From an uncultured Planctomycetota bacterium (GTDB lineage: Bacteria > Planctomycetota > Planctomycetia > Isosphaerales > Isosphaeraceae), in NCBI GenBank assembly GCA_963823665.1, contig CAWGMQ010000010.1, forward strand, positions 96,001-160,000: a DNA stretch of 64,000 nucleotides, given 5' to 3'. The notes beneath the pieces are model-generated. The model saw only the letters and a list, made by a program, of their open reading frames with translations, searched no databases and was not told where the DNA came from. Positions 1 through 64,000 of the stretch are shown piece by piece; position 1 is the stretch's first letter, and every line of letters starts with the position of its first letter. The position numbers were made by a program, and so were the translations under genes.

Positions 1-508
1 GACACCGGTCCTCGGGGACGACTTCCGAGATGAACGGGGGCTGCCATCGCGGAATGAAGCTGTAGTCGCGGCTCGGGTTGCACAGGCAGGAGAACCGGGT
101 GTTGACCAGCCAGAGGCACTCGCTGCCGAAGGCCACATCATGGACGGCGAGATCGCCCACGTCGTACGTGACCCGCGGAAGATAGAGCGCATCGTACCGG
201 CCCGGCTGCTCTTCGAGGAATTCGTAGGCCAGCAAGGGGGCGTTGACCAGCTCGAGGACCTGATAGCGCGTCGCCAGGAGCAGCCGCGGGCCGTCGACGT
301 CCAGCCCCATCGGCTTGGGGAAGTCGCGGAAGAGCAGGGTCACCTGCCGGCCGTCCCAGCCGATCATCCCGACCTTGCCCGCCTGGTAGGTCGTCAGCAC
401 GATCGAGCCCCCAGCCTGGCTCAGCCAGGAGGGGAACGACTCCGAGACGTCGCATCGAATCGTTTCGGACATTCCGTCGCGCGGAGGGGGTGTGGTGGCG
501 CTGTCCAT
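1..508 (-). CDS. TIGR03032/DUF4915 family protein, 3' end runs off the window
   Basis: Manual minus-strand translation (not in the ORF track): SESFPSWL..GGSIVLTTYQAGKV..RDFPKPMGL..YDALYLPR..GDLAVHD..VNTRFSCL..SFIPRWQPPFISEVVPEDRC. These are characteristic motifs of this family. ATG at 508, alternative at 472. Confidence 0.85.
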   Translation of the reverse strand, partial: MDSATTPPPRDGMSETIRCDVSESFPSWLSQAGGSIVLTTYQAGKVGMIGWDGRQVTLLFRDFPKPMGLDVDGPRLLLATRYQVLELVNAPLLAYEFLEEQPGRYDALYLPRVTYDVGDLAVHDVAFGSECLWLVNTRFSCLCNPSRDYSFIPRWQPPFISEVVPEDRC

Positions 509-550
509 GAAAACGGCGCTCCGCGAGCTGGGCGACATCCGGGGTCTGAT

Positions 551-1072
551 CTAAGACCGGGCGGGGAAGACGCCTTGCAAGGCGATGATGTAATTCAGGA
601 CCAGGAATGGCTGACGGTTCTCATGGGGTTGGCCGCCGCCAGCGGAGGTGGTCGCCGCAGCGGACATCGCGCCAGGCGGCGTCGAGGTACCGTAGGGGGT
701 GTCCGTCCCCGGTCGGGCCCAATCCGCGCCCGACGGCGAATTGGTGTCGCCCACTCGGCCGAAGGCGAGCGCTCCATGGGAATGTGCGGCCAACTGGCTC
801 AGACTCAGCGTGACCGAATCGGAGCCGCCGGTTTGACCCAGGTTGTAATTGCTCAAGCCCGTCCCCTGACCCGCGCAGGTCGCCGTTCGTCCTTGGAGAT
901 TCGGCAGGCCGAAGGTTGACTTGCCGTCACCTCCGAAGTTGGTTCCCAGCAGCGAGAACAACGCCGGATTCTGTGAGATGGGGAGAATCTGGCCATTGCA
1001 CAACGCCCACCCCTGCGGGGCAAAGTTATAAGGGACGGGAATTACCTGGCCGAGGAACGGCGTCTGAGGCAT
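551..1072 (-). CDS. Phage tail-collar domain protein (microcystin-dependent protein-like), paralog 1
   Basis: PFLGQV..FAPQGWALCNGQILPISQNPALFSLLGT.FGGDG.STFGLPNLQGR; C-terminal HENRQPFLVLNYIIALQGVFP. Confidence 0.92.
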   Translation of the reverse strand: MPQTPFLGQVIPVPYNFAPQGWALCNGQILPISQNPALFSLLGTNFGGDGKSTFGLPNLQGRTATCAGQGTGLSNYNLGQTGGSDSVTLSLSQLAAHSHGALAFGRVGDTNSPSGADWARPGTDTPYGTSTPPGAMSAAATTSAGGGQPHENRQPFLVLNYIIALQGVFPARS

Positions 1073-1207
1073 CGCATCATCTCCTGGTTTTTTCGTGGGG
1101 AGTCGTTTTCAATTTGTGGGCAATCTGCTCGCGCACCCACGGTCAGCCACCGCGCTGGCCCTGGTGTCGCGGCAGGGGCCCCATCGGCGGCGGGAACGTT
1201 GGGAAGG

Positions 1208-1726
1208 TCAATTCTGAGTTGGGAAGATTCCCTCCAGAGCGATGATGTAGTTGAGTGCCTGATAAGCCATCAAGTTGGCGTGCGGCTGATTGCCTCCGGC
1301 CAGACCGATCGCGCCCGGGGCCATGCTGGCCGCGCCCGTTGTAGCGGACTTGTAAGGGTTGTCGTTAGAGGCCTGGGCCCAAAGCGCGTTCACTGGCGAT
1401 CCGCTGTTGCTCCCCCCGGTGAAACACTGGGCTTGGTGGGTGTGACTGGGGACCTGGCCGCTGGTGAGCGTCACGCTCTCGGACCCACCGACTTGGCCGA
1501 TCGTGTAATTGCTCGTGCCGTTCCCTTGACCCTGGTGCAAAGGAATGCGGCTGCGCAGGTCGGGCAGGGCGAACGTTGTTTGCCCGTCACCTCCGTAGAT
1601 CGTGCCGATCAGTTGAAACAGCACCATATTCTGGTCGATCTGCAGGAGCTGGCCGTTGCAAAACGCCCAACCCACCGGCGCGAAGGTGAAGGCCACCAGG
1701 GTGATCTGACCAATAAAGGGCTCCAC
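1208..1726 (-). CDS. Phage tail-collar domain protein, paralog 2
   Basis: EPFIGQI..FAPVGWAFCNGQLL..YGGDGQTTFALPDLRSR..LNYIIALEGIFP. GTG start at 1726 follows GAAGGAG. Confidence 0.92.
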   Translation of the reverse strand: MEPFIGQITLVAFTFAPVGWAFCNGQLLQIDQNMVLFQLIGTIYGGDGQTTFALPDLRSRIPLHQGQGNGTSNYTIGQVGGSESVTLTSGQVPSHTHQAQCFTGGSNSGSPVNALWAQASNDNPYKSATTGAASMAPGAIGLAGGNQPHANLMAYQALNYIIALEGIFPTQN

Positions 1727-1798
1727 TTGTCGTGCTCCTTCCGATCGTCGCGGGCGGCGCAGGCCCCGCTCGAGCCTCGCTTCCACGAGATCAAGAAA

Positions 1799-2308
1799 TT
1801 AGTTTCTAGAAGGGAAGATGCCCTGAATCGCGATGATGAAATTGACGACGAGAAAAGGCTGAAGGTTGGAATGCGGCTGCGAGTTTCCGCTGGGAGTGAT
1901 CAGGCCGGCGGCCATCGATCCGTTGGGATTGGATCCCGTTTGATAGAGCTTCTCGCCTGAGGACGACCCGGCCCATACCTGACTGGCTGGATCTCCGACG
2001 GTCCCTGCCTGCGTGGAACACATCGGCGCGTGCGAATGGAGCGGGATCTGGTTGCCATTCAGGGTCACGCTTTCGACCCCGCCCGTGCTGCCCAATTGAT
2101 AGTTCGGGCCGCTCTGGACGCTGACGCGCCCCCTCAGGTCGGGCAGCGCGAAGGTATGGACCCCATCGCCGCCATAAGTCACTCCCAGCAACGAGAAGAG
2201 GGCCTGATTCTGCGCGATCGGTAGGATTTGACCGTTGCAGAATGCCCACCCTTTTGGAGGAAACGGGAATGCGACTGGAGAGATTTCACCGAGGAAAGGG
2301 TCTGCCAT
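1799..2308 (-). CDS. Phage tail-collar domain protein, paralog 3
   Basis: MADPFLGEI..PPKGWAFCNGQILPIAQNQALFSLLGVTYGGDG..FALPDLRGR..NFIIAIQGIFPSRN. ATG at 2308 follows GAGGTGA. Confidence 0.92.
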   Translation of the reverse strand: MADPFLGEISPVAFPFPPKGWAFCNGQILPIAQNQALFSLLGVTYGGDGVHTFALPDLRGRVSVQSGPNYQLGSTGGVESVTLNGNQIPLHSHAPMCSTQAGTVGDPASQVWAGSSSGEKLYQTGSNPNGSMAAGLITPSGNSQPHSNLQPFLVVNFIIAIQGIFPSRN

Positions 2309-2395
2309 CGTGATCACCTCGTGATATTCGTTGACCTCGGGGAGCAGATACCGCCATCCGCCTCCAGATTCGACTCGCACCGCAGTGAAAAACCA

Positions 2396-2710
2396 TCAGT
2401 TGAAAATGGCCTGATAGTGCAAGCCGTTCGAGCTTCCCTCGGGCCCGAGGGGAACCAGGAAAATCCCAAGCGTGCCCCGCGTGGGGTGCTCGATCGGATA
2501 AATCTGCTGCGGAAGGAGCCGGTCGCGCGGGCCCCTGAAGATCAAGGAAAACGCCTGGGCCCGGATTTCGGGTGAAGCCGGCCGGTGGCACTCGCCGATC
2601 GTGTCGGCCTCGATCAATTCGAGCTCGAGCACGTCTCCCGACCCAAGTGACACCCGGAACGTACGATTCACGTGTCCGATGAAGTCAGAGACAGTCAACT
2701 GATCGAGCAT
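2396..2710 (-). CDS. DUF6916-like protein associated with tail-collar clusters
   Basis: MLDQLTVSDF..LELIE..FSLIFRGP..LPQQIY..H..G.LGIFLVPLGP..YQAIFN; located next to the tail-collar triplet. Confidence 0.8.
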   Translation of the reverse strand: MLDQLTVSDFIGHVNRTFRVSLGSGDVLELELIEADTIGECHRPASPEIRAQAFSLIFRGPRDRLLPQQIYPIEHPTRGTLGIFLVPLGPEGSSNGLHYQAIFN

Positions 2711-2979
2711 GTGGCACCCTGCGGCCTCAAGCCGCGGAGCAGAGGGCGGAGGCCCAGATTCGCCTCGGATCCGAGCGCCCAAAGGCACCTCGTGCTCTCC
2801 GAGGGGCCCTTGCTCATCGCTGTCTCGGGCAGCATAGTTAATATCACGCGAGAGCGACTGTCAAGGACCATGTGGATTTCGAGCGATCTCCATGGCGAGT
2901 TCGGCCCGATGGGTTTCGACCCCGGGTCTCGCACGAAGGGAGTGATGAGGTCGCTGACCTACAACAGGACGGGACCGCC

Positions 2980-3511
2980 ATGCTAGGTCGAACCTTGACG
3001 GACCGTGTGCGAGGGCCCCTGGCCGGCTCGATCGGTCTCCGGCCCGCCGTCGCGGCGGATGAGCCATTTTTGTACCGAGTTTTTGCGAGCGACCGCGCCC
3101 GAAGAACTCCGGCTCGTCGACTGGGACGACAACCAGAAAGCGGCCCTTCTGAGGATGCAGTTCGTCGCGCAGAATGCCTCCTACCGCCAGGCTTTCCCGG
3201 GCTCGGCTTTTGAGGTGATCCTTAACGGCGGTCAACCGGCCGGCCGCCTCTTCCTGCACCGCGGCACCGAGTTGATCCGCGTCGTCGACATCGGCCTCTT
3301 GCCCGAGCACCGGAATCAAGGGATCGGCGGCGCGCTCTTGAAGGCGGTGCTAGACGAGGCCGCCGAGGCCGACAAAACGGTGCGGCTCCGCGTCGAGTCG
3401 TTGAATCGGGCCGTGAGGCTGTATGAGCGCCTCGACTTCGCGTCGATCGGTACCGACGGAGCCCACATCGAGATGGAGTTCGTTCCCAGGATCCCGAACG
3501 AGGGCCACTGA
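2980..3511 (+). CDS. GNAT N-acetyltransferase, apparent frameshift near 3090
   Basis: N-part LRPAVAADEPFLYRVFAS lies in one frame. The next frame continues with MQFVAQNASY..IRVVDIGLLPEHRNQGIGGALL (acetyl-CoA motif A)..NRAVRLYERLDF. Confidence 0.85.
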
Positions 3512-3716
3512 TTTGTCACCCCTTAGATCCTGGATGCGCAGCGCTCGCCAAATTGCGAACCGCAACTTCACACCGCTTGAGTGGCAGCGGTTTTTCCCTG
3601 ACATCCCCTACCGAAGCACTTTCGACGGGGTGCCTTTGCCAGCGAACATCGACACCAGCCAAACACGCCCGCCGGTGTCCGCGGGCCCGAACGTGAATGA
3701 CCCCAAACTGAAGTGA
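3512..3716 (+). pseudogene. Orphan C-terminal tail resembling WD40/nSTAND1-type proteins
   Basis: DLSPLRSWMRSARQIANRNFTPLEWQRFFPDIPYRSTF matches the W..AC.IANRNLT..EW..F.PD.PYR.T tail of WD40-STAND proteins. The body of the gene is not present. Confidence 0.5.
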
Positions 3717-3955
3717 TGTCATGACTGGCGAATGGACGCCAACGGGGCCACGGTCAATCGCCACGGGCTTCAGCCCTTGGCTCCTTGGCTCCATTGCCCC
3801 TTTCTCCGCAATGTCGCGCCGGAAAACACGACATCGCGCGAGGTCGTCCAACCCCAATCCAGCTAACCAGTGCTTCAAATCCCCACATGTGGTATCGTAT
3901 CTCGCTCAAGCCACCATCGCGACCGCAGCGTCGCGGTCCCCTTGAGGAGCCGCAC

Positions 3956-5726
3956 GTGAAGATAACAAGCGCGTTTCTGGCCGCGTGCGTCGTCTGGGCG
4001 GCGTTAGTCGCCCCGAGCATTTCCACGTCCGCCGGCGAGCCGACCCGCCCGCGCCCCGACGTTATGATTCTCGAGCGATTGAAAGACGTCGGCTTGAGCG
4101 GCGCTCAGACAGCCGCGATCAAGAAGTTGTCGGCCGAGCTCGATTCGCGCCTCGGCGAGCTCGAAGCGAAAGCCGCGCCCACTCCCGCGCAGCGGGCTGC
4201 CCGCGAGCGGGCGCTTCGAAAAGTAATTGCCGAGGGCAAGCGAGGCACCGAGGCAAGACCAATCATCGCGGCCGCCTTCGCGCTCTCGAACGAGCAACGC
4301 CACGCCGCGGCGCAGATCGGTATCGTGCGCGACGAGTTCAACCGCTCCGTCTTCTCACTCCTCACCGAGACGCAAAAGAGAATGCTCGCAGCGTCGGAGC
4401 ACCGACTCGACGAGTTCACCGGCTTCATCATCGTGCGATTGGCCGGCGACGTACCCAGAGAGGCTCGACGACGCAAGAAGCCTCGACGACGTCGCCCGTG
4501 CGCAGAACCTGACCGGCTTGCGCGAGGTGATCGTCGCCTTGGGATTGAACGATACCGAGCGCCTGGTTCGCTTCGTCCCCGATTCGCACGCGCCTGACCC
4601 CGACAGGCAGCGCGACGTCGATGCACTGGCCCGCCGGCTCCGTTCATACTGGCGAATCGATGCTCGCTCGAAAAACGCGCCGGTCGATACAATCCTCCGC
4701 CGGCTGCAGGCCACTCCGGGAATCGATTTCGCTTATCGTGAATCGGCGATCGGCACTCCATCACAGATTGATCCGAACGAGAACCCATACTTCCCGCTTC
4801 AGGGTTATCTGGACGCTGCACCCACCGGCATCGATGCCCGCTTCGCCTGGAGGAAGCCCGGCGGCGACGGCGCGGGCGTCGGTTTCGTCGACGTCGAGGA
4901 CTGCTGGAATACAAATCACGAGGATTTGAAAGGACAATCGCCGACCCTGATTTTCGGCGACGAAATCGCAGGTGACCACGGCACCGGCGTGCTGGGCGAG
5001 TTGGTCGCACAGGACAACAAGGTGGGCATAATCGGTGTCGCGCCGTCTCCTGCATATGTATTCTTGACGAGCTGGCTCGAGATCGGCGCGGCGACGGATC
5101 GCCTGGTGGAAGGCGTCGTCCTGTCGGCGATTCTGATGAATCAAGGCGACGTCTTGCTTCTGGAAGTGGAGCGCTACTACAAACCGGTCGAGCTCTGGGC
5201 CGCCGACTTCGACGCCTTGCGGTTTGCGACCTCGCTCGGCATTGTCGTGATCGAGCCGGCCGCCAACGGCGACTACGATCTCGACGGCACGCCGGATCCC
5301 GCGGGCCGATTCGTCCTCAATCGGGCCTCGGCCGACTTTCGCGATTCCGGGGCGATCATGATCGGCGCATCTGATCCGATGGACTCGCACAACCGTGCGC
5401 CGTTCTCCTGCTATGGCTCGCGCGTGGATTGCTTCGCGTGGGGCCGATACGTGGTCACGTGCGGGGGGGGCGACCTCGACGCTGGCGGCGGCAATCCCAA
5501 CAAGACATACCGAAAGGCGTTCAACGGCACCAGCGCCTCGGCTCCGATCGTGGCCGGCGCAGCCATGATCTTGCAGGCGAGAAGAAAGGTCCGCGGCAAG
5601 CGTCCGCTCACCTCCGAAGAGATGCGTTCGCTGCTCGCCGATCCCCGTACCGGCACTTTGCAGGGCCCGCGCGTCCCCGGTAACATCGGCGTCATGCCCA
5701 ATTTGCTGCGCCGTCATCGACGCTGA
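3956..5726 (+). CDS. S8 subtilisin-like serine peptidase with signal peptide and N-terminal helical LTxxQ-type domain, apparent frameshift near 4460
   Basis: Catalytic Asp (FVDVED), His (DHGTGVLG), oxyanion Asn (AANG) and Ser (GTSASAP); also GIDARFAW..GGDG and YGSRVDCFAWG. The N-terminus VKITSAFLAACVVWAALVAPS follows GAGGAG in ORF 3785-4597 and joins ORF 4227-5726. Confidence 0.88.
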
Positions 5727-5795
5727 AGACGCTGGGCCCAACCGCAAGAACAACCGTTAGACCCTCTTTCACCCCGACGTCGAGGAGCTCTTCCC

Positions 5796-6245
5796 ATGGC
5801 TTCAGTTGACATCACCGTGGCAACTTCCGTTCTCGCGCTCTTGCGCCGTGATGTAACGGCGAGCTGCATCGCCGATCGCTATGGCGTCACCGAGGCCCAG
5901 GTCCTCGAGTGGCAGGATGTCTTCGTCCTGGCCGGTTCGCTGGCGCTGGCCGAATTCCAGCGCGGTGGCAAGGTCTTTGCGCATCTGGGCGAGGTGTGCG
6001 ATCCTGACACAGATGGCGACAACGGCAACGGCGGTCTGGGCCCGCCGACAACCAAGTCATACCTTCGCCATGGCAAGGGCGGTCTGGGCCCGCCGACAAC
6101 CAAGTCATACCTTCGCCATGGCAAGGGCGGTCTGGGCCCGCCGACAACCAGGTCATACCTTCGCCATGGCAAAGGCGGTCTGGGCCCGCCGACAACGAGC
6201 TCATCCCCTCACCATACCAAGGCAGGTCGAAGGCGACGAACATGA
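5796..6245 (+). CDS. Putative multicore precursor peptide: HTH-like ~78-aa N-terminus plus four 16-aa repeats
   Basis: GAGGAG RBS upstream. Repeats are GGLGPPTTKSYLRHGK x2, GGLGPPTTRSYLRHGK and GGLGPPTTSSSPHHTK. The stop overlaps the next start (ATGA). The CDS is solid; the precursor role is inferred. Confidence 0.75.
   Translation: MASVDITVATSVLALLRRDVTASCIADRYGVTEAQVLEWQDVFVLAGSLALAEFQRGGKVFAHLGEVCDPDTDGDNGNGGLGPPTTKSYLRHGKGGLGPPTTKSYLRHGKGGLGPPTTRSYLRHGKGGLGPPTTSSSPHHTKAGRRRRT
6030..6221 (+). repeat. 48-bp in-frame tandem repeat, 4 units
   Basis: Units 6030-6077 and 6078-6125 are identical. 6126-6173 has 2 substitutions. 6174-6221 is diverged in its 3' half. Confidence 0.97.
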
Positions 6246-8515
6246 GCCGTCATGCTCTGACAATCGGCATGGCCGCATTCGACGACTTCGAGGGCGTTTA
6301 CTTCACCGTCACGTCGCTCATGATCCATCACCCGGGCGCGATGGATGATTGTAACATCCTGGTGGTCGACAATAACCCGGCATCACGCCATGGCAGGCTC
6401 ATCGAGGAGTGGATCGCCGATCTGGCGCCGCACGCAGAGTATCATCCGTTTGCAGACGCGACCGGAACCGCCCAGGCACGAAACGAAGTATTCCGCTGCG
6501 CCACCGGCCGCGCCGTGCTCTGCATCGATTGCCACGTGCTCCTGGCTCCCGGCGCTTTAGAGCGGCTGATCGACTACTACGCGGCCAATCCGAACACTCG
6601 CGACCTCTTGACCGGCCCTTTGCTCGACGATTCGGGCCAGATCGCCGCCACCCACCAGCGGCCACAGTGGAGCGACGGCGCCTGGGGCGTCTGGGCACTG
6701 GACCACCGGGCCGAGCTGCCCGACTCCGAGCCTTTTCCAATCTGGCAGCAGGGAATGGGCCTCTTCTCCTGCACGAAGGAAGCCTGGGTCGGCTTTCATC
6801 CCGCCTTTCGCGGATTCGGCGGCTGTGAATCCTACGTCATGGAGAAATTCCGCCAGAACGGCGGTAAGGTCCTCTGCTGTCCCTGGCTTCGCTGGACGCA
6901 CCGATTCGAGCGCCCGCATGGCGTCCCTTACCGGGTTTCGCGGCAAGACACTCTGCGAAATTATTTGATCGGTTTTCAGGAGCTCGGCCTGGACCCTGCG
7001 CCGGCGCTGGAACATTTCAAAACGTTGCCCGGTGAAGGGCGATCACCGTTCCAGCTCGCCGCCCCGGCGACGACAAGCGAGTTCTCTGTCGTCGGCGAGC
7101 CGGCTTCCGGAGCGGTGTTGATGCGCGGCGAAACGCTGGCGCGCCATCTCGCTTGCAGACTCATTCGTCCCGCAGAGGTGAACGGCGAGTCGCGCCGCGA
7201 GGCGATCGTCGCCGTCAAGTTAGGCTGCGGTGCCGCCCGCATCCGCGACCGGTGCGATCGCCTGATCTATGACCCGCTCGACGCGTTTTGCGATGACAGT
7301 GCCGATCTTGATCCCGCTCTTTACTGGCGTGCCCGTTATCGCGAGCTTGCGTTTGACGATATCATTGCGACCAGCCCGGCCTGTGCGGCGGTCATGCGCG
7401 ACGCGCTGCCGGAGCGCGTCTCCGTCCATCTCGCGCCGCATCACGCAGACCCCCGGATCAACGCGAGCTGGCGAAACAAGGACGGGCCGATCGTCTACGC
7501 CGGCCTCGAGCGCTTCATCGCCTCGGGTTTGGATCGAATCCGCCAGGCATGCCGGATGGTCGGAAAAGAGTTCATCGCCGGCCCGGACTGCGACGTTCTC
7601 ATGGGTGCCTCGCTGGCGCTGGCGCTGCGGCTGCCGCCGCACGACACCGAGCTCAACCGACGATGCAAGCCGCAGATCAAGATCGCCAACGCCATCGCGG
7701 CCGGCATGGCCGTCGTGGCGACCGACTGTCCGGCCGCGACGTCGCTCTATCCCGAGGTCGTCACGGTTCCGGTCGATTTTTCGGCCGCTGGGCTCGCCGA
7801 TGCGTTCCGCCGCGCACTCGCCGCCCGGTGCCGGCCGCGTCACTACGGTCTCGGCGATTTCCTGGCCTCGATGGACCGGATCCTCGGGCGCGAGGCGCTC
7901 GTCGTCTACACAGCGGTCTTCGGTGGTTACGACGTCCTGCGCGATCCGGTGGAACTCACGCCTGGCGTTCAATACGTCTGTTTCACCGATAATCCCCGAT
8001 TGCGGTCCGACACATGGCACATTCGCTACTGCCCGCCGTCGGGCAATCCGCTCATGCAGGCGAAGGAGTGCAAGATACTGGCGCACGAGTTTCTCGACTG
8101 CGACATTTCGCTCTGGATCGACGGTCGCACTTTGCTTCATAGCTTGAACGGAGTCTTCGACCGGCTCAGGGCCGATCTCGCGCTGTGCCGCCACCCCACG
8201 CGCGATTGCATCTACGCCGAGGCCGAACACTGCAAGCACGTGCGGCGTGGCGATCCGCAGTTGATCGACCGTTCGGTCGCCCGCTTCAAGGCCGAAGGGC
8301 ATCCGCCCGGATCTGGGCTCTGGCTCGGCGGAACGCTATTGCGGCGCCACACGGCCGCAACCAGAGTCTTCAATTGTGAATGGTGGCGCGAGGTGACAAC
8401 CGGCACGTCGCGCGATCAGATCAGCCTGCCGGTGGTTCTGCGCCGGCTCGGCTTTACGGTCGACGTGCTGCCGCCGGACGCGCCCCTCATGGAAGTCGGT
8501 AATCACGCGCGCTGA
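6242..8515 (+). CDS. Multidomain glycosyltransferase: GT2-like + GT-B(GT4)-like + DUF616 (TOD1/MUCI70-like)
   Basis: N-domain: IGMAAFDD..ILVVDNNP..ARNEVF..VLCIDCHV..GFGGCE. Middle: LIYDPLD..KPQIKIANAIAAGMAVVATD. C-domain: VVYTAVFGGYD..YVCFTDN..KILAH..SLWIDG..HPTRDCIYAEA..RRH..WW.E..RDQISL. Confidence 0.85.
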   Translation: MSRHALTIGMAAFDDFEGVYFTVTSLMIHHPGAMDDCNILVVDNNPASRHGRLIEEWIADLAPHAEYHPFADATGTAQARNEVFRCATGRAVLCIDCHVLLAPGALERLIDYYAANPNTRDLLTGPLLDDSGQIAATHQRPQWSDGAWGVWALDHRAELPDSEPFPIWQQGMGLFSCTKEAWVGFHPAFRGFGGCESYVMEKFRQNGGKVLCCPWLRWTHRFERPHGVPYRVSRQDTLRNYLIGFQELGLDPAPALEHFKTLPGEGRSPFQLAAPATTSEFSVVGEPASGAVLMRGETLARHLACRLIRPAEVNGESRREAIVAVKLGCGAARIRDRCDRLIYDPLDAFCDDSADLDPALYWRARYRELAFDDIIATSPACAAVMRDALPERVSVHLAPHHADPRINASWRNKDGPIVYAGLERFIASGLDRIRQACRMVGKEFIAGPDCDVLMGASLALALRLPPHDTELNRRCKPQIKIANAIAAGMAVVATDCPAATSLYPEVVTVPVDFSAAGLADAFRRALAARCRPRHYGLGDFLASMDRILGREALVVYTAVFGGYDVLRDPVELTPGVQYVCFTDNPRLRSDTWHIRYCPPSGNPLMQAKECKILAHEFLDCDISLWIDGRTLLHSLNGVFDRLRADLALCRHPTRDCIYAEAEHCKHVRRGDPQLIDRSVARFKAEGHPPGSGLWLGGTLLRRHTAATRVFNCEWWREVTTGTSRDQISLPVVLRRLGFTVDVLPPDAPLMEVGNHAR

Positions 8516-8566
8516 CCCTCGCCGCCACCCCCGAAGACCGTATGATTGGGCACAGAGACTCTCCTC

Positions 8567-9944
8567 ATGAAATGCAGCATCATCCTGCCCGTGCTCGACA
8601 GCCATGAAATCTTCCGGCGCCAGATGGTCCGATTCGAAAAGATTTTGCCGGCCGATTTCGAGGTGATCGTCCTCGACGACGGCAGCGACATACCTCTCAC
8701 GTACGACAGGCGCGTCCCCTTCCCGTTCAGGTTGCTGCACACCAATGACAAACGCCCCTGGACCAACGACCTCGCTCGCAACAAGGGCGCCGCCGTTGCA
8801 TCGGGCGAGTACCTCCTTATGATGGATGTCGACCATGTCTTGACGCGGGAAGCGCTCGACCTCGTCCTCCGCTTTCGTGGTGACATGCTCAAGTTTCACC
8901 GCCAGGTCGCTGACCTCGACGAGCATGGCGAAGTTCGCAATATTCGCGAATCGCTCGCCCCGCACCCCAATACCTTTGCAATCAGGAAGTCGCTCTTCGA
9001 GCGAATGGGTGGATACAATCCCGAATACCTCGGCTATGGCGCGCATGATTCGCGCTTTCGGGAGCGATATCAGGCGCTCGTCGACCACGGCCGTGCCGAG
9101 CAAGTCGAATTGGCCGGAATGATCTATGTCGTCACCGAAGCAAAATGGTTTCACAACCTCGAACGGCAGCCGGCGCGTGAGTCACCCGCCCACGTCGGCT
9201 CCATTTCTACTCACGCAGGAGATCTCGTGAAAAGCCCGAGTAGGCCGGAAATCACAGGCCCGCCGCGCGAGCTTCTCGGTGATTGGACGTCGTTTCGGCT
9301 CGAGGATTGGAAGGAAGACAGGAACCACAAGTTCTTGAACCGAAACGACCACCTTGAAAGACAGTGGCGCCGCCTTCATGAACTCTTGCCCGAATACCTG
9401 CCGCGGGAACCGCGGCGCCGGTTCCTCGACGTCGGCTCCGGTAATGGCGCCTCGTTGGAGATCCTCCGGTATCTCGGCCACGATGCTGAAGGTTCTCGAC
9501 TTCACCCCGGGTATCTCCGACCTGGACGGCACCGACTGGGTGTACCGCCCGTTGATCGAGTCGCAACGGCTCAAATGCACCGTCCATGACGGTGCAGTCG
9601 TTCCCTATCCCTACCCCGACGCTCAATTCGATGTGGTGATCTGCTACGGAGTCCTCACATGTTTTCAGCCGTGCAGTCTCTGGCCGCAAATCTTCGACGA
9701 GTTTGCCCGGCTAGCGAAGTCATGCATCCTCCTGGGCGTCAACGTGGGCGAACGCTACGACATCGGCAAGTCAGTCATCGAGAAATGGCGACATCGGGAT
9801 CTCGAATTGACCTATAACGAAGGCGCAATCTACAAGTGGCAGCGAAAACCCGTTCGCGCCCCCTCCGCCGCCGTGCAAGGCCGGCAGAAGAGAGCAGCTC
9901 GACTTCCCCTGGTGTTTTCGGGATCGCGCGTGCGGCCCACCTAG
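8567..9944 (+). CDS. GT2 glycosyltransferase fused to class I SAM methyltransferase, apparent frameshift near 9490
   Basis: GT2 motifs: MKCSIILPV..EVIVLDDGS..ARNKGA..GEYLLMMDVDH..MGGYNP..YGAHD. MTase motif I: RFLDVGSGNG. It continues in ORF 9354-9944 with PYPDAQFDVVICYGVL..EFARLAK. Confidence 0.82.
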
Positions 9945-9950
9945 CTGTGA

Positions 9951-12900
9951 TCACCCACGATTCGACCGCGCCACGCGAAATCCGATCGTAATACTTCGAT
10001 ACAACGGCTTGTTTCCGTCCCGCCTCCCCACCGAGGCGATCAGCGCCGAATAATCGAAGGCGCCGCCGCGCAGCACGCGTTCCCCGTCCTTGGGAGGCGG
10101 CGACCGGTCCTGGCACCATTCATACACGTTGCCGTGAAGATCGAACACGCCCCAGCCGTTCGGCAGCTTGCTGCCGCAGACCGCCGTCTGATTCGACTCG
10201 AACACCGCGTACCGCGCGAGCAAGCCGTCGTCGTTTCCCGAGGCGAACTGTGTCGTTGCTCCGGCGCGACAGGCGTATTCCCATTCCACTTCGGTCGGCA
10301 GTCGATATCCGTCCGCCGCCCCATCCAGGGCCCAATCTCCCTTTGATGCGACATAACAAGGCGTGCGCCCCTCGATGCGGCTGAGCCAGTTGCAAAACAG
10401 GATCGCATCGTACCAACAGACGTTCTGGACCGGGTGACTCATGGTCGGGCTGCGCGCGGGATCCGCCCCAATCCAGCCGCGCGGCTTGGCGTCCGCGGCT
10501 GTGTCCGGATCGTCGATGAACTGCTGGAAGAGCGCGCGCGACGTTTCGCAATCGCTCAGCCAGAACGCCTCGATCCGATCGGGGTGCTTTGCGTCGTCGC
10601 GCGGTTCCAGCGCCGCCGGCCGGCCGGCGGGAATAAGCAGCATCGTCATCTTCACGCGATTGACGTGCCATGGAAAACCCGGTTGCGGCTTGTTGGACGC
10701 GGCAATCTCCGGCAACGGCTGTTTCCACTGCCGAAGCGCCCATCCCGCCGCGCTGTGCGTCCCTCCGTCGCGCTGAGTGCGATACCATGCCACGAGCGTC
10801 GCCACCGCTGCGCCCATCTCGCTCGGAGACATCGCGGCGGGCGGAATAGAGCCGATTCCCGAACAGACCCCCGAGCGAAACCACGTCGGCTCCAGATCGG
10901 CCACGTGGTCAAGGAGTCGATTCACGGCGCCGTGCCAGGTCGAAAGTGATTCGATGAGCAGCGTTCGCTCAGCCGGATCTTCCGCGAGCGCGAACATTTC
11001 GCGCGCCACGCTCGGCTCGCCGAGCTGGAGCAAGAGGACCGCAAGTCGAGCTTCGAGTCGAAAGTCTTTCTCCGCGTTCGCTCGAACGGCCGATTGCACA
11101 AGCGGTCCGATCGCGACGCCCCGGCGGTGCTGGAGTGCGGCCACCAGGTTGGCGCATTCGTTGGGTGGGGCCGTTCCTGCGCTGTCGAGCAGATCCTTGA
11201 GACGTACGTCGCCGAAGGCGGCGAGCAACACGGCCGCACGGAGTCGGCGCGGCGAGTCCGGCGCCGCTCCGTCAAAATCCCGCTCGAGCATTCGGACGAC
11301 ATGCTGCCCTAGCGGATCGAGATTGCCAATCGCGTAGGGAACCGCGTCGGCCGGCGCGTTCAGCGCGGCGTCGACGGCGAGCCGGTGCGTTCCCGGTCGC
11401 TCTCTCGTTTCTGCTCGGCAAGAATGCGGTCTTGCTGCGCGACGTACATCCGCAACGACGCCCCCAGGGCGGCCAGCAAGAGGAGGGCCGCTCCGAGGCG
11501 GAGGCCGTGAAACCTCGCCGCCGCGCGCATGATCCGTCGTTCGGAATCGCTCCAGGTCCGCCGGCGAGTCAGCAAGCGCATCCCCAGGTATTCAATCGAT
11601 GTCGGCAGCCGCTGATTCGCGGGCCTCGCGCCCCAGTTCGCCGCGCATTCCGAAAGGCGCAGCTCTGCCCGGCCGCGCCACGTTTCCTTCCGCTTCCGCG
11701 TCAACCAGTCGCGCAGGCTCTGAACCAGATAATCGTGGGTCAGTTGGTAATAGCCGTCGGCCGCGTCGTGGCTCGAATCGCCCTCGAAGCCATCGGGGTC
11801 CGTCGGTGTGATCAGCCGCAATTCGCCGTCGAGGATGCGCAGCACATCGTCAAACTCGTTGGTGTCTCGGCAGCCCGATGCATGCAGCAGGTCGCGGTAC
11901 GAGCGCATGTTCGTCTTGATGTCGGTGCCGGCTTCCGGCAGCAGCGATTGCAGCACGGCGCGCGCCCCAGCCTGATGGGCGAGATGTTCCGGGTTCGCCT
12001 CGCGCGCCGCAAACGACTCTTCGAGAAAATTGACGCCGACTCCGGTCGCACCGCCGACGGCGTCGAGAGTGGCAGGGACCCAGGGTTTGCCCTTGACCAT
12101 TTCCGCGAGCAGCGCCAGGCGCACGCAAATGACTTTTCCTTCGTGTGCCAGACCTCTGGCGGCGTCGTCGAGGAACCGCTTGTGCTCTTCGGCAAGCTCG
12201 TTGGAGCTCCTCGGCAGCCGGCCGAACGCCCGGCCGAACTTGGCGAGGACGTTCCGCGCATGATCGACGTCGAAGAGATCGACGGCGGCGAAGTTGTCCC
12301 CCTCGATGATCCGCGCTTCCAGCTCGCGCATGAACCGCCAGGCCGCCATCGCAAAGTCGTCGCGAACCATCACGACCACCTGCACATGTTCGCCGTCGCA
12401 CTGTCGCAGCGCGCTCACCAGCTCCGTATTCTCTTCCCCACGCCTCGCATGGAGCCACTGCTCGAACTGGTCCAGGATTAGCAGCACCTTGTGCTCGCGC
12501 GGCAGCACTCGCCCCCGTCGAAGGGTTGCCAGCGCAGCGACCAACCCCAGGTCTACAGCGAGTTCAGGGCAAACTTTGCGTAAACCCTTGAGCAGCCGTG
12601 CCTCTGTCTCCTCCGCGGTCGCCTCGACGTAGACCGAAAGGATGTTCTTGTCGAGCCGAGGCAGAAGTCCTGCCTTCACGAGCGACGACTTGCCGCAGCC
12701 TGATGGACCGTAGATCAACCCCACCTTGAACGTCCGGTCAGGATCGAGCTGCTCGATCTTCCGTTTCCAGAATCGGAGGCTTTCGGGCAGTCCCTCCCGA
12801 TCGCGCGGTGCCGGCAGCAATTCCAGAAAGAATTCGGCATCCCCCTCGTCGAAGGATCGCAGTCCCTTGGGCACGATCGTGGTCGATTGCCCGCCCGAGT

Positions 12901-13913
12901 CGGACGGCTTGGCTGTTGATGGTGTCAGCAGCGCTTCCTGAGTGGAGCCGCCCGGCGTGGATATTGGAGCCGCCGGAGCGGCCGGCGAGACCGTGCCCCC
13001 TGTCGTTTCCCGGAACAGAAGCAGGTCTTCGGCCATGTCCATGGCGGTGTTGTATCGCTCCGAAGCTCGCTTGCTCATCGCCTTCAGGCAGATCCGTTCC
13101 AGCTCCTTCGGAATCCGGTCATCGATCTGGCGCGGTGGGCGAGCTTCGACCGTCGCGATCAGGTCCAGCAATTCGTTCCGGGCTTCGTCCGTGTCCGTGG
13201 CCTGGGCGACAAACGGCCGCCTCCCGGTCAGCAGCTCGTAGAAAATGACGCCCAGACTGAAGACGTCCGAGCGGCCATCGACTCGATGACCCTCCCCTCG
13301 AGCCTGTTCGGGACTCATGTACGAAGGTGTTCCCGCAATCCCTCGACCCTTGCCAAAGTCCTCGTCTCTGAGGGCGGAGACCGAAATCGGCGACGAACGC
13401 CTTCCCCGTGCCGTCGACCAGAATGTTGGCGGGCTTGATGTCCCGATGCACCAGCCCCTTTGTATGTGCGTAGTGCAGGGCTTCGGCGACGGTTGCCACC
13501 AATCCCACTGTCTCGTGGAAACGGAAACGTGTTTCCTTCATCCGGGCGGCAAGGTCACTCCCCTCGATGCACTTGGAAACGACGAAGCACAATCCATCCT
13601 CGGTGCGCCCCACGTCATAAACCGGCACGATGTGGGGATGGTCAAGATTGGCAACGATGCGGGCTTCGGTGAGGTATGCCTCGATAAGCTCCGGCTGCGA
13701 GACTCGCTCCCGGCGCGGGACTTTGATCGCAACCCGCCGCCCGAGCTCCTCGTCAATGGCCAGGAAGACATCGCCGAACCCGCCCTTCCCAAGTCGACTG
13801 CGAATCGCGTACCGCCCGATCTTGAGCGGATCGAGAAGAGATGAATACTCTTCGGAGTCTTGAACGGATGGGGTGAATCCCTGAGTGGAAGCCAGATTCT
13901 CGGAATCGTCCAT
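9951..13913 (-). CDS. Ser/Thr kinase - nSTAND1 NTPase - TM - FGE-sulfatase (SUMF1-like) fusion, apparent frameshifts near 13380 and 11365
   Basis: Kinase: [29 protein letters not shown]. NTPase: Walker [10 protein letters not shown] and Walker [52 protein letters not shown]. Spread over three ORFs. Confidence 0.88.
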
Positions 13914-14092
13914 CACGCCAGCTCCAGCAATGGCCGCTGTCTGATTTCAGCCGGCCGATCCCATTCTCGCATACTGAACTGGCAAGGCATAGAACGAACT
14001 GCAACGTTCGTGCGACTGAGTTCACAGTCCACTTCGCATCGACCACGTTGACCAACCACTGAGGAGACTGAGCCGAAACTCATCCTGCCGCG

Positions 14093-15580
14093 TTACTTCT
14101 TCGCGGATGAGCCAACGCGGGCAAAGATCGTCTTCATCGTGAGCTGTGCTTCGGTACGAACGCCCAGGTCCGGATCGGCCTTGGCCGACTTCATGAACGT
14201 GAGCGTGTCTTTACCTCCCACCACTCTCAAGATGCGACAGGCTTTCATGCGAAGGATCGGGTCGGGGCTCTTCAGAATTTCGATCAGCGCTGGCTCGGCG
14301 GCGGGCCCGAGCCGGCGCAATGCTGGGTCGGCGGCGATGTCATCCTCCTTCAGGCGCTCGGCGATCGGCCCGGCGGCCCGCGCGTCACCCAGCTCGCCCA
14401 GGATCTTGATCACCTCCCAGCGCACGCCGTGGCGGCTGTCCGATAATTTGCCAAAGAGCGCGGGCACCGTTTCGGGCGTCAGCCACTTCGCCATCGCCCG
14501 AGCCACCTCGATGACGAGAAAACCATCCTGATCATCCAGCAGCGGTAAGAGGCCGTCGCGCACCGTCTCGCGCAGGTCGTCGACGGGTGCCGTTCCACGC
14601 AGCTTTTCGACGGCTTCGCTGCGCGTCCCGGCGTCAACAGACTTCAGGTCGGCGAGTGCCTTTTTTACACGGTCGGACTTTGAGGCAGAGCCTGTTTTGG
14701 ACGCCGAACCACCCTCCGGCGACTTCTCTGCTTCCTTCGAACTCGACTTTTCGGGGTCCGCCTTTCTTCCGGATCCGGCTTGAGCGGTGTTGTCGACCGG
14801 AAGCGGTTTGCCCGCGGCGACGATCTTGTTTTCCGTCGCGTCCCTGATCGCCCCCTCGATGCGGGCAATTTGAGCACGCTGCGCGGGCGCTGCGGCACCC
14901 TGCTTGGGGGCTTTTATCGCCTTGATGTAGGGAATTGTGATCGCCCACACAACGACCAGCCCTAGAATGCCCGTGAGATTGCCGAGCAGAAGCGGCCCTG
15001 TTTCTCTCAGGTTCTTGAGTACCCAGACCAGGTTGCGAAACGGCGTAAACAAGGGCAATCCGTCGTAGCCGGCGGCATACCCCATGAACATGAGCTTCAC
15101 GTTGCAGACCGCCGCGAGACCCCCGAAAACGCCGGTCGCTAGTTCAGCCATTCCAATCCAGACCATTTCAGGATGTCCGGTGGTGATCCCGAAGTAGATG
15201 ATCACTGCGCCACCGAAGACCAGCAGCCCCCCGATCAGCGATAGCCCGATTTTGATGACGGGTGAAAGACGGCTCGCCGAGGCTTTCTTCGCCTTCGGAC
15301 GGGCACTGCCTGGCCTGTACCCCATTCGAGGGGGCGGAGGTTGGTCATCTTCATACTCCGCGGATCTTGCTCGAGCGGCTGGCTTGACCGGTGCCGGCCG
15401 CTGCTCGAAACGGTCATCCGATCGGGAATGCTCATGCTCCGCGACCGACGACAGTGGCACTCCCGTCGCCGGAATCGCGATCACCGCCGTGCAGTGCTTG
15501 CATTTCACGCTCTTTCCCGCGAGCGCGGCTTCGAACGAATAGCACTTGCCACAGCTTGAACAGGTGCAAACGATCGCCAT
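14093..15580 (-). CDS. Membrane protein with N-terminal zinc ribbon and C-terminal HEAT repeats
   Basis: CTCSSCGK..GKSVKCKHC, three hydrophobic segments, HEAT-like LSDSRHGVRWEVIKILGELGDARA and LKSPDPILRMKACRIL. Confidence 0.8.
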   Translation of the reverse strand: MAIVCTCSSCGKCYSFEAALAGKSVKCKHCTAVIAIPATGVPLSSVAEHEHSRSDDRFEQRPAPVKPAARARSAEYEDDQPPPPRMGYRPGSARPKAKKASASRLSPVIKIGLSLIGGLLVFGGAVIIYFGITTGHPEMVWIGMAELATGVFGGLAAVCNVKLMFMGYAAGYDGLPLFTPFRNLVWVLKNLRETGPLLLGNLTGILGLVVVWAITIPYIKAIKAPKQGAAAPAQRAQIARIEGAIRDATENKIVAAGKPLPVDNTAQAGSGRKADPEKSSSKEAEKSPEGGSASKTGSASKSDRVKKALADLKSVDAGTRSEAVEKLRGTAPVDDLRETVRDGLLPLLDDQDGFLVIEVARAMAKWLTPETVPALFGKLSDSRHGVRWEVIKILGELGDARAAGPIAERLKEDDIAADPALRRLGPAAEPALIEILKSPDPILRMKACRILRVVGGKDTLTFMKSAKADPDLGVRTEAQLTMKTIFARVGSSAKK

Positions 15581-15818
15581 GGGATGGTCCTGGAAAGTCG
15601 CCGTGCCAGGTCAACTGTTCCTGCGAGGAAAGCGCAACCAAGACCCGGTCGCGCTTCACCACTGATTCTACCAAGTCGATCGCCGCCGAAAAGGAGCGAT
15701 CGCTCCAATCCGGAACCTTATCTGGGAGCCGGTCTCTCAGTCGAGTGGCATCGACGCCCCGACACGGTTACCATGACATCAGAGACAGCGAATGGCTTCT
15801 GAGTCGGGAGTCTAACCC

Positions 15819-16646
15819 ATGCTGGCGACCTTGACCGCCCTGACCGTGATCGCCCTCGTCAGTTCCCCCCAAGACAAGGAACCACCCACCAAGGACGAGC
15901 TCGCCGCGATCACGGATCGTGGTCGCGACCTCGCCGGATACGATGCCGCGGCCTGGCACGCCTCCGACGCCGTGCAGGCCAAGGAACCGAAACCCGGGAG
16001 CATCGTTCGCTACATTGCCCATAAAACCGACAAGAAGTGGACCGTCGCCTTCGGACGGCTCGACGAGAAAGGGGAGAAATTCCTGATCGCGTACGAGGCA
16101 ATCCAGGGCGAGAAGCCCGACGACTTCGACGTGAAGGAGTTGACTCCGCCCAAAGAAGACACAACGTTCTTCCTCACGGCCGCGAAGGCGATTGACGCCT
16201 CGCTCAAGGACTTCGTGGAACATTTTGCGGGGCGGCAGCGTCCCTACAATGTCGCTGTCCTTCCCGCCGAGAAGGGGCAAGCCTGGGTCTATCTCGTCCC
16301 GGCTCCGACCAAACCGAAGATATGGCCGCTGGGAGGCGATGTCCGCTACTTGATGTCAGCCGACGGCACGAAGATCGTGTCCAAGCGCCAGCTTCACAAG
16401 TCGGTCATCGAGGTCGAGCCCCCGACGGACAAGAATAAGCAACAGGTGGGCGGGATTCACACGCACGTGCTGGATGACACACCCGAAGACACCGACGTCT
16501 TCCACGTCCTCGCCAGAAAGCCCGCCGTGCCCGAGATGATCATCACAAAGCAATTCGTCTTCGAGGTCAAACCCGACGGGAGCATCAAGTACGTGGGGAA
16601 ATGCGAAGATGTGCTGAACAAGAAACAACCGCAATCACCCGAGTGA
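15819..16646 (+). CDS. Hypothetical secreted protein
   Basis: Hydrophobic N-terminus MLATLTALTVIALVSSPQ; 275-aa ORF with protein-like composition; HTH..P...D motif near the C-terminus. Confidence 0.75.
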   Translation: MLATLTALTVIALVSSPQDKEPPTKDELAAITDRGRDLAGYDAAAWHASDAVQAKEPKPGSIVRYIAHKTDKKWTVAFGRLDEKGEKFLIAYEAIQGEKPDDFDVKELTPPKEDTTFFLTAAKAIDASLKDFVEHFAGRQRPYNVAVLPAEKGQAWVYLVPAPTKPKIWPLGGDVRYLMSADGTKIVSKRQLHKSVIEVEPPTDKNKQQVGGIHTHVLDDTPEDTDVFHVLARKPAVPEMIITKQFVFEVKPDGSIKYVGKCEDVLNKKQPQSPE

Positions 16647-16652
16647 CCCACC

Positions 16653-19600
16653 TCATTTCAGCGTCGTCGTGTAATTCATCCCGCCATCGAGCGGGCGCCC
16701 TAGCAGATCGAACAAACCTGCCGCGTTGACCGTCAGCTTGACCGGCGGGTTCAGCACCAGCGCCTTGCGCGTCGTGAGCGTCACCGTTGTGGCGCTCGCC
16801 GTGTAGCTCGCACTCGTCAGAGCGACTGCTGCCGGCTTTTGCTTCTTCTTCGCCGGCACCGTCACCAGGCTGTACTCATTGATGTTCTGCGCGTCGGCCA
16901 TGTTCAGCCCGCCGCTGAACTGCACCACGATCACCTCGACTGACTTCTTCTTGACCTTGGTCTTCTGGATGGAAACTCGCTCGACGGTGACGAGCGCCGG
17001 GTTCACTGTGAGCTGACCGGAGACGAAATCCGCCGGCGGGAACGTGTAGTTCGCGGCCGCGAGCGTGCCGGCGCTCGACACCATGATCGTGTACACGCCC
17101 GCCGCGGTCGACGACGTGACGGTCGGCGAGGTCGCCAGCACGGGCGCTCCCAGCACCACGCTCGCCGGGTCGCTGTTCACAAACCCGGTGATCACAAATG
17201 CCGAGGGCCCCGTCAAGCTCGGCACCGGCCCGCCCTGAGACATCGAGGCGTTCTGCGCTGTCACGAAAAGCGGCGCCGGCTTGACCGAGAGCATTCCGTT
17301 GGCCGTCGTGAACGTGTAGTTGTCGGCCGAGAGCGTTCCCGAGTTGACCGTGATCGGATACGGTCCGCCTGCGACACCACTTCGCGAGGTGGCCGTTGTT
17401 GAGAGCACCGGCGCTCCACTGACGACGCTCGCATCATCGCCGGCGACGAATCCCGTGATCTGGTACGCGGAGGGAAGATTCAAATTGGGCACGGTCGAGC
17501 CGTAGAGCATCGACGTGTTCTGCGCCGTGACCACAAGCTGCGCGGGGGTGACTGTCAGCTCGCCGTCGAAGACATTTTCATCATCGAACGCGTAGTTCGA
17601 GTTCGAGATCGAAACGCTGCTGACATCCACGACGATCGGATATGTGCCGACCGGGCTTGCCGACGTCGCGGTCGTCGTGACGAAAGGGTCGCCGGTGAGG
17701 ATGCTCTGGTCATCGTCATTCACAAATCCTTCGACCTCATAATCATTGCTCACGTCGGGAACCGGATCGCCATAGACCATGGAGATAGGCCCGGCCGAGA
17801 CCGAGAGAATCACCGGTGTGACCAACAGCAAGCCCGGCAGAAACGTGAACGTGTAATTTGCGGCGTTCAGCGTGCCCTGCGCGATCGTGATGGGATAGCC
17901 GGAATTGCCGTTGTCCAGAACCGGGCTCATGGATGTCGCGGTCGTGGTGAGCTGCGGCGCTCCGGTGAGCACCGTGTCTGTCTCGTTATTGACAAATCCG
18001 CTGAACGAATACGTCAGGTCCGGTAGCGTGGTCGAGCCGTAAGTCATCGAGCCGTCGTCTGCGGTCACGGTCAATTGGGCAGGTGCAACGCTGACGTGCT
18101 GTGTGGTCACCTGGTCCGCGACCTCCTGCACCATGTTGTATCCCGAGTTGGCGATGAACACGTCGCCCGCGCGGTCCACGGCGATCCCGTCCGAATCGCT
18201 GAAGAAGACGCCAAAAGGCGATCCTGTGTACGTGGGACTGCCGGAGCCGAAGGTACTGCCGGCGAACGCGCTGGTGGCATGAGTCCCGGCGTGAATCTCG
18301 TAAACAAGTGAATTGCCGGCGCAGACAAAGACGTTTCCCGTGGCGTCGACAGCAATGGCAGACGTGCCATCGTAGTTTCCGCTGCCGATCGCAATGATCA
18401 CGCCGGGCGCGGCCGCGCTGACCTCGCAGACAGAAGCGTCGCCATTGTTCGCGATGAAGAGGTCGCCCGCCGCATCGACCGCCACCCCTGCGGGGTCGAA
18501 CAGTCCACCCGACGGCGGGCCATCGTCACCGGAGGCACGAGGCGTGCCGGCAACGGTATTGATGATGCCCGTGGCGGCGCTCACTTCGCGAATCACGTAG
18601 TTATAGGTGTCGGCAATGAAAAGATCGCCGGCGGCATCCACGGCCAGTCCCTCGGGCCCATCGAGCTTGGCAGATGCCGCAGCACCGCCGTCTCCGGAGA
18701 ATCCGCCCTGGCCGTCGATGCCGGCGAAGGTGCTCTCTGTGCCGTCAGAAAGCAGGCCGTCCGGCCCGGGAGCGACCTTCATGACGTAGTCGTCAAGAGA
18801 GAATGAGATGAAGAGATCTCCCGAGGAGTCCACCGCAAGCCCGTACATGTCGTTAACAAGCCCGCTCACGACCGTGGTAATCGTGCCGGTCGCGGCACTG
18901 ATCTCGCGAATCTCGCCGTTGTAGGTGTCGGCAATGAAAAGATCGCCGGCCGAGTCAGTCGCCAGCCCGCGCGGACCATAAAGCGTGGCCTTGACCGCCG
19001 GCCCGCCATCGCCGCCGCTACCCTGATTGTCGTAGCCTTGCCCGGCCACCGTGTGGATGACTGCCGCGGCCGGCCCGGTCGAAGTACTCGGCCCATACGT
19101 GGGGGAGCCGCCATACGAGGCAAAGACAGAGTCGTTCCCGGCCGGAAGCAACATTGTTGAGAATGTCGCCATGCCGGTGACGAGCTCGGCCGTCCCGATC
19201 GTCTGGCTCCCGAGGATAAAGCTGACCATTCCGCCCGCGGGCGTGGTGGCGCCGGCCGGATTGGTCGTGACGGTGGCTGTAAAGGTTTCCTGGTCGCCGT
19301 AATTGATCGAGGCCGCCGAGAGCGCCAGCGTCGTGAGCGTGGGCGTTGAACCCATCGCAGCCGCGATCGTGAGCGTGCCTTCAACCGGTTTGGTCAGCGC
19401 GTAATTCATGTTGGCCAGCGTTCCCATGCTGGAAAACTGGATCGGGTATTGTCCTGCCATACTCGAGTCGACAGCCGAGGTTGCCGCAACCGGGAAAGCA
19501 CTGAAGACGCTGGCCTCCGTGTCGCCATTGACAAATTCGTCCGCCGGAATCGTGTAAGTGAACACCGGCAGTGGCGCGCCCACCGAGATCGACTGGTCGT

Positions 19601-21116
19601 CGGCCGTGAGCGTCAAGGGAGCTGGCGTGACGGTGACCGTCAGGGGCGGGTTCGTGAACACTTTGCGGACTCTTCCACTTCCCGGTCCGCCGATGAACAC
19701 GGTGCCGTTGCGGGCCACGGCGACGGCTTGCGGCTCATCGAGCCTTGCGGACGTCGCCGGGCCGCCGTCCCCAAGGTCTCCCAAAACGCCATTACCCGCG
19801 ACTGTCGTGACCGTCCCGTCATTCAAGCGCAGGTCCAGTCCGGGTGTCAGCTCACGGACGACGTTGCCGTTGAATTCAGCGACGAACATGTCACCGGACG
19901 AATCGAACGCTACCGATCTCGGACCAGAAAGGCTCACGTCGAGGGCTTCGAGGGGTTGTGTAAGCGAGGTTGCACTGCCGCCGCCCACAGCGGTCGTGAT
20001 GATTCCGTCGGTGAGCAGGCCATCGCTCGCGGGCGTCACCTCGCGAATCCGGTCATTGAAGTAATCTGCTATGAATAGATCACCTTGTGAGTCGAGCGCG
20101 AGACCGTAAGGACCGTTGAGCGAAGCCTGCTTTGCGCTAAATCCATCGCCGGAGAATGCGCCCCGGCCATTGCCGGCCACGAGCGTGATCACGCCGGTCG
20201 AGAGGATGACCTCACGGACCATGTTATTGCCAGTGTCGGCGATGAACAGGTCTCCGCGCGAGTCGACGGCGACACCGGAGGGGTCCTGAAGCCTTGCGCT
20301 CGTTGCGGCGATGCCGTTGCCGTTGAATCCCGCCGTTCCCGTGCCGGCAACCGTCTTGATCAAGCCGTCGGGTGTCACTTCACGGACGACGTTATTGCCT
20401 GTATCGGCGATGAAGATATCGCCCTGGCTGTCAACGGCGATCCCTTCCGGATTAAGTAGCTTAGCCGCCAAGGCAGATCCTTGAAAGCTCGGGGAAGCCT
20501 GGGAGCCGCCGCCTGCGACCGTCGTGGTGTCGATGCCTGGACCGTTTATTACGCTATCGAATGCGTCCTCGACAACGACGCCGCGACTATCGTCGGCGAC
20601 GAAAAGGTCGCCGGCATTGTCTAATGCCATCGCCGAGGCGCCTATGAGTTGGCCGCTATCCAGCACCTCCGTGATGACGGCCGCACCGCTCGTGGTATCG
20701 CTCGGGGCGTAGCTCGAGCTGCCGCTGTAACTGGCCGTGAGCGTGTCTTTTCCCGCCGGCAGTACCGGCGTAACGAATACTGCCTGGCCGTTCGTCAAGT
20801 TCTCTGTGCCGAGCGTGATATCTCCAAACTCAAAACTCACCGTTCCGCCGGTCGGATTCGTGTCGCTCGGTGGATCGGTCGTCACCACGGCGTCCAGCCT
20901 TTCCTCCTGGCCGTACGTCAGCGTGGTGTACAGTGGAATGAGCGTGATGATCGTCGGAGTCAGGTCCGCAAGCAGCCTCCGCGGCTCGAGAGCCACGATC
21001 GCCGGCGTCGCTCTTCTCCATGACGGCCTCCGCGCACTGTGCCTTCTGGACCTTTCCCGCAAGCTGCGCGCCCTTGTGCCCGATACCAATCGAACCAGAC
21101 CAGGAATGGTGATCAT
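16653..21116 (-). CDS. Large surface protein: Ig-like (Big_3), NHL repeats, MBG domains, basic C-terminal domain
   Basis: Planctomycete-type LEPRRLLA motif. NHL repeats (P.G.AVD..GDLFIADT.N..VREV) and MBG repeats (APLTVTA....YG...P......GFVN.D). Internal Ig-NHL-MBG duplication. Confidence 0.9.
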   Translation of the reverse strand: MITIPGLVRLVSGTRARSLRERSRRHSARRPSWRRATPAIVALEPRRLLADLTPTIITLIPLYTTLTYGQEERLDAVVTTDPPSDTNPTGGTVSFEFGDITLGTENLTNGQAVFVTPVLPAGKDTLTASYSGSSSYAPSDTTSGAAVITEVLDSGQLIGASAMALDNAGDLFVADDSRGVVVEDAFDSVINGPGIDTTTVAGGGSQASPSFQGSALAAKLLNPEGIAVDSQGDIFIADTGNNVVREVTPDGLIKTVAGTGTAGFNGNGIAATSARLQDPSGVAVDSRGDLFIADTGNNMVREVILSTGVITLVAGNGRGAFSGDGFSAKQASLNGPYGLALDSQGDLFIADYFNDRIREVTPASDGLLTDGIITTAVGGGSATSLTQPLEALDVSLSGPRSVAFDSSGDMFVAEFNGNVVRELTPGLDLRLNDGTVTTVAGNGVLGDLGDGGPATSARLDEPQAVAVARNGTVFIGGPGSGRVRKVFTNPPLTVTVTPAPLTLTADDQSISVGAPLPVFTYTIPADEFVNGDTEASVFSAFPVAATSAVDSSMAGQYPIQFSSMGTLANMNYALTKPVEGTLTIAAAMGSTPTLTTLALSAASINYGDQETFTATVTTNPAGATTPAGGMVSFILGSQTIGTAELVTGMATFSTMLLPAGNDSVFASYGGSPTYGPSTSTGPAAAVIHTVAGQGYDNQGSGGDGGPAVKATLYGPRGLATDSAGDLFIADTYNGEIREISAATGTITTVVSGLVNDMYGLAVDSSGDLFISFSLDDYVMKVAPGPDGLLSDGTESTFAGIDGQGGFSGDGGAAASAKLDGPEGLAVDAAGDLFIADTYNYVIREVSAATGIINTVAGTPRASGDDGPPSGGLFDPAGVAVDAAGDLFIANNGDASVCEVSAAAPGVIIAIGSGNYDGTSAIAVDATGNVFVCAGNSLVYEIHAGTHATSAFAGSTFGSGSPTYTGSPFGVFFSDSDGIAVDRAGDVFIANSGYNMVQEVADQVTTQHVSVAPAQLTVTADDGSMTYGSTTLPDLTYSFSGFVNNETDTVLTGAPQLTTTATSMSPVLDNGNSGYPITIAQGTLNAANYTFTFLPGLLLVTPVILSVSAGPISMVYGDPVPDVSNDYEVEGFVNDDDQSILTGDPFVTTTATSASPVGTYPIVVDVSSVSISNSNYAFDDENVFDGELTVTPAQLVVTAQNTSMLYGSTVPNLNLPSAYQITGFVAGDDASVVSGAPVLSTTATSRSGVAGGPYPITVNSGTLSADNYTFTTANGMLSVKPAPLFVTAQNASMSQGGPVPSLTGPSAFVITGFVNSDPASVVLGAPVLATSPTVTSSTAAGVYTIMVSSAGTLAAANYTFPPADFVSGQLTVNPALVTVERVSIQKTKVKKKSVEVIVVQFSGGLNMADAQNINEYSLVTVPAKKKQKPAAVALTSASYTASATTVTLTTRKALVLNPPVKLTVNAAGLFDLLGRPLDGGMNYTTTLK

Positions 21117-21147
21117 GGTGCGTTCTTCCTCAATGAGGCGTGGTTGA

Positions 21148-22993
21148 TCAGCCCTGAGCCAGCCGAGCCGCGCTCGTGACCGTGACTCCCGATTTCGCCA
21201 GTACGGCCGAGAAGTTCATTCCGCCATCGAGCGGGTCGCCTGCCGAATCCAGAAGCCCGCTCGCCTTCACCGTCAGCTTGATCGGGCTCGAAAGCACAAG
21301 CGCCTTGCGTGTCGTCAGGGTGACGGTGAGCGCCGTGGGGTTGTAGCTCGCCTTGGCCAGCGCGATCACCTTGCCCTTCTGCCGTTTCGACTTCGGGGTC
21401 GTGACCAGGCTATAAACGCCGATCGTCTGCGCATCCGCCGCGTTGAGCGCCTCGTTGAATTGTAGCACGATCGCTTCCGACGTCTTGTGCTTTCCCACCT
21501 TGATCTTTTCGAGCGCAACCGATTCGACCTGGGTTGTTGTCGTCGAGCCGCCCCCGCCGCCCCCGCCGCCCCCTCCGGAGCCGGCCTGCGAGACCAGGAT
21601 CGTCTGGCCGCCGCCCGCCGGGGTGACCATGCGAATCACACTGTTGTCGCTGTCGGCGATCAGCAGGTTTCCATTCGGACTCATCGAGACGCCCTCCGGA
21701 TAGCTGAGCTCCGCGAGCGCGGCCGGTCCGCCGTCTCCGGAATCGCCCTCACCGCCCGTCCCGGCGATCGTGCTCAGCTCATCCGTGGCGAGGTTCACCT
21801 TGCGGATCACATTGGCCGCGCTGTCGGCGATGTACAGGTTTCCCTCGTTGTCCAGTGCAAGGCCCTGTTCTTCGCCGTTAATCAGGACGCCGGTGGCCGG
21901 CCCGCTAAAAGTGGGCGAAGCATCAGTGCCTCCGCCGGCGATGGTCGTGATGTCGCCCGTAATGGCGCTGACTTCGCGGATCAATCCGTTGCCCGAGTCG
22001 GCGATGAAGACGTCCCCGGTTGCGTCCACGGCCACGTTGCTCGGCATGAAAAGCTCGGCGCTCGTGGCCGGCCCGCCATCCCCGGAATAACCCCTGGCGC
22101 CGTCGCCCGCGACGACCGACACGTCGCCGGTCGCGGCGTTCAGCTCGAATACCTTGTTGGCATTGTTGCTGGCAAAGAAGAGGTTGCCGTGTGCATCCAC
22201 AGTAACCCCGTCGGCAGTCAGGTAAGGCGACGGGCTTGCGCCGCCCGTCTCGACCGTCGTGGCCTGGTCCGTCGCGAGATTGACTCGGTAGATTTCGCTG
22301 TTGGCGGCGACATAGGCGTCTCCGCCGAACAGTGCGACGCCCGTGACGCCTTCTCCCATGTCCAGTCCCGTCGCCGGCCCGCTGTAAACCGCGGCCGTGC
22401 TGCTGCCATCGCCGGCGAGCACGCTGAACTTGCCGCCTTTCTCCATGACCACATCCGTCTCGAACGCATAGGAGACCGCGATGTAAAGCGTGCCGGTCGA
22501 GTCTTCCACGACTGTATTCGGCGGGGCCGAGAGGCTCTCCATCCGTGTAACGGTCGAAATCGTCGGCACCCCGGTCGCAGACGTGCTGCCGGTAAACGCG
22601 CTCGTGCCGCCATAATTCGCCGTGACCAGATGCGAGCCAACCGAGAGCGAGGTCGTCGCGAACGTCGCCGTCCCGTGGTCCAGCGGCGCTGTACCAAGCC
22701 GGGTTGACCCGTCCATGAAGCTCACCGTGCCGCCGGAGGGCGTCGTGCTGCTCGGCGGGTCCGTGGTCACCGTCGCCGTCAACACCTCCTTCTGGCCATA
22801 CGTGAGCGAGGCGGACGAGAGCGCCAGGCTGGTGGTCGTCGCGGTCGAGAGCACCACTCGCTCCTCGAGCGCCGCGACCTTGGGCTCGATCCGGCGACTC
22901 GATCGTCGCGCACCAACGTAGCTTCGTCTGAATTGAGCCGCGCCACACGACAGCGTGCGTATCCCCGAACGGTTCTCGTCCAAGAATAGTCAT
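21148..22993 (-). CDS. Surface protein with Ig-like and NHL repeats, paralog of the adjacent gene; start uncertain
   Basis: LEERVVLS motif, Big_3-like GGTVSFMDGSTRLGTAPL, NHL repeats and the same C-terminal domain as 16653-21116. The ATG at 22993 is out of frame with the main ORF (TTG at 22983), so a frameshift is possible. Confidence 0.85.
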
Positions 22994-23202
22994 CGAACAG
23001 CCCCCAACGTAGGTGACGCGCGGTGGATCAACGCCGTTGCGGCGAACCGGCGATCGAAACCGTTTGAAGCAATGGAAGATGCGTCGTTAGCTTGATCGCA
23101 ATGCGTCGCGCAAAGATCCCCTCTATTTCACGAGGCTCCAAACGGCGGAGCTTTGAGCCAGCGTTCCGCAAAAAATATTTTCCGGCCCGGCCTGTCTCAC
23201 CG

Positions 23203-23604
23203 TCAGCCGGGCCCAATTTTGCGCGCAACTCGCGCCGCGAATCGGTCCACACGGATGACCTGAAGCTTGTGAAGCCCTCGGGCGATCAGTTCATGGTCGT
23301 CATGTGCCTCGAGGTGAAAAGAAATGGCCGTTCCCTCGGCCCGTACGACACGGGCGCGGCAGGTAACCGCCTGCCCAACCGGCGTGGGGGCCGAATGCCG
23401 AACTTCGACGAAAGTTCCCACCGTGCTCTCACCCGGTTCCAGAAACGGTAGGACCGCCTGTCGCGCCGCATGCTCGAGAAACCAGATCAGCCACGGTGTG
23501 GAGAGCACCGCCGGCATCGCGCTGTCCGCGAAGTCAATCGCGTGACTGAGCTCGACCACGAATCGCAGCTCGCCCGTCGTGCCGGCCTTCGGGCTTCCTT
23601 TCAT
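23203..23604 (-). CDS. FlK-like (fluoroacetyl-CoA type) hot-dog thioesterase
   Basis: VLSTPWLIWFLEHAA..STVGTFVEVRHSAPTPVG contains the Thr/Glu/His triad. AAGGAGA RBS lies just upstream of ATG 23604. Confidence 0.85.
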   Translation of the reverse strand: MKGSPKAGTTGELRFVVELSHAIDFADSAMPAVLSTPWLIWFLEHAARQAVLPFLEPGESTVGTFVEVRHSAPTPVGQAVTCRARVVRAEGTAISFHLEAHDDHELIARGLHKLQVIRVDRFAARVARKIGPG

Positions 23605-23617
23605 CGCGTCTCCTTGA

Positions 23618-26600
23618 TCAAGGCCCCATTTGCGCTGCGCCCCGCCATGGCCGCGGGCCGCCTTCACTTTGACGGTCTCGTTGATCGTGCCCGTGCCATC
23701 CTGACTGTCGGTCACGATGACCGAGATCCGGAACGAACCGGCGGAAGTCGGTGTCCCGCTCAGGATACCGGCGGATGACAACTTCAGCCAACTGGGTAAG
23801 CTCGCAGCGGTGAATGTGTAGCCTCCGCCCGAGCCGCCGGATGCGGTCAGTCTCGCGGTATACGACTTGCCGACGGTGCCCGCCGCGACAGTCTTGGGGC
23901 CGAGTTTCAGCGGCGGATCGATCTTCAGCGGATACGTGGCGCCCGCGGAGTCATCGCTGCTGTCGGTCACCGTGACCGTGATTTTAACTTGCCCTTTCAC
24001 CTTGGCCGGCGTCGTGCCGCTGAGCACGCCGCTGCTTGAAAGATGGAGCCAGCTCGGTAAGCCGGTTGCCGTGAATGCGTAGCCTCCGCCGGAGCCGCCC
24101 GAGGCGCCGAGCGTCTGGCTGAATGCGGTTTTCTCGGTGGCCGCGTGGAGCGAGCCGGGTTGAATCGCCAAAGCTGGCGGCGAATTGACGGTGAGGTGAT
24201 AAAGGAGGCTGCCGCTGTCGCCGGCGGCATCCGAAGCCGTGACGGTGAATGAGTAGTTGCCGGCCTTGGTGGGCGTGCCGCGGAGGGCGCCGGCGATGCT
24301 CAGAGTCAAATTCGGCGGCAAGTTGCTGCCTGGCGCTAGCGAAAACGCGTACGCGCCGGTGCCGCCGGCGGCTGTGATGTTCACTGCGTAGGGAATCGTC
24401 GCAGTGGCGGCCGATAGAAACGGCGGGCTGAACGTGAGCGGCGTGAAGTACGTGAACACATCGCCGGGCCGGTTGATCAGCGAAGTGTCCCCCGCCACCG
24501 TTACGGTCACGTCCACCGCCCCGACCATGGTGACGGACGGGCTCGTGACCTCAATCGTGGAGCCGTCGTCGCTGATGATCGTCGCCGGGTTGTTGGGCCC
24601 GAAATCGACGCGGGCTGAGTCAGGGTCGCCCAAGTCGCTCCCCGTGATCGTCACCTCCGTGCCGCCGGCCGTGGGGCCGGTGGGCGGACTGACCTCCAGG
24701 ACAACCGGCCCATTGCCGCCATCGATCGTCAAGGTATAGCTTTTCGTGTCCGTGGAGCCGACGGTATCAGTGGCCGTCGCGCTAAAGGTGACTGTTCCCG
24801 TAGCCAGCGGCCTGCCGGAGATGTCGAGCTCGTTGGTGCCGGTGGCGATCATCACGCCGTTGGGGACGGCGCCGGAAGTGACGGTATAGGTCACGTTGAT
24901 GTCGCCGTTGCCGCCGCTGGCGGTGATGGCAAAGCTGTAATTCTGGCCGGCCTGGCCCGTGGTTGGCTGGGCGGGGTTGAGACTCACGCCGGCGTAATTG
25001 ATCAGGCCCGATATCAGAAGGTTGGCGTTGGGAGAACCGAGGCCGACGACTTCGTTGTAGTTGCCAGGATCGGTGAGCTGCGCGTTGGGAGCGCCGTTGG
25101 CGCCCATGATGTTCTTGTGCCAATCTGCGGCAGGCAGGCTGTAAAGGGCCCGGAGGGTCTCCTGGTCGGCGTTGGGCTGATTGGGGTTGCTGGGGGTGTT
25201 GAGCGCGGCCTTGCCCTCGGCCTCGCGTCCCTGATTCACGAGAGCGATCAAGCCCGCCCAGCAGGGCGCCCCCAAGCTATCGCCGCCGACATTGTTGAGG
25301 GGCGAGTTAAAGCCCCGGCTGTTGAACGAGTCTAGCTCCGTCACGCCCGTGTGGGGGTCGCCGACGAACGTCACGTCGGGACCGGTTCGTTGGCCGGTCG
25401 ATTGCACATTTGCCTGGTAAGAAGGCTGTTGCTCGAACACACTGACTCCGCCGCCGCTCCCGGCCCAGGCCAATTCACTGTCATACGCATTGTACTGGTC
25501 CAGGTACAGGCTCGTGCCGCTGACGGAGACGACGTTTGGGGAGTAGGCGGGGTAGCCGCTGGGCGCTCCGTCGTCGCCCGAGCTTGCGACGAACGTCACT
25601 CCATTCTTGTTCAGATCGATGTCGTCAGACAATTCTCCGCTGAACTCGGCCTGGTACAAAATGCTGGAGCCGATCGACTCGGGTCCGCCGAAGCTCATCG
25701 ACACCACGGAGACTCCCGGGAGGCTGCTTGCCGCGGTAACACCGGACAACATATCGATCAAACCGGCACTAGTCGTCTCGACTAAGTCAATTCTGGCCCC
25801 TGGGGCCATGGCGTGGGCCCATTCGACGTCGAGGGCTTCTTCCCCTTCCCAGCCGCCGGAGGGGTCGATCGGAACGTTAGTGGCGGTGGGGTTGATGACG
25901 TTGCCGTTCTGGTTAAACACCGTGAAACCAGGCGGGGCGGGAATGCCGTACGTCGTATCGAATGCGGTCAGGTCCGCCACGATGGTCGGGTCGTTGAACG
26001 CGTCGACGATGGCAATCGTCTGGCCGGCCCCGGTCTCGGAAACCTGGTTGATTCCATACGCGGAGCGGATCTGCGCCGGGCTGTAACTGAGGTGGAAATT
26101 TCCCGAGAGACCGTCCAGGCCGCCGCTTGAGCCTTCGAGGTCGGTGAAAGGCTCGCCGTTGTCGATCTGGACAGAAGAGAACATCGCCGAGCCGAAGTTC
26201 AGGTCGGCCTGGGCGATCGGGCCGAGATATTGATTGAAGGTGCCCAGGTTTGCATTCGCCACGGAGTTGGCGGCAAGGGTCACGGACCCGCCAAAATTTG
26301 GGTCGACGTTGCCGTTGGCGTCTTGGGCGACCACATAAACCGGGTACGGGAAAGCGACGCCGCCACTGGCGGAGGGGAGCACGGGCGAGACAACGAGCTG
26401 GGTGGCTGGCCCGGCGGGGCTGTTCGCGGTTGTAGCCCCGGAGACAGCAGGAAATGCTGGTAGCACAACCATGCCGCCATTGCCCGGTCCTCCGGGATTG
26501 CCCGGTTTTCCGGCCTTGGGGGTGCCGAGAGGTCCCACATTTCCGGGCATTCCCCCAGCTCCAGCGGCCATGCCGGGATTTCCGGCAGTTAAATTGCCGA

Positions 26601-29365
26601 GAGTGCCCGCGGGAGGGGCCGCTCCGAGGATCGCGAACGTGAAATTCGGCTGAACGTAGACCGAGGCACCTTGCTCCTTGCCGGTGTCGCCGCCGTTGCC
26701 TGCGTTGCCGCCGTTGCCGCCGTTGCCTGCGTTGCCGCCGACCGCGTTAGCCAACCCATCGACGCCTGGGCCACCGTTGCCGCCCATGCCGCCGAGCGCG
26801 CCGTTGCCTCCGTCGCCGCCGTCTCCGGCCTGGACCGTATTGGCGGAGGGGAAACTGCCGCCATACAGATTGACAGTCCCGGCGATCTGGCAAATGGCAC
26901 CACCGTAGGCTTTCCCGCCGTTGCCGCCGGTACCACCCGACGCCTTTCCGTTGCCGCCGGTGGCGTTGCCGCCGTCGCCGCCCTGGCCACCGGTCCTGCC
27001 CTTGCCGCCGATTCCGCCTGGCTGCGCGGAGAGAAATGGGATGCCGCCCGTGCCGCCTTTGCCACCTTGTGCGATGTTGGCAGCGATTGTCGAGGTGACG
27101 AGCGTCAAAGTGCCTGCGACCACGTCGCACCCGCCACCCTGTCCGTCGCCGCCGTTGCCGCCATTACCGCCATATCCGCCGTTGCCGCCGGGACCGCCCT
27201 TGCCGCCATGCCCTGTGGTGGCATGCTGGATCGACGTTCCGCCGGGACCGCCGTTGCCGGCCTGGCCGCCCTGTGCGCCGATTGCCCCGGAGCCGCCGTT
27301 GCCGCCTTGTGCGATGTTGGCGTTGATGGTTACGGCGTCGAGCGTCAGCGTTCCGCCTGCGACGTAGACACCACCGCCGCCGCCGATGCCGCCAGCGCCG
27401 CCGGTACTCCCCGCGGCAGCGCGGCCTCCGCCGCCACCGCCGCCGCCGCCGCCGCCGGGAAGTGCTGCGATCCTGACAAGAGAGCTAGCGCCGCCGCCAG
27501 GGGAGTGCCCAGAGGTGTTGCCCGTTTTGCTGCCGGTGCCGGAATCGCCACCAGTGGCGCCGGGATTACCACCTTCCTCGTCGCCGCCGGCGCCGCCGGC
27601 GCCGCCGCTTCCCGCAGGGATGCGCTGTGTACCCGAGCCTGAGCCCGAGCCTGAGCCCGAGCCTGAGCCCGATCCTGAGCTGCCACCTGAAAAGCCGCTA
27701 CCGCTCAGGTCGGGCTGCTCGTCAACGACGACGCTGCCTTTGGCGATACTGGGCGATTCGCCCCCTCGGCCGCCCATGCCACCAGCGCCGGGTATGCCGT
27801 CAGAGGCGCCGACGACTCCGTTGCCGGCCGCAGCCCGATTGTTATGGATGGTCCCGCCGTATATCGCAACACGCGCCGCGAGACTCACCGCAACCGCACC
27901 GCCGTAGGCATTTCCGCCGGCTCCGCCCGTTCCGCCGAAGCCGGCGTTACCGCCGGCGGCGCCGGGCTGGCCGGCGTGACCAACGGCCCCCGTGTTGCCG
28001 TTTGCGCCGCGGCCGCCGGCACCGCCTGCGCCGGCCGTCCCACCGGCGCTCCCGAGCGCCAGATTGAGCGTAAAATTCGAGGAAACCAACTGGATCGTGC
28101 CCGCGAGGAGATAACAACCACCCCCCTGGGCCGAGCCACCCGCGCCCCCTGGGCCGCCTCGGCCTCCGTCGCCGCCTTTGGCCGGAGCGCCTTTCGCGCT
28201 GGGCGCAGGCGCATCGGCGCCGTTGCCGCCGGAGCCGCCCCTGCCCGCCGTGCCGCCGGTTGCCCTGTTTGAACTAAACGGTGAAGAAATCGCTGTTAGA
28301 TGGCGCCCGACTCAAGTCGTACAGCCCGGCGCCCAGCGCACTGCCGCCGGCGCCCCCTGTGCCTCCGCTACCACCAGGCCCGGGGGGCGATGCTCCGTTG
28401 ATGGCGCCATCTCCGCCGCGTCCGCCGTTATTGCCCAGTCCTCCCTTTACGGTGTTGCCCCGAATAGTCGTTTGGTCCAGCAAGACGGTTCCTGAAGCCA
28501 CGAAGATGCCGCCGCCCTCGCCTGGTCCGCCTGGCCCTCCGTTACCGCCGTTTCCGCCAGCCCCATTGGGCAAGCCGGCACCTGGGATGCCGTCACCGCC
28601 TTGTTGCCCCATTCCGCCCACCGCGTGGTTGCCGCTGACGACGGAACTAATGAGCGTCAGGCTGCCGCCGACGCTAAAAATTCCGCCGCCCTCGGCACCT
28701 CGACCGGCGATGCCGTTGGCACCCGCGGCCGCGTTTCCAACAAGGGTCGATCCCACGTGTGCGCTATTGCCTGTGACATTGGCATGGCTGAGGGTGACTG
28801 AACCGCCATTGTTCAGAATGCCCGCACCCACCGCGTCGGGGGTAGTCTGGCCACCGTTGTCGGTGGTGTTGCCCCGCGTGACGGTGAGATTGCGCAGAAC
28901 CAAGGTCATGGAATTCACGTTGTTGCCATTGACGTTCACCATGCCGCCGTTGACAACGAAGATGCGATTAGCCCCTCCGCCGGTGATTTGCACGGCCCCG
29001 GGGTTAAGCGGCAGTGCGCCCATGATCGTGAGCTGCTTGGCTGGAACGTCGGCATTGGCGGCCTGAACCTGGACGTCATCACTGTTAAGGGGGTATGAAC
29101 CGGGTGCGGTGATGACGATTGTATCCTTCGTATTGCCGTCGCCGTCGGCCTGTGTGATGGCAGCGGCGAGCGTTCCGATCTGTCCGGGAACCATGTACGT
29201 CGCCGGCGCCGTGCGGTCTTCAAGACCCTGGACGTCAGGCCGCAGCCCGATGTCGGGCCGCGAACGCCGCCGCTGCGAACGCCGAGGCCGCGCACGCAGC
29301 AAGGGAAACAATTCGTCCAGAAAACTCTCCCAGACACGCCGGCTGGAGTGCGCTGTGAACGCCAT
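23618..29365 (-). CDS. Giant secreted Gly-rich protein with S53 (sedolisin/kumamolisin-like) peptidase, putative Ig and IPT/TIG domains; apparent frameshift near 28300, stop uncertain
   Basis: LEDRTAPA N-motif and PGRS-like GGxGGxGG tracts. S53 motifs GAGQTIAIVDA, EEALDVEWAHAMAPGA, SSGDDG, VGGDSLGAP and YNEVVGLGSP. VSPPTGPTAGGTEVTITG (IPT) and LPSWL.LS..G.LSGT (putative Ig). Confidence 0.85.
27634..27680. repeat. 6/12-bp tandem repeat encoding a (Gly-Ser)n linker
   Basis: gagcctgagccc units; the minus strand reads SSGSGSGSGSGSGSG. Confidence 0.85.
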
Positions 29366-29745
29366 AAGATGCCTCGCAGAAGGGTGTTATAACTTCGTTG
29401 TTGGTGAGGCTGCGCAGCCGGGTCGACCCGCCCGGTCTGGTGCATCTGGATCTTTATCGCGAAAGAAACCGAGACCGGACAAAATCTTTCGGAAACAGAT
29501 CGTCCTGTCGATCTGGCGAGCGACTCCGCTCTGGTGCGCCAGCGCCCGGTCTATGGCTCGATTGAAATTACGGCGGCGCCTTCATGGCGTCAACTGCGCA
29601 TCTTCACAAAGCTTCCGTCACGTTGACTTTCGGGAACGTCGCACCACGCGGTCGATGATGCACCGCGGCAGCGCTCGTCACTCGGCCAGTGCGGCGATGG
29701 CAGCTCACCCCCCGGGCCGCTGCTTCAGCAATTTTGGGGAACGCC

Positions 29746-29771
29746 GTTTTCGGTTCCTGGCACCTTTTCCG
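29746..29771. repeat. 26-bp REP-like sequence, copy 1 (at the drmA breakpoint)
   Basis: gttttcggttcctggcaccttttccg, identical to 37313-37338 and in the same orientation. Confidence 0.93.
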
Positions 29772-31441
29772 GTCGCACCATGGGCATTCTTCGATCGGGA
29801 TGGGAGACGCAGCGCGGCTGCCGTTCTTGAAGTCGATGGTCTTGCGCGGGCGGACTCGGAATCGTTGTCGCCCTTGTGTCCCATGCGGTTTGGGGTTGCG
29901 GCGCGGCCGACCCAGAGCCCGATCTCGAACGGCCAATCGCCGAGCTTCTCGACGTCTTGCTGGCGCTCGAGCTCCAGGGCACAGATGAGGGTTGAGGCCC
30001 GCCCGAGCTGGTCGAAGGTGAGGAGGCGGAGGGTGTAGCGCATCAGCACGCCGAGACCGGCGGAGGCGACGCCAGGGTTGCGCAGGCGACGGAGGGTGAG
30101 TGTGAAGGCAGCCAGGCCGAGGTATGCCTCGGTCTTGCCGCCGCCGGTGGGGAAGAAGAGCAAATCCACGACCTCGCGGTAATCGCTCGTGGGCTCGGCG
30201 ATTCCCTTGAGGTTCATGTGGAGGAATGCGAGCTGGAACGGCCGCCATCGCGGCTCGATCGATTCGGGGCGATTGTTCTGCATTACCCCCATGCACACTC
30301 TTGCGGCGGTGGCCATCGCTCGGTTAGTGATGCGGAAGGCTTCCAGACAATGCGGGTCGTTCAGCAGCGCGATCCCCTCTTGCATGCGGCGGGCGGCGAC
30401 CTGGGCGCGCTGGAGGAGCTCCTGGCCGGTCTCCTTGCGGCGAAGTGGGTACTGAGGCATTTTCGCCCGCTGATGTTCGATCCACGAGCGGTAGTGGATC
30501 ACGAGGTTGCCGAGTTTCGTTTGAGCGTCGGCGCCGTCGGCGACCTGAGACAGGGCGTCCATCGCGAGCTCGATGTCCGGCAACTCCGCCGGCGCCACTC
30601 GTTCCACCTCTGCTTCGGGGATCCAGCAGGTTCTGACCTCGTGACAATGCGCGTCGGTGAGCACGACCTGGGTGGCGACGCTGTGGCCGACGGCGAATTC
30701 GCAGGCGTCGCGGTATTGGAGGTCGGCGACGCGCTCGTCCCAGTCATCACTTCCGAGGCTGCGGAGGTTGGGGCGCGGCACGAACGGCTCTTCGCAGCTC
30801 ACCTCCAGTTGGGCCTGGAAGGCGAAAGCTTCGTCGCGGGACTCGTCGGGCGCGGGGTCGCGGCGGTTGACGAGGAACACGGAGACTGAGCGCGTTCCCG
30901 TGGGTAGCGCACCCTCGGCGCCGTCGCTGGCGACGGGCCGGACTGACAGGGCGACTTTGAGCCCGTTGCTGCTGTTGACCTCGGTCTCGCGCGGTTTCGC
31001 CGTTGATTTGGGGACTCGCAACTCGACTTGTTCGGTCCGTTGTGTGCGTTTCCATTCCGCGCCGGTGCCGAGGCCATCGGGGGGCTTCCGGAGCTTGTAG
31101 TCGCCCCAGCGGACACGGACATTCAGGCGCGCCGTGGCTTCGGGCACGAGCACGCTGAGGCCGATTGATGAGGGCAAGAATCGTTTGCGCGCTGAGGCGG
31201 GCTAGGTTGCGGTGGCGTCGTCAGTGCCCCCGGCGTCATTTGCCGAGTCGACTTCGTCGTTGCTGTCTTCGTCGACCCGCTGTTCGTCGCCGGCGTCGAG
31301 AGGGACGAGGAAGCCGGTGAGGTAGCAGCGGGCGGGGGCTTGGGTGAGGACTTCAGTAGGAGAGCCGAGGTCTTCGGCGGGGCCGACCAGGTCCAGACGC
31401 AGGGCTTTGACGAGCTCAGTTCGAACATCGACCGACGTCAT
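29772..31441 (-). pseudogene. drmA: DISARM helicase DrmA, 5' part only, with an internal TAG
   Basis: MTSVDVRTELVKALRLDLVGP..YLTGFLVP; PSSIGLSVLV; WRPFQLAF; VDLLFFPTGGGKTEAYLGLAAF; LMRYTLRLLT; PFEIGLWVG; PIEECPWC. In-frame TAG at 31202-31204. Homology stops at the 26-bp repeat, before helicase motif II. Confidence 0.88.
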
Positions 31442-31633
31442 GCCGCGTGTTCCCCGATCGTTCAACTGCGATCGATCTGTTGACGGCGTCGTTGTTGATC
31501 CCAGCCGTCCGCTATTGTCCAATAGCTAGAAGAGTTCGTCGAGTGCCGGCTCGGTTCTCGCCGGCGCGTTTTATGTCTCAGTCGATGAACCGTCGCGAGC
31601 GAACACCCGTCTAAACGTCAGGGTCGCCCACGA

Positions 31634-32383
31634 ATGAACTCAGATGATTGGGAGGTTTTATTCGAAGTCGCGGGCCAAAGTAAGCCGAATGTGACAAGGG
31701 CGAACACGTATATCCGGTCATGGGATTCGGCGTGCCGTGCCGTCCAGGTGGGTTGTGACGATGGAAATGATTACGTCGTCAAGGGATCTCAAGTGGGCAG
31801 ATCCGCCTTCAATGATCAGGTTGTTGGGCGGCTCGCGTGGGCGCTCGTGCGCCGGTCGCTGAGGTAACGTTGGTGCAGGTCGATGAGGAGCTCGTGGCCA
31901 GCAACCCGGATATGGCTCACGTATCTGCTGGGCTCGCACACGGTAGCCTCTTCGTTCCCGACTGCAGCGAGTGTGCGTGGTTTCAGTTTGTGGATCTTAA
32001 GCAGAATCGACTCCGATTCGGGTTGCTGTCGGTCTTATACGGATGGATGGTCGGGGCGGAGAAGCAGTTTTTCTATTCCATCACGCCGCCGAACCTGGTC
32101 TATTCCTTCGATCACGACGCGTTCTTCCCTTCCGGGCCGGCTTGGTATCTCGAATCCCTCGGCCTGGCGCCGTACCCCGACGTGGATGATGTTATCGTGG
32201 ACCAGTGCGGCCTGAGACGGCGCGAGGCTCGATCAGGCCTGCGCCTCTCGTCAGAAAATCTCGACCGGCATGATCGCATCGGCCATCGCGTCAGTCCCCG
32301 TCGGCTGGGGTGGGGTTAATGAATCAGAGCGGCTCGCACTCGCCCAGTACCTCTGGGGCCGGTGCGAGACGATGCGAACGTAA
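31634..32383 (+). CDS. HipA-like kinase (HipA_2 type), frameshifted near 31850 and 32220-32260
   Basis: VGCDDGNDYVVKG..FNDQVVGRLA; GLAHGS..YGWM..QFFY..VYSFDHDAFFP; C-terminal ERLALAQYLWGR. Its stop overlaps the DUF3037 start (TAATG), the usual partner. Confidence 0.7.
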
Positions 32384-33210
32384 TGGAGCTGGATTCAATG
32401 GCAAGCTTCTACACCGTAGTTCAGTTCGTCCCGGATCCAGTCGCCGACGAGCGCATTAATGCCGGCGTCATTGTCTTCGGCGATGGTCGGATTCTCGTGC
32501 GCTTCGTGGAGAACTGGAACCGTCTCCAGCGGTTCGGTAACAAGGACGTCTCGTTTTTGAGGCAATTCGCTTCGGATCTGAGCGAGCGGGCTCATGGCGG
32601 AGAAGCGCACCCTCAACTCACCGAGCAGATGCTGCGGGAAATGGTAGCTACGTGGAGAAACGCCATACAGTTCACGCCGCCCAGAGGCTCGCTCCTAAGC
32701 CTGGAAGAGCTACTCGTCGACGCCGAGGCTCGGTTCCTGGCGAACGACCATCCGCAGCAGAACCGTCCCGTCACTCGCTGGTACATGAAAAGGTTGGCCT
32801 TCGACGCCACCTGCCTTGCTTTCGTCCAGCGCGGAGGCGAGCGAGCGCGGAGGCTCGTCAAACGGAACTTCAACATCGGAGGCGCGATCACGGAGCACCC
32901 GTTCTCCCTGGCGATCGCCAACGGCAAACCGCTCGTCGCCGCCGAGGTCTTCTCGTTCGTGGGAACCGATCGCAAAGCCCAGGAGAAGGACGTCATGGCT
33001 ACCGCCTGGGCATTTGAGGATGTCCGAAAGCGACATGGCTTGCTCGAATTCGCGGCGCTGGTGCTAACTGATGAAGAGCCGTCTCCGACGTTCGGAGACG
33101 CCGAAAAGATCTTCAACAGCTTAGGAGTGCGAATCGTGCCGAGAGACCGCGTGGAAGAGTGGTCGGATGAAATCGCCGGGAAGGTGCTGGTCGATGTGAA
33201 GTTGAGGTAG
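32383..33210 (+). CDS. DUF3037 domain protein
   Basis: SFYTVVQFVPDPVADERINAGVIVF..RLQRF..NAIQFTPPRGSL; nuclease-like C-terminal region; intact ORF. Confidence 0.85.
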   Translation: MELDSMASFYTVVQFVPDPVADERINAGVIVFGDGRILVRFVENWNRLQRFGNKDVSFLRQFASDLSERAHGGEAHPQLTEQMLREMVATWRNAIQFTPPRGSLLSLEELLVDAEARFLANDHPQQNRPVTRWYMKRLAFDATCLAFVQRGGERARRLVKRNFNIGGAITEHPFSLAIANGKPLVAAEVFSFVGTDRKAQEKDVMATAWAFEDVRKRHGLLEFAALVLTDEEPSPTFGDAEKIFNSLGVRIVPRDRVEEWSDEIAGKVLVDVKLR

Positions 33211-33299
33211 TGGTGGAGCTCGATGCGGCTGAGGCCCCAACTTCACCCACGATTTCAAGGAGCAAGTCGTTGGTGAGTGGGTCCGGGCGCTGGCGGCAA

Positions 33300-33645
33300 T
33301 AGTCCTGACGCGGCGCGGCGATTTGTCGGTCGTCGGGACGAAGCAGGTGTTCGGAAGTTCTACACTCGAGTCCAAAACGCCGGCCTGTTTCCGACTATCC
33401 TCCGCACGCCGGCTCGGCCTCCGGATGAGGCTCTGTTCGAGCGACAGATTGAGGACCTGGAATGAGCGTCGCTCAAGAACAAACCCTCGCGGAAAAGATC
33501 CGAGCGCGCGGCTACTGGCGCGTCGTGATCCGGCCTGCGAAATTCGAACGGAATCACATCGGAGCGTGTACGGAGCTTTTCGAGATCGTCGAAAAGAATA
33601 CCGTGCGTTTCCGAGGTTGGGAGTACCCGCGTGTCGACCGCCAAA
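33300..33645 (+). pseudogene. Degenerate duplicate of the AlbA_2 C-terminus plus the N-terminus of its partner gene
   Basis: GVRKFYTRVQNAGLFP..ERQIEDLE* parallels GVRKFVAR..AGLFP..DEQIEGLK*. MSVAQEQTLAEKIRARGYWRVVIRP..RGWEYP parallels MSTIRAQTTLSKLRMRGHWRVVIRP..RGWDYP. Both copies have an ATGA overlap. Confidence 0.75.
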
Positions 33646-34223
33646 GGCGTTTCTCGCGAGGGTCATTCGTGGGATGCTCGGCATGGCCAACCGACGAGAC
33701 GGCGGCTACGTCATCATCGGCGTGGAATCGACGAAGCGCGGGCCTATCGGCACTGAATTCAATCCAGTCGGGCTAAGCGAAGAACAAGCTGCCTCTTGGC
33801 TCGATTACGATGACCTGTCCAGTGCCGTGAACGAGTACGCCAGTCCAAGCGTCACTTTCGAGCCGATACGCCTGATCCACCAGCAACGTGAGTTCGCCAT
33901 TATTCGCGTTCACGATTTTGCCGACATTCCGATACTGTGCACCAAGGATTACGGCGGGTCCGGAGGACGCGTCCGTGGGGTGCCGGCCAAACTGCGCAAA
34001 TCCTCCGTCGGGGGGCCTGCTACGTCCGGTCTCGTAACAAACCCGAGACGTCTGAAATTCCGTCTGAGGAGGAAATGCGGGAACTGCTAGAACTCGCGAT
34101 TGACAAGGGTGTTCGAAAGTTCGTCGCCCGGCGCAAACGGCAGGCTTATTTCCCTCGATCAGTGCAACAGTCCGCCGGGGTGACGAGACGCGATTGGACG
34201 AGCAAATCGAGGGTCTGAAATGA
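33643..34223 (+). pseudogene. Schlafen AlbA_2 domain protein, 5'-truncated and frameshifted
   Basis: KAFLARVIRGMLGMANRRDGGYVIIGVE matches AlbA_2 ANxxGG.i.iGV, followed by ILRRGACYVRSRNKPETSEIPSEEEMRELLELA. No start codon or N-terminal E..E.K segment is present. Confidence 0.75.
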
Positions 34224-34918
34224 GCACGATCAGAGCGCAGACGACTTTGAGCAAACTGCGGATGCGGGGTCATTGGCGTGTCGTAATCAGGCCCACGATG
34301 TTCGATAACGAGCATATACCGAAGGACGCCGATCTCTTCTCGATCGTCGAGAGGAGATCGGTGCGACTGCGGGGTTGGGATTATCCGCACATTGATTACC
34401 AATCCCAGCCGTTACGAGGAGTGGACTGGGTTGGCCAGGAATATGATCGGGAGGATGAGATCGAGGTCTGGCGTCTCTACACGAGCGGTCAGTTCATCCA
34501 CTTCTTCGCTCTGGCCGGTGAATGGCGGGACTATTCCACGGTCTGGCCTCCGGAAGGGGACTGGGAGCCTGGCCGCAACATGTATTACCTCCAGACGGTT
34601 TATTCCTTCGTCGAAATTCTTGAGCTCGCTTCTCGCCTCGCACTCTCGCCTGCCGGCGCGGCTTTCATGCGTGTGGAAATTAATATCAAGGAGCTTCAAG
34701 GGCGCCGTCTTGTGGAACCAGACCGCGCGTTCCGATTCAGCCGGGATTACATCGCCGACTCGCCGGACTGGAGACATTCCTGGGAGGGCACACAGACAGA
34801 ATTAATCGCGCGGCCTCGTGAGCTGGCTGCCGAGGCTTCCCAGAGTTTATTCGCTCGGTTCGGGCTCGACATCAGCCCGGAGATCCTGGCGAGGGTCCAG
34901 GCGCGAATTGGGCGTTGA
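34220..34918 (+). CDS. Hypothetical protein coupled to the AlbA_2 gene
   Basis: 232-aa ORF with RGHWRVVIRP, RGWDYPH and EVWRLYTSGQF; ATGA overlap; a paralogous fragment lies upstream. Confidence 0.8.
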   Translation: MSTIRAQTTLSKLRMRGHWRVVIRPTMFDNEHIPKDADLFSIVERRSVRLRGWDYPHIDYQSQPLRGVDWVGQEYDREDEIEVWRLYTSGQFIHFFALAGEWRDYSTVWPPEGDWEPGRNMYYLQTVYSFVEILELASRLALSPAGAAFMRVEINIKELQGRRLVEPDRAFRFSRDYIADSPDWRHSWEGTQTELIARPRELAAEASQSLFARFGLDISPEILARVQARIGR

Positions 34919-35078
34919 GTCCGCTCGGGATTCGGCGCCTTTTGATCACGGCTTTCGCGTATCCGGGGTCGCCGGACGGAGCCGGCTCCAACAAAGTCGT
35001 TTGCTCGGCTCGCTCGATTTGGTGATCTGTTCCTGACGACTCTTCCGAAGCACGTTGCGGCACGGTTTCGGAGACGGA

Positions 35079-35285
35079 TCACCACTCTGGCGGCAAGAAG
35101 CTGAAGAAACGGCACAGATGCCCTCGCGCCGTACTGATGGCTAGCGGTTCTGCCTTCTCGTCGCGTTCGTGCACCAGGCTGTTTCGAAAGTCGCGTACCA
35201 AGTGACCGTTGTCTCGTTGAGGGTCAGGAATCCGACATCTGGCGGCCAGAGCGTTGAGAAGGTCCACGGTGTTCGGCTCTGTTTT
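35079..35285 (-). pseudogene. C-terminal fragment of a HEPN-like protein
   Basis: VDLLNALAARCRIPD..HLVRDFRNSLVHERD..LCRFFSFLPPEW* contains an Rx4H motif (RNSLVH). It has no N-terminus of its own and abuts the upstream gene. Confidence 0.55.
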
Positions 35286-35937
35286 CCAGCATCTCCGCGA
35301 GGACCCTCTCCAATGCCTCCTTCGAAAGCGGCACTGCATCCGCCTCAGAGATTGTTGCGACGGCCGTGGTACCTGGGAACATGTAGTGCAGGTTCCAGCG
35401 GTTCTCATGGTAGTAGAGACTGGCGATGTCATCGTAAGCCGGCGTCAGGTATAGATCGACGACGCCCTGAACGCCCGAGGAGGACCGCCCCACCGGCTCG
35501 AGCAGGATACGGCAAGTGTCTTCCTGCATCAGCAGGGCTGGCACGCGGTGTTTGCCGATCCAGTCGTCGTCGAGCTTCTTTTCGACACTGCGGGTGGACC
35601 ATTGCAATTCCCTGGCCCAGCTTTCCACTTGATCGACGAGGGACTTAACGGAGTCGATCCAGACGGTACGTGCCCTGATCCGCTCTTCGGCTTCTTTCTC
35701 CATCTCTTGCTTTGCGGACTTCGGGTCATCTGGCGTATCGCTCCAGTCGAAGTTGATGATATCCCCTTCTTGCCGGGCGGTGAGGATGAACCGAGGTGCT
35801 CGCTCGGGCGTGCCGTTCGGGCTGCGTTTCTGCTCTGGCCCGTTCGGAGTGAAGGTAAAGACCAGCAATCCACCTTTGCCTTCGGGTTCGTAGACGCTGG
35901 CCTTGTAGCGCTCTCGATCTGCCGTTTGGTCGCTCAT
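35224..35937 (-). CDS. Hypothetical protein; natural stop probably lost near 35285
   Basis: ATG 35937 follows GGAAGGA. Protein-like sequence WIDSVKSLVDQVESWA..PALLMQE..LLEPVGRS..GVVDLYLTPAYDD. Confidence 0.7.
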   Translation of the reverse strand: MSDQTADRERYKASVYEPEGKGGLLVFTFTPNGPEQKRSPNGTPERAPRFILTARQEGDIINFDWSDTPDDPKSAKQEMEKEAEERIRARTVWIDSVKSLVDQVESWARELQWSTRSVEKKLDDDWIGKHRVPALLMQEDTCRILLEPVGRSSSGVQGVVDLYLTPAYDDIASLYYHENRWNLHYMFPGTTAVATISEADAVPLSKEALERVLAEMLENRAEHRGPSQRSGRQMSDS

Positions 35938-36653
35938 TGCGGTTGTTCCTTCCAGGCAAGAATGCCGGTCCTTGTGAGGCATAGGCCGCGCTGGAGCTCG
36001 TCACTTTGTCTGCCGGGTGCCTTTTTAATCATTGTACACCGTCGGGGCGCCGAACACTCCGCGAAATGGACGCTATGGTGTCGATCGGTTCGTTCATGGC
36101 CCCTAATTTAGCGATGATTGCATCAGGGTCCTCGGACTGAGCATCTCTGCACCGTGGGCGCATCTCGCAGACCTGGGGTGACGCCGGGGTGTCGGGAGCT
36201 CGCGTCGCCGGCCAGTCAGGATCTCTTCGCGAGCTTCGGGGAGACGTTGTCACTCGTGAGTCTGCGCCTTGCACAGGAGAACGCAACCCGCGGAAGGTGA
36301 GATTGAAGTGGCTCTGCGTTACGGAAATAATTGCATTGGAGGCTCTGCTGAGGGGTTGCTAGCGGGTGGCCCCGACTGCTTTGCCTCTTTTTTCATCTGC
36401 GGCGGGCATGGTGTTGAATGGATGTCGGTGATCCGGTCGGGCATTCATCGCGAGGTTGGTCGCATGTGGGAACCCAAGGGCGAAGTCATTGAGGCGGGGT
36501 AATCGGTTCCTGAGGGGTTTTCTGGACGGTGGAATTCACCTTCGCCGGGGCGTGGGCAGAATGCTATGATCGTGAGGGGATTGGGGCGTTCGGCCGGAGT
36601 GGTCAGGGCGCGGTAAGCTCGGGCGGAAGTGGTATCCAGTGGAGGCGCGGCTG

Positions 36654-37106
36654 ATGAGTCAGTCGCTGGCGGTGGAGCTCCCAGACGAGCTCGCGCGGCG
36701 CGCGCGGAGTGCGGCCGCAGCCGCCAATCGCCGGCTTGAGGACGCGGCGGTCGACTGGATTAGCCAGGCCATCGCGGAGCATGAGATGGCGGGGGTCTCC
36801 GACGGCGAGGTATTGGCGCTTTGCGACGCGATGATCGACGACGAACTTCAGGCGGAGTTAAGTGGTTTGCTATCGGCTGCCGGAGAGGGCGCGCTGGAGG
36901 GATCCGAGCGTGGGCGGCTGGATGAGCTCATCGCGCTTTATCGACGCGGGCTGGTGCAGAAAGCACGCGCGTGGAAGGAGGCGGTCGCGCGAGGCATCCG
37001 AGCATCGGTGGACGATGCCGGTGCGGATGCCGATCATGCCGCGCGATTGGATTTCGCCGGACGTTTCAGAGCGGACGTCGGCACGAGATCCCGAGTCCGG
37101 CATTGA
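36654..37106 (+). CDS. Antitoxin-like small helical protein of the type found upstream of HNH endonucleases
   Basis: MSQSLAVELPDELARRA..SDGEVLAL..ELSGLL..GAL..ERGRLDELIALYRRGLVQKARA..EAVARG. Confidence 0.7.
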   Translation: MSQSLAVELPDELARRARSAAAAANRRLEDAAVDWISQAIAEHEMAGVSDGEVLALCDAMIDDELQAELSGLLSAAGEGALEGSERGRLDELIALYRRGLVQKARAWKEAVARGIRASVDDAGADADHAARLDFAGRFRADVGTRSRVRH

Positions 37107-37302
37107 AACGGTCCTGATCAACCCGCGGACGCAGCGTTGGTCCGAACACTTCTGCTGGTCAGCGGATGGCATTCGAGTGGTGGGGCTGACGCCGACAGGG
37201 CGTGCTACGGTTGCCGCTCTGCATCTTGCGGACGATCCTGATGCGCTGATCGTGAGAGCGTACTGGGTGCTCGCGGGTTGGCATCCACCAAGTGACGTGT
37301 GA
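37036..37302 (+). pseudogene. HNH endonuclease with the HNH/zinc core deleted in frame
   Basis: MPRDWISPDV joins directly to ARDPESG..LINPRTQRWSEHFCWS..GLTPTGRATV..L..R..W..AGWHPP, the typical C-terminal half. No CxYC, H or CxxCN is present. Confidence 0.75.
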
Positions 37303-37312
37303 CGGGAGCGCG

Positions 37313-37338
37313 GTTTTCGGTTCCTGGCACCTTTTCCG
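37313..37338. repeat. 26-bp REP-like sequence, copy 2 (at the drmD breakpoint)
   Basis: gttttcggttcctggcaccttttccg, identical to 29746-29771. Confidence 0.93.
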
Positions 37339-38267
37339 CTCCGGAAGAAGCGCTGAGGGTCGAGGATCTCCAGCAAGGCGGTGAAGCTGTTGGAGTGGCC
37401 GTTGTGGGGCGTGGCTGAGAGGAAAAGCCGGTGCTCGAAGCGCGGGGCGATGTCGCGGATGGCGCGGGTGATGTGCGAGTCGATGGCGTACTTCTGGCCG
37501 CTCGAGGGGGCGGCGTGGTGGGCTTCGTCGAGGATGAGCAGTGTGCCGCTACGGAAATCGCCCAGCCAGTCGCGGAGCGGACCGACGTATGCTTCGTCGA
37601 TCAGGAGGCGATGCGAGACGAGGAAGCGGGAGTGGGTGCTCCACGGGTTGACGCCGAAGCCGCGTTCCAGGCGGATCTGCTTCATGTAGTCTTTGTCGAG
37701 CACCTCGAACGTCAGGCCGAACCGGCTCTCGAGCTCGTCTTTCCACTGGTAGATCATGGACGGCGTGCAAGAGACGATGATCTCGCGGGCCTTCTTGCGC
37801 AGCAGCAACTCGCGGGCGATGAGGCCGGCCTCGATGGTTTTGCCCAGGCCGACGTCATCGGCGATGAAGAGGTTGACCCGAGGGAGACGGAGTGCTTTGC
37901 GGAGGGGCTCGAGCTGGTAAGCATCCAGACGAATCCCCGCGCGGAATGGGGACTGGAACAACCGCGGGTCCGTCGAGGTGACGCAGTTCCAGCGGAGTGT
38001 GTTCAAGTAGGCTGCGAACAGTTTCGGCTGGTCAAATCCGCGCTTGGCGATGGATTCCCAGGCCTCGCCGGTGATGATCTCGCGGTCGATCTCGCGCTCC
38101 CAGAGCACCTCCAGAGGCTGGCCCTGGGCGTCGTCGTCGACGCACGAGAGGCGGACGAGTGTTCTTTCGCCTTCGCGCTGGGGAAGCACAATCTTCTCGA
38201 CGAGATAGAGGCGCTGGCGCACACGGGCTATTTGTCCGGATTCTGGGGCAGCGATCATGGTGCTCAC
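37339..38267 (-). pseudogene. drmD: DISARM SNF2-like helicase DrmD, 5' third only
   Basis: GQIARVRQR..LSCVDDDAQGQPLEVLWE..QSPFRAGIRLDAYQLEPLRKALRLPRVNLFIADDVGLGKTIEAG..ILDEAHHAAP..LFLSATPHNGHSNSF..LDPQRF. It then runs into the 26-bp repeat and has no C-terminal helicase domain. Confidence 0.9.
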
Positions 38268-38590
38268 GTCGTGGTGCGCTCCAGGTCAACGAGCGTTGTT
38301 TATCTGGCCGAGGATCGAATGCCGACATTCGCCGCTGGCGGCTCGCGGCTGTGCGTGAACTCACTTTGCGGTGAACTGCCGGGCTCGGCGTCGGTGTTTT
38401 CCATCGGCGCGCGATTGGATCAGAGGATACACGGTGGTGGAGGCTGTCTGCGAGAAGTATCCCGTTCCGCGAATTCTGCTTGGACGCGCAAGGCGAGACT
38501 GCCGCGCAGCACCGGATTCGTTGGGGTGGTTTTTATCGCTGTGGTGGGGGATGCGGAATCGGTATTAGCTTGCGAACGGAGCCGGGATGC

Positions 38591-38609
38591 CCCTTCGCTG
38601 AGCGAAGGG
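38591..38609. repeat. Perfect intergenic inverted repeat (REP-like)
   Basis: cccttcgct-g-agcgaaggg. Confidence 0.6.
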
Positions 38610-38934
38610 CGACATTGGGATTGACGGCGCCCGCAAGCTTCTCGATCGCTCCAGCGAGGTACGTCACGGAGTCCATGCGCTCGGCGCCAGGGGTTTTGGT
38701 TCGGAGTGTCTTCTGGGATTTCGGCGAGCCGGGCACGGGCACGTTCTGCAATGTTGTTGTTCGCGTCGATCTCGATCACCTTGCACCCGCAATCGCCGGC
38801 ATCTTCACGCCGGTCGTCGAAACTTGAAACACGTGAAGTACGCAGCCTGCCTGGCGAAGTTCGGGTAGATACGGATTCGATGCAGGCGCATGGGGCCGCG
38901 GGCGATGTCCAGACGCGCCATGTTCATGGACTAA

Positions 38935-38976
38935 GAATACGAGTACGAGCAGGAGTACGAGTATGAGCAGGAGTCG
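38935..38976. repeat. Hexamer tandem repeat (GAGTAC/GAGCAG variants), 7 units
   Basis: gaatac gagtac gagcag gagtac gagtat gagcag gagtcg. Confidence 0.8.
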
Positions 38977-39024
38977 GAGTGGTGCGGTCGTGCGACTCTC
39001 AGTACGCGGCTGCGGGGACGGACG

Positions 39025-39055
39025 CCCCCTGGCCCCCCCTTCTAAAGGGGGGGAA
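39025..39055. repeat. C-rich/G-rich hairpin repeat, with degenerate relatives near 39118-39150 and 41845-41870
   Basis: ccccctggcccccccttctaaagggggggaa; relatives begin ccctggccccgcctttg and ccctggccccccttttg. Confidence 0.65.
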
Positions 39056-39460
39056 GCTTGGCGCACGATTCGCGGCGGGAAATCTTCGCCCCTTACTCTG
39101 CAAGTTTTCGACAGGCCACCCTGGCCCCGCCTTTGCAACGAGGGGAAAGGACGGGCGGGGCTTTCTTTGCCAGCTTTTTGGCCGCGGCGCGCAAATTCGC
39201 AGGTTCGATCGAATTGGTCGTTGCATGCGTTGCGACGTGAAAAAAATTCCAGGTTTTCTGGTCGACGAAATTGCCAAATTCGGGAAACCCGTCGCATATT
39301 ATCTGTAGCTCAAAGTCGATTGCCGACACTGGTGTCGGCGCGATGGGCACCCACGTCTCTGGATCCGATTAGTTGCGTTCACATCTACTTATGAAATTCT
39401 CGAGGTCGCGGGACTTCGGGCCAGGCTTCCAAGCTCATTTGAATAGGAATTTATACTGAT

Positions 39461-41863
39461 ATGGCCTCAGACGCACAAATCAATGCGAATCGGCGCAATG
39501 CGTTACGCTCGACCGGGCCTAAAAGTCCGGAATCCCGGGCGAAGAGCGCTCGCAATAGTCGGAAGCACGGGATGCGATCGGAGCGGGAGAAGCTCGCGCG
39601 GGAGGAAAGCATCGCGTATGAAGCGCGATACTTTCGCTGGTCCGCGCATTATGGGGTGGAGAGTGACCCCGAGGAGTTTCTATTAAATGCCAACCTGTTC
39701 CTGGCGTCCGACATGGATCGGGTGAGGGGTGCCTACCTGGAACTCACTCAAAGCCAGATCGACAATGCCGAGGACGACGAGATCAAAGAGGTGCGCGAGA
39801 CGGGCGACTTGCTGTTCACCGATTCACGAGGCGTGCCGGTTTCGTTGTATGGCACCCGTCGGTTTAACAACAAGAAGCCGGGGGGGCCGTCATGGGGTAG
39901 CGAAAATGCGCCGGCGATCGACCCCGAGGAGCTCGTGGGGAAACTGGAATCGAGCGCGATGGGGTGCTACTGGATCCTGGAGGTTCTGGAGGAACTGCTT
40001 GAGCGGGCGCGCAAGCGATTCTGGGCAAGCGGCGATCGGCTGATGATGATCAGGTTGCTGGGGCGGCATCCTGTGGACGGCGTGGCGGACCGGAGGGTCG
40101 CTGAGGTTTTCGCGGCAAGCTACGCGCTTCGGCCGGTGAACAAACCGTTTGACGATCTGCTCAGCGATATGAATGAGCTGGCGCTCGAGGCCCATGTGAA
40201 GGAAATCGCGGCGGCGTGGCCTGACCTTTCGCACAAAGGTGAAAAGGAGAAGGCCAGGCAGAGCCTGATCGAGCTGGTGGAGGGCGAGATCGAGCGGGTG
40301 TGGGCCATTGCGGCGGAACATGACACCCATATCAAGGATGAACCTGCGCGGACGAGGCGACGCAAGGGATTTGTTTATACCAAGGAAGCTGAGGCGATGC
40401 GGCGATGGTTCGCGCGCGCCAAGGGGTCGGTGGAGCGAGGGGGCAAGGTAATTCGGCAGGAGGTACGGGCGCGGAAGGCGGATAACCATGCGGAGACGCT
40501 GCCGCCGGTGCCTGGGAAAGATGTTAGCCCGTATGATGGGCGGCCGTCGTCTTGGTGGAGGGCGGACGTGGGGGGCGAGCGGAAGGCAGGACGGAGGGCG
40601 GAGGACGGAGGGAGGGGTCAGGAGACCGGCGCCCAACATGGTGAGACCCGCGCCCAACATGTTGACGGAGGGACGGGGCGGGAGAGTGGCGATCAGCTCG
40701 CTGACTTTGGGGGGACGGGAGACCTGCGGTCGGGTGGAGGGCGGCGACCCTTCGGGTGCCCGGAGACTCTCGCCCAACACGCGGATGGGGAGGCGGATTC
40801 GGGTGACTGTGGGAGCGGCGGGCCACTCGCTGATGGTGGTTCGGGCGCGGCGGTTGAGATTGGCCGTGAGGCGCGGGCGGGCGGCACACGGAGTGTGCCT
40901 GCTACTCCAATTAGTGCGGGCGGCACACGGAGTGTGCCTGCTACTTCGAATGAGAAGCGCCGCGGGTGGGATTCGGTCGTGGTCGAGGAATCGGACATTC
41001 TGGCGTGTGGGGGTTATCTTCCCGAGAAATACGTGGGCGGTGAGAGCGATGGCGCCTGTGAGGACGAGGCTCCGGCTGCGCTTGAGGACGAGGCTCCGGC
41101 TGCGCTTGAGGACGAGGCTCCGGCTGCGCTTGAGGACGAGGCTCCGGCTGCGCTTGAGGATGAAGTGCCGAATCTTGAAACGGCGAGTTCAGAATCTGAG
41201 GAAGCCGGGACCTGCGAGAGGGAACAGAAGGCGGAAGATGTGGTCGAGGTCACGCAGGAGCGACTGGCGGAAGATGGTGGTCGAGCGTGTGACGAACAGG
41301 TGGGCGATCAGACCAGGGAGGGCTCAACACTTGTCATCCGCGAGCACCCCCCCACCGCCACCTGCGGTGGCACCACCCCCACGAGCGGGGAGGAAAATGC
41401 GCCGAACGAAGCCAATTTTAGTGATGACGTGTGCATAGCACAACATCAAGATATTATTGAAGTTCCGACGAATTCTGGCGGTGTTTCGGGACTTGACGAT
41501 TGTCAAACGAAGCCAATTTTGGAAACGAAGCCAATTCCGGCGGGCGGTGAGGAGGCGGGTGGAACCGGAGGTTCAACACAGCCGGTTGGACGTGCCCTGA
41601 CGGACTACGAGCGACGGGACGCGTGGAAGGAAATCAGGCGGCGGGAGTGGATTCGTCAACGTGCGGAGAAGGAGGCGCGGGAGCGGGAGGCGCTTGGCGA
41701 GGTTGAATTCGGGGGTAGCGAATACTGGGACGACTTCGTCGACATCGGGGGAAGCCGTACCGCCGCACGACGTGCGGGGGCCGTGAGCGAATGTGGGGGC
41801 TGGTGCGCGGCGAGCGGATCACTGGCGGGTGGCGCCGTCTACCGGCCCTGGCCCCCCTTTTGA
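39461..41863 (+). CDS. Hypothetical protein with ANRRNA..STGP..KHG N-terminus and a long repeat-rich C-terminal half
   Basis: MASDAQINANRRNALRSTGPKS..NSRKHG, a helical N-half and a low-complexity acidic/Gly C-half; 800-aa ORF. Confidence 0.75.
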   Translation: MASDAQINANRRNALRSTGPKSPESRAKSARNSRKHGMRSEREKLAREESIAYEARYFRWSAHYGVESDPEEFLLNANLFLASDMDRVRGAYLELTQSQIDNAEDDEIKEVRETGDLLFTDSRGVPVSLYGTRRFNNKKPGGPSWGSENAPAIDPEELVGKLESSAMGCYWILEVLEELLERARKRFWASGDRLMMIRLLGRHPVDGVADRRVAEVFAASYALRPVNKPFDDLLSDMNELALEAHVKEIAAAWPDLSHKGEKEKARQSLIELVEGEIERVWAIAAEHDTHIKDEPARTRRRKGFVYTKEAEAMRRWFARAKGSVERGGKVIRQEVRARKADNHAETLPPVPGKDVSPYDGRPSSWWRADVGGERKAGRRAEDGGRGQETGAQHGETRAQHVDGGTGRESGDQLADFGGTGDLRSGGGRRPFGCPETLAQHADGEADSGDCGSGGPLADGGSGAAVEIGREARAGGTRSVPATPISAGGTRSVPATSNEKRRGWDSVVVEESDILACGGYLPEKYVGGESDGACEDEAPAALEDEAPAALEDEAPAALEDEAPAALEDEVPNLETASSESEEAGTCEREQKAEDVVEVTQERLAEDGGRACDEQVGDQTREGSTLVIREHPPTATCGGTTPTSGEENAPNEANFSDDVCIAQHQDIIEVPTNSGGVSGLDDCQTKPILETKPIPAGGEEAGGTGGSTQPVGRALTDYERRDAWKEIRRREWIRQRAEKEAREREALGEVEFGGSEYWDDFVDIGGSRTAARRAGAVSECGGWCAASGSLAGGAVYRPWPPF
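40877..40945. repeat. Two identical 30-bp palindromic units inside the CDS
   Basis: gcgggcggcacacggagtgtgcctgctact at 40877-40906 and 40916-40945; stem GGCACAC-gga-GTGTGCC. Confidence 0.9.
41060..41164 (+). repeat. 24-bp tandem repeat x4 encoding EDEAPAAL
   Basis: gaggacgaggctccggctgcgctt x4 plus a partial fifth unit. Confidence 0.95.
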
Positions 41864-42028
41864 AAAAGTGGTTCATGCCAAGGCGCGACTGTGCAAAGAA
41901 GTCGGGGGAGAAAGAGTGGGTCACGCAAAGGCGCAAAGAGGAAAAAGGCGCAAGCTGACAAACCGAGGGCAAGGGGGGGAAAGGGAGGTGCGGGGGTTTC
42001 GCTGGGAGCGGGCCGTTTCGGCCGCGTG

Positions 42029-45000
42029 TCACTCGGCTGCTGCGCCGGCGGTGACTCGTTCTGTGGCGACTGCGTCAGCCATCTTGCGCAGCGCACGCAA
42101 ATCGAGCTTTCCCGTGCCCAGGATCGGAATCGCGTCGATCTTGTAGAACTGGTCGCGCTTGGGCACAAACAGGTTGGGAAGATCCTTTGCGGCGAGCGCG
42201 TCGAACGCTTGTTCGACCTGCTTCTCGCCGGCCGTATGGAGGACGACGAGCCGCTCGCCTTTTCGTTCGTCGCCCACTGCGGATACGGCGAAAAGTTGCG
42301 TCGCCGCTGGGACGGCCTCATTCAAGATCTCCTCGATCAAGACATGCGGCACCATCTCGCCGCCGATCTTGGAAAATCGCGAGAGCCGCCCTGTGATCTT
42401 CAGAAAGCCGTCCTCGCTGAGCAAACCCTGGTCGCCGGTGATGTACCAGCCGTCTCGAAACGCCTCCTTCGTGAGGTCGTCGCGCCCCAGGTAGCCGCGC
42501 ATCACGTTGGGCCCCTTCAACAAGATGAGACCCTGCTCATCAGGGCCGAGGGTTTGCCCTGTGTCGTTCGAGACGATGTTCACGAGCACCCCGGGCAACG
42601 GCTGGCCGACATAACCGCGGCGAGAACCCGGTTGGAAGTAACGCGGCTCGCGCCAGTCGAATGTGTTCACGGCCACCACCGGCGAGCATTCGGTAAGGCC
42701 GTATCCTTCCATCGGCCGGATGCCGAATGCGTCCTCGAAAGAGAGCCCCAGCGATTCCGGCAGCTTCTCGGCCCCGACCAGGATCAGCCGCAGCGAGCCG
42801 AACTGGGCCGGCGTGCACCGGCGCTGGTAGAGCTGCAGGAATGTGGGCGTGGCCAGGAGCACCGTGCCGCGGAATCGCTCGACCAGCGAGCCAATCATCG
42901 CGGCGTCGAGCGGGCTGGGATGACAGATCATCCCCATCCCGGTACTGGCGGCAAACCAGAACATCGTGTAGCCGAACGAGTGAAAGAACGGCAGGATTCC
43001 CATCAAGCGATCGGTTGGAAGCACCCGGTAAACCTGGGAAATCGCCTCGATATTGGATCCGATGTTGAAATGAGAGAGTACAACGCCCTTGGGGTCGCCC
43101 GTGCTTCCGCTGCTGAAGATCACGGTCGCCGTATCGTCGAGCTCGCACTTCCGCTCCGCGCCGCAGCGCGCTCGAGCATCCGGATGGGCGCCACGAATCC
43201 CAGAAAGAGGCAGAGCAGACGTTCCAGGCGAGATATGCTCGGCTTCACGTCTTCGAGGAATACGAGCTCGAGCGCCCCGGGCGGTTCGATCTTTCCTTTC
43301 GCGAGGAACTCGCGGCTCGTGATCAGGATCTTGAGCCCGGCGATCGCGGCTGCGCGCTCCATGCCGGCTCGGCCGGTCGTGAAGTTCAGGTTTACGGTGG
43401 TCTTGCCCGCGAGCGAAGCAGCCAGGTTCGCCAGCGCCCCTCCGGCGCTCGCCGGCAGCAGGATGCCGATGCTCGTTTGTCCCCGCCAGCGCGATTTGAG
43501 GGCGCGAGCGATCGCCACCGCGCCGGCAAGCGACCTGATGAACGAAAGCGGAGGCGTTGCCGCATCGACGAGCGCCAGACGAAGCGGGTGCCGTCGCGCC
43601 TGGTGAACGAAGCCGTGATGAAGCGGACGCAGGTCCTCCTTCCGGAAAGCCCAGGCTTCCTGGTCGAGCCGGCGGATCGCCTGGCGCATGTCGAAGAGGG
43701 AAGCGTCGGGGGCCAGGGCCGGCCCGAACGAGATCGTCATGGGGTAGGGCAGGCGCGCCGGCACTCGCCTCGGGTTGACCGGGCTGAACACGCTGCGGTT
43801 CAGCCGGTCGAGGTGCACCGGGATGATCGGCGTGGTGCGCCCCTTCACGATCCGCTGCAGTCCGCGCTGAAATGGAGCCATCAAGCCGGTGCGGGTAAGC
43901 TGGCCTTCGGGAAAAATGCAGACGATGTCACCTGCGTCAAGGGCTTTGCCTGCTTCACGAAAGGCCTGCAAGATCATCTTCGGGCCCGCCGCTCGAGGTG
44001 ATCGGAATCGCTTTCATCGATCGCAAGACCCAGCCGATGAAGAACCTGTCGAAGTATTCATTGTAGACCATGAAGCGCACGGGCCGGTCGATCGTGGTGA
44101 TGATGAAGAGCCCGTCGGCGAACGTCACGTGATTGGGGATCAGAAGGGCGCCCCCCGAGGCCGGCACGTTCGACCGGCCCACCACTCGCACGCGATAGAC
44201 TGTATGTGCCAGCCCGACCATGAGGAATCGCAGAAACGCCTGGGGCACAAGGGTGAGCGACCAGAGAAAACCGAGGCCCAGAACGACCGACGTTCCGCGA
44301 AACGTTCCGCGGGCACCGATGCCGCGGTCTCCCAGAGCCAGCGCCAGCACCGAACCGGTCAGCATGCCGGCGTAAACAAGGGCATTCGTAACCGCGAGGA
44401 TCGCGCCTCGCCGGTCGGGCGGCGATCGCCACTGAATGATCGCGTTGAGCGGCACGATCAAGAATCCGCTGAAGAGGCCCAGGAGCGCCAGCACGATGAC
44501 GGTGCCGAGTATGTTCGGGCCGATCAAGGCGAAAGCGAGCGTGGTCACAAAGAGCCCCAGCGCGCCGAACGGGAGCAGCCCGTATTCCACCGTTGCACCG
44601 GAGATCTTGCCGGCGAGCAGGCAGCCGATTCCGACACCGATGCCCATCGCGGCCAGAGGAAGGCTCACCTGCCAGTCGCGCAGTCCCAGTTGCGCGGCGT
44701 CATAGGCCATGATCGGTGGGGGAACCAGCGTGCCGATCGTCCAGACGAAGATCTGTCCCAGCAAGGCCAGACCGAGCACGCGGTCCGCCCTGATCGAGCT
44801 CCAGGCGATTCGAATGGTGGCGACCAGCCCACCTTCCGAGCGGGCCGGCGAAAGCAACGGAATCTTGAGTGCCGCGAGCAACCCCATCGTCGAAAACACC
44901 GCAAGCAAGAGGGGTGCCAGGAAGAGATGCCCGCGAACTCCGTTGTAAATGAATCCGCCGCAGACAAGCCCGCCCAGCAGCGTCAAGTTCGAGACCGTCT

Positions 45001-45472
45001 CCAGCAGCCCGTTCCCTTCAGAGAGATCCTCGTGGGGCAAAAGCTCGGGCAGGATCCCGTATTTCGCGGGCATGAAAAGCGCTGTCTGTACGCCGACCAG
45101 GAAAAGGACCGTCATCGCCGGCCAGCCGCCGCTCGGGTGCAGATAGAGCGCCGCCGCTCCTGTGAGCATCAGCACCAGCTCGAACACTTTCATGGCGACG
45201 ATGACCGTCCGCTTGCTCACACGATCAGCCAGCACGCCGGCCGGCAGCGAAATGAGAGGCAGCGGAAGCATGAGCGCGATCTGTGCCAGCGCCGTCATCC
45301 TGATCTTGGCGGCTTCTTCGACCACCGCGGCCATCGCCAGGATCGTCACAACCTGCTTGAGCGCCTGGTCGTTGAACTGGCCAAAGGCCTGGGCCAGCAG
45401 AAGGCCTTGCAGCTTGCGCCAGATCTTGCGGTATCCCTCGGCTTCATGCGTCTGGGTCCCATTGCCGTCCAT
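42029..45472 (-). CDS. aas: MFS(LplT)-acyltransferase-acyl-ACP synthetase fusion (Aas-like), apparent frameshifts near 43980 and 43140
   Basis: MFS: AFGQFND, GVLADRVSKR, PAKYGILPE. PlsC: PNHVTFAD, IFPEGQLT. AMP-binding: IFSSGSTGDPKGV, EGYGLTE, WYITGD, RFSKIGGEMV, GTGKLD. Confidence 0.9.
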
Positions 45473-45725
45473 ATCCGCTGTCCTCTCTCAGGCGACGAGA
45501 ACCGGCCCGTGGCTCTCGCCCGGTTTGCGCAGCTCAAGATTGTAATGAGAAGTTCATGGCGATTTCGAATGAGTTTGAGCCACGGTCCGGCTAACTTCAC
45601 TGGAAGTGGGTCCGCAACGAGCGATTGTTCTACCCGCCCCGAGTGTTCTTTCCAAGCGCGATGTCACCGACTAAACTTGGCGATTACTGAACTCTCGCCA
45701 TGAATCCGTTGAAAGAGGTGGATAG

Positions 45726-47297
45726 ATGGGTGCTACGCTCGAGAGCCCGAGGGCCGTTGTCCTGCGCTTCGACGACACAGTGGCCGTCGCTGCGCGGCCG
45801 CTGCCGCGCGGCTTCCTGCTCGCCTCCGGCGGCCAGACGGTCGAGATCCGTGAGCCGATCGGGCTGGGCCACAAGGTCGCCCTGGCCGACATCGCTCCCG
45901 GTGAACCGGTGCGGAAATACGGGCAGATCATCGGATTCGCCTCCAAGGCGATCCCCGCCGGCTCGCTCGTCCACGTGCACAACCTGAAGGCCGACCTGTT
46001 CGAGCGCGATTATGCCTTTGCCACGGAGACACCCGCACCCGCCGCGGCCGGGGAGCCAAGGACCTTCCGCGGCTACCTCCGGCCCGATGGCCGGGTCGGC
46101 ACGCGAAACTACATCGCGGTGATCAGCACCGTCAACTGCTCGGCAAGCACCTCGCGATACGTCGCCGATCGGTTCCGCGACAACCTCTGGCGCAAGGATT
46201 TCCCCAACGTCGACGGCGTGTTCGCCATCACCCATAAAGGCGGCTGCGGCCTTCCCTTCGAAGGGCCGGACCACAACATCCTCGAACGTGTCCTGGCCGG
46301 ATTTGCCAATCATCCCAACGTCGCGGCGTATGTGCTCGTGGGCCTTGGCTGCGAAGTCAGCTTCGCGCAGCACCTGGTCGACGCGCAGGACCTGGTCACG
46401 CTCGGACCATCACGCGGAAACGGTCATCAGAAACCGGGCCCCAGGCCGCGGATGCTCAACATCCAGGAGGAAGGAGGTATCACGCGGACGGTCGAAGCGG
46501 CCGTTCGCGCCGTTCTTGACCTGCTGCCCGAGGCCAATTCGTGGAAGCGGACGGAGCAGCCCGCGGCCAGGATCTGCCTGGCCATGGAGTGCGGCGGGTC
46601 CGACGGCAACTCCGGCGTCACGGCCAACCCGGCCCTGGGAGTCGCCGCCGACTTGCTCGTCGCCCAGGGAGGCTCGGCCGTGCTCGGCGAGACTACCGAG
46701 ATCTACGGCGCCGAGCACTTGCTCACCCGCCGGGCCGTTTCGCGTGAGGTCGGCCAGAAGCTTGTCGATCGCATCAAGTGGTGGGAGTGGTACACCGGAA
46801 TCTTCGGCGCGCAAATCGACAACAACCCTTCACCCGGCAACAAGGCCGGCGGCCTGACCACGATCTACGAAAAGTCGCTGGGAGCTCTCGCCAAGGCCGG
46901 TTCGACCGCCCTGGTCGACGTCGTTCCCTACGCGGCCAAGGTTGACGGACCAGGGCTGATTTTCATGGACACGCCCGGCTACGACCCGCCGTGCACCACC
47001 GGGCTGATCGCCGGCGGGGCCAATGTGCTGGTCTTCACAACCGGTCGAGGAAGCGTTCTGGGCCTGAAGCCGACCCCTTGCATCAAGCTCGCAACCAATA
47101 CGCCGATGTACGAGCGGATGATCGCCGACATGGACATGGACGCCGGTCCGATCCTGGAAGGCGAACCCGTTGACGCCGTCGGGCGCCGGCTCTTCGAGAT
47201 GATTCTCGACGTGGCCAGTGGCGAGCCTACCAAGAGCGAACAGCAAGGTGTCGGCGAGGAGGAGTTCGCGCCTTGGACCATCGGGCCGACACTGTGA
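45726..47297 (+). CDS. uxaA: Altronate dehydratase (UxaA/GarD family) with SAF domain
   Basis: GHKVAL..VRKYGQIIG..HVHN; GRVGTRNY..TVNCS; GLGCE; ECGGSDG; GETTE; NPSPGNKAGGLTTIYEKSLG; FTTGRGS. Confidence 0.92.
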   Translation: MGATLESPRAVVLRFDDTVAVAARPLPRGFLLASGGQTVEIREPIGLGHKVALADIAPGEPVRKYGQIIGFASKAIPAGSLVHVHNLKADLFERDYAFATETPAPAAAGEPRTFRGYLRPDGRVGTRNYIAVISTVNCSASTSRYVADRFRDNLWRKDFPNVDGVFAITHKGGCGLPFEGPDHNILERVLAGFANHPNVAAYVLVGLGCEVSFAQHLVDAQDLVTLGPSRGNGHQKPGPRPRMLNIQEEGGITRTVEAAVRAVLDLLPEANSWKRTEQPAARICLAMECGGSDGNSGVTANPALGVAADLLVAQGGSAVLGETTEIYGAEHLLTRRAVSREVGQKLVDRIKWWEWYTGIFGAQIDNNPSPGNKAGGLTTIYEKSLGALAKAGSTALVDVVPYAAKVDGPGLIFMDTPGYDPPCTTGLIAGGANVLVFTTGRGSVLGLKPTPCIKLATNTPMYERMIADMDMDAGPILEGEPVDAVGRRLFEMILDVASGEPTKSEQQGVGEEEFAPWTIGPTL

Positions 47298-49490
47298 CGA
47301 CGATCGCCCCGCTTCGCGAGGCCGCCGGTCGGGCATCCGCGCCAACGGCCTTCTGGCGCATGATCGCCGGAATGATTTTCCTGGCGATCGTCGAGCTCTT
47401 GTGGTTGGCATGGTTCTTGATCGAGCCCTTGCCCAATGTCAACAACACCGGCGTGGCAACCCCGTCGCCGTGCGCAGAGGCTTGCTCGTGCTCAAAGCGC
47501 TTCCCGAAGTCGTCCCGGGCACGTCGTTCCGCGAGTCGATCCTGGGAAACGCCCTCGTCGAGCTCTCCCACCTGGAAAACCTGTCCCAGCGAGTGCCGAT
47601 TCTCATGGCGGCTCTCCTGATTGCCGCAGCAGCGATCGGCCTGGGCGACCTGGTGCTGCGCTTGCTCAGGCTCGAGCCTGGAATCTCCCTGTCCCGAGCG
47701 CGTCGCCCTCGACTATGGCCTGGGAGCCGGGCTGCTCGGCGTGCTCACGCTCGTTGCAGGAAGGATGGGGTGGCTGAATCCCTGGCTGGTGCGCAGGGCT
47801 CGCCGCACTTGCCGCCGCGGGGCTCTCGACGTCTCGGATCTGGACAGCGCCCAGAGGCAAAGTCGACTCGTCGTTGTGGTGGAAAACGCTTCTGTTCGGT
47901 CCGTTCGTGCTGCTGCTGATCCTGGCCTCGATGCTACCTTCAATCGACTTCGATGTGCTCGAATACCACCTGCAAGGGCCCAAGGAGTATTTCCACTCCG
48001 GCCGGATCAGCTATCTGCCTCACAATGTTTATACGAATATGCCGTTCAATGTTGAGATGTTGCACTTGCTGGCGATGGAGGTGATGGGCGACTGGTGGTG
48101 GGGCGGACTCTCCGGACAGCTCCTGGTCGCGCTCTTCGGTCCGGCAGCGGCCGTGTTGATCGCGGGCGCGGCCGGCAAGCTGGCATCGCCGCGCGCGGCC
48201 TGGCTTGCGGCGCTGATCTATCTCTCGACACCGTGGGTGTATCGCATGGCGGCGATCGCTTACGTCGAAGGGCCGCTCTGCTTCTATCACGCGGCGCTCG
48301 ATCTGGGTGTTGATCGAGGGCAGGGGGGTGATGGCTGCGAAGCCTCTGCGAGCGTGGGGTTTGCTGGGGTTGCTCGCCGGCTGTGCGATGGGCTGCAAGT
48401 ACACGGGATTGGTATCGGCGGTCATTCCTTTCGGGCTGCTCGCCCTCGTGGACGCCGTCCGGCGACGGTCCGTCGCTCTGGTGGGATATTACGTGCTCGG
48501 CTGGGTGGTCATCATGACGCCCTGGCTGGCCAAAAACGTGCTCGACACCAGGAACCCGGTTTATCCGCTCGAGTGCCGAGTCTTCCCCAGTCCGGACTGG
48601 GATGCCGACCGCGAGACACGATGGCAAGCGGTGCATGGCCCGCGCCCGACTCGATCTCCGCGAGCTGAAAAGCTCGATGGCCGACTTCCGGCACCGCCGA
48701 AAGCTGCAGCCCGACTCATTCAAGGTGGTGCGTCAATTCTGGAGCTCGCTGGTTGACGTCGCGGGTCGCTCGGACTGGCAGTCGCCGCTTTACCTCGCGC
48801 TGGCGCCCCTCGCACTACTTCGCCCCGGCTCGCGACGCCCGGCACGCCTCCTCTGGTTGTTCGTGGCTTACCTATTCTTGACGTGGTGGTTTGCCACCCA
48901 CCGGCTCGATCGATTCTGGCTGCCGATCCTTCCCGCACTGGCGATTCTCGCTGGCTTGGGTGCGGATTGGAGCCGCACCCGAGCGTGGTCAGTCGTGCTC
49001 GTCGCTCGTCGTGACACTCGGCCTGTTCACGAACCTGACCTACATCACGACGGCGCTGCCGGGCTTGAACGAGTGGACCGGCGACCTGGTCCGCCTCCGG
49101 CGCGAAGTCCCCCGGAGCTGGAATCCGCCGCTGGCGCGCTTGGATGCCGAGCTTTCGCCGGGCGCCAGACCTCTTCTGGTCGGTCAGGCCGCCGTGTTCC
49201 ACCTCGACCACGACGTTGTCTATAACACGGTATTCAACCCCGAAATGATCGAGCAGCTCGCCAAGGGAAAGACGCCGGCCGAGTTCCGGCGCGCCCTCGA
49301 AGAGCGAAATGTGACCCACGTTTACGTCGATTGGAAAGAAATCAGCCCGGCATCGCGAGCCCGGTGGATATGGCTTCACCGACTTTGTCGTTCCCGGCCG
49401 GTTCACCGCCTGGGTTGCCGCCGGCGTGCTCGCACCTGCCGAGCAAGATGGGGCCCGACCAGGAGCTCTACAAAGTTCGCTCAGCCGGTA
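47294..49490 (+). CDS. Polytopic membrane protein, GT-C/ArnT-like, multiple apparent frameshifts; end approximate
   Basis: Successive hydrophobic ORF pieces with DFDVLEYHLQGPKEY, NMPFNVEMLHLL, GCKYTG, PWLAKN..NPVYP and THRLDRFWLP. Confidence 0.65.
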
Positions 49491-49557
49491 GACTTCGACC
49501 AACTGCTCCAGAATCAGGACAGAAGGTCGATCGAGGGCGCGTCTCGCGGGGCGATTC

Positions 49558-50646
49558 ATGGACGGATTGACAGTCGTGACCGGAGGTGCCGGATTCATCG
49601 GTAGCCATCTGGTGACCGAGCTGGTTGATTCCGGCCAGCAGGTGCGCGTGATTGAGAAGCCCGGCGCGGCCGTTGATCATCTGCCCGAGCGGCGTGGAGG
49701 TTCGTCTTTGCGGACATTCGCGATCGCGGCGTCGCTCGCCGGGGCGTTTGACGGAGCGCATTGGGTTTTTCATCTGGCGGCGAATCCCAACCTCTGGGTG
49801 CGCGATCGCAGCGAATTCGACGCGGTCAATCACCAGGGCACGATCAACGTGCTCGATAGGGCGCTTGCCTCGGGCGCCCGAAGCGTGCTCCACACCAGCA
49901 CCGAGAGCATTCTCACCAGGCCCGAAGCAAGCGGGACCAATCGATGAAAATGTTGAAATTCGAATTGAGTGACGCGGTCGGGCCATACTGCCTTTCCAAG
50001 CTCCAGGCCGAGAATTATGCCATGGCCTTGGCCGGGCAAGGGTCGTCCGGTTTTGGTCGCCAACCCCACGATGCCCGTGGGTCCGGGCGATCTGAATCTC
50101 TCGCCGCCGACCCGGCTCGTACTGGATTTCTGTCGGGGAAATCTCCCGGCGATCATGAAATGCACGTTGAATTTGATTGATGTGCGAGACTTGGCGCACG
50201 GCCTTATTCTGGTGATGCGGCGTGGGCGTCCCGGGCGACGGTATATCCTGGGAAACCAGAATCTGACGCTCGAGTCCTTGCTCGAGATTTTGAGCGAGCT
50301 CTCGGGCATGCCGGTGCCCACCCGGCGGGTTCCCTACACTCTGGCACTGTCGTACGCCTGGCTCTCGGAGCTATGGGCCGACCGGGTGACCGGCGTGCCG
50401 CCAAAGGCGACAGTAACGGGTGTGCGGCTTGGTCGGCGAATCATGCATTTCGACACGGCACACACCGACCGCGAGCTGTCCTTTCGAAAGCGTCCGATCC
50501 GGGAGTCGCTCGCCGAGTTGATCGACTGGCTGGACCTGCGAGGGCTCTTCCCTGTCACGTCTCGGACAGGACAACGTAAGGGGAGAACGATTCTCGGAAA
50601 TCACCAATCTTCACCGTCCGGAGAGGCGCTGCTGGCATTTCGGTAG
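49558..50646 (+). CDS. NAD-dependent epimerase/dehydratase (HpnA-like), frameshifted
   Basis: VTGGAGFIGSH, VFHLAA, HTSTES, YCLSK (YxxxK), NPTMPVGPGD, NLIDVRDLAHG and GRRYILG. Confidence 0.88.
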
Positions 50647-51149
50647 CGCGGTTGTGTTAAGGTTCGGACATTTCCCAAATTTGGCGGGCTTCAAATCTGA
50701 AAAGCAATTCCCTGACGAGGTGCATCGATTTTCTTCCGCGAGACCTGCTTTTTCGTTCGGCAATGCATGATAGTTGTTGATCCTTATTTGGCATGACTGC
50801 AATGAATGTCGATCGCGAGTGTCGTGCTGTTCGACTCTTTCGTGCCGAGCATGCGGGAGATAAAAGAGGTTGCGGCAAAGAATCCGAGAAATTCGGTATC
50901 CTTCCCGGATTTCCCAACTTATATTAGTAGAGGGCCTTCGACGAGATCGGGAGTGGGTCTGGGGTGATCCAAAGGAAAGGTGGATCAGCACAAACGTCGA
51001 GCGAAGGAAGCCGCGGCAGAGGATCGGAGCGATTTGGCGATTTCGTGCTAGCGGATGGGAATGGAGTTGATCTATAATAGCAATTTAGCTTCTGGTTGAC
51101 GAACGAGGATGGTGTCGCCGCCGAGGCTCGTGCCGGAGGATGATAGTCG

Positions 51150-51845
51150 ATGCCCGTCAGACTGGTGGCCCTTGATGAAGGTCCAGACATTGTGTTGGAC
51201 CGCGCCATGGTGGTCGTGGGCCGGCATCCTTCGTGCGATACACGTCTCGACTCATTGCGTGTTTCGCGTCAACACTGCTGCATGAGCCAGGATAAGGGCG
51301 AAGTCACCGTGCGTGACTTGGGCAGCACCAACGGCATCAGGATCAACGGGCAGAGGGTCGAGCGCGGACGGTTGCGTCCCGGCGACGAGCTTTCGATCGC
51401 GCACATTCGTTTTCGTCTCGAAAATGGTCAGGGGCACGAGCAGACAATCGTCGAATCGGATGGAATATTGGGCGGACCCCCTCAGCCCAAGGAAGGTCCT
51501 TCGAAGCCTCCGGTCGCCTCAGCGTCGCCCCTTGAGATCAGCCCGGAGTGCGATCCCTCTCCGTTCGAAGTGGGAGGAGAAAACGCATTCGCGGCCGCCG
51601 TGCGCAAGCTGCTCCCCAACGGCGTCGCTGATAAGTGCCGGATTCAGGTCATCGTCCAGATGCCCGGCGAGGGAAAGCCACAAGTCGGAGAGAGCCTGAA
51701 CCGCTCGTCGCATCTCACGCCTCGGAGAATGCGGGCGAATGTCATTCCGCATCGTCCCACTCGTGAAGGGAACGGCCCCGGCGATCGCACTTTACCGGCC
51801 CGTGCTCTTGATTGGCCGGCACCTCGAGTGCGACGTTCGCCTTGA
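51150..51845 (+). CDS. FHA domain protein; C-terminus uncertain because it overlaps the next gene
   Basis: VVGRHPSCD..VSRQHC..DLGSTNGIRING..GDELSI. Confidence 0.88.
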   Translation: MPVRLVALDEGPDIVLDRAMVVVGRHPSCDTRLDSLRVSRQHCCMSQDKGEVTVRDLGSTNGIRINGQRVERGRLRPGDELSIAHIRFRLENGQGHEQTIVESDGILGGPPQPKEGPSKPPVASASPLEISPECDPSPFEVGGENAFAAAVRKLLPNGVADKCRIQVIVQMPGEGKPQVGESLNRSSHLTPRRMRANVIPHRPTREGNGPGDRTLPARALDWPAPRVRRSP

Positions 51846-52179
51846 TTCACCCAAGGTCTCCCGTCGCCACTGCTGTGTCGCAACCGCCTATGATCGAGTG
51901 TTGATTCGCGATCTCGGCAGCCGCAACGGCGTGCGCGTCAATGGCCGCCTGCTCGACGAATCTCGGCTGCTGCCGGGAGACGAGCTGGCGATCGGCCCGA
52001 TCTTGTTCCGCCTGGAACAAGAGGAGGAGAGCCGCGCCCGGCCCCGGCCCTGCCGGCACCGCCGCCTTCGGTGCCGCGCCACGCCGGTTGCACAGAGACC
52101 GCCCGCAGTGCACCGGCAGCCTCCATCGCACCGGAGCGCCGACTCGGACGTCGATCTCGTGCCCATCGACGACATTTGA
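51739..52179 (+). CDS. FHA domain protein
   Basis: LIGRHLECD..VSRRHC..DLGSRNGVRVNG..GDELAIG. Confidence 0.88.
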   Translation: MSFRIVPLVKGTAPAIALYRPVLLIGRHLECDVRLDSPKVSRRHCCVATAYDRVLIRDLGSRNGVRVNGRLLDESRLLPGDELAIGPILFRLEQEEESRARPRPCRHRRLRCRATPVAQRPPAVHRQPPSHRSADSDVDLVPIDDI

Positions 52180-52427
52180 AAATTCGAGCTCTGGGTTGAC
52201 TTCGCAACTTACAATGTTTCGTGGTCTTCGTTCGATTGGTCCGATGGCTGCCTCTGAATTCGCAGGATTCGCTCCCGGAGGCGGCTCTTATCGTACGATG
52301 CACCGCGAGTTGTATGATATAGAGTTTGTAGGTCGTTGCCGAGACAGCGACGCGTGGCTTCACTGACTAGGCTTCTGACGACACTGACGCCGGCCGACGC
52401 ATTTGCTCAGCCGCCAGGAGGTTCACG

Positions 52428-53533
52428 ATGCTCCGATGGATCCGAGTTCCACTGGGATTGGTCTTGATCCTCTCGGTCTCGGGAGGATACTGCCCGCGCT
52501 CAATACGGGTGGGGCTGGGGTGGCTGGGGTGGCTGGGGCGAAACCCCGCAGGGCTCGATCGCCCGGGGGCTGGGTGCCCTGTACGCCGGCGCCGGAATGT
52601 ACAACGAGCAGACGGCCGTCGCCCGCAGTATCAACGAGGATACCTGGCAGCGATGGAACCAGTATCTCTACCTTTCCAACGAAGAGGCGACCCGCAAATA
52701 TCTCGCCAAGAAGTACTTCGACATTCAGAACAACAAGAACGCATACAACTCGATCATGAAGCGGCTCCAAGATAACCCCACCTCCCGTGACGTCGACGAC
52801 GGCGACGCTCTGAACGCCGCGCTCGACCAGTTGAGCGATCCTCGCATCCAGAGCTCGTCGCTCAAAGCGGCTTCGACCCCCATTCCGGCGAAGATTATCG
52901 CCGATATTCCGTTCCGATATGCGTCCGAAGCCGTCACCATCATCATGACCAACCTGAAAGGGGCCAAGCAATGGCCGCCCGCGTTGGAAATCGGCCGTTT
53001 CGCTGAGGACAAGAAAGAGTTCGAGGAGGTCGCCGAACAGTGCCGGAAAGAGGATGAAGACGGCGAGCATCTCCCCGCAGACGATCAAGCGGGCAAAGGA
53101 CTTGGTCGCGCGCATCCGCGGAAAGCTCGCACAAGACCCGCTCCCGGATCCCAGGGACAACAATGCCGCTGAGCGGTTCGTGAAGACTCTTGCGGGATTG
53201 GTGAAGCTGCTCGAGAAGCCCGATACTCGGGAAGTGCTCGATCAGTTGCGAAAGGCTCCTCCCAATACGACCGTCGGCAATTTGATCGGTTTCATGCACG
53301 TCTACAACCTGCGCTTCGCCGCCGCGACCACTCCGAGTCAAAAAATGATCTATGAACAGCTCTATCCGTTGCTTGACCAGGCGCGCGACAAAGTCGTGAA
53401 GGCCATCGACGAGAGTGTCGCCGTCGAGGGAGACCCCAAGCACGTCGGCGACTACTTCAGCAAGATGAATCCCGACGACTTCGAGGGCAAGCCCAAGAAA
53501 GACGCACCCAAACCGCCCGAACCGAAAGAGTGA
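52428..53533 (+). CDS. Hypothetical secreted protein, apparent frameshifts near 52495 and 53070
   Basis: ATG follows CAGGAGG. Signal-like MLRWIRVPLGLVLILSV, then QYGWGWGGWGGWG..ARGLG and helical ORF pieces 52597-53172 and 53054-53533. Confidence 0.7.
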
Positions 53534-53568
53534 GCGGCCCGGCCCCTCGCCGCCCACACGTTGACCAC

Positions 53569-53702
53569 AGGGACGAGCACCCCATGCCAAAACGGGTGCC
53601 CGTCCCTCTCATTTTCAGGGATGGTTCAATCGCGCCCCAGTTCGGGTAACACGTTGCGCAGTCGTCCTGGCGACTACACTAGCCCGAAGCGTAAGCGAGG
53701 GA
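53569..53702. repeat. REP-like palindromes between convergent genes
   Basis: agggacgagcaccc...gggtgcccgtccct is a 14-bp stem with 1 mismatch (53569-53607). cactagcccgaagcgtaagcgaggga lies at 53677-53702. Confidence 0.6.
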
Positions 53703-53829
53703 TTCGGTCAGTCTCGGTCCCGCTTCACGCTACCTCGCCGGCGGTGTCTCCCGCAACTGAACCAGGCCCTTTTTCATCCACGCGACCTATAGGACGGAGC
53801 CAGCGTCTTCCGACTCTCACCTCGAAAGC

Positions 53830-54666
53830 CTAACCACTCGCGGGCAGATCGCGCACCGCGAAGGCCGCGAACGCCGCCAGGATGCAGGTCGTGCCGACTC
53901 CCGCCAGGATCGCCAGATGAAGCTGATACGTGTCGCCGCCGCTCACGGCTTGAACCGGGTTGTAGGCCTTGAAGATCGACATCTTCTCGACGTAGGGCTC
54001 CCAGTTCTGTGACTGTAGCACCGGGATCAAGGAAATGATCAGCCCGATGTAGCCCAGGAGCGTCAGCACACTCCCCACCAGTGTGGCCCTCCAGCGCACC
54101 TGGTCGAGTGCCGAAGCCAGCAGCGTATATCCGTAGATCGGCAGGCCCAGGACGGCCAGATTGATCGCCGGGTACAGCATTTCCAATGTGGCCGGCCGCA
54201 CACGCAGCACGTTGTAGTGCACCGCGACTGCGGCCCCGGCCATGAGCGCACCAGCCAGGAGCACCAGCCCGGTCACACTCACGATCACGCCGGAGGCCAG
54301 ATACGCCCAGCGCGAGATCGGACGCGACAAGAGCAGATCCATCGTCCCTCGCTCCACCTCTGCGGCAACCGCGGCTGATCTACGACCGACCGCCCAGATC
54401 GAGAGAAGCAGAATGATGAACGGATGGCTCCACGAAGCCATGATCAGTGAGATGGAGGCCGGCTGCTCGCCGATACCCATCATCCGCAGCATCCCGATTC
54501 GCCCTTGCTCGGAATCGTCTCCCAATCGCTTGACGATCTCGGCCTCGTTCAGCGACGTCACCCAGACGAACAACCACCCCAGCCCGAAAAGGACCGCGGC
54601 CGAAAGCCCAAGCGTCCATCGCGATTCGTGAATCTGCTTGCGAAGCAGTGCCAGGAACGGTCTCAT
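53830..54666 (-). CDS. ABC-2 type transporter permease
   Basis: Multiple TM helices; AAEVERGTMDLLLSRPISR motif; overlaps the ATPase stop. Confidence 0.88.
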   Translation of the reverse strand: MRPFLALLRKQIHESRWTLGLSAAVLFGLGWLFVWVTSLNEAEIVKRLGDDSEQGRIGMLRMMGIGEQPASISLIMASWSHPFIILLLSIWAVGRRSAAVAAEVERGTMDLLLSRPISRWAYLASGVIVSVTGLVLLAGALMAGAAVAVHYNVLRVRPATLEMLYPAINLAVLGLPIYGYTLLASALDQVRWRATLVGSVLTLLGYIGLIISLIPVLQSQNWEPYVEKMSIFKAYNPVQAVSGGDTYQLHLAILAGVGTTCILAAFAAFAVRDLPASG

Positions 54667-55589
54667 GCTAGCTCGTCCTCGTCCGGCTTGTCGTCGGGCA
54701 CATTCGGTCCGTGAAACTGATCGTACAGGCTGCGCAGGTCTTCCGTGCCCACGGCCAGGTCGCGCACCGGAACTCTCGAGAGCCACCCGAGCAGCCCCGG
54801 CAGATCGCCGTGGTGCTCCAGCAGCACCGTTCCGTCGTTTCGCTCCCGCACCGCCAGCTCTAGCTCATCGGGAAAAACAGGCTCCATTCCCGGGTCGAAG
54901 CGTAAGAGCAGCATGCGCAACCCGCGCCTGGCATGCATGTCCTCGACATGCATCAATCGTCCCTTGCGCATAATCGCCACACGGTCCGCCACCTGCTCAA
55001 CTTCCGCCAGCACATGCCCGGAGAAGATCACCGTCTGCCCCTGCGACCGCGCCGCATGCACGAGCGAGATCACGATGCTCCGTGCCGAGGGGTCCAGCGC
55101 CGAAGTCGGCTCGTCCAGGATCAAGACCTGCACTGGATCGCTGAAGACCTGCGCAAGCGCCAGCTTCTGCTTCATCCCGGTCGAATATGTCCTCACCTTC
55201 CTGCCCAGGTCGAGCTTCATGATTCGCTCGGCGATCGCCACGGCACGATCGAGCCCGATTCCGTCACGCAGGTCCGAAAGCATCTTGAGCGTGGCGTAGC
55301 CAGTCATCGACCCGTACATCCGAAGCTCGCCCGAGAGATACGAAACCAGCCGTCGCACATCGAGACTTTCTCGCCAGCAGTCAAATTTGCCCACATTCGC
55401 CGAACCCGACGTCGGCTTGAGCAAACCCAGCAAGATCCGAATCGTCGTCGTCTTTCCAGAACCGTTCGGACCAAGTAATCCATATACCTCCCCGGCTCGC
55501 ACCTCCAAACTCAACGCCTTGAGCGCATTCACCCGCCCGTAAAACTTCGTTAACCCCTTCGTCTGAATGAACGCGTCGTCTTTCTCCAC
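54663..55589 (-). CDS. ABC transporter ATP-binding protein
   Basis: GPNGSGKTT, YSTGMKQK, LILDEPT and H-loop SGH. Confidence 0.95.
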   Translation of the reverse strand: MEKDDAFIQTKGLTKFYGRVNALKALSLEVRAGEVYGLLGPNGSGKTTTIRILLGLLKPTSGSANVGKFDCWRESLDVRRLVSYLSGELRMYGSMTGYATLKMLSDLRDGIGLDRAVAIAERIMKLDLGRKVRTYSTGMKQKLALAQVFSDPVQVLILDEPTSALDPSARSIVISLVHAARSQGQTVIFSGHVLAEVEQVADRVAIMRKGRLMHVEDMHARRGLRMLLLRFDPGMEPVFPDELELAVRERNDGTVLLEHHGDLPGLLGWLSRVPVRDLAVGTEDLRSLYDQFHGPNVPDDKPDEDELA

Positions 55590-55958
55590 CTTACAATCCC
55601 TTATCGATTTCCGACATTTGTTCGCTTACTATTTCTGGTCGGCCGTTTCGCGCATCCAAGCGATGGCCATCGTCCAGACTTCGCCAAACGCCAGTCGCAG
55701 GTGATTAATCTTCCAGTTGTTACACGGATCGCCCCGTATGTCCGCCGAGCAGTAACCAGCTCTGAAATGGGAATAACTTCGCGGTCCCACGAGAACTAGA
55801 TGGTCTTTTATGGCGATTCGTCCGATACACTGAGTGCAAGCGAACGAGGATCGAGTATCAGCATTGCGAATGCGCTGGTCAATGGTCGTCTGTGGAAGTT
55901 GAAGACCGAGAAATCGTCCACCGTGTGCCGCAAGCAGTTTTTCGAGGAGAGAACCCGA

Positions 55959-56180
55959 ATGAGTTTGTCGCTGGGGCATCGGCAGCCGAATCGTCCGCGC
56001 GCCTTCCTCCGACTGTGGCGCGGGGCCGCGACGGATTCGTCTCCGATCGTGTGGCGCATCAACGGCTATCGAGCCACGCTGCTGGTCTGGACTCCGGAAG
56101 AGTGGGCCGAGCTGGATGTCCCGCCCGCTGATGCCCAGTATCATCCGAGCGGAATCTGGTGTGCGCTGAGAGTCGAGTGA
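55959..56180 (+). CDS. Small hypothetical protein
   Basis: ATG follows GAGGAGA. Protein-like WRINGYRATLLVWTPEEW..PPADAQYHPSGIWCALRVE. Confidence 0.55.
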   Translation: MSLSLGHRQPNRPRAFLRLWRGAATDSSPIVWRINGYRATLLVWTPEEWAELDVPPADAQYHPSGIWCALRVE

Positions 56181-56275
56181 GCGGAAGCGCTGGGTTCAGA
56201 GGAACGACGCTCGTGTCTCGAATCCCTTCATCCGCGGATCACCAGGGAAGCCCGATGCCGGACTGCCGGTCGAGG

Positions 56276-57013
56276 TCATTGGGTTCCCGGCGCTCGCGCC
56301 GCCGGTTTCGCCTCCGGCTTTGCAGCCACCGGTTTGACAGGCCGCGGATAAAGGGCAACCAGAACCTCGGTTCCCACCTCCGGTACATGCGCCGGATTGG
56401 CCATGAACGTGCGCTCGGTGTCATTCGCCGAGCTTTCGATCGGCAGGTCCAGAATCGCATTCGAAAAATTCGCAACCGTGATCAGATCGCCATCGTCTGC
56501 CGCATATCGCTTCTTCTTGCTGAACGGATCGTCATAGAAAAAGCTTCCGGCGAAAACCCAATCCCGCGAAAGCGGTTTGCCGTTGTCGCCCTTCACCCAC
56601 TCCCTCGCGTCTTGAGTCCGCAGCTTGCCGTCCTGCAACCAGCGGACTTCGATTGCGACCGCACTCCCGGTCGGGGGCTCGAATTTGGGCACGAATTGCA
56701 CCGGCTTTCCCGCATCGGCGCCCGTCAGAATGAGGCCGGTGTGGATCTCAAGCGGAACTGCATCCGTCGACAGGATCGCCTCGTGTTCCTTCGTTCCCTT
56801 CAAGCACATCAGGTGCTCGAGATTCCCGTCCCGCAACACAACCCGTGCCTTCAGGTACAGTCGCTTTTCCTTGGGGTCGAACCAGAGGCTTCGCCCCAGC
56901 TTCTTCCACGACGGGTCGGGTGCAGGCGCAGCCGCGACCGTCTTGGCGGTCGCCTTCGGCGGCGCCTCATCTTGATATCCGACCAGAACGGCCAGAACGA
57001 GAGCGACGTGCAT
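56276..57013 (-). CDS. YdjY domain-containing secreted protein
   Basis: LEHLMC..TKEHEAIL..HTGLILTGA..G.PV..PPTG..WVFAGSFF..GDLITVANF..ILDLP. Confidence 0.8.
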   Translation of the reverse strand: MHVALVLAVLVGYQDEAPPKATAKTVAAAPAPDPSWKKLGRSLWFDPKEKRLYLKARVVLRDGNLEHLMCLKGTKEHEAILSTDAVPLEIHTGLILTGADAGKPVQFVPKFEPPTGSAVAIEVRWLQDGKLRTQDAREWVKGDNGKPLSRDWVFAGSFFYDDPFSKKKRYAADDGDLITVANFSNAILDLPIESSANDTERTFMANPAHVPEVGTEVLVALYPRPVKPVAAKPEAKPAARAPGTQ

Positions 57014-57157
57014 GGTTCACCCGCATGGTCTGAGTTGACATTCACGATCCCGTCTCAACATCAGCATCGCCAAAACTCCCCACGGCATCAAGCCGCCAGC
57101 GATCCCCACGCCGTCCTGCAGCCCTTGCTCGTCACTCCGGTCATTCGCTTTTCGGCC

Positions 57158-57198
57158 AAAAAAGAAGAGGCCGCCGGAACCAGGATTCCGACGGCCTC
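57158..57198 (-). terminator. Rho-independent terminator after the secretin gene
   Basis: Minus strand: gaggccgtcggaa-tcctgg-ttccggcggcctc followed by ttctttttt. Confidence 0.8.
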
Positions 57199-57254
57199 AC
57201 GCCTGTTTTTAACCGAGCTCGTTCAGCCGAGCTGCCTTTGAACCCTTGGCCGGT

Positions 57255-60200
57255 TCAGAAGGCGACCGACGGAATTCCGAGCTTTTCTTCTTCTTCCTCG
57301 AGGATCACAATTCGCGGCGTGACCATCAACATGACGCTGCTCGTCACACGATTGATGCCCACGTTGCGGAAGAGACGGTCGAGCACCGGGATCTTGGAAA
57401 CGACCGGCACGCCAAACTCGTTCCTCGCCTCGTTCAACTGCTTCACACCGCCCAGGAGCACGGTGCCACCGTCGGGAACGGTGACGGTCGTCGTGATCGT
57501 CGTCGTGGTTGTGTTGGGGAGCTGAATCGTGGTCTGGATCGTCGTGGCACCGCCGCCTAAACCGCTACCGCCGACCGCACCGCCGGGGAACGTGAAGGTC
57601 TGGAGGCTGTTGAGGGCGTTGAAGAATGGCGTCAAGGTCATTCGCACATACCGGCGGTCAGCCGACACGACCGGGGTGACGTTCATGGTCACACCGCTCG
57701 GGATCAAGCCGACCGTCGGCGAGTACGCCACCGCACCTGGGCCGACAATCGGCGTCAGCGACGCGATGTAGTACTGCACGATGTTGTTGAAGATCGTCGC
57801 ATTAGCACCGTTGAACGTTGTGACCTTGGGTGCCTGGAGCACGTTCGCTCGCTGGTCGCCTTGAGCCGCCGTGAGGAACAGATAGACTTCCAGGTCGCTC
57901 AGGAAGGCGATGCCAAATGTACCGCCCGCCCCTTGCTGGAAACTCGAAGGCTGAGCGAGGCTGGCCGTCGGCCCCGTGTACGGCAGGTCGAGGTTCGGCG
58001 AGAAGTTCGCCAGGCCGCCACCCTGCGTACCCACGATGATCGGTTGGTTATTCCCCAGAGCGTGGTCGCGAATCGGGTTCACCAGATAAACCGGCTGTTC
58101 CGTCACACCACCGCCCCCTCCACCCGTCGTGCCGCCGGTGCCGCCGGCCGTGCCGCCGGCCGTGCTGCCGCCGGTTCCGCCGCCGCCGGTCGTGCCGCCG
58201 CCGGTTGTGCCGCCGCCGGTCGTGCCGCCGCCGGTTGTGCCGCCGCCGGTTCCTCCGCCGCCGGTCGCCGTGCCGCCGCCACCGGTCGCCGTGCCCGTCG
58301 CCGAGCCGGTGATCGTTCCGGTCGTGAGCCCCGGAATCGGGAACAGCGACGTGGTCGGGTTCGGAACCGCGAAGGTACTGTGCTTACCGACCGTGTCCGA
58401 CTGGATCTGGAAGTCGAAGTCCACACCGATGAACTCGAAGAACGTGTCCTGAACTGTGATGAATCGCACTTCAACCGAGACCTGAAGGTCCTGCAGCCGG
58501 CGAAGCTGACGCAGCAGGTCGGCGACTTGCTCGTGCACCTCGGCAGTGTGCTTGATGATCAAGCTGATGCTGAGGAAGAACGGCACGATCGCTCCCGGCT
58601 GCCGCTGGGTGTCGATGCCACCCGCGTCGCCGCCAAACCCGCCGCCCATGCCGTATGCCGGCGGCACCGCGTGCCCGTAGCCGTCCTGGATGTTCCAGGT
58701 GCCCGGCGCGATCGACGTCGTGATCAACTGGATGATCGGCATCAGGTCGACCATCGGCCGTTCGCCCTTGGCCACACCCTGGCCGGGTGCAACACGGCTG
58801 AATCGAGGGTCGCCGACCGCGAAGGCGCCTTGTGTCTGAATGCCGTTCGCGTCCATCTGCGCTTGTTCCTCGAGCGGGCTGGGTTGCAACACCGTGTGCG
58901 GCAGTCTGGCGTCGCCACCGCGATCCGGCGGAATCACCAGGTCGCCGACATAGTACGTCTTGGGAAACGTCTGCGAGCTGTCCATCTGCGGACTGGTAAT
59001 CAGCACGACCTCTTCCTCAAGCCGGTACGTCAGTCCCAGTGGCTTGAGCAAGAGCTTGAGCACGCTCTTGAGCGGCACCTGGTTCACCTGCAGGCTCACC
59101 GGCGAGCTCGAGGTCAGCCCTTCCTCGCCCAGTGCCTTCGGGTCCAGAACGATGTTCAGCCCCGTGTAGTTCTGCAGGAACGTGATCGCCTCGGAAAGCG
59201 GCTGCTTGTCCATGTTGATCGACACCCTGTCCTTCAGCTTGGCCTCGATCGCCAGCACGTGCGGGTCCTTCTTGGGCTCCAGCCGCGCGTTCATTTCCAG
59301 CCGGTCGCGCGTCAGGTCCTTGAAGTTCTTCGCATACGTGATCCCGCGAAGCTGGAGTTCCGGGTCCATGATCGACGCGTTGTCGACTGCCTGGAACGCC
59401 GTCACGATTCCGTTTTCCTTGTCGGCGTTGTTCTGCTTATCCGTCTTGAATCGCCGCTCCATCTTTGACTTGTAGACCAGAATGGTCGCGGCCAGCTCAT
59501 TGGGATCGATCTCCTGCGCCCGCTTGGCAAGGGCCTCGGCCTCGACGTACTTGCCCTCGGCGTACGCGGCCATGGCCTTGTCCATCAGATCTTTCATCTT
59601 GGCTTTTTTGGCCTTGTCGGCCTCCAGGATGCGTAGCCGCTTCATTTCGATTTCGGTGCGGGTTGCCTTGTCGGCCATCTTCCGCTCGAAGTCGACCTTG
59701 TCCTTCTTGGCAAGCTCGATGGCCACTTCCAGCCGGCGAATCATGGGCCGCGTCAGGTCCTGCGAGAGGCCCGAGGCGTGCACCGCCTGGATCGTCTGCT
59801 CGTAGATGGCAATCGCCTTGTCCGGATCGGTTTCATGCAGCCGGCGGCCTTCACCGATCTTCGTGCCGACCTCCGCATTGAGCTTCTGGGCCGCAAGCGC
59901 CTCCGCGTCCTGAGCGTTGCGGGTGGTCGCTTTGCCGTCGCCCTTGACCTTGTCGTCGGGTTTCTGCTTGTCGTCAGACAGCTTCGCCAGCAGCCCCTCG
60001 ACCTTCTCCCGCAGGCTCTCGTCCAGCGAGTCGCCCGCCGCCGATACCTCCGTGAGCAGCAGCCGCGCTCTGGCCTTGTCGCCGGAACGAATTGCCGACA
60101 GGGCCGTCTCGTACAGGCTAAGCGCACCGCCTTGCTCGGCAAGCTTCGTCTGGGCGATCAGCTCGTCCGCCTGCGCGTCGACGCCGAACTTCCCTTCCTT

Positions 60201-61733
60201 CGCTTGTGTGGCAAGCTGCTTGGCTGCCTCGTAATTTCCGTTCTTGTACAGAGCCTGGGCTTCACTCAGCAGTTGCATCCCGCGGTTCCCCGCCGGAGCG
60301 GCCGCAACCGGCAGCGAGGCAACTGGATCCAGAGCACCCGCAGCGGCAGCCGCCGGTGCCGGCACTGCCGCCTGCTGCGCTCCCGGGTCCGTCGGCGCCG
60401 AAAGCGCCGGGCCAGGCTCAGCAGCCGGAGCACTCACCGAGCTCTGCCGGACCGCCGGGTCCGCCGCCGGTGCCAGCTCGATGCCACCGCCAGCCGCGAC
60501 GGCCGGCGCCGCGCTCGCCTCGGCAGCACTGAGCTCCTCAGCCTCCACAAATTTCTTCGCCGCGGCCACCGGCTCGCCCTTGGCCAGCAGTGCATCGGCT
60601 TCCCGCTCGGCGACCGCGCTTCGGGGAGCATCGGCCGGAAGCGTGTTCACAACCGGCTGGCTCTTCGCCGCACGGGCCATCACGATCTCGTGCAGCACCG
60701 CCTCGGGGCGATCGGAAGTCACCGGCGGCACGACGTTCATCCGCTCAGCCTTACGCGCCTTCGCTTCCGCCTCGTCCAGCTTGCCCACCTTGATGAGCTG
60801 ACGTGATTCCTGCAGCAGCACGTCGTAGACCGCCAGGCTCGACTGGTCTCGCGCCGGCGTGTTCCGGATCTTGTCCCGCCGCCTCAGGGCGCGGGCCGCC
60901 GCCGCAACCTTGTCCGGGTTATCCTCGAATATCCCGTATGAGAGCCCCCAGCCCTTGACATCCAGCGCGATCGCTTCGGCCTGCTCGAAATGGCGGTCGC
61001 CGATCGCCGCACGTGCCTCGCGAAGCCTCGCCTTCGCCGCACGCCGGTCGTGCACCTCGATCGCAGACCCAGCGCGACTGGCAACAGCTTTCGGCCGTGC
61101 TTTCTTGATGTCTTCACCCACGCGGGCGGGCGTATCGTCGAACAGCCCCCACTTGACGTTCAAGGCCTCCGCCTCGTCCGCCTTGTGCTGGGCCTCGTCG
61201 TACTTGCCCTGAATCAGCTTCTCGCGAGCCTCGTGCAGCAGCCACCGTGCTCGGGCCCGCGCGTCCACGCTCGGGCCAATCTGGTCCGGCCCCGCTGCGC
61301 CGCCCGGAATCCCTCCCGTCCGTGTCAACGGCACGTCTTTGGGCGCCGTTGATCGCGGCATCGGTGCGGCCGCCGCCGCCCCGACCGGCGCACCCGGCGA
61401 GGGTGCCACCGGCTCGACAGCCCCCGCAGCCTTTGCCCTCGCCTTCGGCAGCTCATTCAGATAGGCGTCGAGCGCGGACTGCTCGTCCGTCGACAGCATG
61501 TCTCGGTACCGATCGGCGGCTTCCAGATACTTGGAAGCCTGCTCGAGCTTCTTTGCATCGCCGGCAGCCGCCGCTTCGTTGTACAATCGCGACCCGGCTT
61601 CCAGGTACTTGATCGGGGGCGCGGGCGGCGGCTTTCGGGTCGCCGAAGTCGCGTCATCGGCGGCAGCCACCGCAGTGGCACCTCCGCATGCGCCCAGGAT
61701 CAAGATGAGACTGACCGTTCTAAGCCTTCCCAA
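57255..61733 (-). CDS. Giant secretin (GspD/PilQ family) with long helical N-terminal extension
   Basis: LRRLQDLQVSVEVRFITV, NVLQAPKVTTFNG, VTPVVSADRRYVRMTL, TVTVPDGGTVLLGG, GVPVVSKIPVLDRLFRN and MLMVTPRIVI. Likely TTG start at 61733 after AAGGAGG. Confidence 0.92.
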   Translation of the reverse strand: MGRLRTVSLILILGACGGATAVAAADDATSATRKPPPAPPIKYLEAGSRLYNEAAAAGDAKKLEQASKYLEAADRYRDMLSTDEQSALDAYLNELPKARAKAAGAVEPVAPSPGAPVGAAAAAPMPRSTAPKDVPLTRTGGIPGGAAGPDQIGPSVDARARARWLLHEAREKLIQGKYDEAQHKADEAEALNVKWGLFDDTPARVGEDIKKARPKAVASRAGSAIEVHDRRAAKARLREARAAIGDRHFEQAEAIALDVKGWGLSYGIFEDNPDKVAAAARALRRRDKIRNTPARDQSSLAVYDVLLQESRQLIKVGKLDEAEAKARKAERMNVVPPVTSDRPEAVLHEIVMARAAKSQPVVNTLPADAPRSAVAEREADALLAKGEPVAAAKKFVEAEELSAAEASAAPAVAAGGGIELAPAADPAVRQSSVSAPAAEPGPALSAPTDPGAQQAAVPAPAAAAAGALDPVASLPVAAAPAGNRGMQLLSEAQALYKNGNYEAAKQLATQAKEGKFGVDAQADELIAQTKLAEQGGALSLYETALSAIRSGDKARARLLLTEVSAAGDSLDESLREKVEGLLAKLSDDKQKPDDKVKGDGKATTRNAQDAEALAAQKLNAEVGTKIGEGRRLHETDPDKAIAIYEQTIQAVHASGLSQDLTRPMIRRLEVAIELAKKDKVDFERKMADKATRTEIEMKRLRILEADKAKKAKMKDLMDKAMAAYAEGKYVEAEALAKRAQEIDPNELAATILVYKSKMERRFKTDKQNNADKENGIVTAFQAVDNASIMDPELQLRGITYAKNFKDLTRDRLEMNARLEPKKDPHVLAIEAKLKDRVSINMDKQPLSEAITFLQNYTGLNIVLDPKALGEEGLTSSSPVSLQVNQVPLKSVLKLLLKPLGLTYRLEEEVVLITSPQMDSSQTFPKTYYVGDLVIPPDRGGDARLPHTVLQPSPLEEQAQMDANGIQTQGAFAVGDPRFSRVAPGQGVAKGERPMVDLMPIIQLITTSIAPGTWNIQDGYGHAVPPAYGMGGGFGGDAGGIDTQRQPGAIVPFFLSISLIIKHTAEVHEQVADLLRQLRRLQDLQVSVEVRFITVQDTFFEFIGVDFDFQIQSDTVGKHSTFAVPNPTTSLFPIPGLTTGTITGSATGTATGGGGTATGGGGTGGGTTGGGTTGGGTTGGGTTGGGGTGGSTAGGTAGGTGGTTGGGGGGVTEQPVYLVNPIRDHALGNNQPIIVGTQGGGLANFSPNLDLPYTGPTASLAQPSSFQQGAGGTFGIAFLSDLEVYLFLTAAQGDQRANVLQAPKVTTFNGANATIFNNIVQYYIASLTPIVGPGAVAYSPTVGLIPSGVTMNVTPVVSADRRYVRMTLTPFFNALNSLQTFTFPGGAVGGSGLGGGATTIQTTIQLPNTTTTTITTTVTVPDGGTVLLGGVKQLNEARNEFGVPVVSKIPVLDRLFRNVGINRVTSSVMLMVTPRIVILEEEEEKLGIPSVAF
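58120..58295. repeat. Imperfect 15-bp repeats encoding (GGGTT)n inside the secretin
   Basis: ccggtcgtgccgccg / ccggttgtgccgccg units. Confidence 0.85.
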
Positions 61734-62152
61734 CGCGACCTCCTTTCCGCCGCTCGCGACGACGGCCGTCGACGTCCCTGGCGACGGCCAATTTCTCGTC
61801 ATCACAAGTGGGAGACTACTAGCCTATGGGGTTCGTCGTGCCACTCCGCTCGGGCGGATTGGCCGCTTCACCTGATCACCTGAAAGCTGGGCGAATGTGA
61901 CTTGCCGTCGCGATTTGGTGCACTGAGAACGGGTAGAAGATGGGAACGCTGTGTACCGGTAAGGTCCACCGCGGTCAAGGCGAATCCCCTTGCACCAATC
62001 GTTTCGTCCATATCTGATCGGCAAAACACCCTGTCAAACTTTGCCCACTCGTCGTACCGGTTACTTTCGGCATTTCCGGCCTCGATCGTTACAACTCGTA
62101 ATCCCTTCACAACACATTTCTTGAAACAATTCGCCAAAACCCCACCTTCCGG

Positions 62153-62185
62153 AAAAAAAGAACCCTCGCTCGAACGAGGGTTCTT
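62153..62185 (-). terminator. Rho-independent terminator
   Basis: aagaaccctcg stem on both arms with a 6-nt loop, and a T-tract on the minus strand about 40 bp after the stop at 62225. Confidence 0.85.
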
Positions 62186-62224
62186 GATCAGAAAGTCAAA
62201 ATGGGCGAAGTAGAACCCCGCACG

Positions 62225-64000
62225 TCAGCGCATCCCACCTCCCATGCCGCCACCACGCATTCCACCTCCCATGCCGCCGCCCATCATTCCGCCCATACCC
62301 ATACCCGCGCTGCTCTCGCGCCTCTTGCCCGATTCCTTGACTTCATGTTTGTAGTTCGTATCGATATCACGGCGAACCTCGTTCACGACGTCGTCCGCCT
62401 CGGTATGCACCGCCACCGACCCATCAGGCCGCAACAGCAGCGCGATGGCAGGCTTTTCAATCGGCGGCCCGATGAACCCGGCCGGCAAGTGCTGATAACC
62501 CCCCGTTCTCTTGTTCGCAATGAGATCGAGCACGAGCTGCCGGCTATTGAAATCGATCAAGCTGCTCTTGGGCTTCGTTCCGTCCGACGAGGGAATCATC
62601 GCCGAGCCCGGCTCGCCGATCTCCTCGCCTGGACCCGCCGTCACATTCTTGGTAACGGTCACTCCGTCCGTCGGGCGGAAGCGGATGATCTGGAACTTCA
62701 ACTTCATGTCCGAGCTGCGAGCGGGCGCTTCGGTGCTCACGGCGTACGGCATCACATCCGGCGGCATGTGCACTTCGTCTGTCGCATCACACCACGGCCC
62801 GCGCATCGTTTTCGACTTCGTGTCCACCCCGTGGTTCACGTCCTCCCGACTCAGATTCGGGTTGTGAACGACGATGCGTGCGCGATACCGGTAACTGTTG
62901 TCGGCCTTGACCGTGAAGTCAAACGCACGGATCATCACCCTCTTCTCGGTCGTCGTCCAGTAATTCGAAGGCGTCTCGCTCTGACCTCCGCCAAATCCGC
63001 CGATCATCCCGCCGCCAGCACGCCCCCCGCGCCCGCCGCTTGCCATCTGCTGCATCATGGCACCCATCTGATCGCCGTAACCACCGCCGCCTCCGGCTCC
63101 CCCCCGATCCACCGAGCGGGTCATTCCTCCACCCATCATCGCCCCCCCCCCCGTAGCCTCCCGCGCCGGCAGCTTCCGTCTTGATCTGTTTCTTTTCCTT
63201 CGGCACCAAGCTACCGACGTGCACTTTCTCCCAGAGCCCCTGCTTCAAGAACGGCAGCGGGTCGACCAAGGCCTTCGGCCTCACCGTCTCCGGCGTCAAC
63301 TCCTCTTCCTCCTCTTCCGGCAGGTTGTCCAGGATCTTGAGGTTCTCCTTCGATGAAACCGCTTCCCAGCCCGACCAGCTTCCGTCCGGCTGCTTCGTTT
63401 GTCGCTCCAGGTCAACCCGGGCATAGTTCGGATGAGCAACCGCCGGGTTCTTGAGCGCCGTCCGATAGTTCGCCACGAGCTGCGCGTGATCGAACACGCC
63501 CGTGATCGCAACCCAGCGATGGCCCTCGACCTTTTCTTTGAAATTCTCCAACTTCTCGGCAGCCTCTTCCTTCGCCGCTTCCTCCTCCGCGCCTTTACCG
63601 TCGTCGACGATTGCTCCTTGGCGTCTTCGGTTTGCAATATCCTCTTCTCTCTTCCGCTCAGCCGCGATCTCCTGCGGGCTCCTGGCCTTCTTCTTGCGGA
63701 CACCGCCCCCCATCATGCCGCCCCCCATCATTCCGCCCGCAGCTTTGCGCCGGCGTCTTCGCGTCGGCAGGTCTTTGGGCACGTCCTTGCCGTCGTCCGG
63801 CAAGCGGTTCCCCTCGGCATCCAGCACAAACACGAGGAAGCCTCCCCGTCCCGGGTAAGCGTACAGCTCACTCGGCGCGATCAGCACCGGCGTGTCGCGA
63901 ATCAACCCCGCGCCCGGCTCGGGCGAAACATATTCCCGCGCAGGCTTGAAGTCGCTCGCCACCAGCGCCGTCTTCACCTGCGCATCCACGTCCTTGGCGA
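62225..64000 (-). CDS. Gly/Met-rich hypothetical protein upstream of the secretin (possible pilus/T2SS-associated); 5' end outside the window, frameshift at a poly-C run near 63145
   Basis: Two ORFs (62919-63989 and 62225-63139) join at a homopolymer; MIRAFDFTV..YRYRARIVVHNPN; GGMMGG tracts. Confidence 0.7.

What the first reader, a model, noticed from the sequence alone, without database searches (positions are those of the whole stretch)
5796..6245. Precursor anatomy: HTH-like leader, acidic spacer, four GGLGPPTTxSxxxHxK cores and a basic tail
Seen: residues ~10-52 (VLALLRRDVTASCIADRYGVTEAQVLEWQDVFVLAGSLAL) follow the pattern of transposase/DUF1153-like HTH domains. They are followed by DPDTDGDNGN, four 16-aa units and AGRRRRT. 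G-G-L-G-P-P-T-T, S10, H14 and K16 are invariant even in the diverged fourth unit. Unit 3 differs only by K>R and one synonymous change, which suggests selection at the protein level. The K-GG junctions are candidate cleavage sites. Inference: an HTH fold has been co-opted as a leader, as Nif11 and NHLP folds were. The alternative is a DNA-binding protein with a glycosylated, mucin-like tail.
Basis: partly seen in the sequence, partly recalled or inferred. Interest (0 to 1): 0.78.

Follow-up and report, generated by a model that had tools for sequence, protein, structure and literature searches.

The report
Mucin-like peptide with its own glycosyltransferase
A small bacterial protein joins a conserved transposase-type helix-turn-helix head to a highly variable tail whose one constant feature is a Pro-Thr-Thr motif, and it sits in front of an enzyme whose closest solved structures are the animal enzymes that start mucin glycosylation, so the tail is likely sugar-coated on those threonines; a co-inherited kinase gene next door may encode a receptor for the product.

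Summary
The anatomy is real (149-aa ORF, four 16-aa units). In 57 family members the ~55-residue three-helix HTH head is conserved and the tail is hypervariable. Thr-Thr is in 51 of 57 tails and P-T-T in 36; K-GG is in only 5, so the proposed cleavage sites and the selection argument fail. In all 11 loci with downstream sequence the next gene is a glycosyltransferase whose first domain best matches polypeptide GalNAc-transferases (GT27; Z 22, versus 14 for the glycocin enzyme SunS). Elsewhere this domain follows Thr-rich proteins in 44 of 73 viral and 15 of 23 cellular loci, against 6 of 370 control tiles. The head resembles transposase HTHs but is acidic across its turn and recognition helix. 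An exported S8 protease lies upstream in 5 of 11 loci. A kinase-nSTAND1-FGE gene of one clade lies downstream in 7 of 8. Best reading: a dedicated mucin-like acceptor for a bacterial GT27-like enzyme, with the HTH likely co-opted as a leader. Cleavage, export and sensing are not shown. No description was found in ten literature searches.

The parts
5796..6245 (+). 149-aa acceptor/precursor gene (the finding)
   Evidence: 58-member family incl. itself; single copy in its genome
5796..5960 (+). Conserved three-helix HTH head (residues 1-55), transposase-HTH-like, acidic turn and recognition helix; inferred leader
5961..6029 (+). Linker incl. acidic spacer (residues 56-78); conserved only in the nearest subclade
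6030..6221 (+). Four 16-aa units, each with G-G-L-G-P-P-T-T; the P-T-T matches the family motif G-x-G-[D/E/P]-P-T-T; predicted O-glycosylation sites
6222..6245 (+). Basic tail and stop; not a family-wide feature (15 of 57)
6242..8515 (+). 757-aa three-domain glycosyltransferase: GT27 (ppGalNAc-T)-like domain at about aa 1-265; GT4-like domain at about aa 275-550; TOD1/MUCI70 domain at about aa 551-757; no hydrophobic segment
3956..5726 (+). S8 subtilase with N-terminal hydrophobic (signal-like) segment; frame break near 4461; intact as one ORF in L003 and L075; optional member
8546..9944 (+). GT2 glycosyltransferase plus methyltransferase, as two overlapping frames (8546-9589, 9354-9944); the variable tailoring slot of the locus
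   Evidence: other loci carry other GT/methyltransferase genes here
9951..13916 (-). Convergent Ser/Thr kinase - nSTAND1 NTPase - hydrophobic helix - FGE (C-type-lectin fold) gene, in three frames here (13119-13916, 11360-13318, 9951-11291); one clade across the loci; candidate receptor

Best explanation
The 149-aa protein is likely the dedicated acceptor of the three-domain glycosyltransferase encoded right behind it, whose first domain matches mucin-initiating polypeptide GalNAc-transferases and would put a sugar on the Thr-Thr of each P-T-T unit, while the conserved HTH head likely serves as a folded leader or handle rather than binding DNA. Shown: the conserved head and hypervariable tail, the Thr-Thr/P-T-T motif, fixed gene adjacency, the GT27-like fold and motifs, the HTH fold and its acidity, and co-inheritance with one kinase-STAND-FGE clade. 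Inferred step 1 (about 0.8): domain 1 O-glycosylates the threonines in the cytoplasm with a HexNAc (donor unknown). Step 2 (about 0.6): domains 2 and 3 and the variable downstream GT/methyltransferase genes extend and cap the glycan. Step 3 (about 0.6): the head is a protein-interaction module, not a DNA binder. Step 4 (about 0.35): the head is removed, in some lineages by the exported S8, giving glycopeptides, as in a RiPP. Step 5 (about 0.3): the FGE/C-type-lectin domain of the convergent kinase senses the product. The four copies here multiply the acceptor sites by recent duplication.
For: Motif: TT in 51 of 57 tails (shuffle mean 27, max 37 of 2000); 56 P-T-T sites against a shuffle mean of 5.7 (max 15); TT in 37 of the 43 members retrieved only with the head-only alignment A2. 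Adjacency: the GT is the next gene in window, L003-L007, L030, L068, L069, L075 and L076. These 11 GT domains form one clade among 72 sequences (FastTree 1.0), and head and GT identities covary over 10 loci (Mantel rho 0.68, p 0.0004). Enzyme: the best PDB sequence hit of the domain profile is GalNAc-T10 (E 7.7e-9, profile 32-232, with DxH, GGE and the H-x-F/Y-R region aligned). The model (pLDDT 92) gives Foldseek rank 1 GalNAc-T2 (E 4e-14, TMq 0.77) and VIA ranks 1-2 mouse GalNAc-T1 (Z 22.2, rmsd 3.8, 254 aligned) and Toxoplasma GalNAc-T3 (Z 21.3). The same domain follows Thr-rich ORFs (8 or more Thr in 20 aa within 800 bp upstream) in 15 of 23 other cellular loci against 6 of 370 tiles, and in 44 of 73 viral loci against 0 of 73 antisense and 4 of 67 downstream tiles; several carry G-E-P-T-T-T. 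Standard GalNAc-T acceptors are P-T-T-rich (PMC6202839, PMC3825155; passages). Head: net charge over residues 26-45 is negative in 56 of 57 members (mean -2.5) against 3 of 15 weak-hit transposase-like HTHs (mean +1.1). Kinase: 7 of 8 loci, one clade 100/99.
Against: No activity, donor or product is shown, and identity to GalNAc-Ts is only 14-20%; chondroitin polymerase scores Z 19.3, not far below. Six of 57 tails lack TT (two look truncated) and 21 lack P-T-T. The window's own units are far poorer in Thr than the phage partners and would not pass the threshold. There is no conserved cleavage site (KGG 5 of 57; GG at the helix end 22 of 57). The S8 is missing upstream in 6 of 11 loci and is predicted to be exported, while the acceptor has no signal-like segment; an exporter lies nearby in only 1 locus (L068). 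Over the recognition helix alone, 8 of 15 comparison HTHs are also acidic, so charge does not exclude DNA binding. Covariation and clade membership show co-inheritance, not binding; many loci are kin. Three of the five genes at this locus have frame breaks, so this copy may be decaying or mis-assembled.
Confidence: 0.62

Rival explanations
1. An intact DNA-binding regulator with a switchable tail: the HTH binds DNA, and the P-T-T threonines are glycosylated by the GT or phosphorylated by the linked Ser/Thr kinase, the two marks competing.
For: The HTH fold is kept and strongly conserved. Acceptor, GT and kinase domain are all predicted cytoplasmic. The kinase is more constant (7 of 8) than the protease (5 of 11). 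ECF sigma genes adjoin the kinase in L003 and L030. No cleavage motif is conserved.
Against: The turn and recognition helix are acidic in 56 of 57 members, and the recognition helix has no K or R in this protein. Helix 3 ends in a conserved hydrophobic stretch. Multi-domain GTs and variable methyltransferases suggest an elaborated glycan rather than a one-sugar switch (inference). The same GT domain also follows unrelated heads (PqqD-like in L036, a 131-aa ORF in L037/L050, phage tail proteins), so the head is exchangeable.
Confidence: 0.2
2. A domesticated phage glycosylation cassette used in defence: the cell makes a mimic of the phage fibre glycan on a small carrier, as a decoy, a self mark or a guarded target for the kinase-STAND-lectin sensor.
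For: The GT27-like domain has 132 relatives in viral contigs and lies in a prophage tail region in G598. The nearest look-alikes of domain 2 are mostly phage clusters. STAND proteins with C-terminal FGE/CLec domains are proposed invader sensors (PMC10907252 and PMC8195603, passages). L004 has a TIR gene downstream. The module is patchy: 2 of 401 class genomes, 3 of 22 in one genus, 4 of 301 in one family.
Against: The deep branches of the GT tree are unsupported, so a phage-to-cell direction is not shown. The genome holds about 20 long paralogous kinase-nSTAND1 matches, which points to a general signalling family. One member of the kinase clade (L079) has no GT or acceptor within the 19 kb read. 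An exported protease is not an obvious part of such a scheme.
Confidence: 0.14
3. A transposase remnant or assembly artefact: a decayed insertion-sequence HTH with a low-complexity tail that happens to sit in a glycosyltransferase operon.
For: The head resembles transposase HTHs. Units 1 and 2 are identical, and no listed contig piece bridges the repeat.
Against: An open, conserved head is found in 57 proteins, adjacent to the GT in 11 of 11 informative loci, single-copy in the genome, with a conserved tail motif far above shuffles and 2 or more P-T-T units in 17 of 57 members. None of those 11 loci shows a transposase gene following the head.
Confidence: 0.04

Closest known systems
Mucin-type O-glycosylation by polypeptide GalNAc-transferases (CAZy GT27) and the lectin-less GT60 GlcNAc-transferases
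   Same: GT-A domain with DxH and GGE motifs whose best sequence and fold matches are GalNAc-Ts; Pro/Thr-rich tandem acceptor.
   Different: Bacterial, no membrane anchor and no ricin lectin domain, fused to two further GT-like domains, and encoded beside one dedicated small acceptor. 14-20% identity; donor unknown. GT27 is described for animals and GT60 for protists in PMC8724618 (passages); no GT60 sequence was compared.
Glycocins (sublancin/SunS type glycosylated RiPPs)
   Same: Small precursor gene beside a GT-A enzyme acting on Ser/Thr/Cys (family traits recalled).
   Different: SunS scores Z 13.6 against 22.2 for GalNAc-T1. There is no four-Cys helix-loop-helix core, no conserved double-glycine leader and no linked peptidase-transporter.
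RiPP precursors with co-opted folded leaders (Nif11, NHLP/nitrile hydratase) and multi-core precursors (cyanobactins)
   Same: Conserved folded N-terminal domain, hypervariable C-terminus with variable copy number, S8 protease in some loci.
   Different: The leader is transposase-HTH-like. No Nif11/NHLP/PatA-PatG model matched. No YcaO, LanM or radical SAM gene was seen in the loci. The conserved element is the modification site, not a flanking recognition sequence.
Phage mucin-like fibre plus GT27-like enzyme (earlier scan finding e1-1110416; not a published family)
   Same: Same enzyme domain and same Thr-rich-partner rule, reproduced here in 44 of 73 viral loci.
   Different: Chromosomal operon, a 75-149 aa HTH-headed acceptor instead of a virion protein, a three-domain enzyme, and a linked protease and kinase; the head family was not found in viral contigs.
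nSTAND1-FGE/CLec putative invader sensors (PMC8195603, PMC10907252)
   Same: Kinase + nSTAND1 + C-terminal FGE domain in the linked gene.
   Different: The passages read describe no linked acceptor or GT27-like enzyme; no DGR was noticed in the loci (not searched for).

Membership tests
GT27 ppGalNAc-T (for GT domain 1) | GT-A catalytic fold closest to GalNAc-Ts | tested here: met
   Foldseek rank 1 GalNAc-T2, E 4e-14; VIA Z 22.2, rmsd 3.8, 254 aligned
GT27 ppGalNAc-T (for GT domain 1) | DxH metal motif and Gal/GalNAc-T (WGGE) motif | tested here: met
   D96 and H98 invariant in 27 of 27; G193, E196 and H220 invariant; aligned to DSH, WGGE and GH of GalNAc-T10/T3; W is replaced by F. Motifs as in PMC3825155
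GT27 ppGalNAc-T (for GT domain 1) | Type II membrane anchor and C-terminal ricin lectin domain | tested here: not met
   No hydrophobic segment; no ricin Pfam hit, other GT-like domains follow
GT27 ppGalNAc-T (for GT domain 1) | Transfers GalNAc from UDP-GalNAc to Ser/Thr | not testable with these tools
   needs an assay
RiPP (general) | Precursor with conserved leader and variable core | tested here: met
RiPP (general) | Co-encoded modifying enzyme | tested here: met
   11 of 11 loci with downstream sequence
RiPP (general) | Leader binds the modifying enzyme | not tested
RiPP (general) | Leader removal by a dedicated protease | tested here: inconclusive
   S8 upstream in 5 of 11 loci, full-length ortholog only in G000 among 401 genomes, but predicted exported and no conserved site
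RiPP (general) | Linked exporter | tested here: inconclusive
   ABC/HlyD/OEP trio divergent in L068 only; several loci are short contigs
Glycocins | SunS-type GT2 enzyme | tested here: not met
   SunS listed at rank 32, Z 13.6, against 22.2
Glycocins | Disulfide-bonded helix-loop-helix core with conserved Cys (recalled) | tested here: not met
   no Cys in the four units; tail disordered in the model
Glycocins | Double-glycine leader and peptidase-containing transporter (recalled) | tested here: not met
   GG at positions 54-59 in 22 of 57; no C39 hit in the one linked ABC transporter
Cyanobactins | PatA/PatG-type S8 proteases and conserved recognition sequences flanking variable cores (recalled) | tested here: not met
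   NCBIfam gave only weak mycosin/dentilisin hits for the S8; flanks are not conserved
Nif11/NHLP-leader precursors | Nif11 or nitrile-hydratase-like leader domain | tested here: not met
   no such Pfam family among 23 matched by 53 members at E<=0.05; none in NCBIfam for three members; the model is an HTH
IS transposase HTH proteins (HTH_Tnp_1, DUF1153, IS630) | HTH sequence and fold similarity | tested here: met
   similarity is weak, and VIA Z 5-6.5 is generic
IS transposase HTH proteins (HTH_Tnp_1, DUF1153, IS630) | Followed by a DDE/integrase ORF, multicopy | tested here: not met
   followed by the GT in 11 of 11 loci; one copy in G000
IS transposase HTH proteins (HTH_Tnp_1, DUF1153, IS630) | Binds DNA | not testable with these tools
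   charge only:
nSTAND1-FGE/CLec sensors (for the linked gene) | Effector + nSTAND1 + C-terminal FGE domain | tested here: met
   Pkinase, nSTAND1 and FGE-sulfatase in L003, L068, L076; window in pieces

The most novel reading that the evidence does not exclude
A new class of bacterial glycopeptide signals: a transposase HTH domesticated as a leader delivers mucin-like Pro-Thr-Thr cores to a bacterial GalNAc-T-like enzyme shared with phages; the multi-sugar glycopeptides are released by an exported subtilase and read by a co-inherited kinase-STAND-C-type-lectin receptor, giving a glycan ligand-receptor pair and the first candidate ligand for the uncharacterised STAND-FGE sensors.
Probability: 0.2. 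Interest if true: 0.92.

Novelty: new variant of a known kind. Interest (0 to 1): 0.74.

Why it matters
Mucin-type O-glycosylation initiators (GT27/GT60) are described for eukaryotes (PMC8724618), and mucin glycoengineering in E. coli relies on the human enzyme or on O-OSTs (PMC13345888; passages read). A soluble bacterial relative with a natural short acceptor and fused extending domains is directly testable and of practical use. It would add a DNA-binding fold to the list of co-opted leaders, and mucin-type glycosylation to the list of precursor-peptide modifications. STAND-CLec sensors are stated to be experimentally uncharacterised (PMC10907252); here one clade travels with a glycan-making operon, which names a ligand to test.

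Tried and rejected
K-GG cleavage sites: 5 of 57. Double-glycine leader: 22 of 57. Selection from copy comparison: not supported. Single-sequence PDB search with the GT: 0 hits; the head profile gave 4 hits at E 0.17-0.67, uninformative; the full-length GT profile gave no hit for domains 2-3. PHROGs on 27 GT domains: 0 families. NCBIfam: nothing above cut-off. Head family in viral contigs: 42 pattern matches, none confirmed. P0059 (LysM transglycosylase) and L010 (20-residue match) were dropped as false hits; P0051 was dropped from motif counts (no W-x-D-x-F anchor). Dropped before the Thr-rich count: L035 (154 bp upstream), L048/L055/L058 (domain-3 hits only), L062 (duplicate of L049), and 7 of 80 viral loci (under 800 bp upstream); only the best 80 of 132 viral relatives were kept by the tool. 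Kinase tree: L072 and 3 of 29 paralog loci were dropped (match under 200 aa). Reads: no RNA holder listed; contigs are short and low in depth, and none listed bridges the repeat or the frame breaks. The first charge comparison used 8 of 17 HTHs picked by a pattern and was replaced. Literature searches with no description of this system: (open-access library only; supplements not looked at). Papers seen as passages only: PMC8724618, PMC13345888, PMC7470986, PMC7794033, PMC10907252, PMC8195603, PMC7159879, PMC3825155, PMC6202839; all others as search listings only. Earlier-findings look-ups by place and sequence were empty.

Full report
Observation. The ORF at 5796-6245 is as described: 149 aa, an N-terminal domain, an acidic spacer, four 16-aa units (6030-6221) and a basic tail, with its stop overlapping the start of a 757-aa glycosyltransferase gene. 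The 48-bp repeat is the strongest tandem repeat of the window. Units 1 and 2 are identical; unit 3 has one synonymous and one non-synonymous change; unit 4 has five non-synonymous and one or two synonymous changes. This gives no sign of protein-level selection. The closest relatives (P0002, P0003) have one P-T-T unit and end like unit 4, so the array is best read as a recent expansion. Public contigs do not bridge it. The window is G000:C10:96001-160000, and the gene is single-copy there. The host is inferred from its relatives to be a planctomycete.

The family. Three searches gave 58 proteins including this one; 57 were analysed. The first ~55 residues are conserved and the rest is hypervariable. 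The constant feature of the tail is Thr-Thr: 51 of 57 tails, against a shuffle mean of 27 and maximum of 37. There are 56 P-T-T sites in 36 tails (shuffle mean 5.7), typically in the context G-x-G-[D/E]-P-T-T, and 17 members have two or more. Of the 43 members found only with the head-only alignment, 37 have TT, so the motif is not a search bias. KGG is in 5 of 57 tails and a basic tail in 15 of 57, so these are local features.

The head. AlphaFold gives three helices (2-16, 22-29, 33-55) at high confidence and a disordered tail; fold matches are generic HTHs at Z 5-6.5. Pfam HTH_28 and HTH_23 match 31 and 26 of 53 members weakly, the Atlas places the head by homeodomain-like, DUF1153 and HTH_Tnp_1 clusters, and the weak genome hits of the head profile look like transposase HTHs. 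Over residues 26-45 the family is net acidic in 56 of 57 (mean -2.5), against 3 of 15 comparison HTHs (mean +1.1); over the recognition helix alone the comparison set is 8 of 15 acidic. This favours, but does not prove, loss of DNA binding.

Gene neighbourhood. In all 11 loci with downstream sequence (window, L003-L007, L030, L068, L069, L075, L076) the next gene is the same GT; it is complete in 8 of them, at 52-65% identity to the window copy. L008 and L009 end too early to tell. An S8 protease with a signal-like segment lies directly upstream in 5 of 11 loci with upstream sequence (window, L003, L005, L006, L075; absent in L004, L007/L008, L030, L068, L076, L009), and its full-length ortholog was found only in G000 among 401 class genomes. 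After the GT comes a variable slot of further GT or methyltransferase genes. A convergent kinase-nSTAND1-FGE gene follows in 7 of 8 loci; L004 has a TIR gene and its contig ends there. G000 has about 20 such long kinase-nSTAND1 matches, yet the seven linked kinases form one clade with a single G000 paralog (100/99), apart from 25 other paralog rows. A hydrophobic helix between the NTPase and FGE domains passes the threshold in 4 of 6 tested. The module is rare and patchy. At this locus the S8, the GT2/methyltransferase and the kinase each have frame breaks; many kinase paralogs are split too, so assembly error is plausible but untested.

The enzyme. Domain 1 (aa 1-265) is labelled GT2 by Pfam, but the profile of 27 homologs hits polypeptide GalNAc-transferases best and over the whole catalytic domain, with DxH, GGE and the following His aligned. 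The model (pLDDT 92) ranks GalNAc-Ts first in Foldseek and VIA (Z 22.2 and 21.3; chondroitin polymerase 19.3; SunS 13.6). It lacks the membrane anchor and the ricin domain. Domain 2 is GT4-like, with mostly phage look-alikes, and domain 3 is TOD1/MUCI70. Homologs of domain 1 without an HTH-headed neighbour follow Thr-rich ORFs in 15 of 23 cellular loci against 6 of 370 tiles, and in 44 of 73 viral loci against 0 of 73 antisense and 4 of 67 downstream controls; many of these loci are kin, so the tests overstate. The partners include prophage tail-region proteins (G598), a PqqD-headed ORF with T-T-P-P repeats (L036) and ~131-aa ORFs ending in TT (L037, L050). An earlier finding of this scan (e1-1110416) reached the same enzyme assignment for the phage pairs; I saw it. 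The 11 HTH-linked domains form one clade, and head and GT identities covary.

Mechanism. Shown: pairing, motif, folds, co-inheritance. Inferred: domain 1 attaches a HexNAc to the TT of each unit (about 0.8); the other domains and tailoring genes extend the glycan (0.6); the head is a leader or handle (0.6); the head is cleaved (0.35); the product is sensed by the kinase's FGE/C-type-lectin domain (0.3). The gaps are the lack of a conserved cleavage site and of an export route between a cytoplasmic acceptor and a predicted exported protease and sensor domain. The rivals are a DNA-binding regulator whose tail is glycosylated or phosphorylated (0.2), a phage-glycan mimic used in defence (0.14) and a transposase remnant (0.04).

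Comparison with what is known. It works like mucin-type O-glycosylation of a dedicated acceptor, organised like a RiPP locus. It is not a glycocin, a cyanobactin or a Nif11/NHLP precursor by the features tested, and membership of the RiPPs is open because leader binding and removal are untested. The enzyme is GT27-like in fold and motifs but not a canonical member. RRE-Finder treats HTH domains as non-RiPP false positives (PMC7470986, passages), so such loci would tend to be filtered out of that kind of mining. STAND-FGE proteins are proposed sensors without experimental characterisation (PMC10907252). Ten searches of the open-access library found no description of this module; subscription papers and supplements were not seen.

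Verdict. A real, conserved and apparently undescribed module. New variant of a known kind; interest 0.74.

Noticed in passing
L036:725-1351 (same locus as L070): A PqqD/RRE-like domain fused to T-T-P-P repeats, directly before a GT27-like gene: a second kind of head on the same kind of acceptor.
   Followed up: partly
L037:1097-1495 and L050:598-993, oriented coordinates (wider loci L071, L072): ~131-aa ORFs of no recognised family ending in TT, between a co-oriented kinase-nSTAND1-FGE gene and a GT27-like + GT2 + methyltransferase fusion; the L071 kinase lies outside the clade linked to the HTH type.
   Followed up: partly
L192:3472-19998 (G598): Prophage tail region: a tail protein with G-E-P-T-T-T/G-A-P-T-T-T repeats followed by the GT27-like gene, further GT-like genes and a methyltransferase-like gene.
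   Followed up: partly
L008:369-3269: rmlA/rmlD/rmlB-like nucleotide-sugar genes directly upstream of a family member, and a Rhamno_transf-domain gene after the GT in L003; a hint that rhamnose may be in the glycan.
   Followed up: no
L004:13449-13850: TIR-domain gene after the methyltransferase, where other loci have the kinase.
   Followed up: no
L068:1651-7256: ABC transporter, HlyD and outer-membrane efflux genes divergent from the acceptor gene; seen in this locus only.
   Followed up: no
L076:10453-10872: Family member with a fully mucin-like tail: a Thr run followed by six 6-aa Pro/Ser/Thr repeats.
   Followed up: yes
window 551-3511: Three similar tail-collar-type ORFs (Pfam Collar confirmed for one), a DUF6916 gene and a GNAT acetyltransferase, just upstream of the locus.
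   Followed up: no
window 3956-13916: Frame breaks in the S8, the GT2/methyltransferase and the kinase; assembly indels or decay, not resolved.
   Followed up: partly
window 16653-21116: 1487-aa protein with NHL, Big_3 and MBG repeats, likely a surface protein.
   Followed up: no
window 58131-58310: G-G-G-T-T repeat inside a 1516-aa minus-strand ORF that looks secretin-like by eye; another Thr-Thr repeat in the window, not linked to the GT.
   Followed up: partly
window 41059-41160 and 26678-27680: A perfect 24-bp x 4.2 repeat, and a set of Gly-rich 9/27-bp repeats.
   Followed up: no
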